Source: Candidatus Azambacteria bacterium (GTDB taxonomy: Bacteria > Patescibacteriota > Minisyncoccia > UBA10092). From it: DNA of 64,000 nucleotides. The stretch's first letter is position 1; every line of letters begins with the position of its first letter. The notes beneath the pieces were generated by a model. That model was given only the letters and a program-made list of their open reading frames with translations. It made no database searches and was not told the origin of the DNA. Positions 1 to 64,000 of the stretch are shown piece after piece. Position numbers and translations under genes: made by a program. The DNA lies in NCBI GenBank assembly GCA_003455995.1, contig DMPO01000001.1, positions 14,945 to 78,944 on the forward strand, given 5' to 3'.

Positions 1-519
1 TTTGTTTATTTTTTCCAGCAATTTTCCGATTTCTTTAATCGGCTGTATCGTTCCGATTTCGTTGTTGGCGTAAATAACACTAATTAAAATCGTGTTATCT
101 TTTATCGCTTTTTCCAGATCGGCAATTTTTATTAATCCCGTTTTATCAACCGTCAAATAAGTTATCTCGTGTCCGCTTTTTTCCAATTCCTTCAATGGCT
201 CCAATACTGATTCATGTTCTATTTTTGTGGAAATAATATGAAATTTTTGGACATTCTTTACAATTCCCAGAATTGCAAGGTTATTCGCCTCTGTTGCCGA
301 GCCGGTAAAAATAATTTCCGAAAAATCACAATTAAAACATTGCGCGATTGTTTCTCGCGCCTTATCTACCGCCGCTATCGCTTCTTGGCCGAATGAATGA
401 GTGGAAGAAGCGTTGCCGAATTTTTCGCTAAAATACGGCATCATCACCTTTAGCACTTCCCTATCAACCGGCGTCGTTGCGGCAAAATCAAGATAAATCT
501 TGTTGTTTTTCTTAGACAT
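1..519 (-). CDS. Cysteine desulfurase (class V aminotransferase, IscS/NifS-like), N-terminal part; 3' end runs off window
   Basis: Reverse-strand translation from ATG at 517-519 gives MSKKNNKIYLDFAATTPVDREVLKVMMPYFSEKFGNASSTHSFGQEA...FTGSATEANNLAILG, typical of the IscS/NifS N-terminus. It is absent from the ORF track because no stop lies in the window. Confidence 0.75.
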   Translation of the reverse strand, partial: MSKKNNKIYLDFAATTPVDREVLKVMMPYFSEKFGNASSTHSFGQEAIAAVDKARETIAQCFNCDFSEIIFTGSATEANNLAILGIVKNVQKFHIISTKIEHESVLEPLKELEKSGHEITYLTVDKTGLIKIADLEKAIKDNTILISVIYANNEIGTIQPIKEIGKLLEKINK

Positions 520-1288
520 GTTCCAGAGTGGCGTTGCGTTCTTTGACTTCCTGTTCAGCTTTGGCGCGCCAGTCGCGGCCGGCGCACAATTCGTGATAGG
601 CGCAAAAATCACAGACAAAATTTACGGTCCATTTCCCCCGCTCTTTGTCAAAAACCACCGGATCCGACACTGGCGGAAGCTCGTCCATTTTCCAAGAATT
701 ATTCAAAATTTCCAACTGGTCAATGACGGGTTTGATGGCGCTTTCGGAATAATCTACGGGAATAATCAAGCGATTCAAATCGTCTCGGGAAACATAAATC
801 AGCCGACCCTGCAGATTGGAAAAATTTATTTCCGGACAATCCTGATGGCCGTAATTGCGCAACCGCCATAAGTAAAAAAGCGCTTGCAGTTTATGCTGGG
901 GCTGGGGTTGCTTATTCTTCATTTTATATTTGAAACTGAAGGAATTAGTCGATTTTATTTCGTAAAGAATCGGCTTGCCGCCCTCGTATAAAATTAAATC
1001 GACTTTCCCCGACGCTTCATATTCCGGCGCTTCGATTCTCAATTGTTCGGCAATCAAATGCCCCGATTGCTTTACTTTATTAACAATCCACTCTTCGACG
1101 ATCTTACCCACCTCCATGATACCCATTCTCCCCGGCGGGATGATTGATGTCGGAGGCAGTCCTTTGCGGCGATAAAAGGCGCCCCTCAAACAGGAATTCA
1201 GATCCGTCGCCCACCAGCTTTTCTTGGCGTAGGGCTCGCGGACAAAACTTTCGTTTATTATTTTGTCTAAAAAAGTGAAGGAGTCCAT
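512..1288 (-). CDS. Cas4/RecB-family PD-(D/E)xK nuclease with Fe-S cluster cysteines
   Basis: Carries an N-terminal Cys (NSCLRG), motif II D (DLILYEGG), motif III E-x-K (LYEIKST) and a QhxxY-like LQALFY. The C-terminus has Cx2Cx5C (CDFCAYHELC), the AddB/Cas4 4Fe-4S signature. Confidence 0.6.
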   Translation of the reverse strand: MDSFTFLDKIINESFVREPYAKKSWWATDLNSCLRGAFYRRKGLPPTSIIPPGRMGIMEVGKIVEEWIVNKVKQSGHLIAEQLRIEAPEYEASGKVDLILYEGGKPILYEIKSTNSFSFKYKMKNKQPQPQHKLQALFYLWRLRNYGHQDCPEINFSNLQGRLIYVSRDDLNRLIIPVDYSESAIKPVIDQLEILNNSWKMDELPPVSDPVVFDKERGKWTVNFVCDFCAYHELCAGRDWRAKAEQEVKERNATLEHV

Positions 1289-1887
1289 AATATTTTTGTT
1301 TTTCCGCCAGAGGCGGGTCCGCCTCTGGCGGAAAATCTTCGACTTGCGAAGTCAACTTTTAAAATTTTAATATACGGCAGATTGGCGTCGCGGGCAGTGA
1401 ATTTTATTTCTCCATTTTTCAATCCGTATTCATACAGATCGCGCGTCAGCCGCACATCATCGAGGCAGTATTTTTTTAGTTCGTCCATTCTCCCCTGCCG
1501 CCAATAATCGACGGCGATGAGGCCGTTGGCGCTTTTCTTTTTTCCCAAAGTGTTAACACAGAGATCGTCCAAGCTAACCCGATGCCCCATGGCATTGACG
1601 ATTTCAGTCATAATGTCCAAACTGGGAATTTTCATGATGTCCACCGATAGATATTTTTTTAAAACCGGCAAATCAAAACCGTCGGTGTTGAAGCCGATAA
1701 TCAATTCGGTTTTTCTCAACAAATCCTCAAACGCCGGCAATTCTTTTTCCGTGAAAGTCAGGAATTTTTTATCGGCGTAAGAATAAACGCCGGCCACCGA
1801 CAGCAGAAGCTTATGCAGATTTTCTTTTCCGCCGACATCGGAAAATAAATTTTGCGTTTCAATATCCAGAACAATATGATTAGCCAT
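1267..1887 (-). CDS. DnaQ-like 3'-5' exonuclease (DEDD family)
   Basis: The N-terminal LDIETQNLF is an Exo I motif, and the fold pattern is RNase T/DnaQ-like. It overlaps the downstream Cas4-like gene by 22 nt. The 3' tail reads through the GC-rich palindrome at 1303-1336. Confidence 0.6.
   Translation of the reverse strand: MANHIVLDIETQNLFSDVGGKENLHKLLLSVAGVYSYADKKFLTFTEKELPAFEDLLRKTELIIGFNTDGFDLPVLKKYLSVDIMKIPSLDIMTEIVNAMGHRVSLDDLCVNTLGKKKSANGLIAVDYWRQGRMDELKKYCLDDVRLTRDLYEYGLKNGEIKFTARDANLPYIKILKVDFASRRFSARGGPASGGKTKILWTPSLF
1303..1336. repeat. GC-rich palindromic element TTCCGCCAGAGGCGG-GT-CCGCCTCTGGCGGAA (copy 1 of 3)
   Basis: A perfect 15-bp inverted repeat. The 15-mer CCGCCTCTGGCGGAA recurs exactly at 32468-32482 and with 1 mismatch at 15218-15232. 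Confidence 0.6.
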
Positions 1888-1893
1888 AAGATT

Positions 1894-2967
1894 TTATTCT
1901 TCTTCCTCGATTGCCGGTCCTTCGATTTGCAGGGGCTCGATTTCCCCCGCTTTTCCCGTAATTTTTATCACATCTTTGTCGACCTTGCCGAATTCCTTGG
2001 AAGCGCGATTATAGGCATTAACCGTCGTGCCCAAATTATTGCCCAATTTTTTCATATATTCGTCATAGCTCAAAAGATGTTTTTGCAGCATTTCCACATA
2101 TTTGCGGATTTCTTTCGCCGATTCTTCAATTTGCAGCGCCCGCAGACCCTGCATAACGGTTTGCAGATAAGCGAAAAATGATGTCGGCGAAACGATAATG
2201 ACATGCTTTTCCTTAAAAGCGTATTCAATCAAATCGCGCGTGTTAACCTTAATCGCTCCGACCTGGTTAACCAATAAATCGTAATAAATTCCCTCGGCGG
2301 GAATGAACATAAACGCGAAATCCATAGTATTTTCATTCGGTTTGATATATTTAGCCGTTTCGTCAATACGGTTTTTTAAATCGGCTTTAAATTGTTTTTC
2401 CAGTTCTTCTTTCCTATCTTGGTCTTTTTCATTCAAAATCCGGTTGTAATTTTCAAGCGAGAATTTGGAATCGATGGGAATAATTTTATCTTTGACAAAA
2501 ACCACCGCGTCGACAATGTCGCCATTCTTAAATTCGTACTGCATTTGGTAATTTTTCGGCGGCAGAACATTTTTTAAAACATTTTCCAAAAAATATTCAC
2601 CAAGAACGCCGCGATGTTTGGGATTTTTCAAAACATCTTCCAGACCCTGCAATTGGTCGGCGACATTCATCACTTGCTTGTTGGTTTCGTCCAGTTTCGT
2701 CAGCCGTTCGGTAACATCGCGGACAATTTTGGCGCTTTGCGCGAATTGCTGTTGGAACATCTTGGCCGAATCCCCCATTTTATTTTCCACCTGCGAACCG
2801 AAATTCTGCAGGGTTTGGCGCATTTCTTTCAACTGATCCTGAATCATTAAAATCGCTTGATTGTCCTGCGGTTTTTCTCCGGACTTTTTTCGCAACAAAA
2901 AATAAACCAGCATGGCGATTACCCCTGCCATCAAAATTAAAATAGTTAATAAAATTCCCTGATCCAT
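1894..2967 (-). CDS. rmuC: DNA recombination protein RmuC
   Basis: An N-terminal TM helix is followed by a long coiled coil and an RmuC-like C-terminal domain (FMFIPAEGIYYDL...VSPTSFFAYL). ATG at 2965-2967 is preferred; the ORF-track start at 3126 is a non-ATG extension. Confidence 0.8.
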   Translation of the reverse strand: MDQGILLTILILMAGVIAMLVYFLLRKKSGEKPQDNQAILMIQDQLKEMRQTLQNFGSQVENKMGDSAKMFQQQFAQSAKIVRDVTERLTKLDETNKQVMNVADQLQGLEDVLKNPKHRGVLGEYFLENVLKNVLPPKNYQMQYEFKNGDIVDAVVFVKDKIIPIDSKFSLENYNRILNEKDQDRKEELEKQFKADLKNRIDETAKYIKPNENTMDFAFMFIPAEGIYYDLLVNQVGAIKVNTRDLIEYAFKEKHVIIVSPTSFFAYLQTVMQGLRALQIEESAKEIRKYVEMLQKHLLSYDEYMKKLGNNLGTTVNAYNRASKEFGKVDKDVIKITGKAGEIEPLQIEGPAIEEEE

Positions 2968-3029
2968 TAAAATGATTTTATCATGCTTTTTGGATATTTC
3001 ACAATTTGGTGTAAAATAAAACCAAATAC

Positions 3030-3509
3030 ATGTTGCTTGATTCCAAAAGACCGTTTTATTTAATATCCGGAATATTGATTTTGGGTTTGTTGGGTATTGT
3101 TTTTTATTTTCAATATCAAAAAACAATTGATAAAAACTCCATTACTGTTATCACCGGCGATAAGCCCATAAAAATTCAAGTTGAGTTTGTCAAAACTTCT
3201 GAAGAATTGACTCGGGGATTGATGAATCGCGTTTCATTGGACGAAAATTCCGGAATGTTTTTTGTTTTTTCCGACGAAGCAACGCGAAGTTTCTGGATGA
3301 AAAATACTTTAATCCCGCTTGATATAATTTTTATTTCTTCAAATGGCCATATAAACGAAATAACAACTATGAATCCTTGCCAAGAAAATAATATCTGTCA
3401 GCCATATGAATCAAAATTGCCGGCGCAATTCGTTTTGGAAATCAATGCCGACCAAGCCGAAAAACGGAACATATCCCCCGGCGACATCATCCAACTCCCT
3501 CAAAAATAA
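3030..3509 (+). CDS. DUF192-domain protein
   Basis: N-terminal TM anchor; GMFFVF...LDIIFI pattern characteristic of DUF192 (COG1430). Confidence 0.55.
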   Translation: MLLDSKRPFYLISGILILGLLGIVFYFQYQKTIDKNSITVITGDKPIKIQVEFVKTSEELTRGLMNRVSLDENSGMFFVFSDEATRSFWMKNTLIPLDIIFISSNGHINEITTMNPCQENNICQPYESKLPAQFVLEINADQAEKRNISPGDIIQLPQK

Positions 3510-3510
3510 T

Positions 3511-4281
3511 TTACTTTATCAAATAAGTCAGGGTGACGCTTATGGCGATGTCCTGACTGCCGGGTTCGATTTGCGGAGATGATTTTGCTATCGCGCCTCC
3601 CATGCCCATCGCTTCATAAAACATCGGCGGTTCTCCGGCTGAATTTTCGCTAAAACCAATGATGCGGCCAAGACGGAAACCTGCCGTTTTGCCGGTGATT
3701 TTAGCTTTTTCTTTCGCCTGCTTGACCGCTTCCTCGCGCGCTTTATTTCTTAATTCTTCCGGCCTGTCCACCAGCATCGATATGGAATTGATTTGATTGG
3801 CGCCATTGGAAACCGCGCCGTCCAAAATGTCGCCAACTTTGGCAATATCGCGAATCGTAACGGAAAGCGACTGATTCAAAATATAGCCGGCTAGCGTTGA
3901 CTTGCCTTTATTGTAATCGTATTTCGGAGACAGATTATAGTTGTTGGTTTTGATGTCCTCATCTTTTATTCCCTGATTTTTCAGAAATTTAATCACCGAG
4001 TTCATCTTGGAAGAATTCTCGTTCTGGACCGAAATTGAATCTTTGCCCTCAGTCGATAATCCAATCTCAACTTTGGCGGTATCCGGCGCGGCTTTTACCT
4101 TGCCTTCTCCGGAAAAACTGACCGTTTGATAGGCATTCACCGCTCCGCCGTTGCGATAACTGTTTACCGCGCCAACCAATTGATTGAAACCGGCAAAAAC
4201 CAAAAATAGCGTCAAAATGATAAGACCGACGCACACAACTCTTCGTTCGCATTCCGGCAATTTATTATAATCAAAAGCCAT
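3511..4281 (-). CDS. SIMPL/DUF541 (BP26/OMP28-like) periplasmic protein
   Basis: The signal/TM segment and the ...RAKAREEAVKQAKEKA... segment are typical of the SIMPL domain. ATG at 4279-4281 is used; the ORF-track start at 4308 is non-ATG. Confidence 0.55.
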   Translation of the reverse strand: MAFDYNKLPECERRVVCVGLIILTLFLVFAGFNQLVGAVNSYRNGGAVNAYQTVSFSGEGKVKAAPDTAKVEIGLSTEGKDSISVQNENSSKMNSVIKFLKNQGIKDEDIKTNNYNLSPKYDYNKGKSTLAGYILNQSLSVTIRDIAKVGDILDGAVSNGANQINSISMLVDRPEELRNKAREEAVKQAKEKAKITGKTAGFRLGRIIGFSENSAGEPPMFYEAMGMGGAIAKSSPQIEPGSQDIAISVTLTYLIK

Positions 4282-4286
4282 ATTTT

Positions 4287-4655
4287 TTATTTTAATGGTA
4301 ATTGACAACCGCTTTCTTGCGATAATTTTTCAATGCCCTGTTCCCCAACTAATTTCTTCCCATCCGGAAAAATCCATGTCGGATAACCGGTAACGCCTTT
4401 TTCCAGACACGCTTGCGGATTTTTGGGACATTCGACATAGGATACGAATTGAAACGAACTGCCGAACGCCCTTTTTTCATTCTGGCAATGGGAACACCAG
4501 TCGGCGCCGTACATAGCAACTTTCTTTTCCGCCAAACATTTGGCAAAATCATCATATTGGGAAATGGCCGGCGGCGCCGATTTGTAAAAATACCACGCGA
4601 CAATAACAAGTGCCAAAATAATCAAACCGATTATGTATAATAATTTTTTATTCAT
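4287..4655 (-). CDS. Membrane-anchored thioredoxin-like protein (WCSHC active site)
   Basis: N-terminal TM followed by a CxxC motif (DWCSHC) in a thioredoxin-fold context. Alternative ATG at 4673 overlaps the upstream gene stop (ATGA). Confidence 0.6.
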   Translation of the reverse strand: MNKKLLYIIGLIILALVIVAWYFYKSAPPAISQYDDFAKCLAEKKVAMYGADWCSHCQNEKRAFGSSFQFVSYVECPKNPQACLEKGVTGYPTWIFPDGKKLVGEQGIEKLSQESGCQLPLK

Positions 4656-4669
4656 AAAAATTATGCACA

Positions 4670-5188
4670 TCATTCATCGCAGCAATCGACTAATTTATTC
4701 ATAATGTCCGTCAGCGTCCACGGTTTTTCTTCAGACGCGATTTTCTTCAATTCGGTGGTGTCAATCAATTTAAGGCGCAACGCCCAAAACAGGGAGTAAA
4801 TTTCATTGGCTTTGCCGTAAATTTCCTTGGCTTCCTCTTTTTTGCCGTCGGACTGTAATTTGGTACCCACTTCAATTAACCGCATGGTCGTCCCCAAAAG
4901 ATGCTTGGAAATGCACCAGGTCTCGCCTTCGTGCTTGTCAATTAATTTTTTCAGCAGCGATTTTCTTATTTCCCGCGCTTCCAAAAGAAGATCCAAATAA
5001 CCGTCTTTACCGGTCTTGGCGTTGGTAAAAAAGAAGTGTTCCTCCAAAGAAACCAAATTCATCACCGCGATGCTTAAATCCTCTTCGGTCGATAAATCAA
5101 CCTCACCGGATTTTTTCATCCGTTCTATTTTCTTCATCAATTCAGAAAATTTGTCGTTTTCTTCATTCATATTTCTATTATAATACAA
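4670..5188 (-). CDS. Hypothetical protein
   Basis: A 172-aa ORF that overlaps its neighbours in an operon-like way; no recognisable motif. Confidence 0.4.
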   Translation of the reverse strand: MYYNRNMNEENDKFSELMKKIERMKKSGEVDLSTEEDLSIAVMNLVSLEEHFFFTNAKTGKDGYLDLLLEAREIRKSLLKKLIDKHEGETWCISKHLLGTTMRLIEVGTKLQSDGKKEEAKEIYGKANEIYSLFWALRLKLIDTTELKKIASEEKPWTLTDIMNKLVDCCDE

Positions 5189-5840
5189 AAATCGCGATTC
5201 CCAAAATTATCATGGCGATTCCGCTCCACAATTTGATTCTGATATTTCCATCCTCTTTCCACGACTGCATTTTGGCAAGAAGAGTTTTATTGCTTGCGAT
5301 TAATAACGCAATGACGAGAGGCGAAACAAAAACCAGGTTATAGTATATCAAATACACCAGACCCTTCGCAAAAGTGGCCTGATCATGCAGAAGCCCCAAA
5401 ATCATCAGATACGGACCTCCGGTGCAGGGAAATTCATAAAGGCCGACCAAAACGCCGAGAAAAAACGCCGCCGGAATCGAGCCCTTTTCAATCAATGTCG
5501 CCATTTTTGGCTTGATAAAAGCGGGAATTTTAAGTTTTATCGGAAAGGCGGGAAAAAATTCATTCAATATACTGATCGCTCCCGCCAAAATCAAAATTGC
5601 CGCGCCGATCTTGCCCATAAAATGAGGCACATTAAAAAAATTGAGCGCCCTCATGATGCCGAGCCCGATTGATACATATATTAAAAATATGCCTGCAATA
5701 TACACCCCGCCGATTTTTATAATATTGGTTCGCGTCTTGCCGGCGTTAAAAAGAAAAGCAATTGTCAAGATTAAAACCGAAAAAGCGCAAAAATTTACGC
5801 TGTCGATAACAGCGGCGATTGTTACCAGAGAAATACTCAT
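5178..5840 (-). CDS. ccdA: Cytochrome c-type biogenesis protein CcdA / DsbD-family thiol-disulfide transporter
   Basis: Multi-TM protein with two Cys sites (VNFCAF and FPCTGGP); the FPCTGGP motif is typical of the CcdA/DsbD_2 family. Confidence 0.7.
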   Translation of the reverse strand: MSISLVTIAAVIDSVNFCAFSVLILTIAFLFNAGKTRTNIIKIGGVYIAGIFLIYVSIGLGIMRALNFFNVPHFMGKIGAAILILAGAISILNEFFPAFPIKLKIPAFIKPKMATLIEKGSIPAAFFLGVLVGLYEFPCTGGPYLMILGLLHDQATFAKGLVYLIYYNLVFVSPLVIALLIASNKTLLAKMQSWKEDGNIRIKLWSGIAMIILGIAIFVL

Positions 5841-5894
5841 ATTTCCTCTTCTTCGTCGTCGCTTAATGGTTTAGGCAAGATTGAGAATTTCATT

Positions 5895-6386
5895 TTAGGT
5901 CCGTTTAGCGAAGTATACTCCATCGTTAAAAATTTTCCAAGTCGCGCCGATAATCAAAAATCCCAACAGCCAGCCGGCGATAACATCCGATGTCCAATGA
6001 ACGCCGAGATATATCCTTGAAAATCCGATAAGAAAAATGAACGCGCCGGCCGCGATTGAAATTATTATTTTCTGCCATTTTTTACGACATAATTTGTAAA
6101 TAAAATAACCGATTATTCCGTAAAAAATAATCGCCATCATCGCGTGGCCGCTGGGAAATGAATAACCGCTTTCCTGTATCAATGCCAAACTCGCATCAGG
6201 TCGCGGACGGCGAACAATAAATTTCAAAATTTCTTTGATAATTTCGCCGCTTATTAAAGCGGCGACAAGAAAAACGGTCTCTTGTTTTTTTCTCAATAAC
6301 GCCAATATCGCAACCGCGACAACGCCAAAGCCGACAATAACTTGCCAATTTCCGAGATAAGTAACAAAAACCATAATTTGAAACAT
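5895..6386 (-). CDS. PAP2-family phosphatase (undecaprenyl-diphosphatase-like)
   Basis: PAP2 motifs KxxxxxxRP (KFIVRRPRP), PSGH and SRxxxxxHxxxD (SRIYLGVHWTSD). Confidence 0.75.
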   Translation of the reverse strand: MFQIMVFVTYLGNWQVIVGFGVVAVAILALLRKKQETVFLVAALISGEIIKEILKFIVRRPRPDASLALIQESGYSFPSGHAMMAIIFYGIIGYFIYKLCRKKWQKIIISIAAGAFIFLIGFSRIYLGVHWTSDVIAGWLLGFLIIGATWKIFNDGVYFAKRT

Positions 6387-6445
6387 TATTTTTATTATAT
6401 AACTTATTTAAACAAATAAAAACCCCGTCTTAGCGGGGTATTTAA

Positions 6446-7537
6446 TTACCTACCGTGTCTTATTTCGGAAATGTGTTTTACACCGTCCCTGATCATCAAA
6501 TCTTTCAACCCTTCATTGATCTGATGGACGATGGCGGGGCCCTTATATACAAGGGCGGAATAAATTTGGATCAGATCGGCGTATTTTAACATTTCATACG
6601 CCCGCGCCGCGTTGGAAATCCCGCCGACCGCAATAATTGGAATTTTTTTATTAATTTTAATGCTCAAATATACAATCGTGGTAAGCGCTTTTTTCCAAAG
6701 CGGTCTGCCGCTTAATCCCCCTTCCTCGGTTGTCGGCACAGTTAGTCCGTCGCGAGTGACAGTGGTATTTACGGCAATCAAGCCGTCAACGCCACAATCA
6801 AAACAAACCTCTAACACATCATCAATCTCGTCCAATCCTAAATCGGGCGAAATTTTTACCAAAATTTTTTTGGGCTTTTGTTTAGTTAATTCCGCAAGCG
6901 CCTTATTCTCTTTTTTCAAGAATGAAATTATATCTTTCAAATGCGCTTTTTCTTGCAGCTTTCTCAATCCGGGCGTATTCGGCGAGCTGACATTTATTAC
7001 GAAATAGTCGCCACAAAGATACAGTTGCCTGAATGAATAACAGTAATCCATAGCCGCCATTTCAAGCGGTGTATTTTTCGATTTTCCCAAACTGATTCCC
7101 AGCGGAATATCCGATCCGGCAGTTCTTCTTAAATGCCAAGATACGGTGTCGGCGCCGGCGCTTGGAAACCCCATGCGATTGATAATTGCTTCATCTTCCG
7201 GAAAGCGAAAAATGCGCGGCTGTGGATTTCCCGGCTGTTCGAATCTTGTCACCGTTCCCATTTCCAAAAAACCGAACCCCAGCGATTGGAACCCTCTTAA
7301 AACGACTCCATTTTTGTCGAATCCGGCGGCCAGTCCGACAGGATTGCGAAATTTCAACCCAAATATTTCCCGCTCCAAAGCAGGGTCTTCAAAAGTCGCG
7401 CATTGCGCTACCAACTTTGCCAACCATCTTTGATTTCCGACAAAACTTAACAGGGCCAAAACCGCTTCATGAGCATCTTCCGGGTCTTTCCTAAACAACT
7501 TAAACAAAATCGGCCTCACCATCCATCTGTAGATCAT
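6446..7537 (-). CDS. pyrD: Dihydroorotate dehydrogenase (quinone), class 2
   Basis: FGLKFRNPVGLAAGFDKNG ... IGVGGI motifs; an N-terminal membrane-association helix is typical of class 2 PyrD. Confidence 0.9.
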   Translation of the reverse strand: MIYRWMVRPILFKLFRKDPEDAHEAVLALLSFVGNQRWLAKLVAQCATFEDPALEREIFGLKFRNPVGLAAGFDKNGVVLRGFQSLGFGFLEMGTVTRFEQPGNPQPRIFRFPEDEAIINRMGFPSAGADTVSWHLRRTAGSDIPLGISLGKSKNTPLEMAAMDYCYSFRQLYLCGDYFVINVSSPNTPGLRKLQEKAHLKDIISFLKKENKALAELTKQKPKKILVKISPDLGLDEIDDVLEVCFDCGVDGLIAVNTTVTRDGLTVPTTEEGGLSGRPLWKKALTTIVYLSIKINKKIPIIAVGGISNAARAYEMLKYADLIQIYSALVYKGPAIVHQINEGLKDLMIRDGVKHISEIRHGR

Positions 7538-7589
7538 CTTCTCCGCCCTCCTTTCTTTTTATACTTTTTTAAACAACTTGGTGACACTA

Positions 7590-7614
7590 AAATAACACGC
7601 AATGCGTGTTATTT
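7590..7614 (-). terminator. Hairpin AATAACACGCA-ATG-CGTGTTATT downstream of tRNA-Gln
   Basis: A perfect 10-bp stem lies immediately 3' of the tRNA on the minus strand, followed by a TTTTA run. Confidence 0.45.
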
Positions 7615-7623
7615 GTCAATAAC

Positions 7624-7693
7624 TGCGGGACAGGGAGTCGAACCCCAATTTCATGGTTCAGAGCCATGCGTGCTACCATTACACCATCCCGCA
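7624..7693 (-). tRNA. tRNA-Gln (anticodon CUG)
   Basis: Cloverleaf on the reverse complement: acceptor TGCGGGA/TCCCGCA, anticodon stem CATGG/CCATG, loop CTCTGAA, T-loop TTCGACT. Confidence 0.7.
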
Positions 7694-7705
7694 ATATATC
7701 AGTTT

Positions 7706-8614
7706 TCAAACTTTCAAATATTTTCGCACTGCCACCCAACTGGAAAAGACGCCCAATATTATGCCACCCAAGGTTTGAAAAAGCAATAATGGCCAAAAAT
7801 TATCGCCGATGTAACTTACAAGATTTATGTTAGGAAGAAAATCAAAAAGTTTCGGCCCTAAGAAACCGATGCCCGGAATAACAATCATGAAAGAAATTAT
7901 GGACGCGACAACACCATGCAAAACGCCTTCGACAATAAAGGGCCCCCTCACGAACCAATTGGAAGCGCCGACTAGTTTCATCACCGTTATTTCTTCCCGC
8001 GCGGAATAAATCGCCAGCCGCACCGTGTTGAAAGCCACCAGAAAAGCGATAAAAGCCAAAATTAAACTCGCCGCAACCCCGCTCTCGCGCAACACTTTGA
8101 TAATATTACTTAACCGATCAATGGCGTCTTTATTTTCCGTATAGGTAATATTGGTAATGATGCCCTTATATTGATCTTGATTCAAAAAAGCGGTGATAGC
8201 GGGATATTGCGATAAATTCTTAGCCAAAATATTTAAACTTGCTTCCAGCGGGTTGATTCCAATTTCTTGAAGCGACTTAATAAAGATATCGTTATCGGCA
8301 TGCCGTTTTTTAAAAATTGGCAGGGCCTGTTCCGCGGAAATATATTCGACGCTATTCACTTCTCCCATCCCTTCTAATTTTGACTTTAACGCCAAAATAT
8401 CCATTTCTTTGGCGCCCAAATTGAAATAGACGCTGATATCAACCTTTTCTACCAACACATCCAAAACCGAAGTTAACACCACATTTAAAAGAAAAATACT
8501 GGTCCAAACGACAAGAGTAACCGTCATTATCAAAACCGTGGCGGTCGATAGCCAGCCATTGCGCCAAAAATTTAACATTCCCGCTTTTATTATTCTATGG
8601 AGCGTTGTAAACAT
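7706..8614 (-). CDS. ftsX: Cell division permease FtsX
   Basis: Four-TM FtsX architecture with a periplasmic loop; lies directly downstream of ftsE. Confidence 0.85.
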   Translation of the reverse strand: MFTTLHRIIKAGMLNFWRNGWLSTATVLIMTVTLVVWTSIFLLNVVLTSVLDVLVEKVDISVYFNLGAKEMDILALKSKLEGMGEVNSVEYISAEQALPIFKKRHADNDIFIKSLQEIGINPLEASLNILAKNLSQYPAITAFLNQDQYKGIITNITYTENKDAIDRLSNIIKVLRESGVAASLILAFIAFLVAFNTVRLAIYSAREEITVMKLVGASNWFVRGPFIVEGVLHGVVASIISFMIVIPGIGFLGPKLFDFLPNINLVSYIGDNFWPLLLFQTLGGIILGVFSSWVAVRKYLKV

Positions 8615-8619
8615 AATAA

Positions 8620-9303
8620 TTATGAAAGAATGTAGCGACCGGGGTTTTCGTCTCTCGAAACCACGCCATTTTCCAAACTGACCACGCGCCGTTCGAGCGC
8701 GTTGATAATTTCTTTGTCATGCGTCGCCAAAATGACCGTAGTGCCCAGTTCATTAATTTTAATGAGAAGCCGGATAATATCCCAAGTATTAATGGGGTCA
8801 AGATTGCCCGTCGGTTCGTCGGCGACAATAACGCTCGGCCGGTGAACCATGGCGCGAGCAATGGCGACTCTCTGTTTTTCACCGCCGGAAAGTTCTCGGG
8901 GAAAATTGTCCTTTTTATTTTTCAGGCCTACCAAATCCAAAACCCTGCCGACATCATTTTGAATTTCCGCTTCGCTTTTACCGGCTACTTCCATCGCAAA
9001 AGCCACATTTTCATAGGCGGTTTTGTTGGGCAATAATTTAAAATCCTGAAAAACCGCCCCTATTTGGCGGCGCAAAAAAGGCAACTCTTTGGCCGGCATT
9101 TTCAGAATGTTTTGTTTGTTAAAAAAAATTCTGCCGCCGGTTGGTTTCTCTTCCGCGATTAAAAGTTTTAAAAGCGTCGACTTCCCCGCCCCGGAACGGC
9201 CTACGACCGACACAAATTCTTGGGGCTTAACCTCAAACGAAACGCTTTTCAAAGCCACGGAATGGCTGTTGTAAATTTTGCTGACATGTTCAAATCGTAT
9301 CAT
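8620..9303 (-). CDS. ftsE: Cell division ATP-binding protein FtsE (ABC ATPase)
   Basis: Walker A GRSGAGKST, ABC signature LSGGEKQR and Walker B VIVADEPT. ATG at 9301-9303 (MIRFEHVSKIY) is preferred over the upstream extension. Confidence 0.9.
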   Translation of the reverse strand: MIRFEHVSKIYNSHSVALKSVSFEVKPQEFVSVVGRSGAGKSTLLKLLIAEEKPTGGRIFFNKQNILKMPAKELPFLRRQIGAVFQDFKLLPNKTAYENVAFAMEVAGKSEAEIQNDVGRVLDLVGLKNKKDNFPRELSGGEKQRVAIARAMVHRPSVIVADEPTGNLDPINTWDIIRLLIKINELGTTVILATHDKEIINALERRVVSLENGVVSRDENPGRYILS

Positions 9304-9368
9304 CGCCGTGTATGTCGGTATTTTACCAAAATAAAAATCCCCAGGCAAATCTGAGGATGGTAACCGAC

Positions 9369-9572
9369 TCAAAAAAAGACAATACACGCCGCCCGCGCTT
9401 TTGATTTAGCCCGCGCAATTCTGTATGTATCCGCCTCTTTCGAGACCTTTCGAGCAACTTCCGCCCAGAAATTTGGCATATCAACGCTTTTCCACATCTT
9501 TTCGAGCTCGTCCGCTCTTTTGACAATCAATTTTTTATGTTGTTTTTGAATATTCATTCTTTTCTTAGCCAT
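9369..9572 (-). CDS. Small basic hypothetical protein
   Basis: A 67-aa ORF preceded by a strong SD (AAAAGGAGGGATT-ATG). Confidence 0.45.
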   Translation of the reverse strand: MAKKRMNIQKQHKKLIVKRADELEKMWKSVDMPNFWAEVARKVSKEADTYRIARAKSKARAACIVFF

Positions 9573-9663
9573 AATCCCTCCTTTTATTGTTAAAAAACCG
9601 TTTATGCGCTCAGAAGAATTCTGAGCCTGCGTCCAGGGTTGTTTATTTCACATAATTCCAAAC

Positions 9664-9736
9664 TGCGCCCAGCAGGATTCGAACCTGCGACCGTCTCCTT
9701 AAAAGGGAGCTGCTCTACCGACTGAGCTATGGGCGC
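9664..9736 (-). tRNA. tRNA-Lys (anticodon UUU)
   Basis: Reverse complement GCGCCCATAGCTCAGTCGGTAGAGCAGCTCCCTTTTAAGGAGACGGTCGCAGGTTCGAATCCTGCTGGGCGCA; anticodon loop CTTTTAA. Confidence 0.8.
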
Positions 9737-9829
9737 AGTTTGAAATTATATTTTTATATGAACAACCCGTTAAAAGTAATAACATTACTTTTAACCCATC
9801 TCCAAAAAGGGAGCCATTTCACTACTAAT

Positions 9830-10186
9830 CTATGGGCGCGAATAACTTAATATAATATAAACCCAAAAACCGGCGCATAACAAACTCAAAAATATAATCT
9901 GCCATGTTTTTTTGTTCAATTCTTTTCTTGAAAAACCGGATTTTACCAAAATCCAAAAGATAAACAATGTAAATACAAAAAAAGAAAACGATTTCAAAAA
10001 CACCCCTTGCGAGAAATTAAGACGGGATAAAAATCGCGCTTGATACGGAATATATTCATTTATCAAAGTAGCCGGATATGACGCCAACAATAACACGATT
10101 ATCCTGTTTCGTCCAACGATAAGCCCATACAAAAAGACCGCGGTAAAGAGAAATAAAAGCAATAAAATTTCGTTATTTAAGCTCAT
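9830..10186 (-). CDS. Hypothetical membrane protein
   Basis: Three or four predicted TM helices; overlaps the downstream dnaJ-like gene by 14 nt. Confidence 0.4.
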
Positions 10187-10787
10187 CGCGCAATTTTTCC
10201 AACAATTCCCGCGCTTTGCCGGATAAATTCTTGGGCATTTTTATATTCACCACAAAAATTATATCACTATTCTTGCCGTGATGCACCAAGGCCTCGCCGT
10301 TTTGGACCCCGGCGGGGATCTTTAATTTTATTCGTTCCCCTCTTACCAATACCTCAATATCGCCGCCGAGCGCCGCGGTTGCAAAATCCAAATTCAAAGT
10401 TGTTTGGACGGTTGATCTGGCTCGGCTGAAACCGCCGAAAAAATCATTAAACCCGCTGCGTCCGCGACTGCCTCTAGCGGAGAACCCGAATAATTCTTCC
10501 AGAATATCGGAAAATCCGCCGATATCTTCGAAACCGCCAAAATTTTCCCAACCCGGCGGCGCTCCGCCGGGAGCGCCGGAAAATGTTTGCCCGAATCGAT
10601 CGTATTGCTGTCTTTTATCTTTATGACCCAAAACCTGATACGCTTCGTTTATTTCTTTGAATTTTTTGTCTTCCCCGCCGCTTTTGTCGGGGTGATGCTG
10701 ATGCGCCAATTTTCTATAGGCCCGCTTGATTTCATCATCGGACGCGCCTTTGTTTACGCTTAAAATTTCGTAATAATCTTTCGGCAT
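10173..10787 (-). CDS. J-domain protein (short DnaJ-like co-chaperone lacking the Zn-finger domain)
   Basis: N-terminal J domain (DYYEILSV ... HPDK) followed by a G/F-rich region; no CxxCxGxG repeats. Confidence 0.8.
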
Positions 10788-10791
10788 TTAA

Positions 10792-12687
10792 TTATTTTTT
10801 CTCTTCTTCAGGTTTTGTATTTTGGTTTTGGTCATTGGGATTTGTTTCGGATTTAGGATTTTGGTCATTAGAGTTTTCCGCCGCTGGTGGATTATACATT
10901 GCCTCGCCGATTTTTTGAATTTCTGTTGATAATTCCTGCGACGCTTTTTTAATTGCTTCTATATCATTATTATCTTTTGTTTTTTTCAGTAATTCTATTT
11001 TTTCTTCAATCAATTTTTTGTTTTCCGGTTTTATTTTATCGCCCGCATCTTTAATCGCTTTCTCCGACATATAAATAAGCGACTCGGCGGAATTTTTGAT
11101 TTCAATCTCCTCTTTTTTCTTGGAATCCTCTTGCGCGTGAATTTCCGCTTCTTTTTTCATTTTTTCCACTTCCTCCTTTGACAGGCCGGTCGAGGCGGTA
11201 ATGGTTATTGCTTGCTTTTTGCCGGAGGCCTTATCAACAGCCGAAACATTCAAAATGCCGTTGGCGTCAATGTCAAAGGTGACTTCAATCTGGGGCACGC
11301 CCCGCGGCGCCGGCGGAATGCCGTCCAAAATGAATTTGCCGAGCGTTTTGTTGTTGGCGGACATCGGCCGCTCTCCCTGAAGAACATGAATTTCCACCTG
11401 TGGCTGGTTGTCGGCCGCCGTTGAAAAGACCTGCGTTTTGGCGGTCGGAATCGTTGTGTTTTTGGCAATCATCGGCGTGGCGACATTGCCCATTGTTTCA
11501 ATGCCCAAAGTAAGCGGGGTAACATCCAAAAGCAAAATATCCTTCACATCCCCCTGAAGCACGCCCGCCTGAATCGCGGCGCCGAGCGCCACCACCTCGT
11601 CGGGGTTAATGCCCTTGTGCGGCTCTTTTCCGAATAAATTCTTTACCGCGTCGGCAACCGCCGGCATTCTGGTCTGACCGCCGACCAAAACAATCTCGTC
11701 AATATCCGAAAGGGCAAAATTTGCTTCTTTTACGGCCTGCTTGGTGAGTTCAATAGAAGTGGCAATAAAATCATGGACCAATTCTTCCAGTTTCGCTCGC
11801 GTCAGTTTAATAATAAAATGCTTCGGCCCGGAAGCGTCGGAAGTGATGAATGGCAGATTAATTTCCGTTTCCATAACCGTTGAAAGTTCGTGCTTGGCTT
11901 TTTCCGCCGCTTCCTTAAGCCGCGACAGGGCCATCGAATCCTTTGATAAATCAATCCCCTGTTCTTTTTTATGCGCGTCAACCAGATAATTGGTGATTCT
12001 TTGGTCTAAATCGTCGCCGCCCAGATGGGTGTCGCCGCCGGTCGCCTTTACTTCTATGGTGTCGTCGCCGATTTCCAGAACCGAAACATCGAAAGTGCCG
12101 CCGCCGAAATCGTAAACCACAATTTGTTCCGATTTTTTCTTGTCCAGCCCATACGCCAAGGCCGCGGCCGTCGGTTCGTTGATGATTCTCAAGACCTTCA
12201 ACCCGGCGATTTCTCCGGCGTTCTTGGTCGCCTGTCGTTGAGAATCGTCAAAATAGGCCGGCACGGTAATGATGGCCTCGGTGATTTTCTCGCCCAATTT
12301 TTCTTCCGCGTCCTGTTTCAATTTTTGCAGAACCATTGCCGAAATTTCTTCCGGCCGATACCACTTGCCGGATATATTTATTTCCACGCCGCCCGAACTT
12401 GATTGCTGAATTTTATAGGGCAGCCATTTTTGGTCGCGCGCAATTTCCGGGTCGTTCCATCTGCGGCCGATAAGCCGCTTCATCGAGAAAATGGTGTTTT
12501 CCGGATTGACCACCGCCTGCCGTTTCGCTAAAAGCCCGACTAACCGTTCGCCGTTTTTGGCCGTCGCCGCCATCGAAGGCGTCGTTCTGTTGCCTTCCTT
12601 ATTTTCAATTATCTTCGGTTCACCGCCCTCAACAATCGCCATCGCCGAGTTTGTCGTTCCTAAATCTATACCAAGTATCTTGCTCAT
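10792..12687 (-). CDS. dnaK: Chaperone DnaK (Hsp70)
   Basis: Hsp70 signatures [16 protein letters not shown] and [11 protein letters not shown]; 631 aa. Confidence 0.97.
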
Positions 12688-12857
12688 AGTTTTTTATTAA
12701 TTATTTTAATTATTAATTGTTTAATTAAATTTCGACGCTTAATTTTCAATTTCTAATTTTCAATTTTCAATCAATGCTTCAATTTTCTAATGTTTTAATT
12801 TTGAAAATTAATTCATTGGAAATTCACTGGAAATTGAGAATTGAAAATTGGTAATTT

Positions 12858-13328
12858 TTATTTGTATACTTTCACCTTCGCCGGCCTCAAAACCTCGCCT
12901 TTCATTAAATATCCTTTTTGTTTTTCTTCCGCCACTACGCCCGATTCATCTCCATCAACCGATTCCATCGCCTCATGTTTCAACGGATCAAACTTCTCTC
13001 CAGCTACTTTCATTGCTTCTACCCCATTCGCTTTTAAATAGTCTTCCAGCTGTTTTTTGATGCTCTCGATGCCCGCGTCCAAAGTTCCCGCCCTGTCAAA
13101 ATTATCCATAATTTCCAAAAGGGGCAAAATAAACATTTTCGACATCCACTCTTTTATTTCTCTTCCCTGTTGCTCCATATCCTTCTTCAAGTTGAGGTAA
13201 TCGGCCTTGGCGCGCTTCCATCCGTTCAGATACTCCTCGGATTGTTTTTTGCATTGTTCCAGCTCGCTTAATTTAGTTGTTTCACCCTGCGGGTGACCAC
13301 CCGAAGGGTGGTTATTTTCTTCGTTCAT
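12858..13328 (-). CDS. grpE: Nucleotide exchange factor GrpE
   Basis: Coiled-coil N-terminus plus GrpE-like C-terminal fold; positioned between hrcA and dnaK as in dnaK operons. Confidence 0.8.
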   Translation of the reverse strand: MNEENNHPSGGHPQGETTKLSELEQCKKQSEEYLNGWKRAKADYLNLKKDMEQQGREIKEWMSKMFILPLLEIMDNFDRAGTLDAGIESIKKQLEDYLKANGVEAMKVAGEKFDPLKHEAMESVDGDESGVVAEEKQKGYLMKGEVLRPAKVKVYK

Positions 13329-13731
13329 AATTGTTAAATATTTTATCTATTAAAAATTTTCTTAAAAACTCTTCGGACATTTCAGGAAAAATTTTTGAAG
13401 CGCATTCTCTGACCTGCAATGACGCGCTGATTAAATTGGAAACGGAATTTTCAAATTTTAACGCTTCCGCTTCTTTTATAGAAGATGGTTCCCAAACCTC
13501 TTCCATAAAATAATGCCAGCCGTCGGCCGTGGGCACCCGGCCTCCGGAAGTGTGCGGTTTGGTCAAAAATCCCAACTCCTCCAAAAAAGCCAAATCGTTT
13601 CTTATTGTGGCCGAACTGACATCCAAATCATAATTTTCGGCTAAAAATTCGGAACCGATCGGCTTCGCCGTCTTGATAAATTCCCCCACAACGATCACAA
13701 ATATTTCTTTGGGCCTGCCTTCTAAGTTCAT
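13312..13731 (-). CDS. hrcA: HrcA-like heat-shock repressor, N-terminal winged-helix domain only (139 aa)
   Basis: SSATIRNDLAFLEELGFLTKPHTSGGRVPT matches the HrcA DNA-binding N-terminus; full-length HrcA is about 340 aa, so the C-terminal domain is absent here. Confidence 0.65.
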   Translation of the reverse strand: MNLEGRPKEIFVIVVGEFIKTAKPIGSEFLAENYDLDVSSATIRNDLAFLEELGFLTKPHTSGGRVPTADGWHYFMEEVWEPSSIKEAEALKFENSVSNLISASLQVRECASKIFPEMSEEFLRKFLIDKIFNNYERRK

Positions 13732-13736
13732 GATAT

Positions 13737-13789
13737 TTAGAACTCTATCAGAGTTGGCAATGTTTCGTCAAGAGTGCCAACATTGCCAA
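13737..13789. promoter_or_regulatory. CIRCE-like operator remnants overlapping the hrcA promoter
   Basis: TTAGAACTC (8/9 match to the CIRCE left half) at 13737-13745 and GAGTGCCAA (8/9 to the right half) at 13772-13780 are separated by 26 nt instead of 9. The inverted repeat TTGGCAATGTT-N14-AACATTGCCAA (13754-13789) overlaps a TTGACG -35 on the minus strand. Confidence 0.4.
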
Positions 13790-13867
13790 TTTGTTGCCGA
13801 GGAGGAGGATATGTTAAAATAATTTGTATTATTAATGAATTTCATAAATATCTAACAAAAAAATAAA

Positions 13868-14761
13868 ATGAAAACTATAACCGAAAATGGATTAACTTGG
13901 ACCGATATTGAAAAGCCGACTAAAAAAGACCTTGATTGGCTGAAAAACAGTTTTAATATTCATACCATTGTTTTGGACGAGTTAATCCCCGCATCCCAAA
14001 GGGAGAAGGTTGAATATTTTGACAACTATATGTTTTTGGCGATGCATGTGCCGGTTTTCCATCAGACGAAAAAAACTACCAAGCCGATTGAACTGGATTT
14101 TTTGATCGCCGAAAATCATTTGATAACAATTCATAACGAACCGATTGAACCGCTCAAGGATTTCCTCAAAAAATGCGAAAACAAGCCCGAATTGAAATCC
14201 AAGTATTTCAATTCCACAACCGGACATTTGTTTTACTTTATCAGCGAAGAACTGCTTAATTTCGCTGAAAGGCAATTAGTACATATCGGTAAAAATATCA
14301 ACCAAGTCGAAGACGATATGTTCAAGGGCGCGGAACGGGAACTCATCAGAGACATCTCGGTCATCAAGAGAGATGTTTTGGATTTCCGAGTCGCCATCAG
14401 ACCGCTTTGCAGGATATTTCATTCCTTGGCGAATCGGGGAATAAATTTTTGGCCGGAAAAAAGCGAAGATTTGAAAATTTATTTCAACGACCTCATCGAC
14501 GATTACGAAAGAGTGTGGAATGAAATAGCCAACTACACCGACACCATCAACGCTCTGGAAGACACGCACACTAATCTGTTGAGCCACAAAACCAGTACCA
14601 TTATCAGAACCTTCACCATCCTATCTTTCATCACTTTTCCGGCGATGCTGGTCGTCGCCGTTACCCAAATGAATCCGGCCGATTTTTGGATTGTGGCCAT
14701 AACCATTCTCTTTACAACGACATTTATGTGGGTGTATTTTAAGACCAAAAAATGGCTTTGA
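13868..14761 (+). CDS. corA: CorA-family magnesium/cobalt transporter
   Basis: Cytoplasmic domain followed by two C-terminal TM helices, with a GMN-like motif (TQMNP) at the first TM end. Confidence 0.65.
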   Translation: MKTITENGLTWTDIEKPTKKDLDWLKNSFNIHTIVLDELIPASQREKVEYFDNYMFLAMHVPVFHQTKKTTKPIELDFLIAENHLITIHNEPIEPLKDFLKKCENKPELKSKYFNSTTGHLFYFISEELLNFAERQLVHIGKNINQVEDDMFKGAERELIRDISVIKRDVLDFRVAIRPLCRIFHSLANRGINFWPEKSEDLKIYFNDLIDDYERVWNEIANYTDTINALEDTHTNLLSHKTSTIIRTFTILSFITFPAMLVVAVTQMNPADFWIVAITILFTTTFMWVYFKTKKWL

Positions 14762-16149
14762 AATTCTACAATTTTCTTACCCGTAAAAAAGAAAACTTTA
14801 AGTCCTTGCGCCCCAAGCAAGTTGGTTTTTACGCTTGCGGGCCGACGGTTTACGACTACGCGCACATCGGCAATCTGCGGACTTATATTTTTGAAGACAT
14901 TCTGAAACGAACACTGGAATATAACGGCTATAAAGTTAATCACATAGTAAACATCACCGATGTGGAAGATAAGATTATCCGCGAGTCGCAAAAAACCGGT
15001 AAATCCATCGCCGATTTCGTCAAGCCCTATGAAAAAGCGTTTTTTGAGGACTTGAAAAAATTGAACATAGAAAAAGCGCAAAAATATCCGAAAGCGACGC
15101 GGCATATTAAAGAAATGATAAAAATTATCGAGGCGCTTCTCAAAAAAGGATTGGCTTATGAATCCGACGGTTCAATTTATTTTGATATTTCCAAATTCTC
15201 CGCCAAAGGCGGATCCGCCTCTGTCGGAAAGTACGGAAAATTGAGCGGTCTGAAGAGCCGGGAGCTAAAGGCGGGCGCGCGAGTTGATGTCGATGAATAC
15301 GACAAGGCAAGCGCCGAGGATTTTGTTTTGTGGAAAGCCCCAAAGGAGAGCAATCTCCCTACTTGGAGCGCGTCTTTCGGCGCCGGCCGCCCCGGTTGGC
15401 ACATAGAATGTTCGGCGATGTCCATGAAATATCTGGGCGAAACATTCGATATTCACGCCGGCGCCGTTGATTTGCTGTTCCCCCACCATGAAAATGAAAT
15501 CGCCCAGTCCGAAGGAGCGACCGGCAAACCGTTTGTAAAATATTTTATTGAAGGCGAACATTTGTCGGTTAACGGCGAGAAAATGTCCAAATCCTTGGGC
15601 AATATATTCAATCTCCACGATTTGGAAGCGAAAAAATTCGATCCCCTCGCCCTTCGTTATTTGGCGCTTACCGCCCACTATCGTTCAAAACTGAATTTCA
15701 CTTGGGAGTCGCTCCAATCCGCCCAAAACGCGCTATCTAATTTAAGAGACTTAATTGTTAATCTGAAAAACCAACCGCGTAGCGATGTATTAATACATGA
15801 TAACCAAAAAATCGTTAACCGATTTAAGAAAAAATTCTTGGGCCGCATCAACAACGATATGGAAATGCCGGCCGTCGTGGCGCTTTTATGGGAAGTGGTA
15901 AAATCCGAAAAATTAAGCCCCAAAACAAAATACGATTTGATAATTGATTTTGATAAAGTTTTTGGGTTGAATCTCGGCAAAATAGAAGTTAAAAAAATTC
16001 CGGTGAAAGTTTTGCAATTGGCAAAAGAACGCGAAAAATATCGTCAAGCAAAAAACTTTGCCAAATCCGATATCCTCCGCAAAAAAATAGAATCCCTCGG
16101 CTGGCTCATTGACGACTCCTCCTCCGGCCCGAAAATAAAAAAGAAATAA
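14752..16149 (+). CDS. cysS: Cysteine--tRNA ligase
   Basis: HIGN motif (HIGNLRTY), KMSKS motif and the zinc-binding Cys/His pattern. The GC-rich palindromic element sits in-frame at 15203-15234. Confidence 0.93.
   Translation: MALKFYNFLTRKKENFKSLRPKQVGFYACGPTVYDYAHIGNLRTYIFEDILKRTLEYNGYKVNHIVNITDVEDKIIRESQKTGKSIADFVKPYEKAFFEDLKKLNIEKAQKYPKATRHIKEMIKIIEALLKKGLAYESDGSIYFDISKFSAKGGSASVGKYGKLSGLKSRELKAGARVDVDEYDKASAEDFVLWKAPKESNLPTWSASFGAGRPGWHIECSAMSMKYLGETFDIHAGAVDLLFPHHENEIAQSEGATGKPFVKYFIEGEHLSVNGEKMSKSLGNIFNLHDLEAKKFDPLALRYLALTAHYRSKLNFTWESLQSAQNALSNLRDLIVNLKNQPRSDVLIHDNQKIVNRFKKKFLGRINNDMEMPAVVALLWEVVKSEKLSPKTKYDLIIDFDKVFGLNLGKIEVKKIPVKVLQLAKEREKYRQAKNFAKSDILRKKIESLGWLIDDSSSGPKIKKK
15203..15234. 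repeat. GC-rich palindromic element (copy 2 of 3), in-frame within cysS
   Basis: CTCCGCCAAAGGCGG-AT-CCGCCTCTGTCGGAAA encodes ...SAKGGSASVGK... in cysS; compare ...SARGGPASGGK... at copy 1 in the exonuclease tail. Confidence 0.55.
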
Positions 16150-16151
16150 AA

Positions 16152-16177
16152 AAATCAGCATGCGCTGATTTTTTTGT
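16152..16177 (+). terminator. Intrinsic terminator after cysS
   Basis: AAAAAATCAGCATGCGCTGATTTTTTTG: a 6-bp stem followed by a T7 tract. Confidence 0.6.
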
Positions 16178-16531
16178 CTAAAAACCATTTCTACCGAAAA
16201 TTAATTTAACTCCATTAAATAAACACATCAAATGCGAATGATTAATGCTCGAGCCGCAATAGTGTATGGGATTTTTAATTAAAGCACCTCTGATTCTGTC
16301 ATTAAAAATTACAACGTCATTTCGATTTCCAACCACATCGATGTCGTGAACTGTCCAACCTCTCTTGTTAAGGCCGCCAACTATTTCTATGTTCAAATCT
16401 TTAATATGCCATCCCAAATCTTTTTTATAAAGTTTCTCCCATTTTCTATTTAGTAAAAACATAAAAATTCTTTTTCCCAGCAAGTGAGATATCATTTCGC
16501 AAAAGATACATCTTCCTCTCTTTTGTGCCAT
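16178..16531 (-). CDS. Minimal nucleotidyltransferase-like protein (Pol beta superfamily), hypothetical
   Basis: GGLNKRGWTVHDIDVV fits the G[GS]-x(9-13)-DxD nucleotidyltransferase motif. A strong SD (AGGAGGTGTAAGG-ATG) precedes it. Confidence 0.35.
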   Translation of the reverse strand: MAQKRGRCIFCEMISHLLGKRIFMFLLNRKWEKLYKKDLGWHIKDLNIEIVGGLNKRGWTVHDIDVVGNRNDVVIFNDRIRGALIKNPIHYCGSSINHSHLMCLFNGVKLIFGRNGF

Positions 16532-16611
16532 CCTTACACCTCCTCTTAAGAACTACAGAAATAATAACGCAAATGCCTATTTAATGTCAAAATAATTTGA
16601 TTTTTGAATTT

Positions 16612-16641
16612 AACCTATTTCAACGATCGTTGAAATAGGTT
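16612..16641. repeat. Perfect 30-bp palindrome AACCTATTTCAACGATCGTTGAAATAGGTT (ACGATCG-centred family, copy 1)
   Basis: Lies immediately 3' of the 16653..17198 gene. Related palindromes occur at 17238-17267 and 40723-40758. Confidence 0.6.
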
Positions 16642-16652
16642 AATAGATGATT

Positions 16653-17198
16653 TTATAATAAATCAAATTTCGATTTGAGCCGGTCATCGTCCGCGATGGT
16701 TTTCGCTTCAATAAAATTTATATATGGCCCAATTTGAAAAATTTCTTCAATAAACTGAATTTCGTTTAAACAAGGGTATGGATGAACGAAAACGCTTTTG
16801 TGCAATTGGCAAAATCCCAATTCTTTCAATTTATCGCGCAATGCGTTGCGGGCCAATTTTTTCTTTTCCGGAATATCAAAAGTCACAATTCGCCAAATAC
16901 CGTCCCATCTCTTGGGTTTTTTAATTTCCAAGTTATCAAGCTCATATATTAGTAGTTTTTTCTTCCCTTTTTCGGTAATGGTAATTTTAGAAATGTTCCC
17001 ATCTTCCCTAAAATCAATCAACCTATCTCGTTTTAGAATTTTTAATGACTTTGTAAAACTATGTTTTTTGGTTTTAAACTTTTTAATCAACGGACTAAAC
17101 ATTATGGCCGAGCCAGGCAATATCATCGCGGTAGTTATAATAAAACCAGCGGCCAAAGCCAACAAAATTTGTTTTCCCACCTCGCCTTTTTTGTTCAT
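16653..17198 (-). CDS. Membrane-anchored wHTH protein with C-terminal Cas2/VapD-fold-like domain (PaaX-like?)
   Basis: N-terminal TM helix, then a winged-helix-like segment (LKILKRDRLIDF...ITEKGKKKL). The C-terminus WRIVTFDIPEKKKLARNALRDKLKELGFCQLHKSVFVHP matches the Cas2 pattern (beta1 h-V-x-[YF]-D-I; helix; Q/HxSVF). Confidence 0.35.
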   Translation of the reverse strand: MNKKGEVGKQILLALAAGFIITTAMILPGSAIMFSPLIKKFKTKKHSFTKSLKILKRDRLIDFREDGNISKITITEKGKKKLLIYELDNLEIKKPKRWDGIWRIVTFDIPEKKKLARNALRDKLKELGFCQLHKSVFVHPYPCLNEIQFIEEIFQIGPYINFIEAKTIADDDRLKSKFDLL

Positions 17199-17237
17199 AG
17201 TGATTTTTTATTACTTGTTATTCACACTGCTCCCATT

Positions 17238-17267
17238 ACACTATTCCAACGATCGTTCAAATAGTGT
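17238..17267. repeat. Near-palindrome ACACTATTCCAACGATCGTTCAAATAGTGT (ACGATCG-centred family, copy 2)
   Basis: Lies between the Nudix gene 3' end and the wHTH/Cas2-like gene 5' end. Confidence 0.5.
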
Positions 17268-17279
17268 AAATATTTATTT

Positions 17280-17753
17280 TTAATCTTGTTTAATTAAGTG
17301 GTCTTTAATTAAATCATTGACCATTTTAATTTCGTCGGAGATGCCTTCAATAAGATCATAGTTTTTCAGTTCTTCAAAAGTTGCCCAAGCGTAGTTTATG
17401 CTTTCGTTGTCTAGTTTTATTTCTCCATTTTGATATGGGGCGTAAAAACTTAAAACAATAACCGGAACACCATCCGGTCTGATAAAAGTGATGTCGCAAC
17501 AATAACTCATTTTTCCGACTTCGATACCGGCCTCTTCTTTGATTTCGCGCCTTAAAGAATTTTCCAAAGCGTAATACCAATGATCGGATGTCGTTTTGGG
17601 AGTATTGATGTAATCGTCGGTAGACAGTCCCCCGCCCGGCACCGTCCATTTTCCCGGAAATGCCTTCTTGTTAAAACTACGCTGAAGCAAGAGAAATTTA
17701 CCATCTTTATGAATGATGCAAGTTGATGTTATCCTATGAAGTTCTTTGTCCAT
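17280..17753 (-). CDS. NUDIX hydrolase
   Basis: Nudix box GGGLSTDDY...LRREIKEEAGIEV. Confidence 0.85.
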   Translation of the reverse strand: MDKELHRITSTCIIHKDGKFLLLQRSFNKKAFPGKWTVPGGGLSTDDYINTPKTTSDHWYYALENSLRREIKEEAGIEVGKMSYCCDITFIRPDGVPVIVLSFYAPYQNGEIKLDNESINYAWATFEELKNYDLIEGISDEIKMVNDLIKDHLIKQD

Positions 17754-17879
17754 TTTATTTATCCGTTGGATCTTTTTTCATATTGCTTTAATACTACATC
17801 GACTTGCCACTATATACAATTCACAGGTTTTCAACTTTTTTATTTGCGGGAATTTTATCAAGCAACTATACTACTTTCT

Positions 17880-17985
17880 GAGATAGGGAAATGAAATTTT
17901 AAAATTCTAGGTGGGGGCGAGCCATTCCGAGCGGGACAGCGAGGAATGGGGCTAAGGAATTTTACAAATTTTATTTCCCTATCTC
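17880..17985 (+). promoter_or_regulatory. Nested hairpin element immediately upstream of dnaB
   Basis: Outer 20-bp inverted repeat GAGATAGGGAAATGAAATTT / AAATTTTATTTCCCTATCTC (1 mismatch) encloses an inner GC stem GCCATTCC-N14-GGAATGGG. It ends 8 nt before the ATG at 17994. Confidence 0.4.
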
Positions 17986-17993
17986 AAATCACC

Positions 17994-19382
17994 ATGCCAA
18001 TAAAGACCTACAAAAAAGAAATAAAAAAATCCCTTCCGTTCAACCCCAATCAGTTGCCGCCGCAAGACATTGAAGCGGAACAATCGGTTTTGGGCGCTCT
18101 TCTCATAGACAAAGACGCGGTTATTAAAATCGCCGACATTATCACTGCCAAAGATTTTTATCGCCGAACGCATGAAATAATCTTCGAATCCATGATGGAG
18201 CTCTACGCCAAAAGCGAACCCATTGATCTTTTAACCGTCAGTAGCAAACTAAAAGAAAAAAAACAATTCAAAGACATCGGTGGCATGTCGTATTTGACGA
18301 CTCTCGTGAATTTTGTGCCGACCGCGTCCAATGTTGCACATTACGCAAAAATCGTTAATCAAAAAAGGGTCTTGAGAGATCTGATCAGCGCTTCCGGCGA
18401 GATCTCGGCTCTGGCGTGGAATGAAACCGGCAACATCGATGAGATTTTGGACGAAGCCGAAAAAAGAATTTTCGGGGTCTCACAAACATCGCTCATTCAG
18501 GAATTTCAGCATATCAAGCCGCATCTTACCGAAGCGTTCGAGAGATTTGACCGACTGCACAAAGGCGATGATGTCTGGCGCGGTATTCCGACCGGTTTTT
18601 TGGATTTGGACAAGCGGTTGGCCGGATTGCAAAAAGCCGATTTGATAATTCTGGCGGCGCGTCCGTCTTTGGGCAAAACATCGTTGGCGCTTGACATCGC
18701 CCGCCACGCGGCCGTTAATGAAAAAATGGCCGTCGGCGTTTTCAGTTTGGAAATGTCCAAACAGCAACTGATAGAACGGCTCATCGCCGCCGAAGCCAAT
18801 GTCGATCTGTGGCGGTTGAGAACCGGGCAATTGTCAGACGAGGGCAAAGATAATGATTTTGATCGAATAGGCCAAGCTCTCAACAGTCTGTCTTCGGCGC
18901 CGATTTACATAGACGACGCCGCCTCGCCGAATGTTCTGCAAATCAGGACCATGGCTCGGCGGCTGCAGGCGGAAAAAGGCCTCGATCTTTTGATCATCGA
19001 TTATTTGCAACTGATGCAGGGAACTGGGCGAATAGAAAACCGAACGCAGGAAGTCAGCGAAATTTCAAGATCCCTAAAAAATCTGGCGAGAGAATTGAAT
19101 ATTCCGGTGATGGCCCTGTCGCAACTTTCACGCGCGCCGGAGGCGCGCGTCGATCAGGTCCCGAAACTGTCGGATTTAAGAGAATCTGGCGCCATTGAAC
19201 AGGACGCCGATGTCGTGATGTTCATCTACCGCGAAGATAAGGCCAAGCCCAACAACGAGACCGATCGGAAAAATATCGCCGAAATTCATGTCGCCAAGCA
19301 TCGCAACGGCCCGACCGGAAAAACAGAATTGTATTTTAATGAAAATTATGTCAGTTTTAAAAACTTAGACAAATTACACTAA
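17994..19382 (+). CDS. dnaB: Replicative DNA helicase DnaB
   Basis: N-terminal domain PPQDIEAEQSVLGALL, Walker A GARPSLGKTS and the RecA-like C-terminal domain. ATG 17994 is preferred; the ORF-track start 17946 lies inside the upstream hairpin. Confidence 0.9.
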   Translation: MPIKTYKKEIKKSLPFNPNQLPPQDIEAEQSVLGALLIDKDAVIKIADIITAKDFYRRTHEIIFESMMELYAKSEPIDLLTVSSKLKEKKQFKDIGGMSYLTTLVNFVPTASNVAHYAKIVNQKRVLRDLISASGEISALAWNETGNIDEILDEAEKRIFGVSQTSLIQEFQHIKPHLTEAFERFDRLHKGDDVWRGIPTGFLDLDKRLAGLQKADLIILAARPSLGKTSLALDIARHAAVNEKMAVGVFSLEMSKQQLIERLIAAEANVDLWRLRTGQLSDEGKDNDFDRIGQALNSLSSAPIYIDDAASPNVLQIRTMARRLQAEKGLDLLIIDYLQLMQGTGRIENRTQEVSEISRSLKNLARELNIPVMALSQLSRAPEARVDQVPKLSDLRESGAIEQDADVVMFIYREDKAKPNNETDRKNIAEIHVAKHRNGPTGKTELYFNENYVSFKNLDKLH

Positions 19383-19383
19383 T

Positions 19384-20010
19384 ATGTATCCGAAACCGAT
19401 AAAAGAATTTATAGACAATTTTTCCAAGTTGCCGGGAATCGGGCCGCGCCAGGCGGCGCGGCTGGCTTTTTGGATTTTAAACGGAGAAAAAAAAGTCCGA
19501 GATAATTTAAAAAAGGCGCTGGAAGGATTGGAGCATGATATAGATATTTGTTCTGTTTGTTTTTTTACCATGGAACATTCTCGGCACGGGGAAGATAAAT
19601 GTCATTTCTGCGACAACCCCGCCAGAGATCATAAAATGATTTGCGTTACTGAAAAAGAAACTGATTTGGCGACTATCGAAAAATCGGGAAATTACAAAGG
19701 ACTCTATCATGTTTTGGGCGGTTTGTTTTCCGCGCTGGATACGGCCATCCCCAAAAACCTGAAAATGCCGGAACTGATAAATCGGATAGAGAGCAAAAAA
19801 AACGGAGGTAAAAAAATTGAAGAAGTTATCTTGGCGCTTTCCTCCACTCACGAAGGCGATTTGACGGCGCATTATTTGGAGAGATTGTTGAAGCCGTTGA
19901 AAGTAAAAATTACCAGATTGGGGCGAGGATTGCCGTACGGCGCCGATGTGGAATTCGCCGACGCCAAAACGCTGTCCGGAGCGCTGGACGGCAGAAAAGA
20001 AACTAAATAG
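19384..20010 (+). CDS. recR: Recombination protein RecR
   Basis: HhH motif (LPGIGPRQAARLAF), a C4 zinc finger (CSVC...CHFC) and a Toprim domain. Confidence 0.92.
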   Translation: MYPKPIKEFIDNFSKLPGIGPRQAARLAFWILNGEKKVRDNLKKALEGLEHDIDICSVCFFTMEHSRHGEDKCHFCDNPARDHKMICVTEKETDLATIEKSGNYKGLYHVLGGLFSALDTAIPKNLKMPELINRIESKKNGGKKIEEVILALSSTHEGDLTAHYLERLLKPLKVKITRLGRGLPYGADVEFADAKTLSGALDGRKETK

Positions 20011-20308
20011 AAATAATTTCGACTTCCGTGAAATGTTGGCGATGGCCGGCTTTTTTCTTGTAGCGGGTCTTGTTGTGATAATGAAAAACAATGATTTTTC
20101 TGGAACGCCCCTGTTTTAAAACCTTAGCCGAGACACTTCCCCCTTCAATTAGCGGCGCCCCGATTTTCGTTTCTTTGTCGGCCACCAACAACACTTCATC
20201 AAAACTGAACTCACCGCCTTCCGCAGTATCGATTTTGCTGATTTTCAGCTTATCTCCCTCTTTAACCAGATATTGCTTGCCCCCGGTTTTAATTATCGCG
20301 AATTTCAT
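20003..20308 (-). CDS. rplU: 50S ribosomal protein L21
   Basis: MKFAIIKTGGKQYLVKEGDKL... matches the L21 N-terminus; 101 aa. Confidence 0.85.
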   Translation of the reverse strand: MKFAIIKTGGKQYLVKEGDKLKISKIDTAEGGEFSFDEVLLVADKETKIGAPLIEGGSVSAKVLKQGRSRKIIVFHYHNKTRYKKKAGHRQHFTEVEIISI

Positions 20309-20357
20309 ATTATTTCGTTTAGGTAAGATACAATGATTGCCGACCGGCCGTCAAGAA

Positions 20358-20699
20358 TCACTTGTTTATCATATACAAGGCGATGCCGCCGATCACAAGA
20401 AAACACTGGACTATGAGCGTTACCGCCGTTAAAAAATATGATAAAAAACGATTTTTTTTCCAAATTTTAAGCGCCAGAAATCCGTTGACCGCCATGATAA
20501 TCACGCCGACCAGAGGCAGAATGAAAATGCTTTTTACTTCTCCTAGATAATCGACGCCCCAGTCCACATTATAGTGGAGTACGATGGGAATATTGTTTTG
20601 TTTTATGAAAAAATAAAAAAACAAAAACAGCCAGATTATGATGATGGAACTTGCGCCGAGCAATATTCGATTGATGGCGTCTCTCAAAAATTCTTTCAT
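20358..20699 (-). CDS. Hypothetical membrane protein
   Basis: Three predicted TM helices in 113 aa. Confidence 0.35.
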   Translation of the reverse strand: MKEFLRDAINRILLGASSIIIIWLFLFFYFFIKQNNIPIVLHYNVDWGVDYLGEVKSIFILPLVGVIIMAVNGFLALKIWKKNRFLSYFLTAVTLIVQCFLVIGGIALYMINK

Positions 20700-20709
20700 G
20701 ATATTTTTA

Positions 20710-20784
20710 TACCGCCACCGGGATTCGAACCCGGGTTACCTGGATGAGAACCAGGCGTCCTGGACCGGACTAGACGATAGCGGC
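20710..20784 (-). tRNA. tRNA-Glu (anticodon CUC)
   Basis: Reverse complement GCCGCTATCGTCTAGTCCGGTCCAGGACGCCTGGTTCTCATCCAGGTAACCCGGGTTCGAATCCCGGTGGCGGTA. D-arm TCGTCTAG...CAGGAC is typical of tRNA-Glu; anticodon loop TTCTCAT. Confidence 0.75.
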
Positions 20785-20808
20785 ACTCTTGATACTATAG
20801 ACCAAATC

Positions 20809-21534
20809 ATGTCATTATTCAACATTATGGATTCGCAAAAAACGATTATTTTTCTTCACGGCTGGGGCATGTCTTCCAAAATATTTCGGCCATTTTATCA
20901 TTATTTCAAAAATGATTTTATCGTCTATTTTTTGGATTTACCAGGTTTCGGCGATACCCCCATTGAGAGGCCAATGGTTTTGAATGACTATGCCGAATTC
21001 GTTTATAAATTTATTCAAGATAACAATATTGTAGATCCTATAATTGTCGGTCATTCTTTTGGCGGCGCGGTTGCCACAAAATTGGCGATTATTCACCCAG
21101 AAATTTTATCAAAATTAATTTTGGTCGATGCCAGTGCCATTCGACAACCGCACCACATCATTAAACTGGCAAAAAAATTGGCAGATTTATTAAAACCTCT
21201 CATGCCATTTGGATTGAGAAAGTGGATTTTGAAATTATTAAATCTTGATAAGACCGACTATGCGCAAATTGAAAGTGACGAACTTAGGACAACATTCAAA
21301 AAGGTCATACATGAAGACCTGTCCCAATATTTGCCATCAATAAAATCGCCAACACTTGTTATCTGGGGCGAAAATGATACCGCGACACCACTTAGTGAAG
21401 GAAGACTTATCGCCAATTTAATTCCAAATGCTAAACTTTCAGTTATAAAACACACCGGCCATTTTTTATTTTTGGAAAAACCATTAGAATTTGTAAATGA
21501 AATTAAAAAATTTATTGTATCTCCTACAGCTTGA
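20809..21534 (+). CDS. Alpha/beta-fold hydrolase
   Basis: HGWGMSS (oxyanion/HG motif), GHSFGG nucleophile elbow and a C-terminal His (HTGHF). The ORF-track start 20638 overlaps tRNA-Glu and is rejected. Confidence 0.7.
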   Translation: MSLFNIMDSQKTIIFLHGWGMSSKIFRPFYHYFKNDFIVYFLDLPGFGDTPIERPMVLNDYAEFVYKFIQDNNIVDPIIVGHSFGGAVATKLAIIHPEILSKLILVDASAIRQPHHIIKLAKKLADLLKPLMPFGLRKWILKLLNLDKTDYAQIESDELRTTFKKVIHEDLSQYLPSIKSPTLVIWGENDTATPLSEGRLIANLIPNAKLSVIKHTGHFLFLEKPLEFVNEIKKFIVSPTA

Positions 21535-22678
21535 AGAATACGATTTGGAACGTTTTGACGAATGGTTGAAACGCAATCCGGGGCGAGTTGTTTTGGAAAA
21601 AAAGAATCATATAAATTGGACTCCCAAAGCCCGCGCGATTTTTATATTGGCTAAAATATTCGGCATAAAAAACGCCGTTTATATTTTGTCGCCAATCGAT
21701 TCGTTATTGAAAAAACTGGTTGTTTCCAGGGCGCGCGCGAAAATAAAAAAGATGGCTGATTTGACGATAATCGGCGTTACCGGTTCCTACGGCAAGACAA
21801 CAACCAAAGACGCCATTTCGCATGTATTAATACATAAATACAACTTATTAAAAACCGAAGGAAACCGCAATACCCTTTTGGGCATAGCCAAGACCATTGT
21901 TAATGATTTGAAACCGGAACATAAAATTTTTGTTTGCGAAATGGCCGCGTATCGGCCGGGCGATATAAAAGAAATCTCCAAATTGATTAAGCCAAAAATC
22001 GGCATCGTTACCGCCATCGGTCCGATGCATTATGAAAGATTCGGTTCGATGGAAAATATTTTGAAAACAAAATTGGAACTGATTGAATCATTGCCAGATA
22101 ACGGTATTGGTTTTTTGCCGAAAGAAATTGAGCCGCAAATAAAACAAAAAAAAATTGGCGCTAAAACAGAATTTTTTTCTTCAAAAGAAGCATTATTGGT
22201 GAAAATCGGAAAACTATTTGAATTGTCCGAAAATGAAATTTTGGGACGCTTGAAAACCATGCCTCCGATATCGCGCCGCCAAGAAATGATAAAGACCTCC
22301 GGCGATATCACCATCATTGACGACTCATATAATTCCAATCCTATGGGATTTTTATCGGCCTTGGCAGCATTGAAAAATATGGCCGTTCAAAGGAGAATTT
22401 TGGTTACCCCGGGAATGATTGAACTCGGCGAAAAGCAATTTGAGTTGAATAAAAACGCCGCCATTGCGGCGGCGCAGGTCGCCGACTATGTAATCATAGT
22501 CGGCGAAATCAATAAATCCGCTTTGGAAGATGGTTTGAAAGAAGAATGGAAAGATAATTTCGACAAAAAGGTCTTTTGGGCGCCAGATCTGGATTCGGCC
22601 AAGAAAAAACTATCCGAAATCACCATCCCCCATTCCGCGATTCTTCTGGAAAACGACCTCCCCGATCATTATTTTTAA
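21497..22678 (+). CDS. murF: UDP-MurNAc-tripeptide--D-Ala-D-Ala ligase MurF (Mur ligase family)
   Basis: Mur ligase P-loop GVTGSYGKTTTK and a DDSYNSNP-like motif; adjacent to ddl. Confidence 0.8.
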   Translation: MKLKNLLYLLQLEEYDLERFDEWLKRNPGRVVLEKKNHINWTPKARAIFILAKIFGIKNAVYILSPIDSLLKKLVVSRARAKIKKMADLTIIGVTGSYGKTTTKDAISHVLIHKYNLLKTEGNRNTLLGIAKTIVNDLKPEHKIFVCEMAAYRPGDIKEISKLIKPKIGIVTAIGPMHYERFGSMENILKTKLELIESLPDNGIGFLPKEIEPQIKQKKIGAKTEFFSSKEALLVKIGKLFELSENEILGRLKTMPPISRRQEMIKTSGDITIIDDSYNSNPMGFLSALAALKNMAVQRRILVTPGMIELGEKQFELNKNAAIAAAQVADYVIIVGEINKSALEDGLKEEWKDNFDKKVFWAPDLDSAKKKLSEITIPHSAILLENDLPDHYF

Positions 22679-22681
22679 CTC

Positions 22682-22709
22682 TTGACAAATTCTATGAATT
22701 TGGTAAAAT
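22682..22709 (+). promoter_or_regulatory. Sigma70-type promoter TTGACA-16-TAAAAT
   Basis: TTGACA at 22682-22687 and TAAAAT at 22704-22709, with a 16-nt spacer. Drives the sRNA candidate. Confidence 0.6.
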
Positions 22710-22715
22710 AGTCAC

Positions 22716-22852
22716 ATAAATGGCTCCTGTGGACACAGATGAGTGCAATGGATAGCAGAACGGTTCGAAAGAACCGGAGACCCCCGTCCGATTCGGGGTC
22801 TGTGTCCCTTGAGCCAAATATAACCTCCCAAAGCATTGGGAGTTTTATTTTT
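22716..22852 (+). ncRNA. Candidate small RNA (~137 nt) with its own promoter and intrinsic terminator; class unknown
   Basis: Predicted long-range helix GGCUCCUGUGGACACAG / CUGUGUCCCUUGAGCC. Internal hairpins ACGGUUC-GAAA-GAACCGG and AGACCCCG-N7-CGGGGUCU. Terminator CTCCCAA-AGCA-TTGGGAG plus TTTTATTTTT (22825-22852). No ORF; the downstream gene is convergent. Confidence 0.5.
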
Positions 22853-24014
22853 ACTTTTCACTTTCTTTACTGGCTTCAGAAATCAAATCAGAATCGTAAC
22901 TAAATATCAGTTTTTTCCGTTCTTTATGGCGTTCAAAGCCAAGATTTATCAGCCGATCAATTAATTCATCTATATCCAATCCGCTTTTTTCCCAAAGATA
23001 GAAAGACAAGGAGCCAGGCAAAGTGTTTATTTCATTTATCCAAACATCACCGCTTTGCTCGCTGACTATAAAATCAATTCTGGCAACACCGGAAGCGTCA
23101 ACTGATCTAAAGGCGGTTTTTGCCATTTCTTGAATTCTCCTGGCTAATTTTTCACTGATGGGCGCCGGCACCAAGCGTGAAAGTCCGGCCATACCTTTCA
23201 TTTTCCCACCCTTCATATACTTGTCTTCATAGGAAAGCATTTGTTCACTACCTAATGGCTGTTCGCAAACCGACGCGATCAATTCGCTATTCCCTAAAAC
23301 GGAACAATTAATTTCGATAATATTCTCTTTTCCTTCTTCAATGATAATCCGCCGATCAAACTGGGAAGCGATATTAATTGCCCCTTCTAATTCTTTAACG
23401 CCACTAGCCTTGTTAATGGCGACACTGCTTCCCAGGTTCGCTGGCTTAACAAATACTGGATAACTTAATTCTTTTTCTATATTTTTAATAATATCAATTT
23501 TATTATCTTCCCATTCGCTTTTTAAAAACCAAACATATTTTACAGTTGGCAATCCGACCTCTTTAAACACAGATTTTTGAATAATTTTATCCATCCCCAC
23601 GGCCGAGCCCGTAACACCGCTTCCCGTGTAAGCAGCATCAGCCATTTCAAAAAGACCTTGCAAAGTTCCGTCTTCTCCAAAAGTGCCATGAATCGCCGTA
23701 AAATATATGTCGGCTGAAATTTTATTCAGAAATTTAAACGCAGATTTCGGCGCCAGCGCTTTAACACTCGGCGAGACATTAAAAATATATTCCGGCGCTT
23801 TAATGTCAGTAAGTTTTAAATTCTTATAGCTTTCCAATTTTTCCAATTTCTTATCAACAAACCATCTGCCGGTTTTATCTATATAAATCGGAATAACTTC
23901 GTATTTGTCGCGATCGATATTTTTGAAAACCTGCATTGCCGTCATAATGGAGACCTCATGCTCCACCGAACGGCTTCCAAAAACCACCGCTACTTTTGTT
24001 TTATCGTTTCTCAT
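22851..24014 (-). CDS. ddl: D-alanine--D-alanine ligase
   Basis: ATP-grasp fold; VAVVFGSRSVEHEVS N-terminus and an EINTLPG-type C-terminal motif. Confidence 0.9.
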   Translation of the reverse strand: MRNDKTKVAVVFGSRSVEHEVSIMTAMQVFKNIDRDKYEVIPIYIDKTGRWFVDKKLEKLESYKNLKLTDIKAPEYIFNVSPSVKALAPKSAFKFLNKISADIYFTAIHGTFGEDGTLQGLFEMADAAYTGSGVTGSAVGMDKIIQKSVFKEVGLPTVKYVWFLKSEWEDNKIDIIKNIEKELSYPVFVKPANLGSSVAINKASGVKELEGAINIASQFDRRIIIEEGKENIIEINCSVLGNSELIASVCEQPLGSEQMLSYEDKYMKGGKMKGMAGLSRLVPAPISEKLARRIQEMAKTAFRSVDASGVARIDFIVSEQSGDVWINEINTLPGSLSFYLWEKSGLDIDELIDRLINLGFERHKERKKLIFSYDSDLISEASKESEK

Positions 24015-24016
24015 GC

Positions 24017-25657
24017 TTAAAGAGTAGGTTTATCCGGAGGAATTTGCAAATAATTGAATAAAAAATGAAACAGGTCCTTAGCCGCCGGCACCACCGTGCT
24101 TTCGGCGAATCTTATTCCTTGAGGACGATCCAATTTAATCAGGGCGATGAATTTTGGATTATAAGCCGGAGCGAAAGCCACAAAGGTGTGAATATATTCA
24201 TCAAGATAACCGCCGTTTTTTAAATCCGGTATTTGGGCCGTGCCGGTTTTCCCGGCAATGGTATACCCGGATACTTGCGCCCGCCGTCCGCTGCCATTTT
24301 CCACGACCTTAATGAGCATATCGATCAATTTTACCGATGTTTCAGAGGAGATGACTTGTTTTGATTGTTTGTTTTTCATTTCGCCGGTCTCGTTGCCATG
24401 GGAAATTATTTTGGCAACCAAACGCGGCTGAATTAATTTGCCTCCATTGGCTATTACCGACAAGGAACGAATTAATTCCATAGGCGTTACGGCAACCCCT
24501 TGGCCAAACGCAGCGGTGGCATAATTAACATCGCGGCCGCTCAAAAGCTGTGAAAGATCTCCGCTCATTTCCGGAATATCAATGCCGGTTTTGCTGTCAA
24601 CGCCAAAATTTTTCAGATATTTCAAAAATATATCCTTGGGCACTTTTTGCTGGACGAAAACCGCTCCGGTGTTTAAAGATTGCTCCAGAACCGTGGTCAT
24701 GGTCTGCCAGCCCAAAATTTTATCCGATAACGCGTTAGAAATGGTTCTATCGGCGACCTGAACGCTACCAGTGTTATAGTATTTGGTTTCCGGCGTCACG
24801 GCGCCCGTCTCAATGCCAATAGCCATAGTGATTGGCTTGAAAACCGATCCCGGTTCATAGCGCTTCAGGGTTGCCGGATTAATAAACAAATTTTTGTCAG
24901 AAACGGCGGAATAATTATTGGCATCAAAACTTGGCGAAGAAGCCATTGCCAAAATATTGCCGTTTTTTGGATCCATTACGATAATGGAACCCTCGCTTGC
25001 CCGCCATGTTTCAACCGCCTTGGAAATCAACGATCCGGCTTGCGCCTGAATCGCCGAATCAATGGTTAGAACCAAGTCCGAACTGGAAATAAAACCGGAA
25101 AGATTGTCGTTATAATATTCTTCCAACCCATATTGGCCGGTTTGCCCGTTTTTATCGAACCCCAAAAACCCAATAACCTGTGAAAGATGCAGCCCCTCAG
25201 GATAATATCTTAGGGTCTCGCTACCCACCTCAATACCGGGTTCATTCAGCGCTTTTATCGCGTCAACGATTTCGTCGGAAACTTTCTTCTTCAAAATCTC
25301 ATGCGGATCGTTCGGTTTTGATAATTTTTTCATCAGAGAGGCCTCGTCAAGTTCTAAAATAGGCGCTAATTTTTTGGCCAAGGTCATTGGATCGGTGATT
25401 TTTTGAGGGATGGCATAGATTAAAGAAAATTCCTTATTTAAAGCCGCCGCGTAGGGCGCATTGTCTTTATCCGTTAAAAAAATACTGCCACGAGGAACCG
25501 CGCTATTATTGTTATCGCTTATATTTTTAGCCCTGGCCAAATAATAATCGTGGCGAAAAATTGATAAATAAAAAAAACGCCCCCAAACCAGAAGAGTTAA
25601 TAAAATAAAAAAGAATATCAAAAATAAAATTCTATTTTCAGAATTGTATTTCGGCAT
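24017..25657 (-). CDS. ftsI: Peptidoglycan D,D-transpeptidase (PBP2/FtsI class B PBP)
   Basis: N-terminal TM, dimerisation domain and transpeptidase motifs SVFK (SxxK), SNA-like and KTGT. Confidence 0.88.
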   Translation of the reverse strand: MPKYNSENRILFLIFFFILLTLLVWGRFFYLSIFRHDYYLARAKNISDNNNSAVPRGSIFLTDKDNAPYAAALNKEFSLIYAIPQKITDPMTLAKKLAPILELDEASLMKKLSKPNDPHEILKKKVSDEIVDAIKALNEPGIEVGSETLRYYPEGLHLSQVIGFLGFDKNGQTGQYGLEEYYNDNLSGFISSSDLVLTIDSAIQAQAGSLISKAVETWRASEGSIIVMDPKNGNILAMASSPSFDANNYSAVSDKNLFINPATLKRYEPGSVFKPITMAIGIETGAVTPETKYYNTGSVQVADRTISNALSDKILGWQTMTTVLEQSLNTGAVFVQQKVPKDIFLKYLKNFGVDSKTGIDIPEMSGDLSQLLSGRDVNYATAAFGQGVAVTPMELIRSLSVIANGGKLIQPRLVAKIISHGNETGEMKNKQSKQVISSETSVKLIDMLIKVVENGSGRRAQVSGYTIAGKTGTAQIPDLKNGGYLDEYIHTFVAFAPAYNPKFIALIKLDRPQGIRFAESTVVPAAKDLFHFLFNYLQIPPDKPTL

Positions 25658-25659
25658 AT

Positions 25660-25980
25660 TTATTGATTCTTGGCGACCGAACCGGATATTTTGATATATT
25701 GAACTTGATCATTGGGAACAAGATTTAAATCTTGAATCGCCTGCTGGAGAAAGCCGATGCTGCGCTTGCCGGAAAGTTCCAAATTGAGAGTTCTTATTTC
25801 AATTTTTAAATTTTCAATATTTTTGTGCAATATATTTTTTCTATAATTCGCCATAATCACGCTGTTCACAATAAACAAGTAGGCGATTGTCAACCCGACA
25901 ACGGCGAAAATAAAAACTGTGTTTAAAGTTTCTATTTTGATGGTTTTTAACATATCTATTTTTATTGCGATACTTGTCAT
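25660..25980 (-). CDS. ftsL: Cell division protein FtsL-like
   Basis: Small bitopic protein with a TM helix and coiled coil, positioned between rsmH and ftsI. Confidence 0.6.
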   Translation of the reverse strand: MTSIAIKIDMLKTIKIETLNTVFIFAVVGLTIAYLFIVNSVIMANYRKNILHKNIENLKIEIRTLNLELSGKRSIGFLQQAIQDLNLVPNDQVQYIKISGSVAKNQ

Positions 25981-26852
25981 ATTTTTTCTATTACTCTTAA
26001 TTTCGCGCTTCGACTTTTAGGATTAATATTAATTTCTTCATCAAAAGCCATGATTGGTTTTTTATTTAAAATTTTGATGATGTTTTTCCGATGCAAATCT
26101 CGCGACCAATTTTTTATTAAACGATCTTCCAGCGAGTGAAAAGAAATGAAGGCGGCTTTTCCTCCTTTTGCCAAAACTTTCAAAATGTCGGCTAATGTTC
26201 TTTCTATTTCCGCCAACTCCTGATTGACTTCAATTCTTAAGGCCTGGAAAATAAGAGTGGCAGGATGCAGTTTGCCATGACGTCTGGATACTTTTTCTAT
26301 TATCTCCACCAGTTCTTTCGTTGTTTTTATTCTTTTCATTCTTCTGGCGGCCGCTATGGTCTTGGCGATTTTCTTGGCCTTTGTTTCTTCTCCGTACTTT
26401 TTAAAAATGTCTGCCAGCCGCGTTTCGGAATAATCATTCACGACATCTTCGGCCGTTAGCGGATTGTTGGAATCAAAACGCATATCAAGAATTTCATCTT
26501 TTTGAAATGAAAATCCCCTTCCGGAATTTTCCAGCTGGCTGGTGGACATCCCGAAATCAAAAAGAATTCCGCCAATATTGTTAATTCCGTTTTCTTCCGC
26601 AATCTTTAAAATATTTCCGAAAGAATCGTTTGTAAAAAGAACTCTATTCCCGAAATCCCTCAAATTACTCTTGGCTCGAATTATTGATTCAATATCTCTG
26701 TCAATCGCGATTAATTTTCCATTAGGCGCCGTTTTTTCCAATATCGCCTTGGCGTGACCGCCATCGCCTACCGTGGCGTCAATGAAATTCTGATTCGGCT
26801 GCGGATTAAAATACTCCAACACCGCATTTAAAAGAACTGGAATATGCGCCAT
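25977..26852 (-). CDS. rsmH: 16S rRNA (cytosine1402-N4)-methyltransferase RsmH (MraW)
   Basis: HIPVLL N-terminus and the SAM-binding motif DATVGDGGHA. Confidence 0.92.
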   Translation of the reverse strand: MAHIPVLLNAVLEYFNPQPNQNFIDATVGDGGHAKAILEKTAPNGKLIAIDRDIESIIRAKSNLRDFGNRVLFTNDSFGNILKIAEENGINNIGGILFDFGMSTSQLENSGRGFSFQKDEILDMRFDSNNPLTAEDVVNDYSETRLADIFKKYGEETKAKKIAKTIAAARRMKRIKTTKELVEIIEKVSRRHGKLHPATLIFQALRIEVNQELAEIERTLADILKVLAKGGKAAFISFHSLEDRLIKNWSRDLHRKNIIKILNKKPIMAFDEEININPKSRSAKLRVIEKI

Positions 26853-26854
26853 AT

Positions 26855-27286
26855 TTATATGCCAAACTCGCTTAGCCCTTCCGCGATATCACCGGATAAT
26901 TTTTCCGATTCGGCAATATATTTGTTCCAGACATTCTCGCCCCAAACTTCAATGCGATCCTGAACGCCGATAATCACGATTGATTTTTCAAGCTTGGCGT
27001 ATTTTTTAAGAGAATCGGAAATTAAAATGCGCCCCACTTCGTCAATTTCAATTTCAATCGCACCAGAAAGCATAAATCTCTTGAAGTCCCTGGCTTTTTT
27101 ATAACCCAGCGGTAAATTATTCATTTTTTCCGAAAAGAGCTGCCAATCACGGTTTGGATAGACGAACAAACAGCCGTCTAATCCCCTTGTCAAAACCGGC
27201 TTTTCGCCCAATTCCATTCTTAACTTAGCCGGAATCGTCAGTCGGTTTTTGGAATCCAGATTGTGTTTAAATTCGCCTAATAGCAT
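26855..27286 (-). CDS. mraZ: Transcriptional regulator MraZ
   Basis: Duplicated SpoVT/AbrB-like DxxxR motifs (LDSKNRLTIPAKLR ... IDEVGRILI). Confidence 0.9.
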   Translation of the reverse strand: MLLGEFKHNLDSKNRLTIPAKLRMELGEKPVLTRGLDGCLFVYPNRDWQLFSEKMNNLPLGYKKARDFKRFMLSGAIEIEIDEVGRILISDSLKKYAKLEKSIVIIGVQDRIEVWGENVWNKYIAESEKLSGDIAEGLSEFGI

Positions 27287-27313
27287 ATGGTTATCCCCTG
27301 TTTAGCATACTTA

Positions 27314-27340
27314 TCCACAAAGTTACCCACAATCTCCCAC
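27314..27340 (-). promoter_or_regulatory. MraZ operator: three direct GTGG[G/A] repeats
   Basis: On the minus strand GTGGG-AGATT-GTGGG-TAACTTT-GTGGA, upstream of mraZ. This resembles the known MraZ-box direct-repeat architecture. Confidence 0.5.
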
Positions 27341-27407
27341 CGACAGATTTATATTAATACAAATTAAAAAGGCCTGCAATAGGCTTCGTTGTGGATAAGT
27401 CAGGTTT

Positions 27408-27479
27408 TGGGCATTGCTGGAATCGGACCAGCGGCCTTTCCGATGTGAACGGAACGCTCTGCCACTGAGCTAAATGCCC
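27408..27479 (-). tRNA. tRNA-Val (anticodon CAC)
   Basis: Reverse complement GGGCATTTAGCTCAGTGGCAGAGCGTTCCGTTCACATCGGAAAGGCCGCTGGTCCGATTCCAGCAATGCCCA; anticodon stem TTCCG/CGGAA, loop TTCACAT. Confidence 0.7.
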
Positions 27480-28066
27480 TATATTTTCAATTTATCTACG
27501 AGTTTTTCGTGTTTGAAATCCAAAAGATCGCGAAGGAAGCGATCGTACATGCCGTAGCGATAGTAAAATTCTTTGGTTGTCATCAGCGCGTATTTTATTT
27601 CCTTGCCAACCTCCGCTTCCAAATCCTTGATAAAATTATTGAACTTGGCCGGTTTTACATTATCGCCGACAATCAGAAGGTCGGCGCGAGAAGTGTCGGA
27701 ATTTATGAACACCCCCGCCAGCAATGCCAGTTTGATTCTCCCCAAACTTTTAATGCGGTTCAGCATTTTATTTTTTGAAGCCGGACTGGTCTTTGCCAGT
27801 AATTCTTTGAGTTCTTCGTAAAATTCAAATCCCCTGTTGGCTCTAAAGGTTTTTTTGCCCTTTGAACCTTTTCGGATTAAAAATCCGATGTTCGCCAAAT
27901 CGTCGAGATTTCTATTAACTTGAACTAATTTGAAATCAATTTTTTTTGAAATGTCCTGCGGTCCAAAACTTTCGTCCGGATTGTACAAAAACAGTTTCAA
28001 AATCCGCACTCGCACGGGCGAATCGAATAGCGCATCTAAAGTTGATTCGGATAATATCTTGGCCAT
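27479..28066 (-). CDS. Hypothetical protein with probable winged-helix domain
   Basis: A 195-aa ORF. The N-terminal segment RVRILKLFLYNPDESFGPQDISKKI...VQVNRNLDDLANIGFL is wHTH-like. Its stop abuts the tRNA-Val 5' end. Confidence 0.45.
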   Translation of the reverse strand: MAKILSESTLDALFDSPVRVRILKLFLYNPDESFGPQDISKKIDFKLVQVNRNLDDLANIGFLIRKGSKGKKTFRANRGFEFYEELKELLAKTSPASKNKMLNRIKSLGRIKLALLAGVFINSDTSRADLLIVGDNVKPAKFNNFIKDLEAEVGKEIKYALMTTKEFYYRYGMYDRFLRDLLDFKHEKLVDKLKI

Positions 28067-28086
28067 CGGGCGTTTTGATTAGTTTT

Positions 28087-28467
28087 CTATTTCAATTCCA
28101 CCGCGGCGCCCGCTCCTTCCAATTTCTTCTTGAGTTCTTCGGCCTCGGCTTTGTTAACCCCGCTCTTGATAACTTGCGGAGCGGAATCAACAAGCTGTTT
28201 TGCCTCTTGAAGACCCTTATCGGTCGCTTCGCGAACTATCTTGATGACCGCGATCTTCTGGTCGCCGGCGCCGGCTAAAACGACATCAAAGGCCGATTTT
28301 TCTTCCACCGCCGCCACGAGCTCGCCCGCTCCGGCCGCCGGCATCGCCATCATCGGCGCCGATGCCGAAACCCCAAATTTTTCTTCCAGCGCCTTTACCA
28401 GTTCGGAAAGTTCCAGCGCCGTCAATTTTTCTATTTCTTCTATGATCTTGTTAAATTTATCACTCAT
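28087..28467 (-). CDS. rplL: 50S ribosomal protein L7/L12
   Basis: Ala-rich hinge and the conserved C-terminal domain ...[24 protein letters not shown]... Confidence 0.95.
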
Positions 28468-28494
28468 ATTTTTATTTTTTTATTTATTATTTTA

Positions 28495-29016
28495 TTATTT
28501 TTTCGACCTTATATTATTTAGTATGCCAACTAAATTGCGCATATTGCCCGATAACACGGTAACCAAACCGGAAAGCGGAGCGGCAATGGTTCCGACCACT
28601 TGCCCCAAAAGAATTTCGCGAGAAGGAAGTTTTGCCAAAGCGATAATTCCATCTTTGCCCTGCCAAGTTAATCCGAGAAAGCCGCCTAAAATTTTAAGCG
28701 CATCATTGATCTTGGAAAATTTCCAAATGGAATTCGCCACGGGCGCCGGATCGTCATAACCGAATACCACCCCGACCTGTGTCTTAAAATCATCAATTTT
28801 GGCGTCTTCAAACTTTCCGAATCTTAAAACGCGGTTAATCAGGGTTTTCTTGGCGACTTTATATTCGGCGTTCATCGCTTTCAGGGCTCGCCTTAATTCC
28901 ATCGCCTTGCTGACCGGCAATTTGTTGAAATCCACCAAAAACGCCGCTTTGGCCCGGCTGAATTTATCGGTTAAATCGTTTAAAATATTTGATTTTTGCT
29001 CTCGCGTTAATGGCAT
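28495..29016 (-). CDS. rplJ: 50S ribosomal protein L10
   Basis: L10 fold; positioned upstream of rplL. Confidence 0.88.
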   Translation of the reverse strand: MPLTREQKSNILNDLTDKFSRAKAAFLVDFNKLPVSKAMELRRALKAMNAEYKVAKKTLINRVLRFGKFEDAKIDDFKTQVGVVFGYDDPAPVANSIWKFSKINDALKILGGFLGLTWQGKDGIIALAKLPSREILLGQVVGTIAAPLSGLVTVLSGNMRNLVGILNNIRSKK

Positions 29017-29129
29017 ATATTTAAAATTTTCAATTATTAATTTTCAATTTTCAATAAATGTTTCAATTTTTGAACATTAATACATTAAAAAATTCATTAT
29101 AAATTAGAAATTTGAAATTTGAAATTAAA

Positions 29130-29262
29130 AATTGCGAACTAATGTTCGCAAACAACAGAGCTAAAAGCTTTTGTTCTCGGAGAGACTTACCGCGCCCTTC
29201 GTAGCTTTAGCGAAGAAGGGTATCTTGCTCTCTGTCTGCGAACATTCTCACTCTATCAAAAA
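29130..29262 (-). promoter_or_regulatory. Possible L10 (rplJ) leader structure
   Basis: The long 5' UTR upstream of rplJ has complementary segments (GCGAACTAATGTTCGC; CGAACATTCTCAC...). Its position matches the L10 autoregulatory leader, but the structure is not verified. Confidence 0.25.
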
Positions 29263-29295
29263 TAAAAAGGGGCGTCAAGCCCCTGTTTATTTTTG
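29258..29295. terminator. Bidirectional intrinsic terminator after trmD
   Basis: AAAAATAAAAA-GGGGC-GTCAA-GCCCC-TGTTTATTTTT, symmetric with A/T tracts on both sides. Confidence 0.65.
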
Positions 29296-29997
29296 ATGTT
29301 TTTTGCGCCACTCTTCTATTTTTTTGTGGTTGCCGGAAAGAAGAACTTTAGGAACTGGATATTTTTTATTTTTATATTTAATGACTTCCGGACGGGTATA
29401 TGTCGGAACGCCGACGCCGTATCTTTTTTCTTCAAGCGATTCGTCTTTGCCTAAAACGCCCGAAATGTGGCGCGACACCGCGTCAACGACGATCATTGCC
29501 GGTAACTCTCCTCCCGTTAAAACATAAGGACCGATAGATAATTCGCTAATTTTTAATTTCAAATTTCTAATTATTTTTTTAATTCGTTCGTCTATCCCTT
29601 CGTAGTGACCGGCAATCATTACAATATGTTTATATTTTTTTGCGAAGTCGCTCGCCATTTTAGAATTAAATTGTTTGCCCGAAGCGGAAAAAAGAATTAC
29701 AAGGGGGTTTTTCAACCCCTCTTTTTTTCTCCCCTTATCAGGGGAGAATTTATTGAGCGCTTTTGCAAGCGGTTCGATTTTGAACACCATCCCCGCTCCT
29801 CCGCCGTATGGTTTATCGTCAACCCGCCCGAATGACCATTCGGTCGGGCGGGCTTTCTTATGTTTGTCGTTAGTAAAATCGCGGAGATTGACTATATTTA
29901 TTTTTATTTTCCCGCTTTTCCGCGCGCGTTTAATAATACTCTCGTTTAGATAGGAATCGAAAATTTTCGGAAAAATTGTAATTATGTCGAATTGCAT
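29287..29997 (-). CDS. trmD: tRNA (guanine37-N1)-methyltransferase TrmD
   Basis: SPOUT fold; conserved ...GHYEGIDERI... and GGELPAM motifs. Contains a ~30-aa insertion (KFSPDKGRKKEGLKNP...) relative to typical TrmD. Confidence 0.9.
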   Translation of the reverse strand: MQFDIITIFPKIFDSYLNESIIKRARKSGKIKINIVNLRDFTNDKHKKARPTEWSFGRVDDKPYGGGAGMVFKIEPLAKALNKFSPDKGRKKEGLKNPLVILFSASGKQFNSKMASDFAKKYKHIVMIAGHYEGIDERIKKIIRNLKLKISELSIGPYVLTGGELPAMIVVDAVSRHISGVLGKDESLEEKRYGVGVPTYTRPEVIKYKNKKYPVPKVLLSGNHKKIEEWRKKHQK

Positions 29998-30008
29998 ATT
30001 GCTTAACC

Positions 30009-30038
30009 AAAACCCCTCCGCAACTGCGGAGGGGTTTT
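30009..30038. terminator. Perfect palindromic terminator AAAACCCCTCCGCA-ACT-GCGGAGGGGTTTT downstream of the KH gene
   Basis: A 12-bp GC-rich stem flanked by A4 and T4 runs. Confidence 0.65.
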
Positions 30039-30046
30039 GGAATAGA

Positions 30047-30367
30047 TTATAGTTGTCTTAAATCGTCAACAACTTGATCCATATCTCTTGTCGGTCTTTC
30101 TCTCACGGGACGAGTCGAACCCTCCGGCTCTTCTATCTTCAAATTGACGCGCGCGTTGTGACGGGCACCAATTATGCGAAGCAGAGTTCGAATGGCTTTC
30201 GCGGTGGATCCCTGTCGGCCGATAAGCATTCCCATATCTTCTTGGTTTACTTTAAGGTCTAAAAGGACTCCCATCTCGTCCACCTTGCGGTCAATTTTGA
30301 CATCATCCGGATGATCAACAATCGACTTCACAAGGTACTCAAGAAATTCCTGATCAACATTAGCCAT
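30047..30367 (-). CDS. KH-domain RNA-binding protein (KhpA-like, UPF0109)
   Basis: KH GxxG loop (IGRQGSTAKAIR); lies between rpsP and trmD as in conserved operons. ATG 30365-30367 is used. Confidence 0.75.
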   Translation of the reverse strand: MANVDQEFLEYLVKSIVDHPDDVKIDRKVDEMGVLLDLKVNQEDMGMLIGRQGSTAKAIRTLLRIIGARHNARVNLKIEEPEGSTRPVRERPTRDMDQVVDDLRQL

Positions 30368-30458
30368 TTCTTTGAACAATCTTTTTAAAGTTTTAGTAGG
30401 TCGACCTCCCCAAAGGGGTAGCTACTAATTGTCCGCAATATATCAAAAATTGATATGC

Positions 30459-30487
30459 TTGTCAAACGATTTTTTAATACTTACCAT
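30459..30487 (+). promoter_or_regulatory. Promoter-like TTGTCA-17-TACCAT immediately upstream of repeat copy 1
   Basis: -35 TTGTCA (30459-30464), 17-nt spacer, -10 TACCAT (30482-30487). Confidence 0.35.
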
Positions 30488-30536
30488 GGAGCCAAGAGCC
30501 GGCAAACCGGATGGACGAACCGAGAAACGGTGTTTA
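30484..30536 (+). repeat. 53-bp direct repeat, copy 1 (CCATGGAGCCAAGAGCCGGCAAACCGGATGGACGAACCGAGAAACGGTGTTTA)
   Basis: Matches 52 of 53 nt with 31513-31565. The flanks diverge completely on both sides. Confidence 0.85.
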
Positions 30537-30667
30537 TTGATTTTCCCAGCCCTGTGGACAACTGTTTGCAACTGTCAACGCATTGTGCTAATATAAGAAC
30601 GATCGAAAGATCGAGATTTCTAAAGCTTGGAGGCCTCGCAAGAGGTCTCCTTTGCGTTTTTATTTTG
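30494..30667 (+). ncRNA. Candidate sRNA (~170 nt) whose 5' module is repeat copy 1
   Basis: Predicted TSS is ~7 nt after the -10. Internal CGATC-GAAA-GATCG hairpin. Intrinsic terminator GGAGGCCTC-GCAA-GAGGTCTCC plus TTTGCGTTTTTATTTT (30629-30667), overlapping the 3' end of the convergent NYN gene. Confidence 0.4.
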
Positions 30668-31403
30668 TTATTTCTTTTTTCCAACAAATGAAATCCTTTA
30701 TTTTCTGTATATCAAATATGAATAACCCGCCCTCGACTAATTCGCTTAATTCACTGGAAACCCTTCTCGCAGTGGCAAATAATGTAACTCTTTTATCGTC
30801 TTTTAACAATTGTCTAACGGGATCGGCGAAATCACTATCCCCGCTCCATAAAATAAAATTATCAATATTATTTTTATCATAATCAATTAACATATCCCTT
30901 CCGATTTCAACATCAAAATTACATTTTAAATCTTCAACCGATTTGACGCCTTGATTGTTAAGTTGCTTTAACTGATTGTTTAAAAATTCTATCGTTTCAA
31001 TTGTTAATTTTTGTAATAAAGGTTTTCTAATAAATTCTTTTAAAATATTCGGCGAATTCGGGGGGACACTGGAAACATCTATAGAAAGCCGCATTATTTT
31101 TACAGGTTTTGTCTTAACATCGTATCCGAATCTGCCGATATCTTTTACAAACCGTTCTGATTCAGCGTCTCCTATTAAAGTGCCATTGTAAAATTTGACG
31201 GCGTTGATAGTGTCAAAAGAATCTAAAAATTGTTTTAATCTTTTGGGCTCAATATGCCAACCCAGTTTAACCGACCATGGCTTAACATTCGCATAGTCAA
31301 TATAAATATTTGTTTTTCCGCCAAAAATAATTTCTAATTCTTTAATCCTGTCGGGGTGCTGGTTGGATAATTCTTTTAATCTCGGAGTTTTAGGATTGAA
31401 CAT
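30660..31403 (-). CDS. NYN/LabA-like (DUF88, PIN-like) predicted RNase
   Basis: N-terminal NIYIDYANV and central ILWSGDSDFADPVRQLLKDDKRVTLFA match NYN-domain catalytic motifs. Flanked by the 53-bp direct repeats. Confidence 0.6.
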   Translation of the reverse strand: MFNPKTPRLKELSNQHPDRIKELEIIFGGKTNIYIDYANVKPWSVKLGWHIEPKRLKQFLDSFDTINAVKFYNGTLIGDAESERFVKDIGRFGYDVKTKPVKIMRLSIDVSSVPPNSPNILKEFIRKPLLQKLTIETIEFLNNQLKQLNNQGVKSVEDLKCNFDVEIGRDMLIDYDKNNIDNFILWSGDSDFADPVRQLLKDDKRVTLFATARRVSSELSELVEGGLFIFDIQKIKDFICWKKEITK

Positions 31404-31512
31404 TCATTTTTTAATTAGTTTTATTCGTGGATTATTATAAGATAATCTCAAATTTATGTAAATAAAAAAATCGCTTCACAATCGTGAAATGATTTTTTTT
31501 GCGCGATACTCG

Positions 31513-31565
31513 CCATGGAGCCAAGAGCCGGCAAACCGAATGGACGAACCGAGAAACGGTGTTTA
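31513..31565 (+). repeat. 53-bp direct repeat, copy 2
   Basis: CCATGGAGCCAAGAGCCGGCAAACCGAATGGACGAACCGAGAAACGGTGTTTA, one G/A difference from copy 1. Confidence 0.85.
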
Positions 31566-31929
31566 GAGGAGAGAGATTTATACCCTCTCCGAATAAACGG
31601 GTCGGGCATTTCTAACTCGCACTGTCACCCGATCCGATTCCGTTTACCGACTCGTTGGCTCGATAGCGATTATCTTTTCTGTTTCGTCCTCCGCAACTTG
31701 GAACCATTCCAAGCGCCGGACTTAACAAGAGGATTTATCCTCTTCTGAAACTTCCACTGAATAAGTGAAAATCTCGGAATAAGAGGGAGAGTTGCGTATC
31801 TCCCATGGCTTGCCGAAACCACTCGGCTGCCATACGGCGGGGAACCCTCCCCGCAAACTTCTTGATGGATCGAGTCTAGTCCCATTTTGGGAATCCCTCG
31901 TCAAGCCGTCCATCAACGGCAACGGCAAC
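31566..31929. other. GC-rich, ORF-poor structured non-coding region (strand and class unknown)
   Basis: About 360 nt with many local and long-range complementarities (GAGGAGAGAGATTTATACCCTCTCC; AAACGG...CCGTTT; GGGAATCCC; a GGCAAC x3 run). GC is well above the window average. Only short overlapping ORFs are present, none with a start context. Confidence 0.4.
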
Positions 31930-32235
31930 CTATGAGAGCGCTGCCCCTATAACTTCTATCGCGGCCTTGCGGCCTGCCTCCATCCCCCGGCCATGCGCAA
32001 ACCTGGCCGCATTCTGGCCCTGCCCGGACGGGTCTCTCTTAGACTCTCCGGACTCATCTGCCCACCTGGTATACTCTACATATGCCAGGTAGCACTCCTT
32101 TTTATAGGCCGCATTAGCGGCCTTTTCTGCCACTGCCTTTACAGCAGCGGCCTTTTCTGCCACTGCCTTTACAGCAGCGGCCTTTGCGGCTTCAGTGCCA
32201 AAAATTCGGCACAAAAAATTTACTAATTTTTTCAT
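31930..32235 (-). CDS. Small Ala/Lys-rich protein with internal 10-aa tandem repeat; GC-rich gene
   Basis: Strong SD (GAAGGAGGAAAAA-ATG) at ATG 32233-32235. An exact 30-nt tandem duplication at 32121-32180 encodes AAVKAVAEKA x2. Gene GC is ~55-60% versus ~38% for the window. Confidence 0.5.
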   Translation of the reverse strand: MKKLVNFLCRIFGTEAAKAAAVKAVAEKAAAVKAVAEKAANAAYKKECYLAYVEYTRWADESGESKRDPSGQGQNAARFAHGRGMEAGRKAAIEVIGAALS

Positions 32236-32454
32236 TTTTTCCTCCTTCGCCCCGCCTCCCTTTCGGTGAGGGCTTATGGGCACTCCATACTCTAACCGCT
32301 AGTAAGAAGGTTTCTGGAGACCAGACGGGTTTAGGTTTGCTCTCCAGCTTATCTCATTACTAAAAAAGGCGATTGAGAGCTCTTTACTTACTATACTTAA
32401 TATAGAGAAGAGAGTTTACAATCGCCTTTTTACAAGATTTACGGCTCTTATACG

Positions 32455-32482
32455 CCGCCTGTCCGCCTCTGGCGGAACCCTC
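32455..32482. repeat. GC-rich palindromic element (copy 3 of 3, partial), in the 5' region of the small protein gene
   Basis: CGCCTGTCCGCCTCTGGCGGAACC contains the exact 15-mer CCGCCTCTGGCGGAA. Confidence 0.5.
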
Positions 32483-32559
32483 TCCTCTAAAGAAAGTATT
32501 TAATATTAAAATGTTAATATTCAGCCAACTTTCACCTTACCTTTATAGTATAGCGTATC

Positions 32560-32605
32560 TAACAAACCCTGTCAAGTTTTTTGACGGGTTTTGGCGGGTT
32601 TTGGC
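32560..32605 (-). terminator. Hairpin plus T-tract downstream of rpsP
   Basis: On the minus strand AAAACCCGTCAA-AAAAAC-TTGACAGGG-TTTGTT. Confidence 0.45.
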
Positions 32606-32887
32606 TTAAATAAGCGGTTTTTTGGATGCTTTATGAACCGGTTTTTTGGCGCCGGAAATTATGCCCTGCGAAATAAGCAAATTATGAATTGAATCCGACG
32701 GTTGGGCGCCCTTGCCAATCCAATATAGGATCCTGTCTTTATTCAAACTGACTTTCTTTGTTTTGCGGTCAATGTTGCCGAGCAACTCCAAATACTTCCG
32801 GCGCGGGCCGGCGGTTTTTTGAGTCGCCACGACTCTGAAAGTCGCGGTATGTTTTTTTCCTACTTTCTGCAATTTAATGGTGAGCAT
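32606..32887 (-). CDS. rpsP: 30S ribosomal protein S16
   Basis: MLTIKLQKVGKKHTATFRVV... matches the S16 N-terminus. Confidence 0.9.
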   Translation of the reverse strand: MLTIKLQKVGKKHTATFRVVATQKTAGPRRKYLELLGNIDRKTKKVSLNKDRILYWIGKGAQPSDSIHNLLISQGIISGAKKPVHKASKKPLI

Positions 32888-32899
32888 ATTATTTAAAAC

Positions 32900-34534
32900 T
32901 TACATTTCCGGCATCCCCGACATTCCGCCGCCCATTGGCGGGTTATTTTTTTCCGGCAGATCGGCCACAAATGTTTCGCTGGTCAACAGCATCGAAGCCA
33001 CCGAGACGGCATTCTGCAGGGCGGTTCGGGTAACTTTCAACGGATCTATGATGCCGTCCTTAATCATATCGGCGTATTCTCCCGTGACGGCATTAAAACC
33101 GATTCCTTTTTCTTTGCTCCCCACAACTTGAATCACCTCATTGTCGTCTTTGTTGGAATTTTTGGCAATGGCGCGCATCGGCGCTTCCAGCGCGTTGACA
33201 ACTAAATTGACGCCCTTGGCTTCGTCGCCGAATTCGGTTTCGCCGACCAATTTGGCATTCTTGATTTCCTTAGCCGCTTCAAACAGCGCCACTCCGCCTC
33301 CGGAAACAATCCCCTCCTCAATGGCCGCTTTGGTCGCCGAGACGGCGTCCTCAATCCTGAATTTCTTTTCCTTCATTTCAATTTCGGTGGCCGCGCCGAC
33401 TTTAATGACGGCCACGCCGCCGGCCAGTTTCGCCAGCCGTTCCTGCAGTTTTTCTTTGTCAAAACCGGATTCGGTCTTTTCCATCTGCGACTTGATTTGC
33501 TTGATTCTTTTCTCTATTTCCGCCTTTGAACCGGAACCGCCGACAATGGTGGTATTGTCTTTGGTGGCGACCACTCTTTTGGCGCTGCCCAAGATATCCA
33601 AATCGGCGCTTTCCAATTTCATTCCCTTATCTTCGGAAATAACTTCGCCGCCGACAATGGCCGCGATATCTTCCAACATCTCTTTCCGCCGATCGCCAAA
33701 CCCCGGGGCTTTAATCGCCAGAACATGAAAAACGCCTCTCAATTTATTGACCACCAGAGTCGCCAGCGCTTCGCCTTCAATATCATCGGCGATAATGACC
33801 AGATTTTTATTTCCCGATTTCACCACTTTTTCGAGCAATGGCATTATTTCGGCCAGCGAGGAGATTTTCTTGTCGGTTATTAAAATAGAGGGTTTTTCCA
33901 AAACCGATTCCATCCGCTCGGTGTCGGTTACCATATAAGCGCTGACATAGCCGCGATCAAACTGGAGCCCTTCAACCAATTCATAATCCACGCCCAGAGT
34001 TTGCGCCTCTTCAACGGTTACCACGCCTTCTTTGCCGACTTTATTGATCACCTCGGCAATCAGCGAGCCCATTTCTTCGTCGTTGGCGGAAATGACGGCA
34101 ACATCTTTTATCTTTTCTTTGGTTACCGGTTTGGCATTCTTCTTTAATATATCAGAGACCTTGGACATCGCTTTGTCCATCCCCTTTTTCAAAACCATCG
34201 AGTTGGCGCCTGAATTGATTAAATTGATGCCTTCGGCGATCATCGCCTGCGCCAAAACCACCGCCGTGGTGGTGCCATCGCCGGCGACATCGTTGGTTTT
34301 TGAGGCCGCCTCTTTCACCAGCGAAGCGCCGATATTTTCAAACTTGTCTTTCAATTCAATGTCTTTGGCGATGGTGACACCGTCGTTGGTGATGGTCGGC
34401 GCGCCGTAGCCCTTGTCCAAAACGACATTGCGGCCGCGAGGACCGAGAGTAATTTTTACGGCATTGGCCAATTGGTCAACGCCCCTCTTGATAGCTTCTC
34501 TGGCGGCAACGCCGCTGATTATTTGTTTTGCCAT
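32900..34534 (-). CDS. groL: Chaperonin GroEL
   Basis: AAKQI... N-terminus, ATP-binding GDGTTTA and a C-terminal GGM-like tail ([10 protein letters not shown]). Confidence 0.97.
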
Positions 34535-34538
34535 AAAT

Positions 34539-34856
34539 TTATTCTAAAATCGCCAAAATTTCGTCCTCTTTCAATATCTTATATTCCACGCCGTCCATTT
34601 TAAATTCCGTGCCGGCGTATTTTTCAAATACAATCGTATCGCCTTTTTTGACGCCGGATTTTTTTATCTTGTCGCCCGCGCCCATAGCCACCACTTTGCC
34701 CTGCGCCGGTTTTTCTTTGTCGGCCGTTTCCGGCAGAATAATTCCCGATTTGGTTTTTTCCGATTCTTTTGCCGGCGCGACCACCACCCTGTCGCCCAAG
34801 GGTTTGATTGCCAACCCGAAATTTTGTTTTATTTGTTTGATTTTCTTCTTTGCCAT
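34539..34856 (-). CDS. groS: Co-chaperonin GroES
   Basis: [10 protein letters not shown]...GIILP... mobile-loop pattern; 105 aa. Confidence 0.95.
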
Positions 34857-34865
34857 ATGCGTTAT

Positions 34866-34893
34866 ATTGTATCCAAATCCCCTGTCTTGTCAA
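34866..34893 (-). promoter_or_regulatory. Sigma70-like promoter TTGACA-16-TACAAT for groES, giving a near-leaderless transcript
   Basis: On the minus strand TTGACA (34888-34893) and TACAAT (34866-34871). The -10 ends only ~9 nt upstream of the groES ATG (34856), so the leader would be 2-3 nt. Confidence 0.4.
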
Positions 34894-34921
34894 GATTTTT
34901 GCAACGGCATATACTTCAATT

Positions 34922-35278
34922 ATGATTTTCAGATTCTTGCTTCGCGTCATTGCCAACGCGCTGGCGGTTTTGGTGGCGGCGCGGTTTGCGCCGGGAGTCA
35001 CTTATAATTTTGAGCCATTCACTCTGGCAAAAATAGCGTTAATTCTCGCACTGGCCAACGCTCTTTTGAAACCGCTATTGAAATTAATCATGGGTCCTAT
35101 TATACTGATGACGCTCGGACTTTTCACGATTGCCATAAATATCTTTCTTATTTGGCTGACAGCCTATCTCGTCCCCGCGCTTCATATCAATGATTTCAGC
35201 GCTTATTTTTTCACCATGATAATAGTCGGTTTATTTAATTTCGCAATCTCGACCATAGCAAAAAAAGACGACGACTAA
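34922..35278 (+). CDS. DUF360 / phage-holin-4-like small membrane protein
   Basis: Four TM segments; the LKPLLKLIMGPIILMTLGLF...INIFLIWL pattern is typical of this family. ATG 34922 is preferred. Confidence 0.45.
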   Translation: MIFRFLLRVIANALAVLVAARFAPGVTYNFEPFTLAKIALILALANALLKPLLKLIMGPIILMTLGLFTIAINIFLIWLTAYLVPALHINDFSAYFFTMIIVGLFNFAISTIAKKDDD

Positions 35279-35285
35279 ATCAAAT

Positions 35286-35501
35286 ATGTCGCAATTTTTA
35301 CCAATAATTCAAATAGTAATCGCAACGCTCTTGATCGGAGCAATTCTTTTACAGTCGCGCGGCACCGGCTTGTCTTCCGTTTTCGGCGGCGAGTCGTCTT
35401 TTTACCATACGCGCCGAGGCATTGAAAGAATTATTTTTTGGGCGACAATCGTCCTGGCGACATTGTTTGTCATCACTAGCATCATATCGTTTTTGATCTA
35501 A
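35286..35501 (+). CDS. secG: Preprotein translocase subunit SecG
   Basis: LLIGAILLQSRGTGLSSVFGG motif; two TM helices; 71 aa. Confidence 0.85.
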   Translation: MSQFLPIIQIVIATLLIGAILLQSRGTGLSSVFGGESSFYHTRRGIERIIFWATIVLATLFVITSIISFLI

Positions 35502-35544
35502 TACCAACATTCGTAAATTCATAAAAGTTAAAAACTGGATAAGA

Positions 35545-37209
35545 GTGTGGAAAAAATTCAGCGCTTATGAAAAACTTTGGGCTGTTGCGTTTTGCGTTGC
35601 CGCGATTCTATCGCTGATGCTTTTGTTCAATAATTTCTACCGCGGCCGCACCAGCGAAGTCCCCACTTCGGAAGGCGCTTTCGTCGAAGCGGCGCCGGAG
35701 TCGCCCCATAACTTAAATCCCCTTTTATCGGTTAATGATTCCGACCGGGACTTGTCGCGTTTAATTTTTTCTTCGCTCCTAAAATACAACGAAAAAAATG
35801 AATTAACGCCCGATTTGGCGGAAAGTTATGAAATTTCCAAAGATGGCAAGACTTATACAATAAAATTGAGAAATAACATTTTTTGGCATGATGGAGAGCA
35901 ATTCAGCGCCAGTGATGTGGTATTTACTGTTAACGCCGCTCAAAATCCCGAATATAACAGCCCCTTGAGAACCGGTTGGCAAAGCGTCAAAGCCGAGGCA
36001 ACCGACGCAAATACGGTAGTATTAACTTTAAAAACCCCATATAGCGCCTTTGCCGAAAATTTAGCACTTTTGGGAATTTTGCCAAAACATATTTGGGAAA
36101 AAGTTGTGCCTCAAAATTTTCCGCTGGCCAATTTCAATTTCAAACCCGTTGGCACCGGTCCGTATCGCTTCGTAAAATTGCAAAAAGACGCGCTGGGCAG
36201 AATTATATCGGTCACTTTAATCGCCAACTCAAATTATTTCTCTTCGGTTCCATTCATAAAAAATTTTATTTTCAAATTTTATTTATCCGAAGAAGAAGCG
36301 GTTTCGGCTTTTAACAGAAAGGAGGCCGACGGACTATTGCTCCAGACGGCGCAAAACAAGAATCAATTGCGCGGTTTGCAAAATTCTTCCGTTTTTTCCC
36401 TGCCTTCTTTAAGGGTCTATGGTTTGTTTCTCAATACCAACGACCCATTGCTGGGAGCGAGGTATATTAGAGAAGCCATTAGTTATGCTGTTGACCGTAA
36501 AGAAATTTTAAGTAAATTATTTTCCGACGAGGGTAAAATAGCCGCGGGCCCCATTCCTCCGGCGGCGCTCGGCTCCAGCCCGGATATTGCGGGTTATTCT
36601 TATGACCCCAAAAAAACCGCGAAAATCTTAGAAAAAAACAAGTGGATAAAAAATGAAGAAGGAGTTTACGAAAAAAAGATAGGCAAAAATAAAGAGGCCT
36701 CACCATTGAAGTTTACTATCATTACCGCCAAATCAATGGAACTGCCGGCAACGCTAATCCGCGATTATTTGAAAAATGTCGGTATAGAAGCGGACTTGAA
36801 AATTCTTGGATTGAGAGAAATTCAACAGGACTATCTCCGAACTAAAAATTACAACGCTATTTTAATCGGCGAGTCCTACACCGATTCTGTCGATCCTTAT
36901 GTATTCTGGCACGGAACGGCCATAAAAGAACCCGGGCTCAATTTATCTTTATATGCCAACAAAAGCGTGAATAAAATTTTGGAGGACGCACGCCAAATAA
37001 CCGATTCCGTAAAGCGCGCGAAGAAACTTGAAGAATTTCAAAAACTAATTTTGAAGGACGCGCCGGCGGTTTTTCTTTATTCGCCCAATTATATTTATGT
37101 TGTCAATAATGCGGTTAGAAATATAAAACTGGATAGTTTGGTCATCCCGTCATATCGCTTTTCAAAAGTTAACGAATGGTATGTGGAAACGAAAAGAATA
37201 TGGAAATGA
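35545..37209 (+). CDS. ABC transporter substrate-binding protein, family 5 (oligopeptide/nickel type)
   Basis: N-terminal TM/signal segment, SBP_bac_5-like pattern (...LTPDLAESYEIS.DGKTYTIKLR...); 554 aa. Confidence 0.75.
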   Translation: MWKKFSAYEKLWAVAFCVAAILSLMLLFNNFYRGRTSEVPTSEGAFVEAAPESPHNLNPLLSVNDSDRDLSRLIFSSLLKYNEKNELTPDLAESYEISKDGKTYTIKLRNNIFWHDGEQFSASDVVFTVNAAQNPEYNSPLRTGWQSVKAEATDANTVVLTLKTPYSAFAENLALLGILPKHIWEKVVPQNFPLANFNFKPVGTGPYRFVKLQKDALGRIISVTLIANSNYFSSVPFIKNFIFKFYLSEEEAVSAFNRKEADGLLLQTAQNKNQLRGLQNSSVFSLPSLRVYGLFLNTNDPLLGARYIREAISYAVDRKEILSKLFSDEGKIAAGPIPPAALGSSPDIAGYSYDPKKTAKILEKNKWIKNEEGVYEKKIGKNKEASPLKFTIITAKSMELPATLIRDYLKNVGIEADLKILGLREIQQDYLRTKNYNAILIGESYTDSVDPYVFWHGTAIKEPGLNLSLYANKSVNKILEDARQITDSVKRAKKLEEFQKLILKDAPAVFLYSPNYIYVVNNAVRNIKLDSLVIPSYRFSKVNEWYVETKRIWK

Positions 37210-37922
37210 TGAATCTTCAGGAAATATTGGGATTGCCGATTTTGTTGGATAAACAAAAATTGGATTTAATTTTTGACGGCGATTTCGCGCCTATGAAAAA
37301 ATTTGAGCGAGAGTTGAATGAATTAAATCCTTTTCTCCGAGATTCCGACTCTCAAAGTGGCCCCGATCCAGTTTATTATGTTTGGCGCGGCGTTTATTTA
37401 AAAAACGATAAAGAAAAAATGAAAAATTCCGGCTTGCGTTTGGATTTAACGCTCATGCCGCCGGGCAAGATCGGCAATGAGTTTGTAAAAACCGCCGGCC
37501 ATTATCATTTGCAATATCCGGAAATGTATTTTATTTTATGCGGCCGAGCGCATATTTTAACGCAGTTGTATAAAAAAAATCCAAAAATTATAGAAATTGT
37601 TCATTTAACAGAAGCAAGCGCCGGAGAGCAGGTTTTTATTCCTCGAGGATTCGGCCATAATACCATTAATGTTTTTGACAAACCGCTTGTGTTCGCGACT
37701 TTAGCGGATGAAAAATTGGAAGACGATTACGAATCATATAAAAACAATCGCGGCGCTTCTTATTATTTTTTGACTAAAAATGGCCAAGTTGATATTGTTA
37801 AAAATCCGAATTATGATTCGATTCCGGAGTTAAAGAAAACCCCCGCCGAAAAAGCAAGCGCGGGCGCGTGGCGGAACTGGAATACGCGTACGCTTCAGGA
37901 GCGTATGGACGAAAGTCATTGA
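37200..37922 (+). CDS. Cupin-type glucose-6-phosphate isomerase-like protein
   Basis: PPGKIGNEFVKTAGHYH and ...EQVFIPRGFGHNTIN... resemble archaeal-type cupin PGI metal-binding motifs. The last ~60 nt of the ORF overlap tRNA-Leu, so the C-terminal extent is doubtful. Confidence 0.45.
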   Translation: MEMMNLQEILGLPILLDKQKLDLIFDGDFAPMKKFERELNELNPFLRDSDSQSGPDPVYYVWRGVYLKNDKEKMKNSGLRLDLTLMPPGKIGNEFVKTAGHYHLQYPEMYFILCGRAHILTQLYKKNPKIIEIVHLTEASAGEQVFIPRGFGHNTINVFDKPLVFATLADEKLEDDYESYKNNRGASYYFLTKNGQVDIVKNPNYDSIPELKKTPAEKASAGAWRNWNTRTLQERMDESH

Positions 37923-37945
37923 GGGTTCGACTCCCTCCGCGCCCA
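37862..37945 (+). tRNA. tRNA-Leu (anticodon CAG), long variable arm
   Basis: GGGCGCGTGGCGGAACTGGAATACGCGTACGCTTCAGGAGCGTATGGACGAAAGTCATTGAGGGTTCGACTCCCTCCGCGCCCA. D-arm TGGCGGAA.TGG.A.ACGC is typical of tRNA-Leu; anticodon loop TTCAGGA. Confidence 0.8.
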
Positions 37946-37974
37946 TAAAATTAGGCATAAAAAATAAAAAACAA

Positions 37975-39705
37975 ATGTTAAAACAAAGAATTGCGCCGCC
38001 CGCAGTGGCGGCGCCGACAAAACCCCATGCTAATAAAGAAAAATTAAGGATTATTCCTCTGGGAGGACAGGAAGAAGTGGGCCGCAATATGACCGTTTTT
38101 GAGTATGGAGAGAATATTGTGATTCTTGATATGGGGCTCCAATTTCCGGAAGAAGACATGCCCGGAATCGACTACATTATTCCCGACACTCATTATCTAA
38201 AAGGAAAAGAGAAAAATATTAAGGCGGTAATTTTAAGCCACGGCCACCTTGATCATATTGGCGCCGCCCCCCATATTTTACCGCTTCTCAATTGGCCTCC
38301 GGTCTTTGCAGGCAAACTTACGTTGAATCTTTTAAAAAGACGACTGGAAGAATCTAATTTGCTTAAATATTTAAAGGCAAAAGAAATTCAATCGACCGAC
38401 GAAACATTAATTTTCGGACAAATGAAGATCGGATTTTTTGAGGTCACTCATAGTATAATGGATGCCTTGGGCATTATTATCCAAACTCCTGTCGCCAATG
38501 TTTTAGATCTTGGCGACTGGCGATATGATCTTGATCCGGTAAGCGGATCTAAAACGGATTTTTCCCATCTTGCCAAATGGAATACCGAAACCATCCCCTC
38601 TATTCTTATGATGGAAAGTTTAGGCGCTACAAAAGAGGGCTCTCAACTTTCAGAACGGGAAGTCTTAAACAATATGCGCAATATTATCGTCAAAGCTCCG
38701 GGCCGCATAATCGTGGGCACTTTTTCATCTATGATTGAAAGAGTGGGGCAACTTATCAGCATTGCCGAGGAACTCGGAAAAAAGGTGGCGCTCGACGGTT
38801 ATTCAATGAAAACTAATATGGAAATAGCCAAAGAAATCGGCTATCTTAAATTTAACCCTTCCACTCTTATTGATGTTAAAAATATCCATGACTATCCAAA
38901 ACAAAAAATTATGGTTATATGTACCGGCGCGCAGGGCGAAGATCGCGCAGTATTGATGCGGATCGCCAATGGCGAACACAAATCGGTAAAAATTGAAAAA
39001 TCCGATACGATTATTTTCGATTCTTCTATTATTCCGGGCAACGAGCGCACCATTCAACGGCTTAAAGATACGCTCTATCGCCAAGGCGCCGATGTAATTC
39101 ATAAAGAAATCATGGAAGTGCATAGCGGAGGTCATGCGTTTATTGAAGATATCAAACTTCTAATCAATCAGGTGAAACCCCGCTATTTATTGCCGATTTA
39201 TGCCAATCATTATTTACTGCGAGAAGCGGCTAAAGTAGCCGAGACAATTAGCTTTCCTAAAGAAAATATTTTTGTTCTTGATAATGGCAATGTCGCGGAA
39301 TTGGACGGACAAAATTTAAAAGTACTAAAGGAAAAAATTCCAATTGATTATGTTTTTGTTGACGGTTTGGGCGTGGGTGACATCGGAGAAGTGGTTTTGC
39401 GCGACCGGCAATTAATGTCAGCCGATGGGATGTTTGTTATTATCGCCGTTGTTGACAGCCAGACCGGAAAAGTTAAAGGCGAACCGGATGTTATTTCGCG
39501 CGGATTCATCTATATGAAAGAGTCCAAGGACTTATTGCGGCAAACCCGCAAAAAAATAAAAGAAACTATCGCCAAAAGCGCCATTCCCAACTCCGAGATC
39601 AATTGGGTTTATATCAGAAATAACCTGCGGGATAATATCGGCAAGTTTTTGTACACAAAAACTCGCCGCCGCCCGATGATATTGCCTGTTATCGTAGAAA
39701 TATAA
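37975..39705 (+). CDS. rnj: Ribonuclease J (beta-CASP metallo-beta-lactamase)
   Basis: HGHLDHIGA motif, beta-CASP and C-terminal domains; 576 aa. Confidence 0.9.
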   Translation: MLKQRIAPPAVAAPTKPHANKEKLRIIPLGGQEEVGRNMTVFEYGENIVILDMGLQFPEEDMPGIDYIIPDTHYLKGKEKNIKAVILSHGHLDHIGAAPHILPLLNWPPVFAGKLTLNLLKRRLEESNLLKYLKAKEIQSTDETLIFGQMKIGFFEVTHSIMDALGIIIQTPVANVLDLGDWRYDLDPVSGSKTDFSHLAKWNTETIPSILMMESLGATKEGSQLSEREVLNNMRNIIVKAPGRIIVGTFSSMIERVGQLISIAEELGKKVALDGYSMKTNMEIAKEIGYLKFNPSTLIDVKNIHDYPKQKIMVICTGAQGEDRAVLMRIANGEHKSVKIEKSDTIIFDSSIIPGNERTIQRLKDTLYRQGADVIHKEIMEVHSGGHAFIEDIKLLINQVKPRYLLPIYANHYLLREAAKVAETISFPKENIFVLDNGNVAELDGQNLKVLKEKIPIDYVFVDGLGVGDIGEVVLRDRQLMSADGMFVIIAVVDSQTGKVKGEPDVISRGFIYMKESKDLLRQTRKKIKETIAKSAIPNSEINWVYIRNNLRDNIGKFLYTKTRRRPMILPVIVEI

Positions 39706-39717
39706 TAAAATAAAATC

Positions 39718-40704
39718 ATGAGAATACTATCCGGGATACAGCCATCGGGAGAACTCCATATAGGCAACTATTTGGGAGCGATAAAAAATTGGATCAAACT
39801 GCAAAACGAAAAAAATGAGTGTTGGTTTTTTGTTGCCGATTACCACTCTCTGACCGAGAACTACAACCCCAAAGAGAAATCGAAGGAAATTTTAAATTTG
39901 GCAACCGATTTATTGGCGCTGGGTTTAGACCCCAAAAAATCCACAATTTTTCAGCAATCGCAAATTGAAAGCCACGCGAATTTGGCCTGGATTTTTAATA
40001 CATTGGTCAGAATGTCCGAACTGGAACGAATGACCCAATATAAAGACAAGGCGTCAATTCAAAAAGAAAATGTCAACATCGGGCTTTTCGGCTATCCGAT
40101 TTTGATGGCGGCGGATATTTTGATTTACAAAGCCGACGCCGTGCCCGTTGGCGAAGACCAAATCCAGCATTTGGAATTGACCCGCGATATCGCCCATCGT
40201 TTCAACGAAAAATTCGGCCAGACATTTCCCGAACCGAAATCGCTTTTGACCGAAACGCCGCGAATTATGAGTTTGCTGGATCCGACCAAAAAAATGTCTA
40301 AATCGGGCGGAGAAAAATCGTATATCGCGCTTACCGATTTTCCGGAAATTATTCAAGAAAAAATAAAATCCGCGGTCAGCGATACCGGAGGCGGCAAAGA
40401 TAAAAGAGGCGGAGAGAATTTGTTGGAAATTTTTAACGCCTTCGCGGAAACAAAAAACGGGCAATCGGAATATTCAAACTATAAAAGATACCATGAAGAA
40501 GGAACGCTGAAATACGCCGAATTCAAGCCGGCGCTCGCCGAACTAATCTCTAATTATTTCGCCGACTATCGCGCCAAACGCGCCGAACTTTTAGAAAATC
40601 CCGACTTTGTCAAAAATGTCTTAACCGAAGGCAATAAAAAGACCTCTGCCATAGCGGAGGCAACCCTTCAAGAAGTTAAGCAAAAACTCGGCTTGATTAT
40701 TTAG
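39718..40704 (+). CDS. trpS: Tryptophan--tRNA ligase
   Basis: SGIQPSGELHIGNYLGA (HIGH motif) and KMSKS. Confidence 0.93.
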   Translation: MRILSGIQPSGELHIGNYLGAIKNWIKLQNEKNECWFFVADYHSLTENYNPKEKSKEILNLATDLLALGLDPKKSTIFQQSQIESHANLAWIFNTLVRMSELERMTQYKDKASIQKENVNIGLFGYPILMAADILIYKADAVPVGEDQIQHLELTRDIAHRFNEKFGQTFPEPKSLLTETPRIMSLLDPTKKMSKSGGEKSYIALTDFPEIIQEKIKSAVSDTGGGKDKRGGENLLEIFNAFAETKNGQSEYSNYKRYHEEGTLKYAEFKPALAELISNYFADYRAKRAELLENPDFVKNVLTEGNKKTSAIAEATLQEVKQKLGLII

Positions 40705-40722
40705 TGTTTAAATATTTTTTTA

Positions 40723-40758
40723 TTTACACTATCCCAACGATCGCATTTATAGTATAAA
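40723..40758. terminator. ACGATCG-centred palindrome between convergent trpS and the phosphohexomutase gene (family copy 3)
   Basis: TTTACACTATCCCAACGATCGCATTTATAGTATAAA: an imperfect palindrome centred on CGATCG with flanking A/T runs. Confidence 0.45.
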
Positions 40759-40760
40759 TT

Positions 40761-42011
40761 TTATTTATTTTTTATCAGATTAACTAAATTATCTTTTACT
40801 CGGTTCAAAACCATTTCATTGGTGGCCTCTATATTGAGGCGGAGCAATGGTTCGGTGTTTGAAGAACGCAGGTTCAGCCAGAAATCCGGAGTTTTAACGG
40901 TTAATCCATCCAACCAATCAATATCATAGCCCTCAAAATTTTTAGCGACTTTTTTTATCACTTCTTCCGGATTATCAACGGGGAAATTCATCTCCGGAAT
41001 GGAAATATATTTATTAAATTCCGATGTCAAAACCGATAAATTTTTATTTTCGTTACTTAAGATATCAAGCATTGTTAGAAAGCTAATAATTCCCGAATCG
41101 GCGTAAAAGTTTTTTTTGAAATAATAATGACCCGAGGCCTCAATGCCAAAAAGCCCGCCCACTTCTTTCAGTCGCCTTTCAATGAAGGAATGCCCCGCCC
41201 TTTCACGGATTCCTTCGCCGCCGCAGGCGGCGATGGTGTCGGAAACAATTTTACCCGTCGTCGCGCTGTAAATAATTTTTCCGTTATGATTTTTCTTTAA
41301 AAAATATTTTGCCATCAGCGCGCCAATAATTGATGGATTTATTGCCACCCCCCTTTCGTCCGTAAAATTGATTCGATCGCCGTCGCTGTCAAAAGCGCAG
41401 CCAAAAGCATAATTTTCGGCGTTTATTTCCACCGGCAGTTTTTCAAGAACCGATTTGAAAATTTTTCCGACGGCATCCGATTTCATATCAACAGCAATTT
41501 TCATCGGTCTTATTTTTTCCATATCAACGGCTCCCAAAACATGTTTGACATATTCATCCTTTATATCTTCCACGATGATTTTTCCTTTTTCTCGCGAAAC
41601 GCCCGACTTTTCTTCATTGATTATTATTTCCAGATCTTTGGCGGGAAAAAAATCAACGGCGCTTTTCATTAATTTGAAACCGTTCCACTCATTTGAATTG
41701 TGAGAGGCCGTAATCATAACGGCGGGAAGATTAAAATGCCCCGAAGCGAAATAAACCATATCAACCGTGGCAAGGCCGATGTCCAAAATATTAATTCCCT
41801 CGCTTACCGCCCCTTCTATAAACGATTCTTTTAAAATTGGCGAAGAAGCTCGTGAATCGTGTCCGACAACCATTTTTGAAGACGCGATATTATTTTCTTT
41901 CAAATACACGGCAAAAGCGCGCCCGATTTCATGGGCAGTTTCTTCATTTAGATCGCTCGGATAAATCCCGCGAATATCGTAAGCCCTAAAAATTGACGGA
42001 TTGATAAACAT
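40761..42011 (-). CDS. Phosphohexomutase (phosphomannomutase / phosphoglucomutase / phosphoglucosamine mutase family)
   Basis: Active-site TASHNSNEWNGFK (catalytic Ser) and the metal-binding FDSDGDR-type loop (AFDSDGDR). Confidence 0.88.
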   Translation of the reverse strand: MFINPSIFRAYDIRGIYPSDLNEETAHEIGRAFAVYLKENNIASSKMVVGHDSRASSPILKESFIEGAVSEGINILDIGLATVDMVYFASGHFNLPAVMITASHNSNEWNGFKLMKSAVDFFPAKDLEIIINEEKSGVSREKGKIIVEDIKDEYVKHVLGAVDMEKIRPMKIAVDMKSDAVGKIFKSVLEKLPVEINAENYAFGCAFDSDGDRINFTDERGVAINPSIIGALMAKYFLKKNHNGKIIYSATTGKIVSDTIAACGGEGIRERAGHSFIERRLKEVGGLFGIEASGHYYFKKNFYADSGIISFLTMLDILSNENKNLSVLTSEFNKYISIPEMNFPVDNPEEVIKKVAKNFEGYDIDWLDGLTVKTPDFWLNLRSSNTEPLLRLNIEATNEMVLNRVKDNLVNLIKNK

Positions 42012-42237
42012 GAACTTACTATTAAGTATAACACATTTTCATGTCTCTTAAGATAGGTATAGTTGGGATACAATCAGACATGATACCAGTGGCTCAAGCG
42101 TTAAATTAATACCTTTTGTTTTCATTATAAAACTACCGCCCCCGATGCAGAGAGGAGTAGATTATGGCTTTAGACCGGCTAAAATGGCCCCTACAAGCCC
42201 GCTTCAAGCTTCTGCCTGATGAATGACATTAGAATAA

Positions 42238-42702
42238 ATGCGTTATAATATTTTTATGCGCACACCAGAAGAAATTGATTATGAACTATTAGATAAGTGC
42301 CTCATTTCCGAGGATGCGAGAGCCCCCTTATCAAGGGCTTTGTCTTATTTGCCAAATGTTGTCATTGATTTTGTGATTGAAAATTGTGTTTTTATTTCTC
42401 CGGGTAAGGATGACAGAGGAATATATATAGCAACTGGTGATTTTCGTCTTAAACAAAAACAGTGCTTAATTATCTTGCCTAACATGCTTTGGTCCAAAAA
42501 CAGAAAAACCATAGCATTTGTTGTTGCCCATGAGGTCGCACACGCATATAAAAAACATGGATTTAAAAGCTTCGAAGACTCGGATCTTGTTCTTAATGGC
42601 AAAAGGGAAAGGGACGCCGACAAGCAGGCCATTCTATGGTTGCGCCCTCATTTTACGGGGTCATTCAAAGAATGTATGTATAAGAGTTGGCAACTATCGT
42701 AG
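42238..42702 (+). CDS. Putative zinc metallopeptidase (HExxH motif), hypothetical
   Basis: The sole recognisable motif is VAHEVAHAYKKHG; 154 aa. Confidence 0.35.
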   Translation: MRYNIFMRTPEEIDYELLDKCLISEDARAPLSRALSYLPNVVIDFVIENCVFISPGKDDRGIYIATGDFRLKQKQCLIILPNMLWSKNRKTIAFVVAHEVAHAYKKHGFKSFEDSDLVLNGKRERDADKQAILWLRPHFTGSFKECMYKSWQLS

Positions 42703-42720
42703 ACAAAGAAAAAATATTAT

Positions 42721-43362
42721 TTATTCAAGCGCAAACTCCTCCTTATCAGCATTCCACACATAATGATATATATGTGATGATTCCGAGCAATCCTTATCAC
42801 TCCCGTCTTTTGCGACGGAACAAATTTTCTCGGTGGTTTTAATATCCACCGCTGAATCATCCGGGTAACCCTCATTCATTATGTCTGTTCTCCCATATTC
42901 GTTTTTACCACTCTCACCGGGCACCCCAAGAGTTCGTGATTGATAAGACATTACCATTTTCATTTCTCCTGACCTTCCCAAGACATACCATTCGTCATTA
43001 TCAATTTGCATTCCAGTCCCCCAAGTTACCATTTTTGTAACAACAAGCCAGTCGTGTTTGCTACCCTTAATAATACGATAATCGGGTGTCCCACGAGCTG
43101 GATTTGTGATTGAAAGCGTAGTTACAATTTCGCCTGTTTTATTATCTAGAAAAATAAAATTCCTACTATTAAAGTATTCATTTGTAAGAATTTTTAGTTC
43201 CCATTCGTCAAAACTTGGCATCAGCCTCGCTATTTCGAACTCTTCTATTTCCAGTTTTACTGTTGTAGACGCCGGCATGGGTTGATGCGTAGAATACCAA
43301 AAATAAAAGAACCCCACGAAAAAGATGGCCATTATAGAGATGTAAAGTATTTTATTTTTCAT
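42721..43362 (-). CDS. Hypothetical secreted/membrane-anchored protein
   Basis: An N-terminal TM/signal segment is followed by a beta-rich region with no recognisable motif. Confidence 0.4.
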   Translation of the reverse strand: MKNKILYISIMAIFFVGFFYFWYSTHQPMPASTTVKLEIEEFEIARLMPSFDEWELKILTNEYFNSRNFIFLDNKTGEIVTTLSITNPARGTPDYRIIKGSKHDWLVVTKMVTWGTGMQIDNDEWYVLGRSGEMKMVMSYQSRTLGVPGESGKNEYGRTDIMNEGYPDDSAVDIKTTEKICSVAKDGSDKDCSESSHIYHYVWNADKEEFALE

Positions 43363-43399
43363 AGTTTAATTTACTTATCACAACTCTTTAATTTTTGTT

Positions 43400-44722
43400 T
43401 TATTGCAAAACTCCCCACCTTAATATTCTCCCTATACTCTCTATTTCACCTACCATAGAGGAGGTCGGTATACCAAAATAACAATCGCTTTTTGTAAGTA
43501 TCGCAGCTCCACCAGAATTACCGTGATCGATTTTTGCATCTGTAAGGTAATAATTCCCATCTATGCCCGAAATAATTCCTTTGGTAGCCGTAATGCTTCT
43601 CTGAGAGCCAATAGCGGGGTAACCTAAAACCAAGATATCATCTCCAATACCAACATCACTTAAGTCGCATATTTTAGGATTTTTAGGTGTGAATTTAGAA
43701 AAGAAGGGGTCTTCCGAAAGCAATGTAATCCACCCTATGTCTTGCGAATATTCTTTGGTAGCAAAATGTATATTTTCTCTCTCAACTATAAAGTCTTTTC
43801 CTGCAGAAAGAAACAAGATTCCACAATATGTGGGACGATATTCTTCTTCATCAGCCAAGACATGTTTATTTGTTAAAATGTTAAAACCGATTGTATCGAA
43901 ATTAAACAATGTTCCCGATCCCATGACCGTTCTGTAAAGTTGTCCTGTATCAGCATTTTTCCAAAAACATCTAACAAAAACTACTCTAGGGCTCCATTCT
44001 GCGATTATTTGAGCCGTTGTAGGGTCTTTTTTAATAGGTGGTGGGGTTTCCAAACTTTCTATCTGACTTTTAAAAGCATCTATTTCGTCTTGCTGATTAT
44101 TTTTTGATACTGGTGTTGGCGGAGAATCGCAATAAGCATCACTTTTACCATTTGTGGGGCATATAAGCGACTGCCCTGTTTCACACTTTTTCCAATAGTA
44201 GCCATTACAAAAAATATCGCTTAAATCTAAACCCGTACCTTTTGTTGCGAATTTTTGCGTAGTTGGCGTTGTTGGTGGAATATAATTCGGGACATTTATT
44301 ATAAAAGTGATTATCGAGGCAATTAAAAATGCAATTGCCCAAGTTATTTTTTGTTGTTTTTCACTCTTTTCCTTTCTGATTATTGAAAAGATATATGCGA
44401 CAAGCCTTGATATTGTTAATCCTCCTATTGCCATTCCTAATAAACCAAAAAATGGAATCTTGCTGGAGCCAAAAAACAAAATAATATAGATCAATAATCC
44501 TATGCCCATTAAAAACCAAAAAGTTTTTGAGCCATAACCTTTTTCTTTTTGCGTCTCTACAATTTTTTGCTTTAATGTTTCTAAATCTATGCGATAAAAA
44601 GTTTTCCTTATTATTGGCGGTACTGAAGTAGGCGTTGTCGAAAAAGCCACAATACTATGCCCACAGTTTTGACAAAATCCATCTCCTTCTTCTATTTTAC
44701 TTTCGCAATTTGAGCATTTCAT
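43400..44722 (-). CDS. Zinc-ribbon / TM / trypsin-like serine protease (S1 family) fusion protein
   Basis: N-terminal CxxC...CxxC zinc ribbon (CSNCESKIEEGDGFCQNCGH), two TM helices and a C-terminal trypsin-like domain with His (TNKHVLAD), Asp and Ser (DHGNSGGA). Confidence 0.55.
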   Translation of the reverse strand: MKCSNCESKIEEGDGFCQNCGHSIVAFSTTPTSVPPIIRKTFYRIDLETLKQKIVETQKEKGYGSKTFWFLMGIGLLIYIILFFGSSKIPFFGLLGMAIGGLTISRLVAYIFSIIRKEKSEKQQKITWAIAFLIASIITFIINVPNYIPPTTPTTQKFATKGTGLDLSDIFCNGYYWKKCETGQSLICPTNGKSDAYCDSPPTPVSKNNQQDEIDAFKSQIESLETPPPIKKDPTTAQIIAEWSPRVVFVRCFWKNADTGQLYRTVMGSGTLFNFDTIGFNILTNKHVLADEEEYRPTYCGILFLSAGKDFIVERENIHFATKEYSQDIGWITLLSEDPFFSKFTPKNPKICDLSDVGIGDDILVLGYPAIGSQRSITATKGIISGIDGNYYLTDAKIDHGNSGGAAILTKSDCYFGIPTSSMVGEIESIGRILRWGVLQ

Positions 44723-44734
44723 AGAATCGTATTC

Positions 44735-45250
44735 TTATTCAACTTCACGAAACGGTTTCCCACATGAGGAACAAAATTTTGTATCTTTCGTGTGCCTTAC
44801 CCCACAATGCCCGCAATATTTTATATTGTCATGCTGCATAGCCGTGTTTGTTGTCTTGTCTGGTTTAGCGGTAATTTTGATATTCTGATTATAAACACCC
44901 CCCACTCCCCCAACTTCCCTTGGATCAAGCCCATATTCGTTATTACCCCTAGTTCCGTCAGTGCAAGCCAGTATTAAGTTATAAATAGGGATAAGAAGGT
45001 ACCAACCGCTTTTATTAACATCGTGCATCCGGCGCACACCAACAGCAATAAGCGGAATCACAGTAGCTAACCAGTAGATGCCGTTTAAAAAATTCCAACC
45101 ATCTTCAGAATTGATATCGGCTATCTTTCCGATAATACTTAGCGCAAGAAGAATAAGGAAATTGAAAAGAAAAAACATCCAATATTCTTTTCTTCTCGCA
45201 CGCCCATCAAACACAGCATACTTTTTAAATACTTCAAAATAATAATTCAT
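44735..45250 (-). CDS. DUF805-family membrane protein with C-terminal zinc ribbon
   Basis: DUF805 hallmarks GRARRKEYW ... RRMHDVNKSGW, plus a C-terminal CGHCG...CSSCG. ATG 45248-45250 is preferred; the ORF-track start 45439 is GTG inside the upstream terminator hairpin. Confidence 0.55.
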   Translation of the reverse strand: MNYYFEVFKKYAVFDGRARRKEYWMFFLFNFLILLALSIIGKIADINSEDGWNFLNGIYWLATVIPLIAVGVRRMHDVNKSGWYLLIPIYNLILACTDGTRGNNEYGLDPREVGGVGGVYNQNIKITAKPDKTTNTAMQHDNIKYCGHCGVRHTKDTKFCSSCGKPFREVE

Positions 45251-45419
45251 TTTTTTAATTTGCCGTTCTTTAATTATAATTTTTTCCTCCTTAGTTTTAA
45301 TTTTTGTATCTATCGCATCAAGTAGACTGCCCTTACCAAGTAGTTGGTCACACAGTTTATCAAGCCAATCTTGTTTTTTATTTTCCATACTTTTTATTGA
45401 TAACCCCCCCAAATAAGTA

Positions 45420-45503
45420 AACAAAAAGCCCGTGTCCACTAGGTCTTGCGACCCAATATTTCTTTCGAAATATTGCCCATCGAAGAGTTGTAGAACACGG
45501 GTT
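45420..45503 (-). terminator. Long compound hairpin plus T-tract downstream of the 45672..46391 gene
   Basis: Outer stem ACCCGTGT/ACACGGGC encloses an inner AATATTTC-TTTC-GAAATATT hairpin, followed by TTTTTGTTT on the minus strand. Confidence 0.45.
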
Positions 45504-45671
45504 CTATATCTTCGATGGGTCTTTGTACCATGCCAGTATTGCTACTTGGTTTAGGCCACTTACTTATTAAATTTTATACTTATTACTATATTACAAATTT
45601 TTCTAAAAATCCAATAACAAATAAGCGGAGCTTGCTTCAGTTCTCAGTTAAGGTGTAGTGATTAAAAAAAC

Positions 45672-46391
45672 CTACGAGCCATATTTTTCTTTAATTTTCC
45701 GAATAATTTCTTTTTCATGCTCCTGGAGAGCACTTACCACCTCATCGACTGCCCGTGCCGGCTCCTTGTCGTAATTTGAATAAATAGTTGAAGAAAAATT
45801 AAGTTTTAAATAAAAGAGATCAATCGTACTTTGTATGATTTTAAACAATGTCCTGATTTGTATCCCAGTAATTTTAACATCATCTTTTTTTAAGTCATTG
45901 TGAACTAAATACTGATCTCTATATGTTTTTAAATCACTAATAAGTTCTTTGTTTCTTAGCAGTCGGTTGCGGATTCTTCTTATATCTTGAAGAGTAAATG
46001 GCTTATAACCCTCAAGAAGTGCTGGAATAAAGTTTTTTTCAATATGGTGTGCTAAAAACTCGTTTTTAGAAAATGAAGAAAAATTGTTTTCAACAAAATC
46101 TAACAATAACTCTATGGTTAATGATTGTTTTTTCTTATTTTTATCAAAAAACTTTGCTAACTCAACAAAGAAATAACAACGGGCGGCTTCTTGCAGCGGT
46201 GAAAAGAAATATGGGTACTTGCCGAATATTTTAACATTTGCATCTGCGTTCTTTTTCCCAACTACATTGGGTGCGGTAAGTTTTCTAAATCTCTCGTAAA
46301 TTCTAAGAGCAGCGAGAGTATTTAAGTATTGATCCCTCAAGTCCCCAGTCCATTTAAGCGCTTTTGCAAAGTTATTCTGATGAGAATACAT
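45672..46391 (-). CDS. Hypothetical protein with HEPN-like Rx4-6H motif
   Basis: YRDQYLVHND contains R-x5-H; lies immediately downstream of the DUF262/DUF1524 nuclease gene; 239 aa. Confidence 0.35.
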   Translation of the reverse strand: MYSHQNNFAKALKWTGDLRDQYLNTLAALRIYERFRKLTAPNVVGKKNADANVKIFGKYPYFFSPLQEAARCYFFVELAKFFDKNKKKQSLTIELLLDFVENNFSSFSKNEFLAHHIEKNFIPALLEGYKPFTLQDIRRIRNRLLRNKELISDLKTYRDQYLVHNDLKKDDVKITGIQIRTLFKIIQSTIDLFYLKLNFSSTIYSNYDKEPARAVDEVVSALQEHEKEIIRKIKEKYGS

Positions 46392-46459
46392 AGTTTAAAA
46401 ATTAAAGCTCCTCGAACTTTGATTCTATCTTAACTATATTCGCACCCACTTTAAGCCCG

Positions 46460-48112
46460 CTACTTTCCGGCTTGTAAATCATTGAAAATTTCTTTGAAAA
46501 TCAGGAATCGTTTGTGTAAAAAAGTATTAAATCTACTTCGTATCTTATTTAATTTCTTCTTCTTCTTTTTTCTTATTAGAAACGGACGGTCAAATTGTTC
46601 CAGGTTTTTCAAATCCTTGAAAGGCAGCAGTTCAGATTTTAAATAGTTGTTAATTTTTTCTATACTTATATTTCCATAAAATTCAATTTCAGATTTAAGC
46701 CATTTAGATGGAACTTCCTTACCTTTGCGGATATTTTGGTCCTTGTTAAGATAATGCAGATTTAATATATTATTTACCTCGCTACCAAGCACCCCCTTCT
46801 TATACAAATCAAATGGATAAAAATGGTCATCCTCCGGACTGTGTTGCTTTGTTTCTACATCTATTCGGTTGGTAGGATTGCCATCAATATAGACCGGATG
46901 CTGTTTCCATAAAGCTAATTTGACGATATTCCTTACAGAAGACCTTCCGGCTTTTATATCTGTTGTATCGAAAAATGATTTCACTATGTCAACTTTCTTT
47001 ATAGTAAGATTTGTTTCTTCTATTGCCAGTCGCTTCATTTCTATAGCATCCGGACCAATATTTCTATTATAACCAGAACCAATATATCTATTAGAAAGAG
47101 ATGCTCTCCAAAACCATTTTTTAAGTTCTGTTTGCTGTTTTGAGGTAGGCTTGTTATTAAAATAAAAGAATATACTTAACACAGTTAACAAAGTCTGAGA
47201 CGGTAGTTCACTTACTGAAATAATTCCATATTCTCCTTTTAGATACTGCATTGCATTAGATACGGCTTTGATACCATCATCGAATATCTTATTGTATTTT
47301 TTAGCATCCGCTTCCTCACGAACGGCTTGAGCAATTTTCTTCAGTGCTTTGATATCTATCTCTATAACACCTTTATCCTTTTTATTACCCATCTGCAACT
47401 GGCAAACAAGGGCGAAAACATGAATAAATGTTACCGTATTTATATCCCGAGTCAGGGATTCTCTGTTATGTCTTTTCCAAACTCTAAGCATTCTTTCAAA
47501 ATCAGTATGCTTGGTCCATGTTTCGGACAAGAAAATTGATTCCGTTGCTATCCTTGTCCCTGCTTGATTTATTCTTTCAAAAATCTCAATAGCATTTTTA
47601 TAATTATCTAAAGAAATAATAACCACCGGAAACATATAAGATCTCCCGATTAGATTAAGCAGTTTCTTAAATTTAATATCTCTAAAAACACGTTTATCAT
47701 AATCAAGAAAATATCCCTCCTCATTTTTATTAATGAAAAATTTATCAAAATCTATCAATTGGCTATAGCGAGTATCGCAAATATCATGAAAACTATCCCT
47801 AACTTGATGCTGTGAAAATACCTTTTGCCTTGCCAAATAATAAAGAGATAGAAGCCTTTGCTGACCATCTAATACAAGAAATCTTTTAGCCGGCACGTTA
47901 TCCCCATCAATGGTTCGAGCATCAATTTTTTGACCAGTTTCCCACAATACAAGGCTGCCAATAGGATATTTTTTTCTAAGACTATCGAATAGTTTCTTAA
48001 CTTGGGGAATTTTCCAAACATAACCTCGCTGAAATTCCGGAACGGCTACATGGTTTCTTTCAATAAATGAAATTAGCGTTTTTAGATTAAATTTATATAC
48101 TTTTGTAGACAT
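46460..48112 (-). CDS. DUF262/DUF1524 (GmrSD-like) nuclease
   Basis: N-terminal ParB/DUF262 motifs FQRGYVW and DGQQRL; C-terminal DUF1524/HNH-like region (DDHFYPF ... NILNLHYLNKDQNIRKGKEVPSKW). Confidence 0.65.
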   Translation of the reverse strand: MSTKVYKFNLKTLISFIERNHVAVPEFQRGYVWKIPQVKKLFDSLRKKYPIGSLVLWETGQKIDARTIDGDNVPAKRFLVLDGQQRLLSLYYLARQKVFSQHQVRDSFHDICDTRYSQLIDFDKFFINKNEEGYFLDYDKRVFRDIKFKKLLNLIGRSYMFPVVIISLDNYKNAIEIFERINQAGTRIATESIFLSETWTKHTDFERMLRVWKRHNRESLTRDINTVTFIHVFALVCQLQMGNKKDKGVIEIDIKALKKIAQAVREEADAKKYNKIFDDGIKAVSNAMQYLKGEYGIISVSELPSQTLLTVLSIFFYFNNKPTSKQQTELKKWFWRASLSNRYIGSGYNRNIGPDAIEMKRLAIEETNLTIKKVDIVKSFFDTTDIKAGRSSVRNIVKLALWKQHPVYIDGNPTNRIDVETKQHSPEDDHFYPFDLYKKGVLGSEVNNILNLHYLNKDQNIRKGKEVPSKWLKSEIEFYGNISIEKINNYLKSELLPFKDLKNLEQFDRPFLIRKKKKKKLNKIRSRFNTFLHKRFLIFKEIFNDLQAGK

Positions 48113-48131
48113 TTTTTATCAAGCAATGATA

Positions 48132-50930
48132 TTACCATTCAAACATCTCAACTATGTTTTCAATGGCGTTTTTAATGCGATCAATGATTCCCTGTCGTTC
48201 TTTGATTCGAGGCGCCTCCGGTAATAAATCGACAATATCTTGTCCGTTAGGCGGTTTTTGCGCGTACAGGTATTCACCGATCAGATGTTCAAACTTTTCA
48301 ATCGGGATATTTTCAGTTTGAGCGATAATCTTCAAACTCTCGGAACGTTCACTTGCCCAAAATTCACTAAACGCTTTTTCAACATCGTCTGACCTGCCAA
48401 TTTTGGGCAAATTTTCTTCAATGAATTTCTTGATTAAATCTTTCTTCTTACGAAGTTTGACATCCCTATCAAATAGACGCAAAATTTCTTCCGTTTTCTT
48501 TTTACGGACCACATCGGAGCTAATATTTTTAAGACCGGCAATGAGTTGGATAATATAGTCAAAGTTAATAATATCCCGAACGGTCAGTTCAATTTCAAAG
48601 TCAATTTGGTCCAAAATAGATTCAATTTCGCTATTATTATTTTTACGATCCTCATAAACATCCAAGTATTTGCTTTGATAATCATAAAATTCCTGCTCCG
48701 TTATTCCAATGTCATTAAAAGAAAATTCTGCGAATGTCTCGAGCGACGATTTGATACGAAGTAAATCACGAAATATCTTTACAAATTCCGCTTTTTCTTC
48801 TTCTCCTTGCAACCCATCGACACTAGAAACAGTCGGCACCTTTTCTCGTAATTCCGCCAGTTTATCTTCAAATTCTTTTTTCTGGACTTCATACGGTTTT
48901 TTAAACACAACATCTTTGGCGTTTTCATCACCAAAAAGCGCCAATGCTTTATCGGTTGCTTCTTTTAAGTTTCTAAATGAAACAATATTGCCGTGAGGTT
49001 TGTCAGAATTTAAAAGCCGATTTGTTCGTGAATATGCTTGAATCAATCCGTGATATCGCAAATTTTTATCCACATACAGCGTATTGAGCCGTGGACTATC
49101 AAACCCCGTCAAAAACATATTAACCACCAAAACGAGATCGACTTCCTTATTCTTTATTCTCTTCTGCAAATCCCGGTAATAATCATAGAAACGATCAGTT
49201 GAAAAGTTTGTTGAATATCGTTTGTTGTAATCCTTTATACAGTCCTCTAAGTAATCTCTTGAATGTTGATTGACAACTGCCCCCTCGTCGTCAAAGACAT
49301 CAACATCAAGTATGTCGGAGCTCTCGTCTTCGTTCGCTTTATAGGTAAAAATTGTCGCAATAGAAAAATCTTCCGCTTTCTTATCCTTGAGTAATTTATA
49401 ATACTTTTTTAATACCTCAATAGATGAAACGGCAAATAATGCATTAAACTTTCCCTGTTTTGTTTTTCGTTTCCAGTCCGCCAGTATATAATCCGTAATT
49501 TTATTCAACCGGTCGGCGCTTTCAAGCACTTCTTGGGTATTAATGCCTTCAATCATAACATCGGCAAAAATATCTGCGTCTAATGTATCCGGATCTTTTT
49601 GCGTGTATTTCCCAACATATTCAACAGCAAAACCAAGCACATTATTATCTGAAATCGCATCGGTAATAATATACTTATGCAAACATTCGCCAAAGACATC
49701 AACGGTCGTTACTCCTCCCACATTATTATCAGCAAAGATTGGCGTTCCGGTGAAGCCAAACAATTGAGCTTTTTTAAAGAATCCTTTTATCCGAGCATGT
49801 GTCTGCCCAAATTGACTTCTGTGACATTCATCAAAAATCACAACCACTTTTTCATTGGCTAAATATTCAAAATGCTTGAGATGAGATTCTCTCCCGATAG
49901 CGATATCAAGCTTTTGAATTGTAGTAACGATAAGTTTTCTATTTTTATCTTCAAGTTGCTTCACAAGACTATGCGTGTTATCAGTGCCATCCACCGCCCC
50001 TTCGGAAAAGGAGTTGAACTCTTTTGTTGTTTGAATATCCAAGTCCTTTCTATCCACCACAAAAAGCACCTTTTTAACTTCAGGCATTCGTGAAAGTACT
50101 TGACTTGTTTTGTATGAAGTTAATGTTTTGCCTGATCCTGTGGTGTGCCAAATATAGCCATTTTTATCAGATTCACGCACTCGGTCCTCAATCGCTCTTA
50201 CTGCATAATATTGATATGGGCGAAGGGTCATCGGGATTTGCGTTGCTTCAGCCAATACAATATATTCAGCAATCATTTCTGATAGAGCGCATTTTTCCAG
50301 AAATGCATCGGCAAACTCATCTATCTTGGTAATTTTTCTATTCTTCACATCCGTCCAGTAGAAAGTTTGTTCAAATGATTGTTTTGGATTATTTGAAAAA
50401 TATTTTGTATTTACTCCGTTTGAAATCACAAATATTTGGATATATTCAAACAGTGTTCCCGTAAATGAGTGTTTGTGATAGCGCTGGATTTGGTTAAAGG
50501 CCTCTTTGAGTTCCATACCTCGGCGCTTAAGTTCAATTTGCACCAATGGCAAGCCATTCACCAACAAAGTCACGTCATAGCGATTTTCATAGCGTCCGGC
50601 TTGAGTAATTTGCTGCGCAACTTGATATTCATTTTTGCACCACTGATCCATATTGAAAAACCGCACATAGAAAATGCTCTCATCATCACGAGTCAGGACA
50701 AGGCGATCACGCAAGGTCTTGGCTTTTTGAAAACGGTCGCTTTTGTTTATGTGATTCAATATGCGAATAAACTCATCATCAGAAAAAGTTGTTTGATTGA
50801 ATTTTTCAAGCTGTCCTCGCAGGTTCGCAACCATCGCAGCGGCGTCTTCCAAGACAACCGAAGAAAAACCCAACCGCCCAAGCTGTTCAATCAAGGTCTT
50901 TTCAAGTTGTTGCTCACTTTGGTGGGTCAT
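48132..50930 (-). CDS. hsdR: Type I restriction enzyme R subunit (HsdR)
   Basis: SF2 helicase motifs TGSGKT and DECHRS, an N-terminal PD-(D/E)xK nuclease region and the HsdR C-terminal domain; 932 aa. Confidence 0.9.
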
Positions 50931-50931
50931 A

Positions 50932-52800
50932 TTATTTTTTTATAAACGGTTGAATCGATCCATTAATAAAACTTTTCAACATAAGAGACCTTGGTGTTTT
51001 TTTGTTTTCAAACTTTTTTTCTATTTCTTTAATCCCACTTTTTAACCTTTTCTTTAATTTTTTGAGAAATGGGATTTCCTGCTCAATGCCATTTATTTGA
51101 GTCCTTAAATTTTCATACCTATCTTTAAAAGTTTTCTGTAATATATGTAACATAATTGGCCTACCTTTGATTAATATTTTTGCTATTTCTTCTACATCAA
51201 AATATTGAAAATAAGCATCTCCATTTCCTGTATTATGCAAAAAATTATAATTTATTAATAAATCTAAGCTCTGTTCAGTGTTTTTTTCTCCCTTTAAGAT
51301 AGGCATCAATTCGTTTTTAATCTTTTCTTTGATGAATATTTCTTTATGGCTCTTTATCTTTTCATTAATTAATTCAATCAATTTTCCCCACTCTTCATTT
51401 TCCATTCCAAAATATTCAAGCCCATAAGTACTTTTTCTCCAACTAAAACCCCACTCCTGTTCGCATAACTTTAAAGGAAATTTCTTTTCTTTAATTAATA
51501 ACTCGATGTATTCTTTGCCCTCTTTAAAAATATCTTTTTTGTCTTTCTTCAATAAACCTTCTTTAGAAAAATTCAAAAAAATTCCAAAAACATGTAACAC
51601 CACATAAAAATCATCATAGTCTCTATTTTCCCACTTTTTTTGTACATCTTTTAAGTTACTAAAAAAATCCTCATCGCTGTGATCATAGCGATGCCAAAGT
51701 TTTTGCCATGATTCTTTGTTTACACCAATAAGATTTTCAAAATTACCAACTAATTCTCCATTTTCTTTTTCTGATAAATTAATTCCTTGTAAAATTTTTC
51801 CTAATATATTCACATCAAAACAAGTGACCCAATGAGACAGTCCTTCGTCATATTTATCTAAAAAGTGGTCCTTATTTTTGTCATCTAATCCTTTAAAAAA
51901 TTGGGGATACTTTTTAAAAAAATCTTCACTTTTTATATTACCTCTCTTGTATTCAATAAAAATGACAACAAATTCATAGAACATTTTTTCAAACAATTCA
52001 ACATTTTCTTTTACCTTGCTTGAAAAACTTTTAAAGAAATACTCAAAGCTAGATAACGCTTGCTGTATTAATCTTAAATTATCATATTTAGACTGGGTAA
52101 AGATTTTTGAAAGTAATTTTTTTATATTTTCAGAATAATTTATTAAATCATCGCCCATCACCCCCTCGGTAAACAAAGTTATTGCCTCCTCCTGTGAAGG
52201 ATTAATGCAAAATTCTTTCCCAATCAATTTTTCTTTAATTTTTCTATATTTATCACCACTCTTAGACTCTAGAAGATCTTCTTCATTCGCAACTAAAATA
52301 ACCTTTTGATTTTTAAATTCAACGAAATTATTTATATACCCGAGTAATTTATCAATTTCAATATTACATCTTTCAAGATCATCAAAAACAAAAACACAGC
52401 CCTTACTTTTCTTTAAGAAAATATCCACCAACAACTCATCAGCGTCAGAAGGAACCCAGTCTCTAATTTTTGGTATTTTTTTAATGTTTCTGAGTATGCT
52501 ACTTGCAAAAATATTATATTTTTCTGGGACAAAAGGAATCAGTTCAATGATTATTTTTTCTTTTATCCCGTTAAAACTATCAACACCATACAAGCTAATA
52601 TGTAAAATCTTTTTTTCTTTTTTTATATCAATGTAGTTCTTAATAAAATAAGTTTTCCCGCAACCCCACTTTCCTTTTAATAAGACAGCAAATGGAAGAT
52701 TATTTTCGAAATCACAATAATAATCCAAATATTCTTCTATATGTTTGTTTATTATCATTGTATTTATACAAACAACCCCTGCATCAAGCCCCTTTTCCAT
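50932..52800 (-). CDS. KAP-family P-loop NTPase embedded in the hsd operon
   Basis: Walker [14 protein letters not shown] and Walker [11 protein letters not shown] fit the KAP pattern. Overlaps the hsdS 3' end by 37 nt (or starts at the alternative M15, 52758) and ends 2 nt before hsdR. Confidence 0.65.
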
Positions 52801-53984
52801 TGCTCGGCTTGGACGATTTGTTGTTGTTTTGATTCTATTATTTTATCTATTGAAGTTAAAAATCCCGCAATTTTTTGCTGTTCTAAGAATAAGGGGACCG
52901 GCACAAAAAAATTCTTTACAATTTTAGCATTCAAGTTTCCTTGCGTGCCGGTTTCAATGAAGCTATGCACTAACTTTTTATAAAAAAATAAATAATAATA
53001 TAAATATTCTAAATTAATAATTTTACTATTTGGTATTAAATTGATCATTGCCTGAGATGTTGCAAGAGGTATTTGGTTTATAGCAACAAACCCGACGCTT
53101 GCATACATTGAATATATGAGTGAACCCTTTGGCACAATCCATGCTGATGAATTTTTTAGACCCTCTTCACTTATACTTTTCTCAGTTTGCAATATATATT
53201 TTCCACTCTTTGTCATGTCGGCAATCGAAAGAAATGGGATACTGCCATCATAGTATTCTTTCTTTGTTGAGGTTGGCGTTCCTCCACTCTTTGCCTTATC
53301 ACAAATTTCCCCCAGTTTCTTCTCCTCCCACTTCGGGAACTCCTTTCCATCCTCATCCTTGAAACGGATTTCTTGTGCAAAGATTTTTTGCATCATTCCT
53401 TTTTTGTAAGATTCAAAAGATTCTTTTTGCGCCTGCAGATTTTCAATCCACGCATCCGTTGATCTTAAAAAATCAGAAATTTTTTGTTGCTCTGGAATGG
53501 ATGGAAAAATAACCGGGCATCTTAAAACTTCATCTTTTCTTAAGTTTGTTTGACTTACGCCATTATCAAATTTTAAAAAATATTTATTTCGATTTAATAT
53601 TCTAATCAAAAAGGGACTTACAATTTCTTTTGATTTAATTCCACCAATTCTTTGATTGAGTGTATAAGTATTATCCTCATTAACTAAAAAGCACTTACTT
53701 ATTGCCTTACCATTCGGAATATCACTCATAACAATAGCAATGTCGTCTTTTTTAAGTGAGGATATCTGTTTATCTGAATATTTTTTAACCTCGCCATTTT
53801 GTGAAATAAATTTTGAATTTACAACAATATATTTTCCATATTCTGAAATATCTTGCTCGTGAGCTTTTCCATTCCAAAATTTAGAAACCTCCCCCAACTT
53901 ATTCTCCTCCCACACACCAGAAAAACCTGGAAAGCGAAGTTTCGGTATTTTTTTAGTTTCTAATTGTACAGCTTTACTTGGCAT
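52764..53984 (-). CDS. hsdS: Type I restriction-modification specificity subunit (HsdS)
   Basis: Two target-recognition domains separated and followed by conserved coiled-coil repeats (...LPVPLFLEQQKIA ... IPEQQKISDFL...). Confidence 0.85.
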   Translation of the reverse strand: MPSKAVQLETKKIPKLRFPGFSGVWEENKLGEVSKFWNGKAHEQDISEYGKYIVVNSKFISQNGEVKKYSDKQISSLKKDDIAIVMSDIPNGKAISKCFLVNEDNTYTLNQRIGGIKSKEIVSPFLIRILNRNKYFLKFDNGVSQTNLRKDEVLRCPVIFPSIPEQQKISDFLRSTDAWIENLQAQKESFESYKKGMMQKIFAQEIRFKDEDGKEFPKWEEKKLGEICDKAKSGGTPTSTKKEYYDGSIPFLSIADMTKSGKYILQTEKSISEEGLKNSSAWIVPKGSLIYSMYASVGFVAINQIPLATSQAMINLIPNSKIINLEYLYYYLFFYKKLVHSFIETGTQGNLNAKIVKNFFVPVPLFLEQQKIAGFLTSIDKIIESKQQQIVQAEQWKRGLMQGLFV

Positions 53985-53986
53985 AA

Positions 53987-55564
53987 CTAAAATGGTTTAT
54001 TGATTTTCAATTCATTGCAAAATTTTTCAATCTTGTTTTTCAGACCGAGCTCGTTTGCGTGCAATTCTTTCAACCTCTTTGAAACCTCTTTAATATCCAC
54101 TGCTACTTCTTCCTCAACTGTGTCCACATAGCGTGGGATATTTAGATTGTATTCATTTTCTTTGATTTCTTTTATGCTTGCTCTGTGTGAATATTTTTCT
54201 ATTTCTTTGCGACTTTTATAGGTATTAAAAATCTTCTCAATATTTTCATTGGTGAGTTTGTTTTTATTACCAATCTTTTCAAAGCCTTTGGAGGCATCTA
54301 TAAACAGAATGTCTTCATCATCTTTGCGACATTTTTTAAAAATAAGAACTGTTGCTGGAATAGCTGCCCCATAAAAAAGATTCGAAGGAAGTCCAATGAC
54401 TGCATCAAGATAATTTTGCTTTTCTATGATGTATTTTCTAATATGGCCTTCGGCGCCGGACCGGAAAAGCGCCCCATGAGGCAATACAATAGCCATAGTG
54501 CCATTATCGCCGAGGTGATAGAGCATATGAGTTACAAAGGCATAATCAGCTTTATTTTTTGGAGCTAATCGCCCATATTGAGAAAATCGATCATCATGCG
54601 CTAGTTGTGGGTCGCTATTGCCTTTCCACTTTGAGGAAAAAGGTGGATTGGCGACGATTGCCTCCGCCTTAAGGTCTGCGTGCATATCCTCTCTAAGGGT
54701 ATCGCCTTGGCGTATTGAAAAACGATCAAAGCGCACTCCGTGCAAAATCATATTCATTCGGGCAAGGTTGTAGGTCGTCGGGTTGAGCTCTTGTCCATAA
54801 TATTTTACAACTTCGGTAAATTCGCCAAGACGAAGTAAAAGCGAACCAGAACCACAAGTTGCGTCATATGCTGATTTGATGCGTTTTTTATCTACAGAAA
54901 CAATTTGAGCAAGCAAGCGTGATACTTGAGCAGGAGTATAGAACTCACCACCTTTTTTACCAGCGCCGGCAGCAAATTCTCCAATCAAATATTCATAAGC
55001 ATCGCCAAGAAGATCGCTTTTGGCGTCTTCAAGCTTAAAATCAATACCATTAAGCAATGTGAGCACTTCAACAACAACTTCATTCTTTTCACTCTCACGA
55101 GAACCAAGTTTCGTGGAAGTCAGGTCCACATCATCAAACAGTCCTTTGAAGTCATCCTCACTTGCGGTTCCTGCCGAGGTTTTTTCAATAGCATTAAGAA
55201 TATTTTTAAGATCCTCCAGAATAAAAGTTTTTTGATCTTTTATTTCACCTTTTCCCTTTTTGACTAAATATGAAAAAAGCTGTGACGGTCTTAAGAAAAA
55301 ACCAAGTTCATCAATGCAAGCCTTTTCTATATGCTTCAAATAGTCCTTCCCCTCCTTTGTGTTTTCTTTTATTTCAGCAAAAGTGATTTTTTCACGAGCA
55401 AGAAGTTTTTCATTTACATATCGCTCAAGTTTTTCAGAAAGATATTTATAAAAAATAAAGCCAAGAATATAGTTTTTATATTCATCGGCATTCATTTTGC
55501 CTCGCAGCACATTAGCCACGCCCCATAACTGTCTCTCTAATATCCTTTTTTGTTCTTCTGACAT
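53987..55564 (-). CDS. hsdM: Type I restriction-modification DNA methyltransferase (HsdM, N6-adenine)
   Basis: HsdM N-terminal domain, an FxGxG-like SAM motif (DATCGSGSLL) and catalytic NPPF (VANPPFSSKW). Confidence 0.92.
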   Translation of the reverse strand: MSEEQKRILERQLWGVANVLRGKMNADEYKNYILGFIFYKYLSEKLERYVNEKLLAREKITFAEIKENTKEGKDYLKHIEKACIDELGFFLRPSQLFSYLVKKGKGEIKDQKTFILEDLKNILNAIEKTSAGTASEDDFKGLFDDVDLTSTKLGSRESEKNEVVVEVLTLLNGIDFKLEDAKSDLLGDAYEYLIGEFAAGAGKKGGEFYTPAQVSRLLAQIVSVDKKRIKSAYDATCGSGSLLLRLGEFTEVVKYYGQELNPTTYNLARMNMILHGVRFDRFSIRQGDTLREDMHADLKAEAIVANPPFSSKWKGNSDPQLAHDDRFSQYGRLAPKNKADYAFVTHMLYHLGDNGTMAIVLPHGALFRSGAEGHIRKYIIEKQNYLDAVIGLPSNLFYGAAIPATVLIFKKCRKDDEDILFIDASKGFEKIGNKNKLTNENIEKIFNTYKSRKEIEKYSHRASIKEIKENEYNLNIPRYVDTVEEEVAVDIKEVSKRLKELHANELGLKNKIEKFCNELKINKPF

Positions 55565-55568
55565 AAAA

Positions 55569-55751
55569 TTATTTTTGTTTGAGTAATTTTAATATATCAC
55601 CTCTTCTATACCGCCTGTCTTTCCTTGTACCATAGCGGATTGCCTTTAAAAACCCCGAATTATCCCATTTTCGCAGGGTATTTGGATGAAGAGCTAGAAT
55701 TGAGCAAGCTTCAGCCAGAGTTATAATTTGATCTTTTTTTGTGTCGGTCAT
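55569..55751 (-). CDS. Excisionase/MerR-type HTH (HTH_17-like) small DNA-binding protein
   Basis: LTLAEACSILALHPNTLRKWDNSGFLKAIRYG resembles the excisionase-family HTH; 60 aa. A paralogous gene lies at 58979-59155. Confidence 0.55.
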   Translation of the reverse strand: MTDTKKDQIITLAEACSILALHPNTLRKWDNSGFLKAIRYGTRKDRRYRRGDILKLLKQK

Positions 55752-55805
55752 ATATAAATCGCTTACTTACCATCACTTTACACCATCCAATAATTGAAAT
55801 CAATA

Positions 55806-55846
55806 AAAAACGGCGATCCCGTCTGTAGGACCGCCGTTTTTGTGCG
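55806..55846. terminator. Bidirectional terminator AAAAAACGGCG-N16-CGCCGTTTTT
   Basis: A perfect 7-bp GC stem flanked by A6 and T5. Confidence 0.5.
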
Positions 55847-55849
55847 ACA

Positions 55850-56407
55850 CTATCTTCTTAAGGATTGAATGGCTTCAGAGGCCTCACTTCTGGTGAGCCC
55901 ATCAACTTGTGATTCCCACCGGCTCTTTTCATCCTCGTCTGTAATATTCGTGTGTACAAGCTCAAGTAGATAGCTTTTCTGCCGGTCGGTTATAGAATCG
56001 TCTCGTTCAATCCCCGCCCCTTCATATACATTTTCAAGCCGCAAAATGTCTAAGCTCTTGCACGCTGAATTGGCTGCTGACATTAAAGCGCCGTTCAAAC
56101 AGGAGAAAATAATGCGCTCTATACCGCTATTGATTCTCGAGATAATCGATGAGCCGTGACCTATGCCCACAGGCCGGCCATCCTTGCTTAAGATGCATTG
56201 TACCGCAATAAGGCCAGGAGTCTTTAAGGTTGACAGGGTTCCAGTATCTTCGGAGAAAGTGGCGCTAAGATTATAGGTTCCACAAAGCTTTCTTACTTCC
56301 TGGCGGATTGGATGACTCTCGGACTGCGTGTCGAGCGTCTTCTCCATCGCCACCCTTACCGGATGTGGTTGAAAAGTAGCTATCGCCTGACTTTTGTAAT
56401 TGTTCAT
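55850..56407 (-). CDS. Hypothetical protein
   Basis: A 185-aa ORF with no recognisable motif; co-directional with the downstream small genes. Confidence 0.4.
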   Translation of the reverse strand: MNNYKSQAIATFQPHPVRVAMEKTLDTQSESHPIRQEVRKLCGTYNLSATFSEDTGTLSTLKTPGLIAVQCILSKDGRPVGIGHGSSIISRINSGIERIIFSCLNGALMSAANSACKSLDILRLENVYEGAGIERDDSITDRQKSYLLELVHTNITDEDEKSRWESQVDGLTRSEASEAIQSLRR

Positions 56408-56412
56408 GGTTT

Positions 56413-56610
56413 TTAGATTTTGTTAATTGTGATGAAATTGTCCGAATATTCGACCTCAACTTTACTGCCGACGGTAAACCCGGATTCGAGAAGGAACCTA
56501 TTAGCAATTCTAAGCATCGGCTTTTGCTTATCATCGCCGGGAGCCTCTAATATGGTCATTTCTCTTTTCGGACCATAACTTAATCTCATGATTAATTTAG
56601 CTTCGTTCAT
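56413..56610 (-). CDS. SymE/AbrB-fold (SpoVT-AbrB swapped-hairpin) small protein, toxin- or DNA-binding-like
   Basis: PMLRIANRFLLESGFTVGSKVEVEYSDNFITI matches the SymE pattern (l-lkG-WLeeaGF--G--v-V-v--g-ivI); 65 aa. Confidence 0.4.
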   Translation of the reverse strand: MNEAKLIMRLSYGPKREMTILEAPGDDKQKPMLRIANRFLLESGFTVGSKVEVEYSDNFITINKI

Positions 56611-56951
56611 AATTTTCGTTTTTCTACTTGTTTACAATAGAAAAGGCAAACACCTCTTTTGATTTTCTTAATAATGTTTCCTACTGGGTCTTTTACCTCG
56701 ACGAAAGTAATTGACCGAATGGCTTTTTCTCCCTTTTTTACTCGATACCCAAGCTTCCACCATTGGGCGAAAGTAAGGGCATTATTATACGGGTCATACT
56801 TCTTCACTTCTTCATGACCCCAGCGCTTTTCTATCTGTTTGGCTACCAGGTCATAGGTAACCGAAGACCCTGTATAGGGAGATATACGGGGAGGAACACT
56901 CATAATTTCATTTACACTTTGCATATACGGCTTGATTATCACTAACGCCAA
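56607..56951 (-). CDS. Hypothetical protein
   Basis: A 114-aa ORF whose stop overlaps the SymE-like gene start (4-nt overlap). Confidence 0.4.
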   Translation of the reverse strand: MALVIIKPYMQSVNEIMSVPPRISPYTGSSVTYDLVAKQIEKRWGHEEVKKYDPYNNALTFAQWWKLGYRVKKGEKAIRSITFVEVKDPVGNIIKKIKRGVCLFYCKQVEKRKL

Positions 56952-57145
56952 AATACGCTCGACTAGGCATATTAATGAAGAATTTGGCTAATTAATTATT
57001 TTTCTTCATCAATAATCAAGTGGTGTGAATTAAGGTTTGGGGGGTGATTCGATAGTTTAAAATAGAGGCTATGGATGTTATAAAAGGGAACCCGGAGACG
57101 GTTTTTCTTGATGGGGGGGCATTTTTGGATTCTTTTTGGGCTTTA

Positions 57146-57335
57146 AAAATCAACTGGCCTAAAAATTTTTGCGCAGATTTTAGAAAAAAGAGGCACAGAT
57201 AAGCCAAAATAATATTTTCTCGCAGAGAAAATATTATTAAAGTCACGGCGTGACTTTATTGACTTTATTAATTTTAACTTTTTCTAATTTTTCAAACTTT
57301 CCTTAAAAATCACTTGGCCTAAAAAAATTTTGCGA
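57146..57335. repeat. ~30-bp imperfect direct repeats (AAAAATCAACTGGCCTAAAAATTTTTGCG / AAAAATCACTTGGCCTAAAAAAATTTTGCG) plus palindromes, in the non-coding region of the island
   Basis: Direct-repeat copies at 57146-57175 and 57305-57335. Perfect palindromes AATATTTTCTC-GCA-GAGAAAATATT (57218-57240) and AGTCACG-G-CGTGACT (57242-57258). Confidence 0.55.
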
Positions 57336-57479
57336 AAAATTGAGGTTAAAGGGTGGGCAAGATAAAAAACACGGCTATAAAAGTCGTGTTTTGGCTTATT
57401 TATGCCAAATTGGTTGACTTCCGTAGAAATTTTTGACCTTTAGTATAATTTAATAAGAATCAAAGTTGTAATTCGATTT

Positions 57480-57960
57480 TGGTTCCTAACTTTTAAAACA
57501 AATGGTGAGCGGCCGGAGATAATAAAGCCCGGTACGTTGCAAAGGCAGCAATGCCAATGCGGGGAGATACTGGCAGGGTGTGGGGGCGATCGTTAACCCG
57601 CCTGTTGGAGGCCATTAAAATAACGACTCTCTCTGATGCTCTCTAGACAGCATTCTAGAGTCCTTATGCGGACAGTGCCTGATACGAATCGGACATTGTC
57701 GACATGAGGTTCAGATAGGGATGCAAACGCCTACGTAGTCCAACAGGTGAGCGTGGGTATCGCATACCAAAGCGGCGGGGCCTGAGGCAAAACTAATTGG
57801 TTCGGTGGCTGTAATGCCATGCGGATGAGCTAGGGGTACCCTGTACGACAGTCTGCCTGACGTGTACACCGAGAGACAGCGGGATTATGTACACAGGACC
57901 AAATGACGTATCCAAATAGGACGGCATTCTCCCCCCTCTTGTCCAAATCGGTAGCAGGGT
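57480..57960. other. GC-rich (~55%) ORF-free structured region, candidate ncRNA of unknown class
   Basis: No ORF of 60 aa or more in ~760 nt. Numerous stems (CTCTAGA-N6-TCTAGAG; GTGTACA-N19-TGTACAC; CCGGAG...; GGGGCGATCG...). Sharp compositional contrast with the AT-rich flanks. Confidence 0.4.
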
Positions 57961-58007
57961 AATTCACAAATCAATAACTGAAGTTTTTAATAGTAATATT
58001 TAAATCA

Positions 58008-58553
58008 ATGAACAATCATTACATGATTGAAGAATGTTTTTTTATAACGCCGAGAAATGTCGGGGGAAGGTTTGGCCATGTTAGGAAGTTAGGAATCAAT
58101 GAGCTCGAAAACCGCAGTGATATTTCTTATTGGTTTGACGATATGTCTGAGCCAACATGCCTATTTGTCAGCGTAAATGGCAATGAGCCGCAGAAATTTG
58201 ATTGGGAGCCGGTTGATATTACTTTTGGAGAAACAGCCTATATTCGCTGTCATTGCGGTTATAGAGCAAGAAAACTGTATCTACCTCCTAATGGCAAAGA
58301 ATTTAAATGCCGGAAGTGTCATAAATTACAATATCAGCTCACCAAATTCAACCGCCACTCAATTGCGGGCAGGTCTCTATATAAAATGAATCGTCTTCAA
58401 AAACTCGCCGATAGCAGGGCGAATATAGGTAGAATTTTATACAATGGCAATTATACAAAAAAGTTCACACGATTTCTTGGATTGTGCGACCGGGCTGGCT
58501 TGGAAAGCATTGTGCGGGGTGCTAAAGATCTAAAAACACTAATGAATGGATAG
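58008..58553 (+). CDS. Hypothetical protein with Cys4 zinc-ribbon-like motif
   Basis: CHCGYRARKLY...FKCRKCH; 181 aa. Confidence 0.4.
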   Translation: MNNHYMIEECFFITPRNVGGRFGHVRKLGINELENRSDISYWFDDMSEPTCLFVSVNGNEPQKFDWEPVDITFGETAYIRCHCGYRARKLYLPPNGKEFKCRKCHKLQYQLTKFNRHSIAGRSLYKMNRLQKLADSRANIGRILYNGNYTKKFTRFLGLCDRAGLESIVRGAKDLKTLMNG

Positions 58554-58709
58554 GTTATTTTAACGAAGTCAGAATATCCCCTATGTCTGTTTTAAGACAA
58601 ATTGTTCGCTACTGCCGTGGCCCCGTTAGGATAGAAGCCGGTTATTGTCTTAAATTGTATTCCTAAAGATGCTCAATTTTACCTTTTGGTACTGTAGTAT
58701 ACTAAGAAT

Positions 58710-58955
58710 ATGACTACAAAAGAAAACAAAATAAAGCTGGCGAGTATCATTTCGGTGTTTGTGCATGACGATATTGGCATTTTGGAAGCGTACACTGCAA
58801 CATCATGTTCATTTGTCGTCATTGAGGGTATCAGTTTTGGTTATCAATTCATTGAATCTGAAAATAGTGAAACTAATTTAAACAGGGCTTTTGACATTCT
58901 TTTTGACGAAACACTCAAGCGTTTAAAATCAAAGGGCATCCATTTGTCACTATAG
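58710..58955 (+). CDS. Hypothetical small protein
   Basis: An 81-aa ORF with no recognisable motif. Confidence 0.3.
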   Translation: MTTKENKIKLASIISVFVHDDIGILEAYTATSCSFVVIEGISFGYQFIESENSETNLNRAFDILFDETLKRLKSKGIHLSL

Positions 58956-58978
58956 ACAATTAAGTATAAAATAAACAT

Positions 58979-59155
58979 ATGGAATTTTTTACAAGAAAAG
59001 AAGTCGCAGAATTTTTTAGAGTTAACCCTAGAACAGTGGAGCGTTGGTTGAGAAATGGAAAACTAAAGGGCTATAAACTTGGCGAAGGCAAGACAGCGCC
59101 ATGGCGCATCGATATGGTGGAAATAAAAAAGTTTTTAGCAAAGAATAAAGTATAA
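58979..59155 (+). CDS. Excisionase-type HTH (Xis/HTH_17-like) protein, 58 aa, below the ORF-track size cutoff
   Basis: Manual translation MEFFTRKEVAEFFRVNPRTVERWLRNGKLKGYKLGEGKTAPWRIDMVEIKKFLAKNKV. Ends 4 nt before the serine recombinase ATG. Confidence 0.55.
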   Translation: MEFFTRKEVAEFFRVNPRTVERWLRNGKLKGYKLGEGKTAPWRIDMVEIKKFLAKNKV

Positions 59156-59159
59156 ACAT

Positions 59160-60806
59160 ATGGCCGATATCAACAACACTGAAAAACATTGGCTAATCGC
59201 CTTTTATGGTAGGGTCTCAACATCGCTGCAGGAGGAACAAAAAACAATTGAGACTCAACTCATGGCAATGAATGATTTCGCCGATAAGAAATTCGGTAAA
59301 GGTAACTATACTGTAGTCAAAGAATATCTCGATGAAGGTTGGAGCGGAGACAATATTGTAAGACCTAGTCTTGACCAGCTTCGGGTTGATGCAAAGAAAA
59401 AGATTTGGGACGCAGTAATAATTTATGACCCGGACCGATTGGCTCGCAGATATTCATTGCAAGAGTTGGTAATGGACGAAATAAAAGATGTCGGGATTGA
59501 AGTTATTTTTGTTACCGTATCTACTCCCAAAAACATAGAGGATAAGATCCTTTATGGGGTACGGGGACTGTTCGCTGAATATGAGCGAGCAAAAATATCG
59601 GAACGTTTCCGCCTTGGGAAACTTCTTAAGGTTAGAAATGGCAATATTCTTACAACAGAGGCTCTTTATGGATATGATTACATTCGCAATGACAAGATAA
59701 ATAAAAAGCCCGGCTACTATGTGATAAATGAAGAAGAAGCAAGGGTTGTAAGAATGATATTTGCTTGGGTTGGCGAAGAAGGATTAACGCTCCGGCAAGT
59801 AGTGAGACGATTGCAAGAAATGGAGATAAAACCAAGAAAAAGTAAAAGGGGGGTTTGGAATACAAGCACTTTATCTACTCTACTAAGACACAAAGCGTAT
59901 ATAGGAATGGCTCATTGGGGTAGTTCCTATGCGGTAGTTCCAAAGAATCCTACAAATAAGGAAAAATATCGGCAAGTAAAAAAGAGTAGTCGAAAAATCA
60001 AACCGGAAACAGAATGGATTGCGTCGAACATCCCAGTGCCACCTATCATTGGGGAAGAACTATTTATGAAAGTGCGAGAACAATTAAAAACCAATTTTGC
60101 GCTGTGCCAACGGAATACCAAAAATGAATATCTACTTGGCGGTAAAATATTTTGTTCTTGCGGCACAAAGAGATGTGGCGAAGGTCCTCAACATGGCAAA
60201 CATCTTTACTATCGTTGCAGTAATAGAATCTATAACTTCCCTCTGTCCCCTACATGCAATGAGAAAGGAATTAATGCGAGAATCGCTGATAAATTAGTAT
60301 GGCAAAAAATCAAAGAGTTTATGACTTCTCCGAAATTATTATCACGACAAATCAATCGACGGAAAGATATCCGGAAAAATAAAACTCTACCATTAATTGA
60401 AAATATAGGAATAGCGGAAAAAGAACTTGCGAAACTGAAAGCGCAGGAAGACCGCTACATCAAGGCATATGGAAACGGCGCATTAACTATTGAACAATTA
60501 AAAGAGCAAGTAACATCAATAAAAAGTCATATGGCAACATTTGAATCGCAAATAAGAAAGGTCAATCAAGAAAAAAGCCGGATTGATACTGCTCCAACAC
60601 CAACTGAAAAAGAAATAAAAATATTTACAGATGAGGCAGCCAAAACTATTAATGACTTGAATTTTGAGACAAAACGGACAATCATTAGAAATACTGTAGG
60701 AAGAATTATTGGCACACAGCGACAGCTACAGGTGTCTGGCGAAATACCATTAACACTAAATTATGTCACATACAAAACTAACTATCGGTATAGTTGGCCT
60801 GCCTAA
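59160..60806 (+). CDS. Large serine recombinase (resolvase/invertase N-terminal domain + recombinase domain + zinc ribbon)
   Basis: Catalytic Ser context FYGRVSTSLQEEQ, resolvase-like N-terminus, recombinase domain, Cys cluster (CSCGTKRCGEG...YYRCSNR) and a coiled-coil C-terminus; 548 aa. Confidence 0.88.
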   Translation: MADINNTEKHWLIAFYGRVSTSLQEEQKTIETQLMAMNDFADKKFGKGNYTVVKEYLDEGWSGDNIVRPSLDQLRVDAKKKIWDAVIIYDPDRLARRYSLQELVMDEIKDVGIEVIFVTVSTPKNIEDKILYGVRGLFAEYERAKISERFRLGKLLKVRNGNILTTEALYGYDYIRNDKINKKPGYYVINEEEARVVRMIFAWVGEEGLTLRQVVRRLQEMEIKPRKSKRGVWNTSTLSTLLRHKAYIGMAHWGSSYAVVPKNPTNKEKYRQVKKSSRKIKPETEWIASNIPVPPIIGEELFMKVREQLKTNFALCQRNTKNEYLLGGKIFCSCGTKRCGEGPQHGKHLYYRCSNRIYNFPLSPTCNEKGINARIADKLVWQKIKEFMTSPKLLSRQINRRKDIRKNKTLPLIENIGIAEKELAKLKAQEDRYIKAYGNGALTIEQLKEQVTSIKSHMATFESQIRKVNQEKSRIDTAPTPTEKEIKIFTDEAAKTINDLNFETKRTIIRNTVGRIIGTQRQLQVSGEIPLTLNYVTYKTNYRYSWPA

Positions 60807-61794
60807 TGTGGGTAAATCCACTTTATTTAAAGCGCTGACCAGAGAAAAAGTTAATATCGCCAATTTTCCCTTCGCCACCATCGATCCCAATGTTGGGATT
60901 GTTAAAGTTCCCGATCAACGGCTTATCCGACTTGCTGAAATGTCGAAGTCAAAAAAAATCGTTCCGGCGGCAATAGAATTTGTCGATATTGCCGGCTTGG
61001 TCAAAGGCGCCCATGAAGGCGCGGGGCTTGGCAATCAATTTTTGGCGCGCATCAGAGAAGTGGATGTTATTGTTGAAGTGGTGAGGGATTTTGAAAACCC
61101 GGACATTATTCATGTTGAAGAAACCGTTAATCCGTCGCGGGATATTGAAACAATCCAACTGGAACTGGTCATGGCCGATCTGCAAACGCTGAATAAGCAT
61201 CTGGCCACGATTGAAAAAGATGTCAGAGCGGGCAAAAAATACGCCCAAGAAGAAAAGATAGTTTTGGAAAAAATAAAAACGGTTTTAGAGGCCGGAGAAG
61301 GAGCCACAAAAGCAAAACTTTCCGAATCAGAATTATTGTTGATAAAAAATTTACATTTTATGACTCTAAAGCCGTTTTTATTTGTTTATAATATTTCAAA
61401 AAATATCGATAATGGAAATCGACTGGCAATTAATTTGCGATTGGAGGCGGAAATAGCGGAAATGAGCGAAGAGGAAGCCAAAGAATTTGAAAATGAATCG
61501 CGTTTGCCGGAATTGATAAAAAAGGCCTATGATTTATTGGATTTAATTACCTATTTCACCACCGGAGAAGATGAGACCCGCGGCTGGACTATTAGAGCCG
61601 GATGGACGGCGCCGCAGGCCGGTTCGGCAATCCATAACGATTTTGAACAAAAATTTATCAAGGCCGAAGTTATAAATTGGCAAAAATTGCTGGAGTGCGG
61701 TTCTTGGGCCAATGCCCGTCAAAAGGGATTCTTACGAACGGAAGGAAAGGACTATGTGGTCGAAGACGGCGATGTCATAGAATTCAAAATTTAA
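60763..61794 (+). CDS. ychF: Ribosome-binding ATPase YchF (Obg-family GTPase)
   Basis: G1 GIVGLPNVGKSTLF, the TGS-like C-terminal domain, and ...GEDETRGWTIRAGWTAPQAAG.IH.DFE...; 343 aa. Confidence 0.92.
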   Translation: MSHTKLTIGIVGLPNVGKSTLFKALTREKVNIANFPFATIDPNVGIVKVPDQRLIRLAEMSKSKKIVPAAIEFVDIAGLVKGAHEGAGLGNQFLARIREVDVIVEVVRDFENPDIIHVEETVNPSRDIETIQLELVMADLQTLNKHLATIEKDVRAGKKYAQEEKIVLEKIKTVLEAGEGATKAKLSESELLLIKNLHFMTLKPFLFVYNISKNIDNGNRLAINLRLEAEIAEMSEEEAKEFENESRLPELIKKAYDLLDLITYFTTGEDETRGWTIRAGWTAPQAGSAIHNDFEQKFIKAEVINWQKLLECGSWANARQKGFLRTEGKDYVVEDGDVIEFKI

Positions 61795-61832
61795 ATTGAC
61801 AGGTTGCCGCGCTCTGTGATAAATTATCACCG

Positions 61833-62722
<890 letters not shown>

Positions 62723-62723
62723 T

Positions 62724-62957
62724 ATGTATAACAATCCCATCAATCTAAAAAATCAAAAAACCACCTGTTATTTCTGCGCTCAGAACTTGCAGGAAATTGA
62801 TTACAAAAGCGCGGAGCTTTTGCGTCGTTTTATTTCGGCGCAGGCAAAAATTATGCCCAGAAAACGCAGTCATCTATGCGCCAAACATCAGCGCCGTTTA
62901 GCCATGGCCATCAAACGCGCCCGTTTCATGGCGCTCCTCCCCTTCACCGCCAGATAA
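62724..62957 (+). CDS. rpsR: 30S ribosomal protein S18
   Basis: CYFCAQNLQEIDYK... KHQRRLAMAIKRARFMALLPF matches S18. Confidence 0.9.
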   Translation: MYNNPINLKNQKTTCYFCAQNLQEIDYKSAELLRRFISAQAKIMPRKRSHLCAKHQRRLAMAIKRARFMALLPFTAR

Positions 62958-63971
62958 TTATACTACCGAAGATTTTTTCACTTCTTGAGTCAGTTTTTTG
63001 GTTAGATCTTGGTTCTCTTTCAGATATTGGCGGGCGGATTCAAGGCCTTGGCCGAGTTTTTGGTCGGCGTAGTTTATCCAGGTGCCGGATTTCGATAAAA
63101 CGCCGGATTTCAAGCCGCAATTTATTATATCCCCTTCTTTTGATATCCCCTCATTATACATGATGTCAAATTCGGCAATTTTAAACGGCGCCGCCACTTT
63201 GTTTTTGACCACTTTAACCGTAACCCTGTTGCCGACTATATCTTCTCCTTTTTTAATTTGAGCGTTTCGCCGAACATCGAGCCGCACCGAAGAATAAAAT
63301 TTAAGCGCCATGCCGCCCGGCTGGGTTTCCGGATTGCCGAAAAACACGCCGATTTTCATTCTTAATTGATTTATAAAAATAATGGCCGTATTGCTTTTAG
63401 CGGCGATGGCGTTTAATTTTCTCAACGCCTGCGACATCAGCCGCGCCTGAAGCCCCATGTGCGAATCGCCCATTTCTCCTTCAATTTCGGCTCGGGGCGT
63501 CAAAGCGGCCACCGAATCGACAACAACGACATCGCAAGCGTTCGATCTTACCAAGCTCTCCACAATCTCCAACGCTTGCTCGCCATTATCCGGCTGGGAA
63601 ATTAAAAGATCTTCAATCTTAACGCCGATTTTCTTGGCATATTCAGGATCCAAGGCGTGTTCGGCATCCACAAAAGCGGTTTGCCCGCCTCTTTTTTGCG
63701 CTTCGGCGATAATGTGCAACGCCAGTGTGGTTTTTCCGGATGATTCCGGGCCGTAAATCTCGATAATTCTGCCTTTGGGTATGCCGCCAACGCCCAGCGC
63801 CATATCCAAAGAAAGCGACCCCGTTGGGATAGCGTCAACATTAACTTTGGCGACATCGCCGAGTTTCATTATGGAGCCCTCGCCGAATCTTTCTTTCAAT
63901 CCTTTAACGGCATCGTCTAAGGCCTTATTTTTAATATCGATATTTGCCTCTTTTTCTTTTTGTTTTACCAT
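62958..63971 (-). CDS. recA: Recombinase RecA
   Basis: Walker [14 protein letters not shown]1/L2 loops and ...[12 protein letters not shown]...; 337 aa. Confidence 0.97.
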
Positions 63972-64000
63972 ATATTTTTATTGATTTCTAAAGACCTGCC

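Follow-up and report, generated by a model that had tools for sequence, protein, structure and literature searches.

The 64,000-nt stretch of DNA analyzed here (the window) comes from a tiny groundwater bacterium, which hosts an 18.7-kb mobile defence island in the first codons of ychF, a housekeeping gene. Three plus-strand genes follow one another at the right end of this region: a 58-aa HTH_17 gene (Xis/MerR-like; 58979–59155), a large serine recombinase gene (LSR; 59160–60806; 548 aa in this integrated form), and ychF itself (60763–61794; 343 aa, with MMR_HSR1 and YchF-GTPase_C domains). The original prediction had described the small ORF 4 nt upstream of a 548-aa recombinase whose coding region runs 44 nt into ychF; both ORFs lie at these positions and carry fitting Pfam domains, and the overlap is exactly 44 nt (60763–60806). 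The small gene had also been called unannotated, which holds for four public assemblies of this genome (L001–L004) but not for four others in which it is called (L005, L006, L011, and L012).

The 548-aa protein matches the Resolvase (PF00239, E = 4.8e-25), Recombinase (PF07508, E = 9e-20), and Zn_ribbon_recom (PF13408, E = 5e-7) domains. In an alignment of the LSR family with the window protein as reference, Y16, R18, S20, R68, R93, and R96 are invariant, as are the zinc-binding residues C332, C334, C353, and C366. The AF2 model contains long helices at 373–499, and its fold matches full-length serine integrase-att complexes, including Bxb1 and PhiC31 (Foldseek E from 1e-18 to 1e-15); the nearest PDB sequence match was TP901-1 (E = 1.4e-7), over the catalytic domain only. 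The order of catalytic domain, recombinase domain, and zinc ribbon with coiled coil is the one found in PhiC31, Bxb1, A118/LI, TP901-1, and SPbeta SprA. Taken with the short shared core and dyad attP described below, the serine and arginines of the catalytic domain, the recombinase domain, and the four-cysteine zinc ribbon with its inserted coiled coil are those of a serine integrase. The window LSR is therefore classed as a large serine recombinase, and it is predicted to catalyze conservative attP × attB recombination with a 2-nt stagger.

The island also carries a complete type I restriction-modification (R-M) gene trio, identified with Pfam and PADLOC: hsdM (53987–55564; MTase_I, 1.6e-168), hsdS (52764–53984; Specificity_I, 8e-81), and hsdR (48132–50930; REase_I, 1e-303). 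A KAP NTPase gene (50932–52800) is embedded in this system, and a second HTH_17 gene (55569–55751, minus strand) stands 4 nt upstream of hsdM. Further cargo comprises a GmrSD-like gene (46460–48112), an AbiU2 HEPN gene (45672–46391), a DUF805 gene with a LOOT RNA, a protease, and small backbone genes. No capsid, terminase, tail, or lysis genes were found among the island ORFs by Pfam or PHROGs, and the island is thus not classed as a prophage. A DNA repeat hinted that the 154-aa (42238) and 181-aa (58008) ORFs were paralogs; this was rejected, as the two share merely an 11-residue match. The ORF-free stretch at 56952–58007 had no Rfam match and no nucleotide similarity in related islands, and its fold z-score of −2.7 is modest.

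The left chromosomal flank is a phosphoglucomutase/phosphomannomutase-family gene (PGM; 40761–42011, minus strand; Pfam PGM_PMM I–IV). PGM adjoins ychF, ~30 bp apart, in eight related species (L013–L019 and L026), and it does so too in four near-identical strains (L047–L050), whose flanks are 99.2–99.8% identical to those of the window. By comparison, the window has an insertion of 18,731 bp (42058–60788). The empty-site contig L047 aligns to window positions 41168–42057 and then to 60784–64000. Comparing the region upstream of ychF in island-free relatives, as the original prediction had proposed, yielded the attL and attR boundaries, and instead of the same genes at the same position without boundaries, these relatives have PGM and ychF directly adjacent. 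Integration had been suggested at or next to the ychF 5′ end; its exact place is within what was codon 6 of ancestral ychF and is codon 9 today. The R-M and KAP genes, which had been taken for mobile cargo, sit on an insertion absent from the sister strains and the eight related species.

attL (42041–42081) consists of a B arm (42041–42055), GG (42056–42057), and a P′ arm (42058–42081) that ends in GACAT. The B arm is the ancestral ychF start, ATG TCT CTT AAG ATA, and is identical to that of the empty-site strains L047 and L048; the left junction keeps ATGTCTCTTAAGATA-GG, the native ychF start. attR (60763–60812) consists of a P arm (60763–60786; ATGTC...), GG (60787–60788), and a B′ arm (60789–60812) that spells the ychF codons G-I-V-G-L-P-N-V-G. 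attB is thus the ychF start region, and the central GG provides the first two bases of the glycine codon in ychF G-I-V-G, just before the P-loop. Codons 1–8 of the present ychF (MSHTKLTI) are island DNA; the native version is 340 aa long and starts MSLKI, and the ychF proteins of relatives match that of the window only from residue 6 on.

The reconstructed attP, ATGTCACATACAAAACTAACTATC-GG-TATAGTTGGGATACAATCAGACAT, is an imperfect inverted repeat of ~50 bp about the central GG, with the form ATGTC-N19-GG-N19-GACAT; its junction sequence is AACTATCGGTATAGTTGGGATACAATC, and the attB predicted for precise excision is AAGATAGGTATAGTTGGCCTGCC. Dyad matches number 15/25 about GG and at most 7 about other centres in the repeat (P ~6e-4 per centre). 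Such repeats around a central dinucleotide, which it had been suggested to look for at the island ends, were found in 14 attP sites of the family, with 10–19/24 dyad matches. GG is essentially all that attL and attR share in five independent complete islands (the window, L084, L087, L100, and L107). The ends of the window island have no long direct or inverted repeats, and only the 11-bp GGTATAGTTGG is common to both. As in PhiC31/Bxb1-type integrases, attP is of this length and imperfectly dyadic, its central dinucleotide is non-palindromic, the insertion lies in a gene, and a small accessory gene stands beside the integrase.

In contrast to PhiC31/Bxb1-type integrases, attP lies within the recombinase ORF, about 53 codons before its stop, with the result that the gene is split on integration and its conserved C-terminal tail exchanged; a further difference is that the P arm also encodes a substitute start of the target gene. 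The LSR/ychF overlap exists because of this position of attP. LSR residues 1–543 are island encoded. Residues 544–548 come from the host, where the P-loop codons of ychF are read in a different frame up to a TAA stop formed within the ychF Pro-Asn codons. The integrated LSR has thereby exchanged a conserved 53-residue tail for five host-encoded residues, and the tail segment is intact 18.7 kb away as an open frame of 53 codons and a stop (42058–42219, plus strand). It encodes YSWDTIRHDTSGSSVKLIPFVFIIKLPPPMQRGVDYGFRPAKMAPTSPLQASA, which aligns with the natural C termini of full-length homologs and with the tails of the four other reconstructed islands. The LSR reconstructed for the excised form is 596 aa long.

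We consider it highly probable that 42058–60788 is an integrative defence island that its LSR placed in the first ychF codons, using an attP within the LSR gene. Integration splits that gene, with codons 1–543 left at the right end, running into ychF, and the last 53 codons at the left end. The first five ychF codons and the putative ychF promoter are replaced by eight island codons, with ychF intact behind the HTH_17 and LSR genes, and the old promoter-like site and start are left pointing into the left end of the island. One 24-bp arm, the P arm of attR, would act as recombinase binding site while it also supplies recombinase codons (~535–543) and the surrogate ychF start (codons 1–8). Excision at GG would rebuild both the 596-aa LSR and native ychF. 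Expression of ychF probably now depends on island signals. One promoter-like site, putatively that of ancestral ychF, faces the left end of the island (41993–42022, plus strand; TTGACG-18-TACTAT, a consensus match only), and another lies 5′ of the HTH_17-recombinase(-ychF) gene string (58944–58972, plus strand; TTGTCA-17-TAAAAT, 10/12 matches). The latter is a candidate only, since sites of this kind are no more numerous in the region than chance would give.

The arrangement recurs widely. Among 80 related metagenome loci, 53 have an LSR that overlaps ychF, 21 have a full-length LSR gene in which the attP motif is unbroken, and six are cut by a contig end. In approximately 95 of the 120 nearest database homologs of the LSR, the C terminus is encoded by ychF P-loop codons in the −1 frame; ~20 have the full tail. 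The ORF list of the window contains many short overlaps of adjacent ORFs, and the LSR/ychF overlap might be put down to the ordinary gene packing of a reduced genome, unrelated to the attachment site. We regard this as scarcely credible: it is contradicted by the empty sites, whose alignment breaks exactly within the overlap, and the overlap recurs in hosts whose ychF is only 43–85% identical, with lengths (~43–379 nt across relatives) that fall into the discrete classes expected from stops in the P-loop codons.

Both states, full length and integrated, occur in a single lineage. P0059 (full length) and P0100 (integrated, then ychF) are 84% identical in their core and diverge exactly after the arginine (nGG) codon. 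P0059 is carried by L158, an 8.4-kb circular contig that represents the free form; it has a 16-bp terminal overlap, and in it the HTH_17 ORF closes across the ends; no terminal overlaps were found in 13 other contigs with a full-length LSR. Most full-length LSR homologs form separate clades in ICE-like contexts and are not simply excised twins of the integrated ones. For the window island itself, neither the exact 596-aa LSR nor the exact predicted native ychF was present in the protein collection, although 340-aa variants, one or a few residues off the predicted native ychF, pointed to the empty-site contigs. The window attP junction had no match among IMG/VR viral contigs, and a scan of these contigs with the LSR alignment returned only distant relatives (≤32% identity).

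These observations bear on whether the island still moves. The island-bearing genotype is dominant (120–136 sample blocks versus a handful of empty-site contigs), so this copy may be effectively fixed. attB in the empty-site strains reads GG-CATCGTC-GG, versus GG-TATAGTT-GG at both window junctions; these are three synonymous differences near the core, followed by 510 identical bases. The empty-site strains are therefore not excision products of the island-bearing genotype. A single crossover using the empty-site allele was also considered; reconstruction failed at every possible dinucleotide, and a 2-bp crossover does not explain the attB patch. One could view the island as a fixed, immobile remnant, with integration a one-way event that truncates and inactivates the LSR and with the tail intact merely because insertion was recent. 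The differing attB patch fits this view, as does the presence of the island in 24/24 long contigs read with this ychF or LSR allele and the failure to find a circle or excision product of the window island in the protein collection or the viral contigs. We nevertheless judge it unlikely. The tail is open and conserved in 5/5 islands even though their LSRs have diverged to 50–60% identity, and the LSR cores are intact ORFs in the 53 integrated loci, which together suggest that selection has acted through recurrent mobility; in the window LSR, the zinc-binding and catalytic residues are likewise intact, and a circular relative (L158) exists.

The exchange of C termini may matter to the enzyme. 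The tail carries a KLIPFxFxIKLPPP strand, and its motif (IPFxFxIKLPPP and beyond) matches natural full-length homologs and is conserved across clades that are just 50–60% identical elsewhere. The AF2 model has a confident strand at 559–568, after a disordered att-encoded linker. We infer that the tail swap changes the activity or direction of the recombinase, for example by keeping the integrated state stable as transcription of ychF runs across the LSR gene. A more specific and quite tentative version is a state switch: the 596-aa enzyme, made from the circle only, would integrate, and the tail-less enzyme, made from the integrated form only and transcribed with ychF, would be silenced or redirected to excision together with the HTH_17 protein, the synonymous cluster in ychF attB reflecting selection at the host site for or against capture. 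The swap may instead be a neutral by-product of where attP lies, with a dispensable tail and an enzyme that is alike in both states. Disorder is predicted for most of the tail, and the host-encoded replacements vary freely in length with the ychF overlap, which means that the integrated form tolerates any ending. This possibility is nonetheless a doubtful one, because of the conservation of the motif across such diverged clades and the confidently modeled strand, and because conservation at the far end of the islands is not expected of a dispensable tail.

The 58-aa HTH_17 protein may act as a directionality factor or as a regulator of the operon. It matches PF12728 (E = 2.3e-12) and PHROG excisionase/regulator families, with weak PDB matches to BldC (1.5e-4) and Pukovnik Xis gp37 (0.3), and is thus a small winged-helix/MerR-like DNA-binding protein encoded beside the recombinase. 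A homolog lies upstream of the LSR in 35/50 ychF-integrated relatives and in the circular L158. To our knowledge, the known directionality factors of serine integrases share no common sequence family, and sequence cannot decide the matter; the protein probably either helps excision or regulates the operon.

An attP within the integrase gene is known from Mx8 IntP/IntX and from SSV1-type archaeal integrases, in which the integrated copy is altered (Mx8) or partitioned (SSV1) and excision restores it. These enzymes belong to the tyrosine recombinases; their identical cores are longer, and they target tRNA genes. The window element resembles them in that crossover occurs within the integrase ORF and the integrated copy is altered and split, but its enzyme is a serine recombinase, its core is 2 bp, and its target is the start of a protein-coding gene; it is therefore an analogue and not a member of the Mx8/SSV1 type. 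In the mycobacteriophages BPs and Brujita, attP lies in a phage gene, and integration alters the C terminus of the protein and hence its stability, giving integration-dependent immunity; there, the gene that is cut encodes the repressor and integration relies on a tyrosine integrase, whereas here, it is the recombinase itself that is cut. TnpX of Tn4451/Tn4453 is a large serine recombinase whose expression depends on the circular versus integrated state, the joint of the circle forming the tnpX promoter. Control in Tn4451 is thus at the promoter and not in the protein sequence, and there is no repair of a target gene.

The Streptococcus pneumoniae prophage group PPH005 lies directly upstream of ychF, its integrase gene next to ychF, and control of ychF expression has been suggested (PMC8637289). 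In contrast to the window element, its integrase is a tyrosine recombinase, its attB is intergenic (DUF951/ychF), and the coding sequences of ychF and of the integrase are left unchanged. We found no description of a serine integrase that targets ychF, or of one whose gene is divided at its own attP, in the literature searched, an absence that is not proof of novelty. ychF appears as a recurrent landing site with defence cargo in Candidate Phyla Radiation (CPR) bacteria, a group in which little is known of mobile elements. For one-way insertion of DNA, serine integrases are key tools, and how their direction is controlled is under active study; a large natural family whose enzyme has its C terminus rewritten by integration offers a testable handle on it (596-aa versus 548-aa forms). 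A single 24-bp arm that combines a binding site, codons of the integrase, and a substitute gene start is also a way into a conserved gene without harm. Survey pipelines that demand a recombinase gene inside the element boundaries could miss such elements or record the truncated protein only.

The second HTH_17 gene had been proposed as a paralog of the first, with a directionality factor or regulator that would serve the whole island. Its ORF does lie 4 nt upstream of hsdM, the same distance at which the first precedes the leading large gene of its own operon, and both match PF12728; however, the two are not close paralogs (26% identity over 42 aa), and the first co-occurs with the LSR instead. 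Homologs of the second that are 78–80% identical head three other CPR R-M-type operons, also 4 nt upstream, which speaks against a shared factor and leaves the proposal very improbable. Its subfamily is 70–90% conserved across CPR genomes, where it heads type I, type ISP-like, and SNF2/methylase operons, and the protein matches PADLOC mad1. From these homologs and the mad1 match, the second HTH_17 gene reads as a candidate leader or regulator of the R-M operon.

The four features described were all confirmed by the ORF list, the sequence and Pfam: a 58-amino-acid ORF (HTH_17 no. 1; 58979–59155, plus strand; Pfam HTH_17), a 548-amino-acid serine recombinase starting 4 nt past its end (59160–60806, plus strand; Pfam Resolvase, Recombinase and Zn_ribbon_recom), a 44-nt overlap between that recombinase and ychF (60763–61794, plus strand; Pfam MMR_HSR1 and YchF-GTPase_C), and a 60-amino-acid Pfam HTH_17 ORF (HTH_17 no. 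2; 55569–55751, minus strand) 4 nt upstream of hsdM. The recombinase has the defining features of large serine integrases that were tested, and its AF2 model matched full-length serine integrase-att complexes, including those of Bxb1 and PhiC31, in fold comparison. By exact-protein look-ups, the window belongs to a Candidatus Azambacteria (Parcubacteria/CPR) genome of approximately 585 kb, of which many assemblies exist.

When species-representative genomes were scanned with ychF, eight relatives were found (ychF 74–86% identical to that of the window), all with a phosphoglucomutase-family gene directly adjoining ychF; in the window, this chromosomal neighbor lies at 40761–42011 (minus strand). 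Within the 90% identity cluster of the window ychF, 340-amino-acid members start with MSLKIGIVG, whereas the window protein starts with MSHTKLTIGIVG. Four contigs encoding the 340-amino-acid form (L047–L050) lack the island and have flanks 99.2–99.8% identical to those of the window; L047 aligns to 41168–42057 and then resumes at 60784–64000. Because the flanks are joined without the island in the relatives and in L047–L050, these alignments place the island at 42058–60788 (18,731 bp), which bears out the original prediction of integration at or near the ychF 5′ end.

The cargo includes a type I restriction-modification (R-M) system with an embedded KAP-family P-loop NTPase between hsdS and hsdR (50932–52800, minus strand), which matched PDC-S49, a candidate defense family in PADLOC (E = 1e-126). 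Also present are a GmrSD-like gene, an AbiU2 HEPN gene, a protease, small backbone genes (ArdC-N-like, AbrB/SymE-like and others) and a DUF805/zinc-ribbon membrane protein gene (44735–45439), directly upstream of which is a LOOT RNA (45441–45557, minus strand; Rfam RF03000, 75 bits versus a gathering score of 46). Neither Pfam nor PHROGs picked out a phage structural gene among the island ORFs, and the island is not a prophage. The proposal that the R-M/KAP cargo is mobile was upheld in that the cargo sits on an insertion missing from relatives, but neither protein look-up nor a search of viral contigs for the attP junction detected a circular form or excision product of the island.

At the left junction the sequence is ATGTCTCTTAAGATA-GG-TATAGTTGGGATACAATCAGACAT, in which the first 17 bases form the start of native ychF (M S L K I G); at the right junction it is ATGTCACATACAAAACTAACTATC-GG-TATAGTTGGCCTGCCTAATGTGGG. 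Four more complete islands on metagenome contigs (L084, L087, L100 and L107) have the same layout, and their attL and attR have essentially GG alone in common. The suggested imperfect inverted repeat about a central dinucleotide is present in attP: dyad symmetry of the reconstructed window site is best about GG (15/25), and 14 family attP sites score 10–19/24 with the consensus ATGTC-N19-GG-N19-GACAT. The shared GG and the dyad centered on it together map the crossover to the GG that opens the Gly codon of ychF G-I-V-G, immediately before the GLPNVGKS P-loop. Next to this core, empty-site strains read GG-CATCGTC-GG and both window junctions read GG-TATAGTT-GG, giving three synonymous differences (60789, 60792 and 60795; also 42058–42066) and then 510 identical bases. 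No single 2-bp crossover yields this pattern. In the window P′ arm, moreover, the first 9 nt match the host B′ arm instead of the family consensus. Either a short conversion patch or an attB polymorphism that already existed, and was perhaps under selection, could underlie these deviations.

In the recombinase frame, GG forms positions 2–3 of the Arg543 codon (CGG). Past it, the integrated gene continues through five host-encoded codons (YSWPA) to a TAA stop spanning the Pro-Asn codons of the ychF P-loop. When the right-end gene was joined to the left end of the island, a 596-amino-acid ORF was reconstructed, the last 53 residues of which (YSWDTIRHDTSGSSVKLIPFVFIIKLPPPMQRGVDYGFRPAKMAPTSPLQASA) are encoded at 42058–42219; attP thus lies within the recombinase gene. 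This tail is open and conserved in all five reconstructed islands, and its AF2 model has a disordered, att-encoded linker and then a confident beta-strand (559–568), after a hairpin at 513–531. Among the 120 nearest database homologs, approximately 95 end in sequence fitting the ychF P-loop codons in the −1 frame and approximately 20 in a conserved tail matching the reconstructed one. The 24-bp P arm opens with ATG and supplies ychF with eight in-frame codons, so that the island rebuilds ychF with a surrogate start. Island-free relatives align to the window ychF from residue 6 only, and island-bearing ones from residue 1. The tail swap may alter recombinase activity, ychF would now depend on island transcription (a promoter-like site lies at 58944–58972), and the predicted old ychF promoter (41993–42022) would now read into the island.

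The first island gene past that promoter and the detached tail is a 154-amino-acid ORF (42238–42702, plus strand) with weak matches to HExxH-type metalloproteases. It would directly follow the recombinase gene in a circular form, and no homologs were found in related islands.

A search with an alignment of the recombinases yielded 80 metagenome loci: ychF overlaps the recombinase 3′ end in 53, a full-length tail occurs without adjacent ychF in 21, and a contig end cuts the remaining 6. Overlap lengths fall into discrete classes, as alternative P-loop stop codons would predict. In full-length genes the attP motif is intact, and the other frame leaves the surrogate ychF start open. The majority of full-length homologs fall into clades of their own and are surrounded by conjugation or mobilization genes (ArdC, TraG/TrwB-like, relaxase and primase). 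Both states also occur in one lineage: homologs P0059 (full-length) and P0100 (integrated, followed by ychF) share 84% identity in the core, and their divergence begins exactly past the Arg codon. P0059 is on L158, a contig of 8,445 bp whose ends overlap by 16 bp and are bridged by the HTH_17 ORF; L158 is therefore an 8,429-bp circular element that carries HTH_17, a full-length recombinase and intact attP. Replication-type genes in L158 (HTH_36 and an IstB/DnaC-like ATPase) and contig L164 (a 689-amino-acid primase-polymerase/AAA_25 helicase-like protein, 904–2973) suggest that free forms can replicate or persist as small episomes.

Homologs of HTH_17 no. 1 lie directly upstream of the recombinase in L158 and in 35 of the 50 integrated relatives whose contigs extend far enough upstream, and upstream of only 1 of 21 recombinases with a full-length tail. 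The protein resembles excisionase/MerR-like proteins (Pfam, PHROGs and structure-database matches) and may be a directionality factor or an operon regulator. HTH_17 no. 2 was proposed to be its paralog, pointing to a directionality factor or regulator shared across the island, but the two are only 26% identical and no. 2 belongs to its own R-M-linked subfamily. This 60-amino-acid MerR-like subfamily is 70–90% conserved across CPR genomes (members occur in L159–L163) and lies 4 nt upstream of at least three R-M-type operons, including type ISP-like and SNF2/methylase/ResIII operons elsewhere. HTH_17 no. 2 also matched PADLOC mad1 and is best interpreted as the leader of an R-M operon, and the subfamily is possibly a general controller of R-M operons in CPR bacteria.

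The anatomy (insertion, junctions and split gene) is well supported, and any regulatory meaning is tentative. The closest analogues are Mx8 IntP/IntX, SSV1-type integrases and mycobacteriophage integration-dependent immunity. In Mx8 IntP/IntX and SSV1-type integrases, which are tyrosine recombinases, attP also sits inside the integrase gene, whereas the enzyme here is a serine recombinase. Among the papers searched, none described ychF as the target of a serine integrase or a serine integrase gene that its own attP splits. A large survey of large serine recombinases accepted recombinase genes only inside the boundaries of an element, a requirement that could exclude those with attP in the gene.

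Two other features stand out. An ORF-free stretch of approximately 1 kb (56952–58007) separates the ArdC-N-like gene from a 181-amino-acid gene. A perfect 14-nt hairpin (57208–57238) and 28-nt direct repeats at 57143 and 57303 lie in its AT-rich left part, and its right part (57490–57970) is GC-rich and has a plus-strand fold z-score of −2.7. The stretch matched nothing in Rfam, and related islands showed no nucleotide similarity to it; it may be an origin, an origin of transfer or an uncharacterized RNA. A second strain-variable site near the island lies downstream of ftsK, approximately 9 kb downstream of ychF and past the window end, where a second large serine recombinase, of 511 amino acids, is present in some strains (L001, 19779–21032; L007, 21382–21647) and another strain (L002) has an rve-family transposase in its place.
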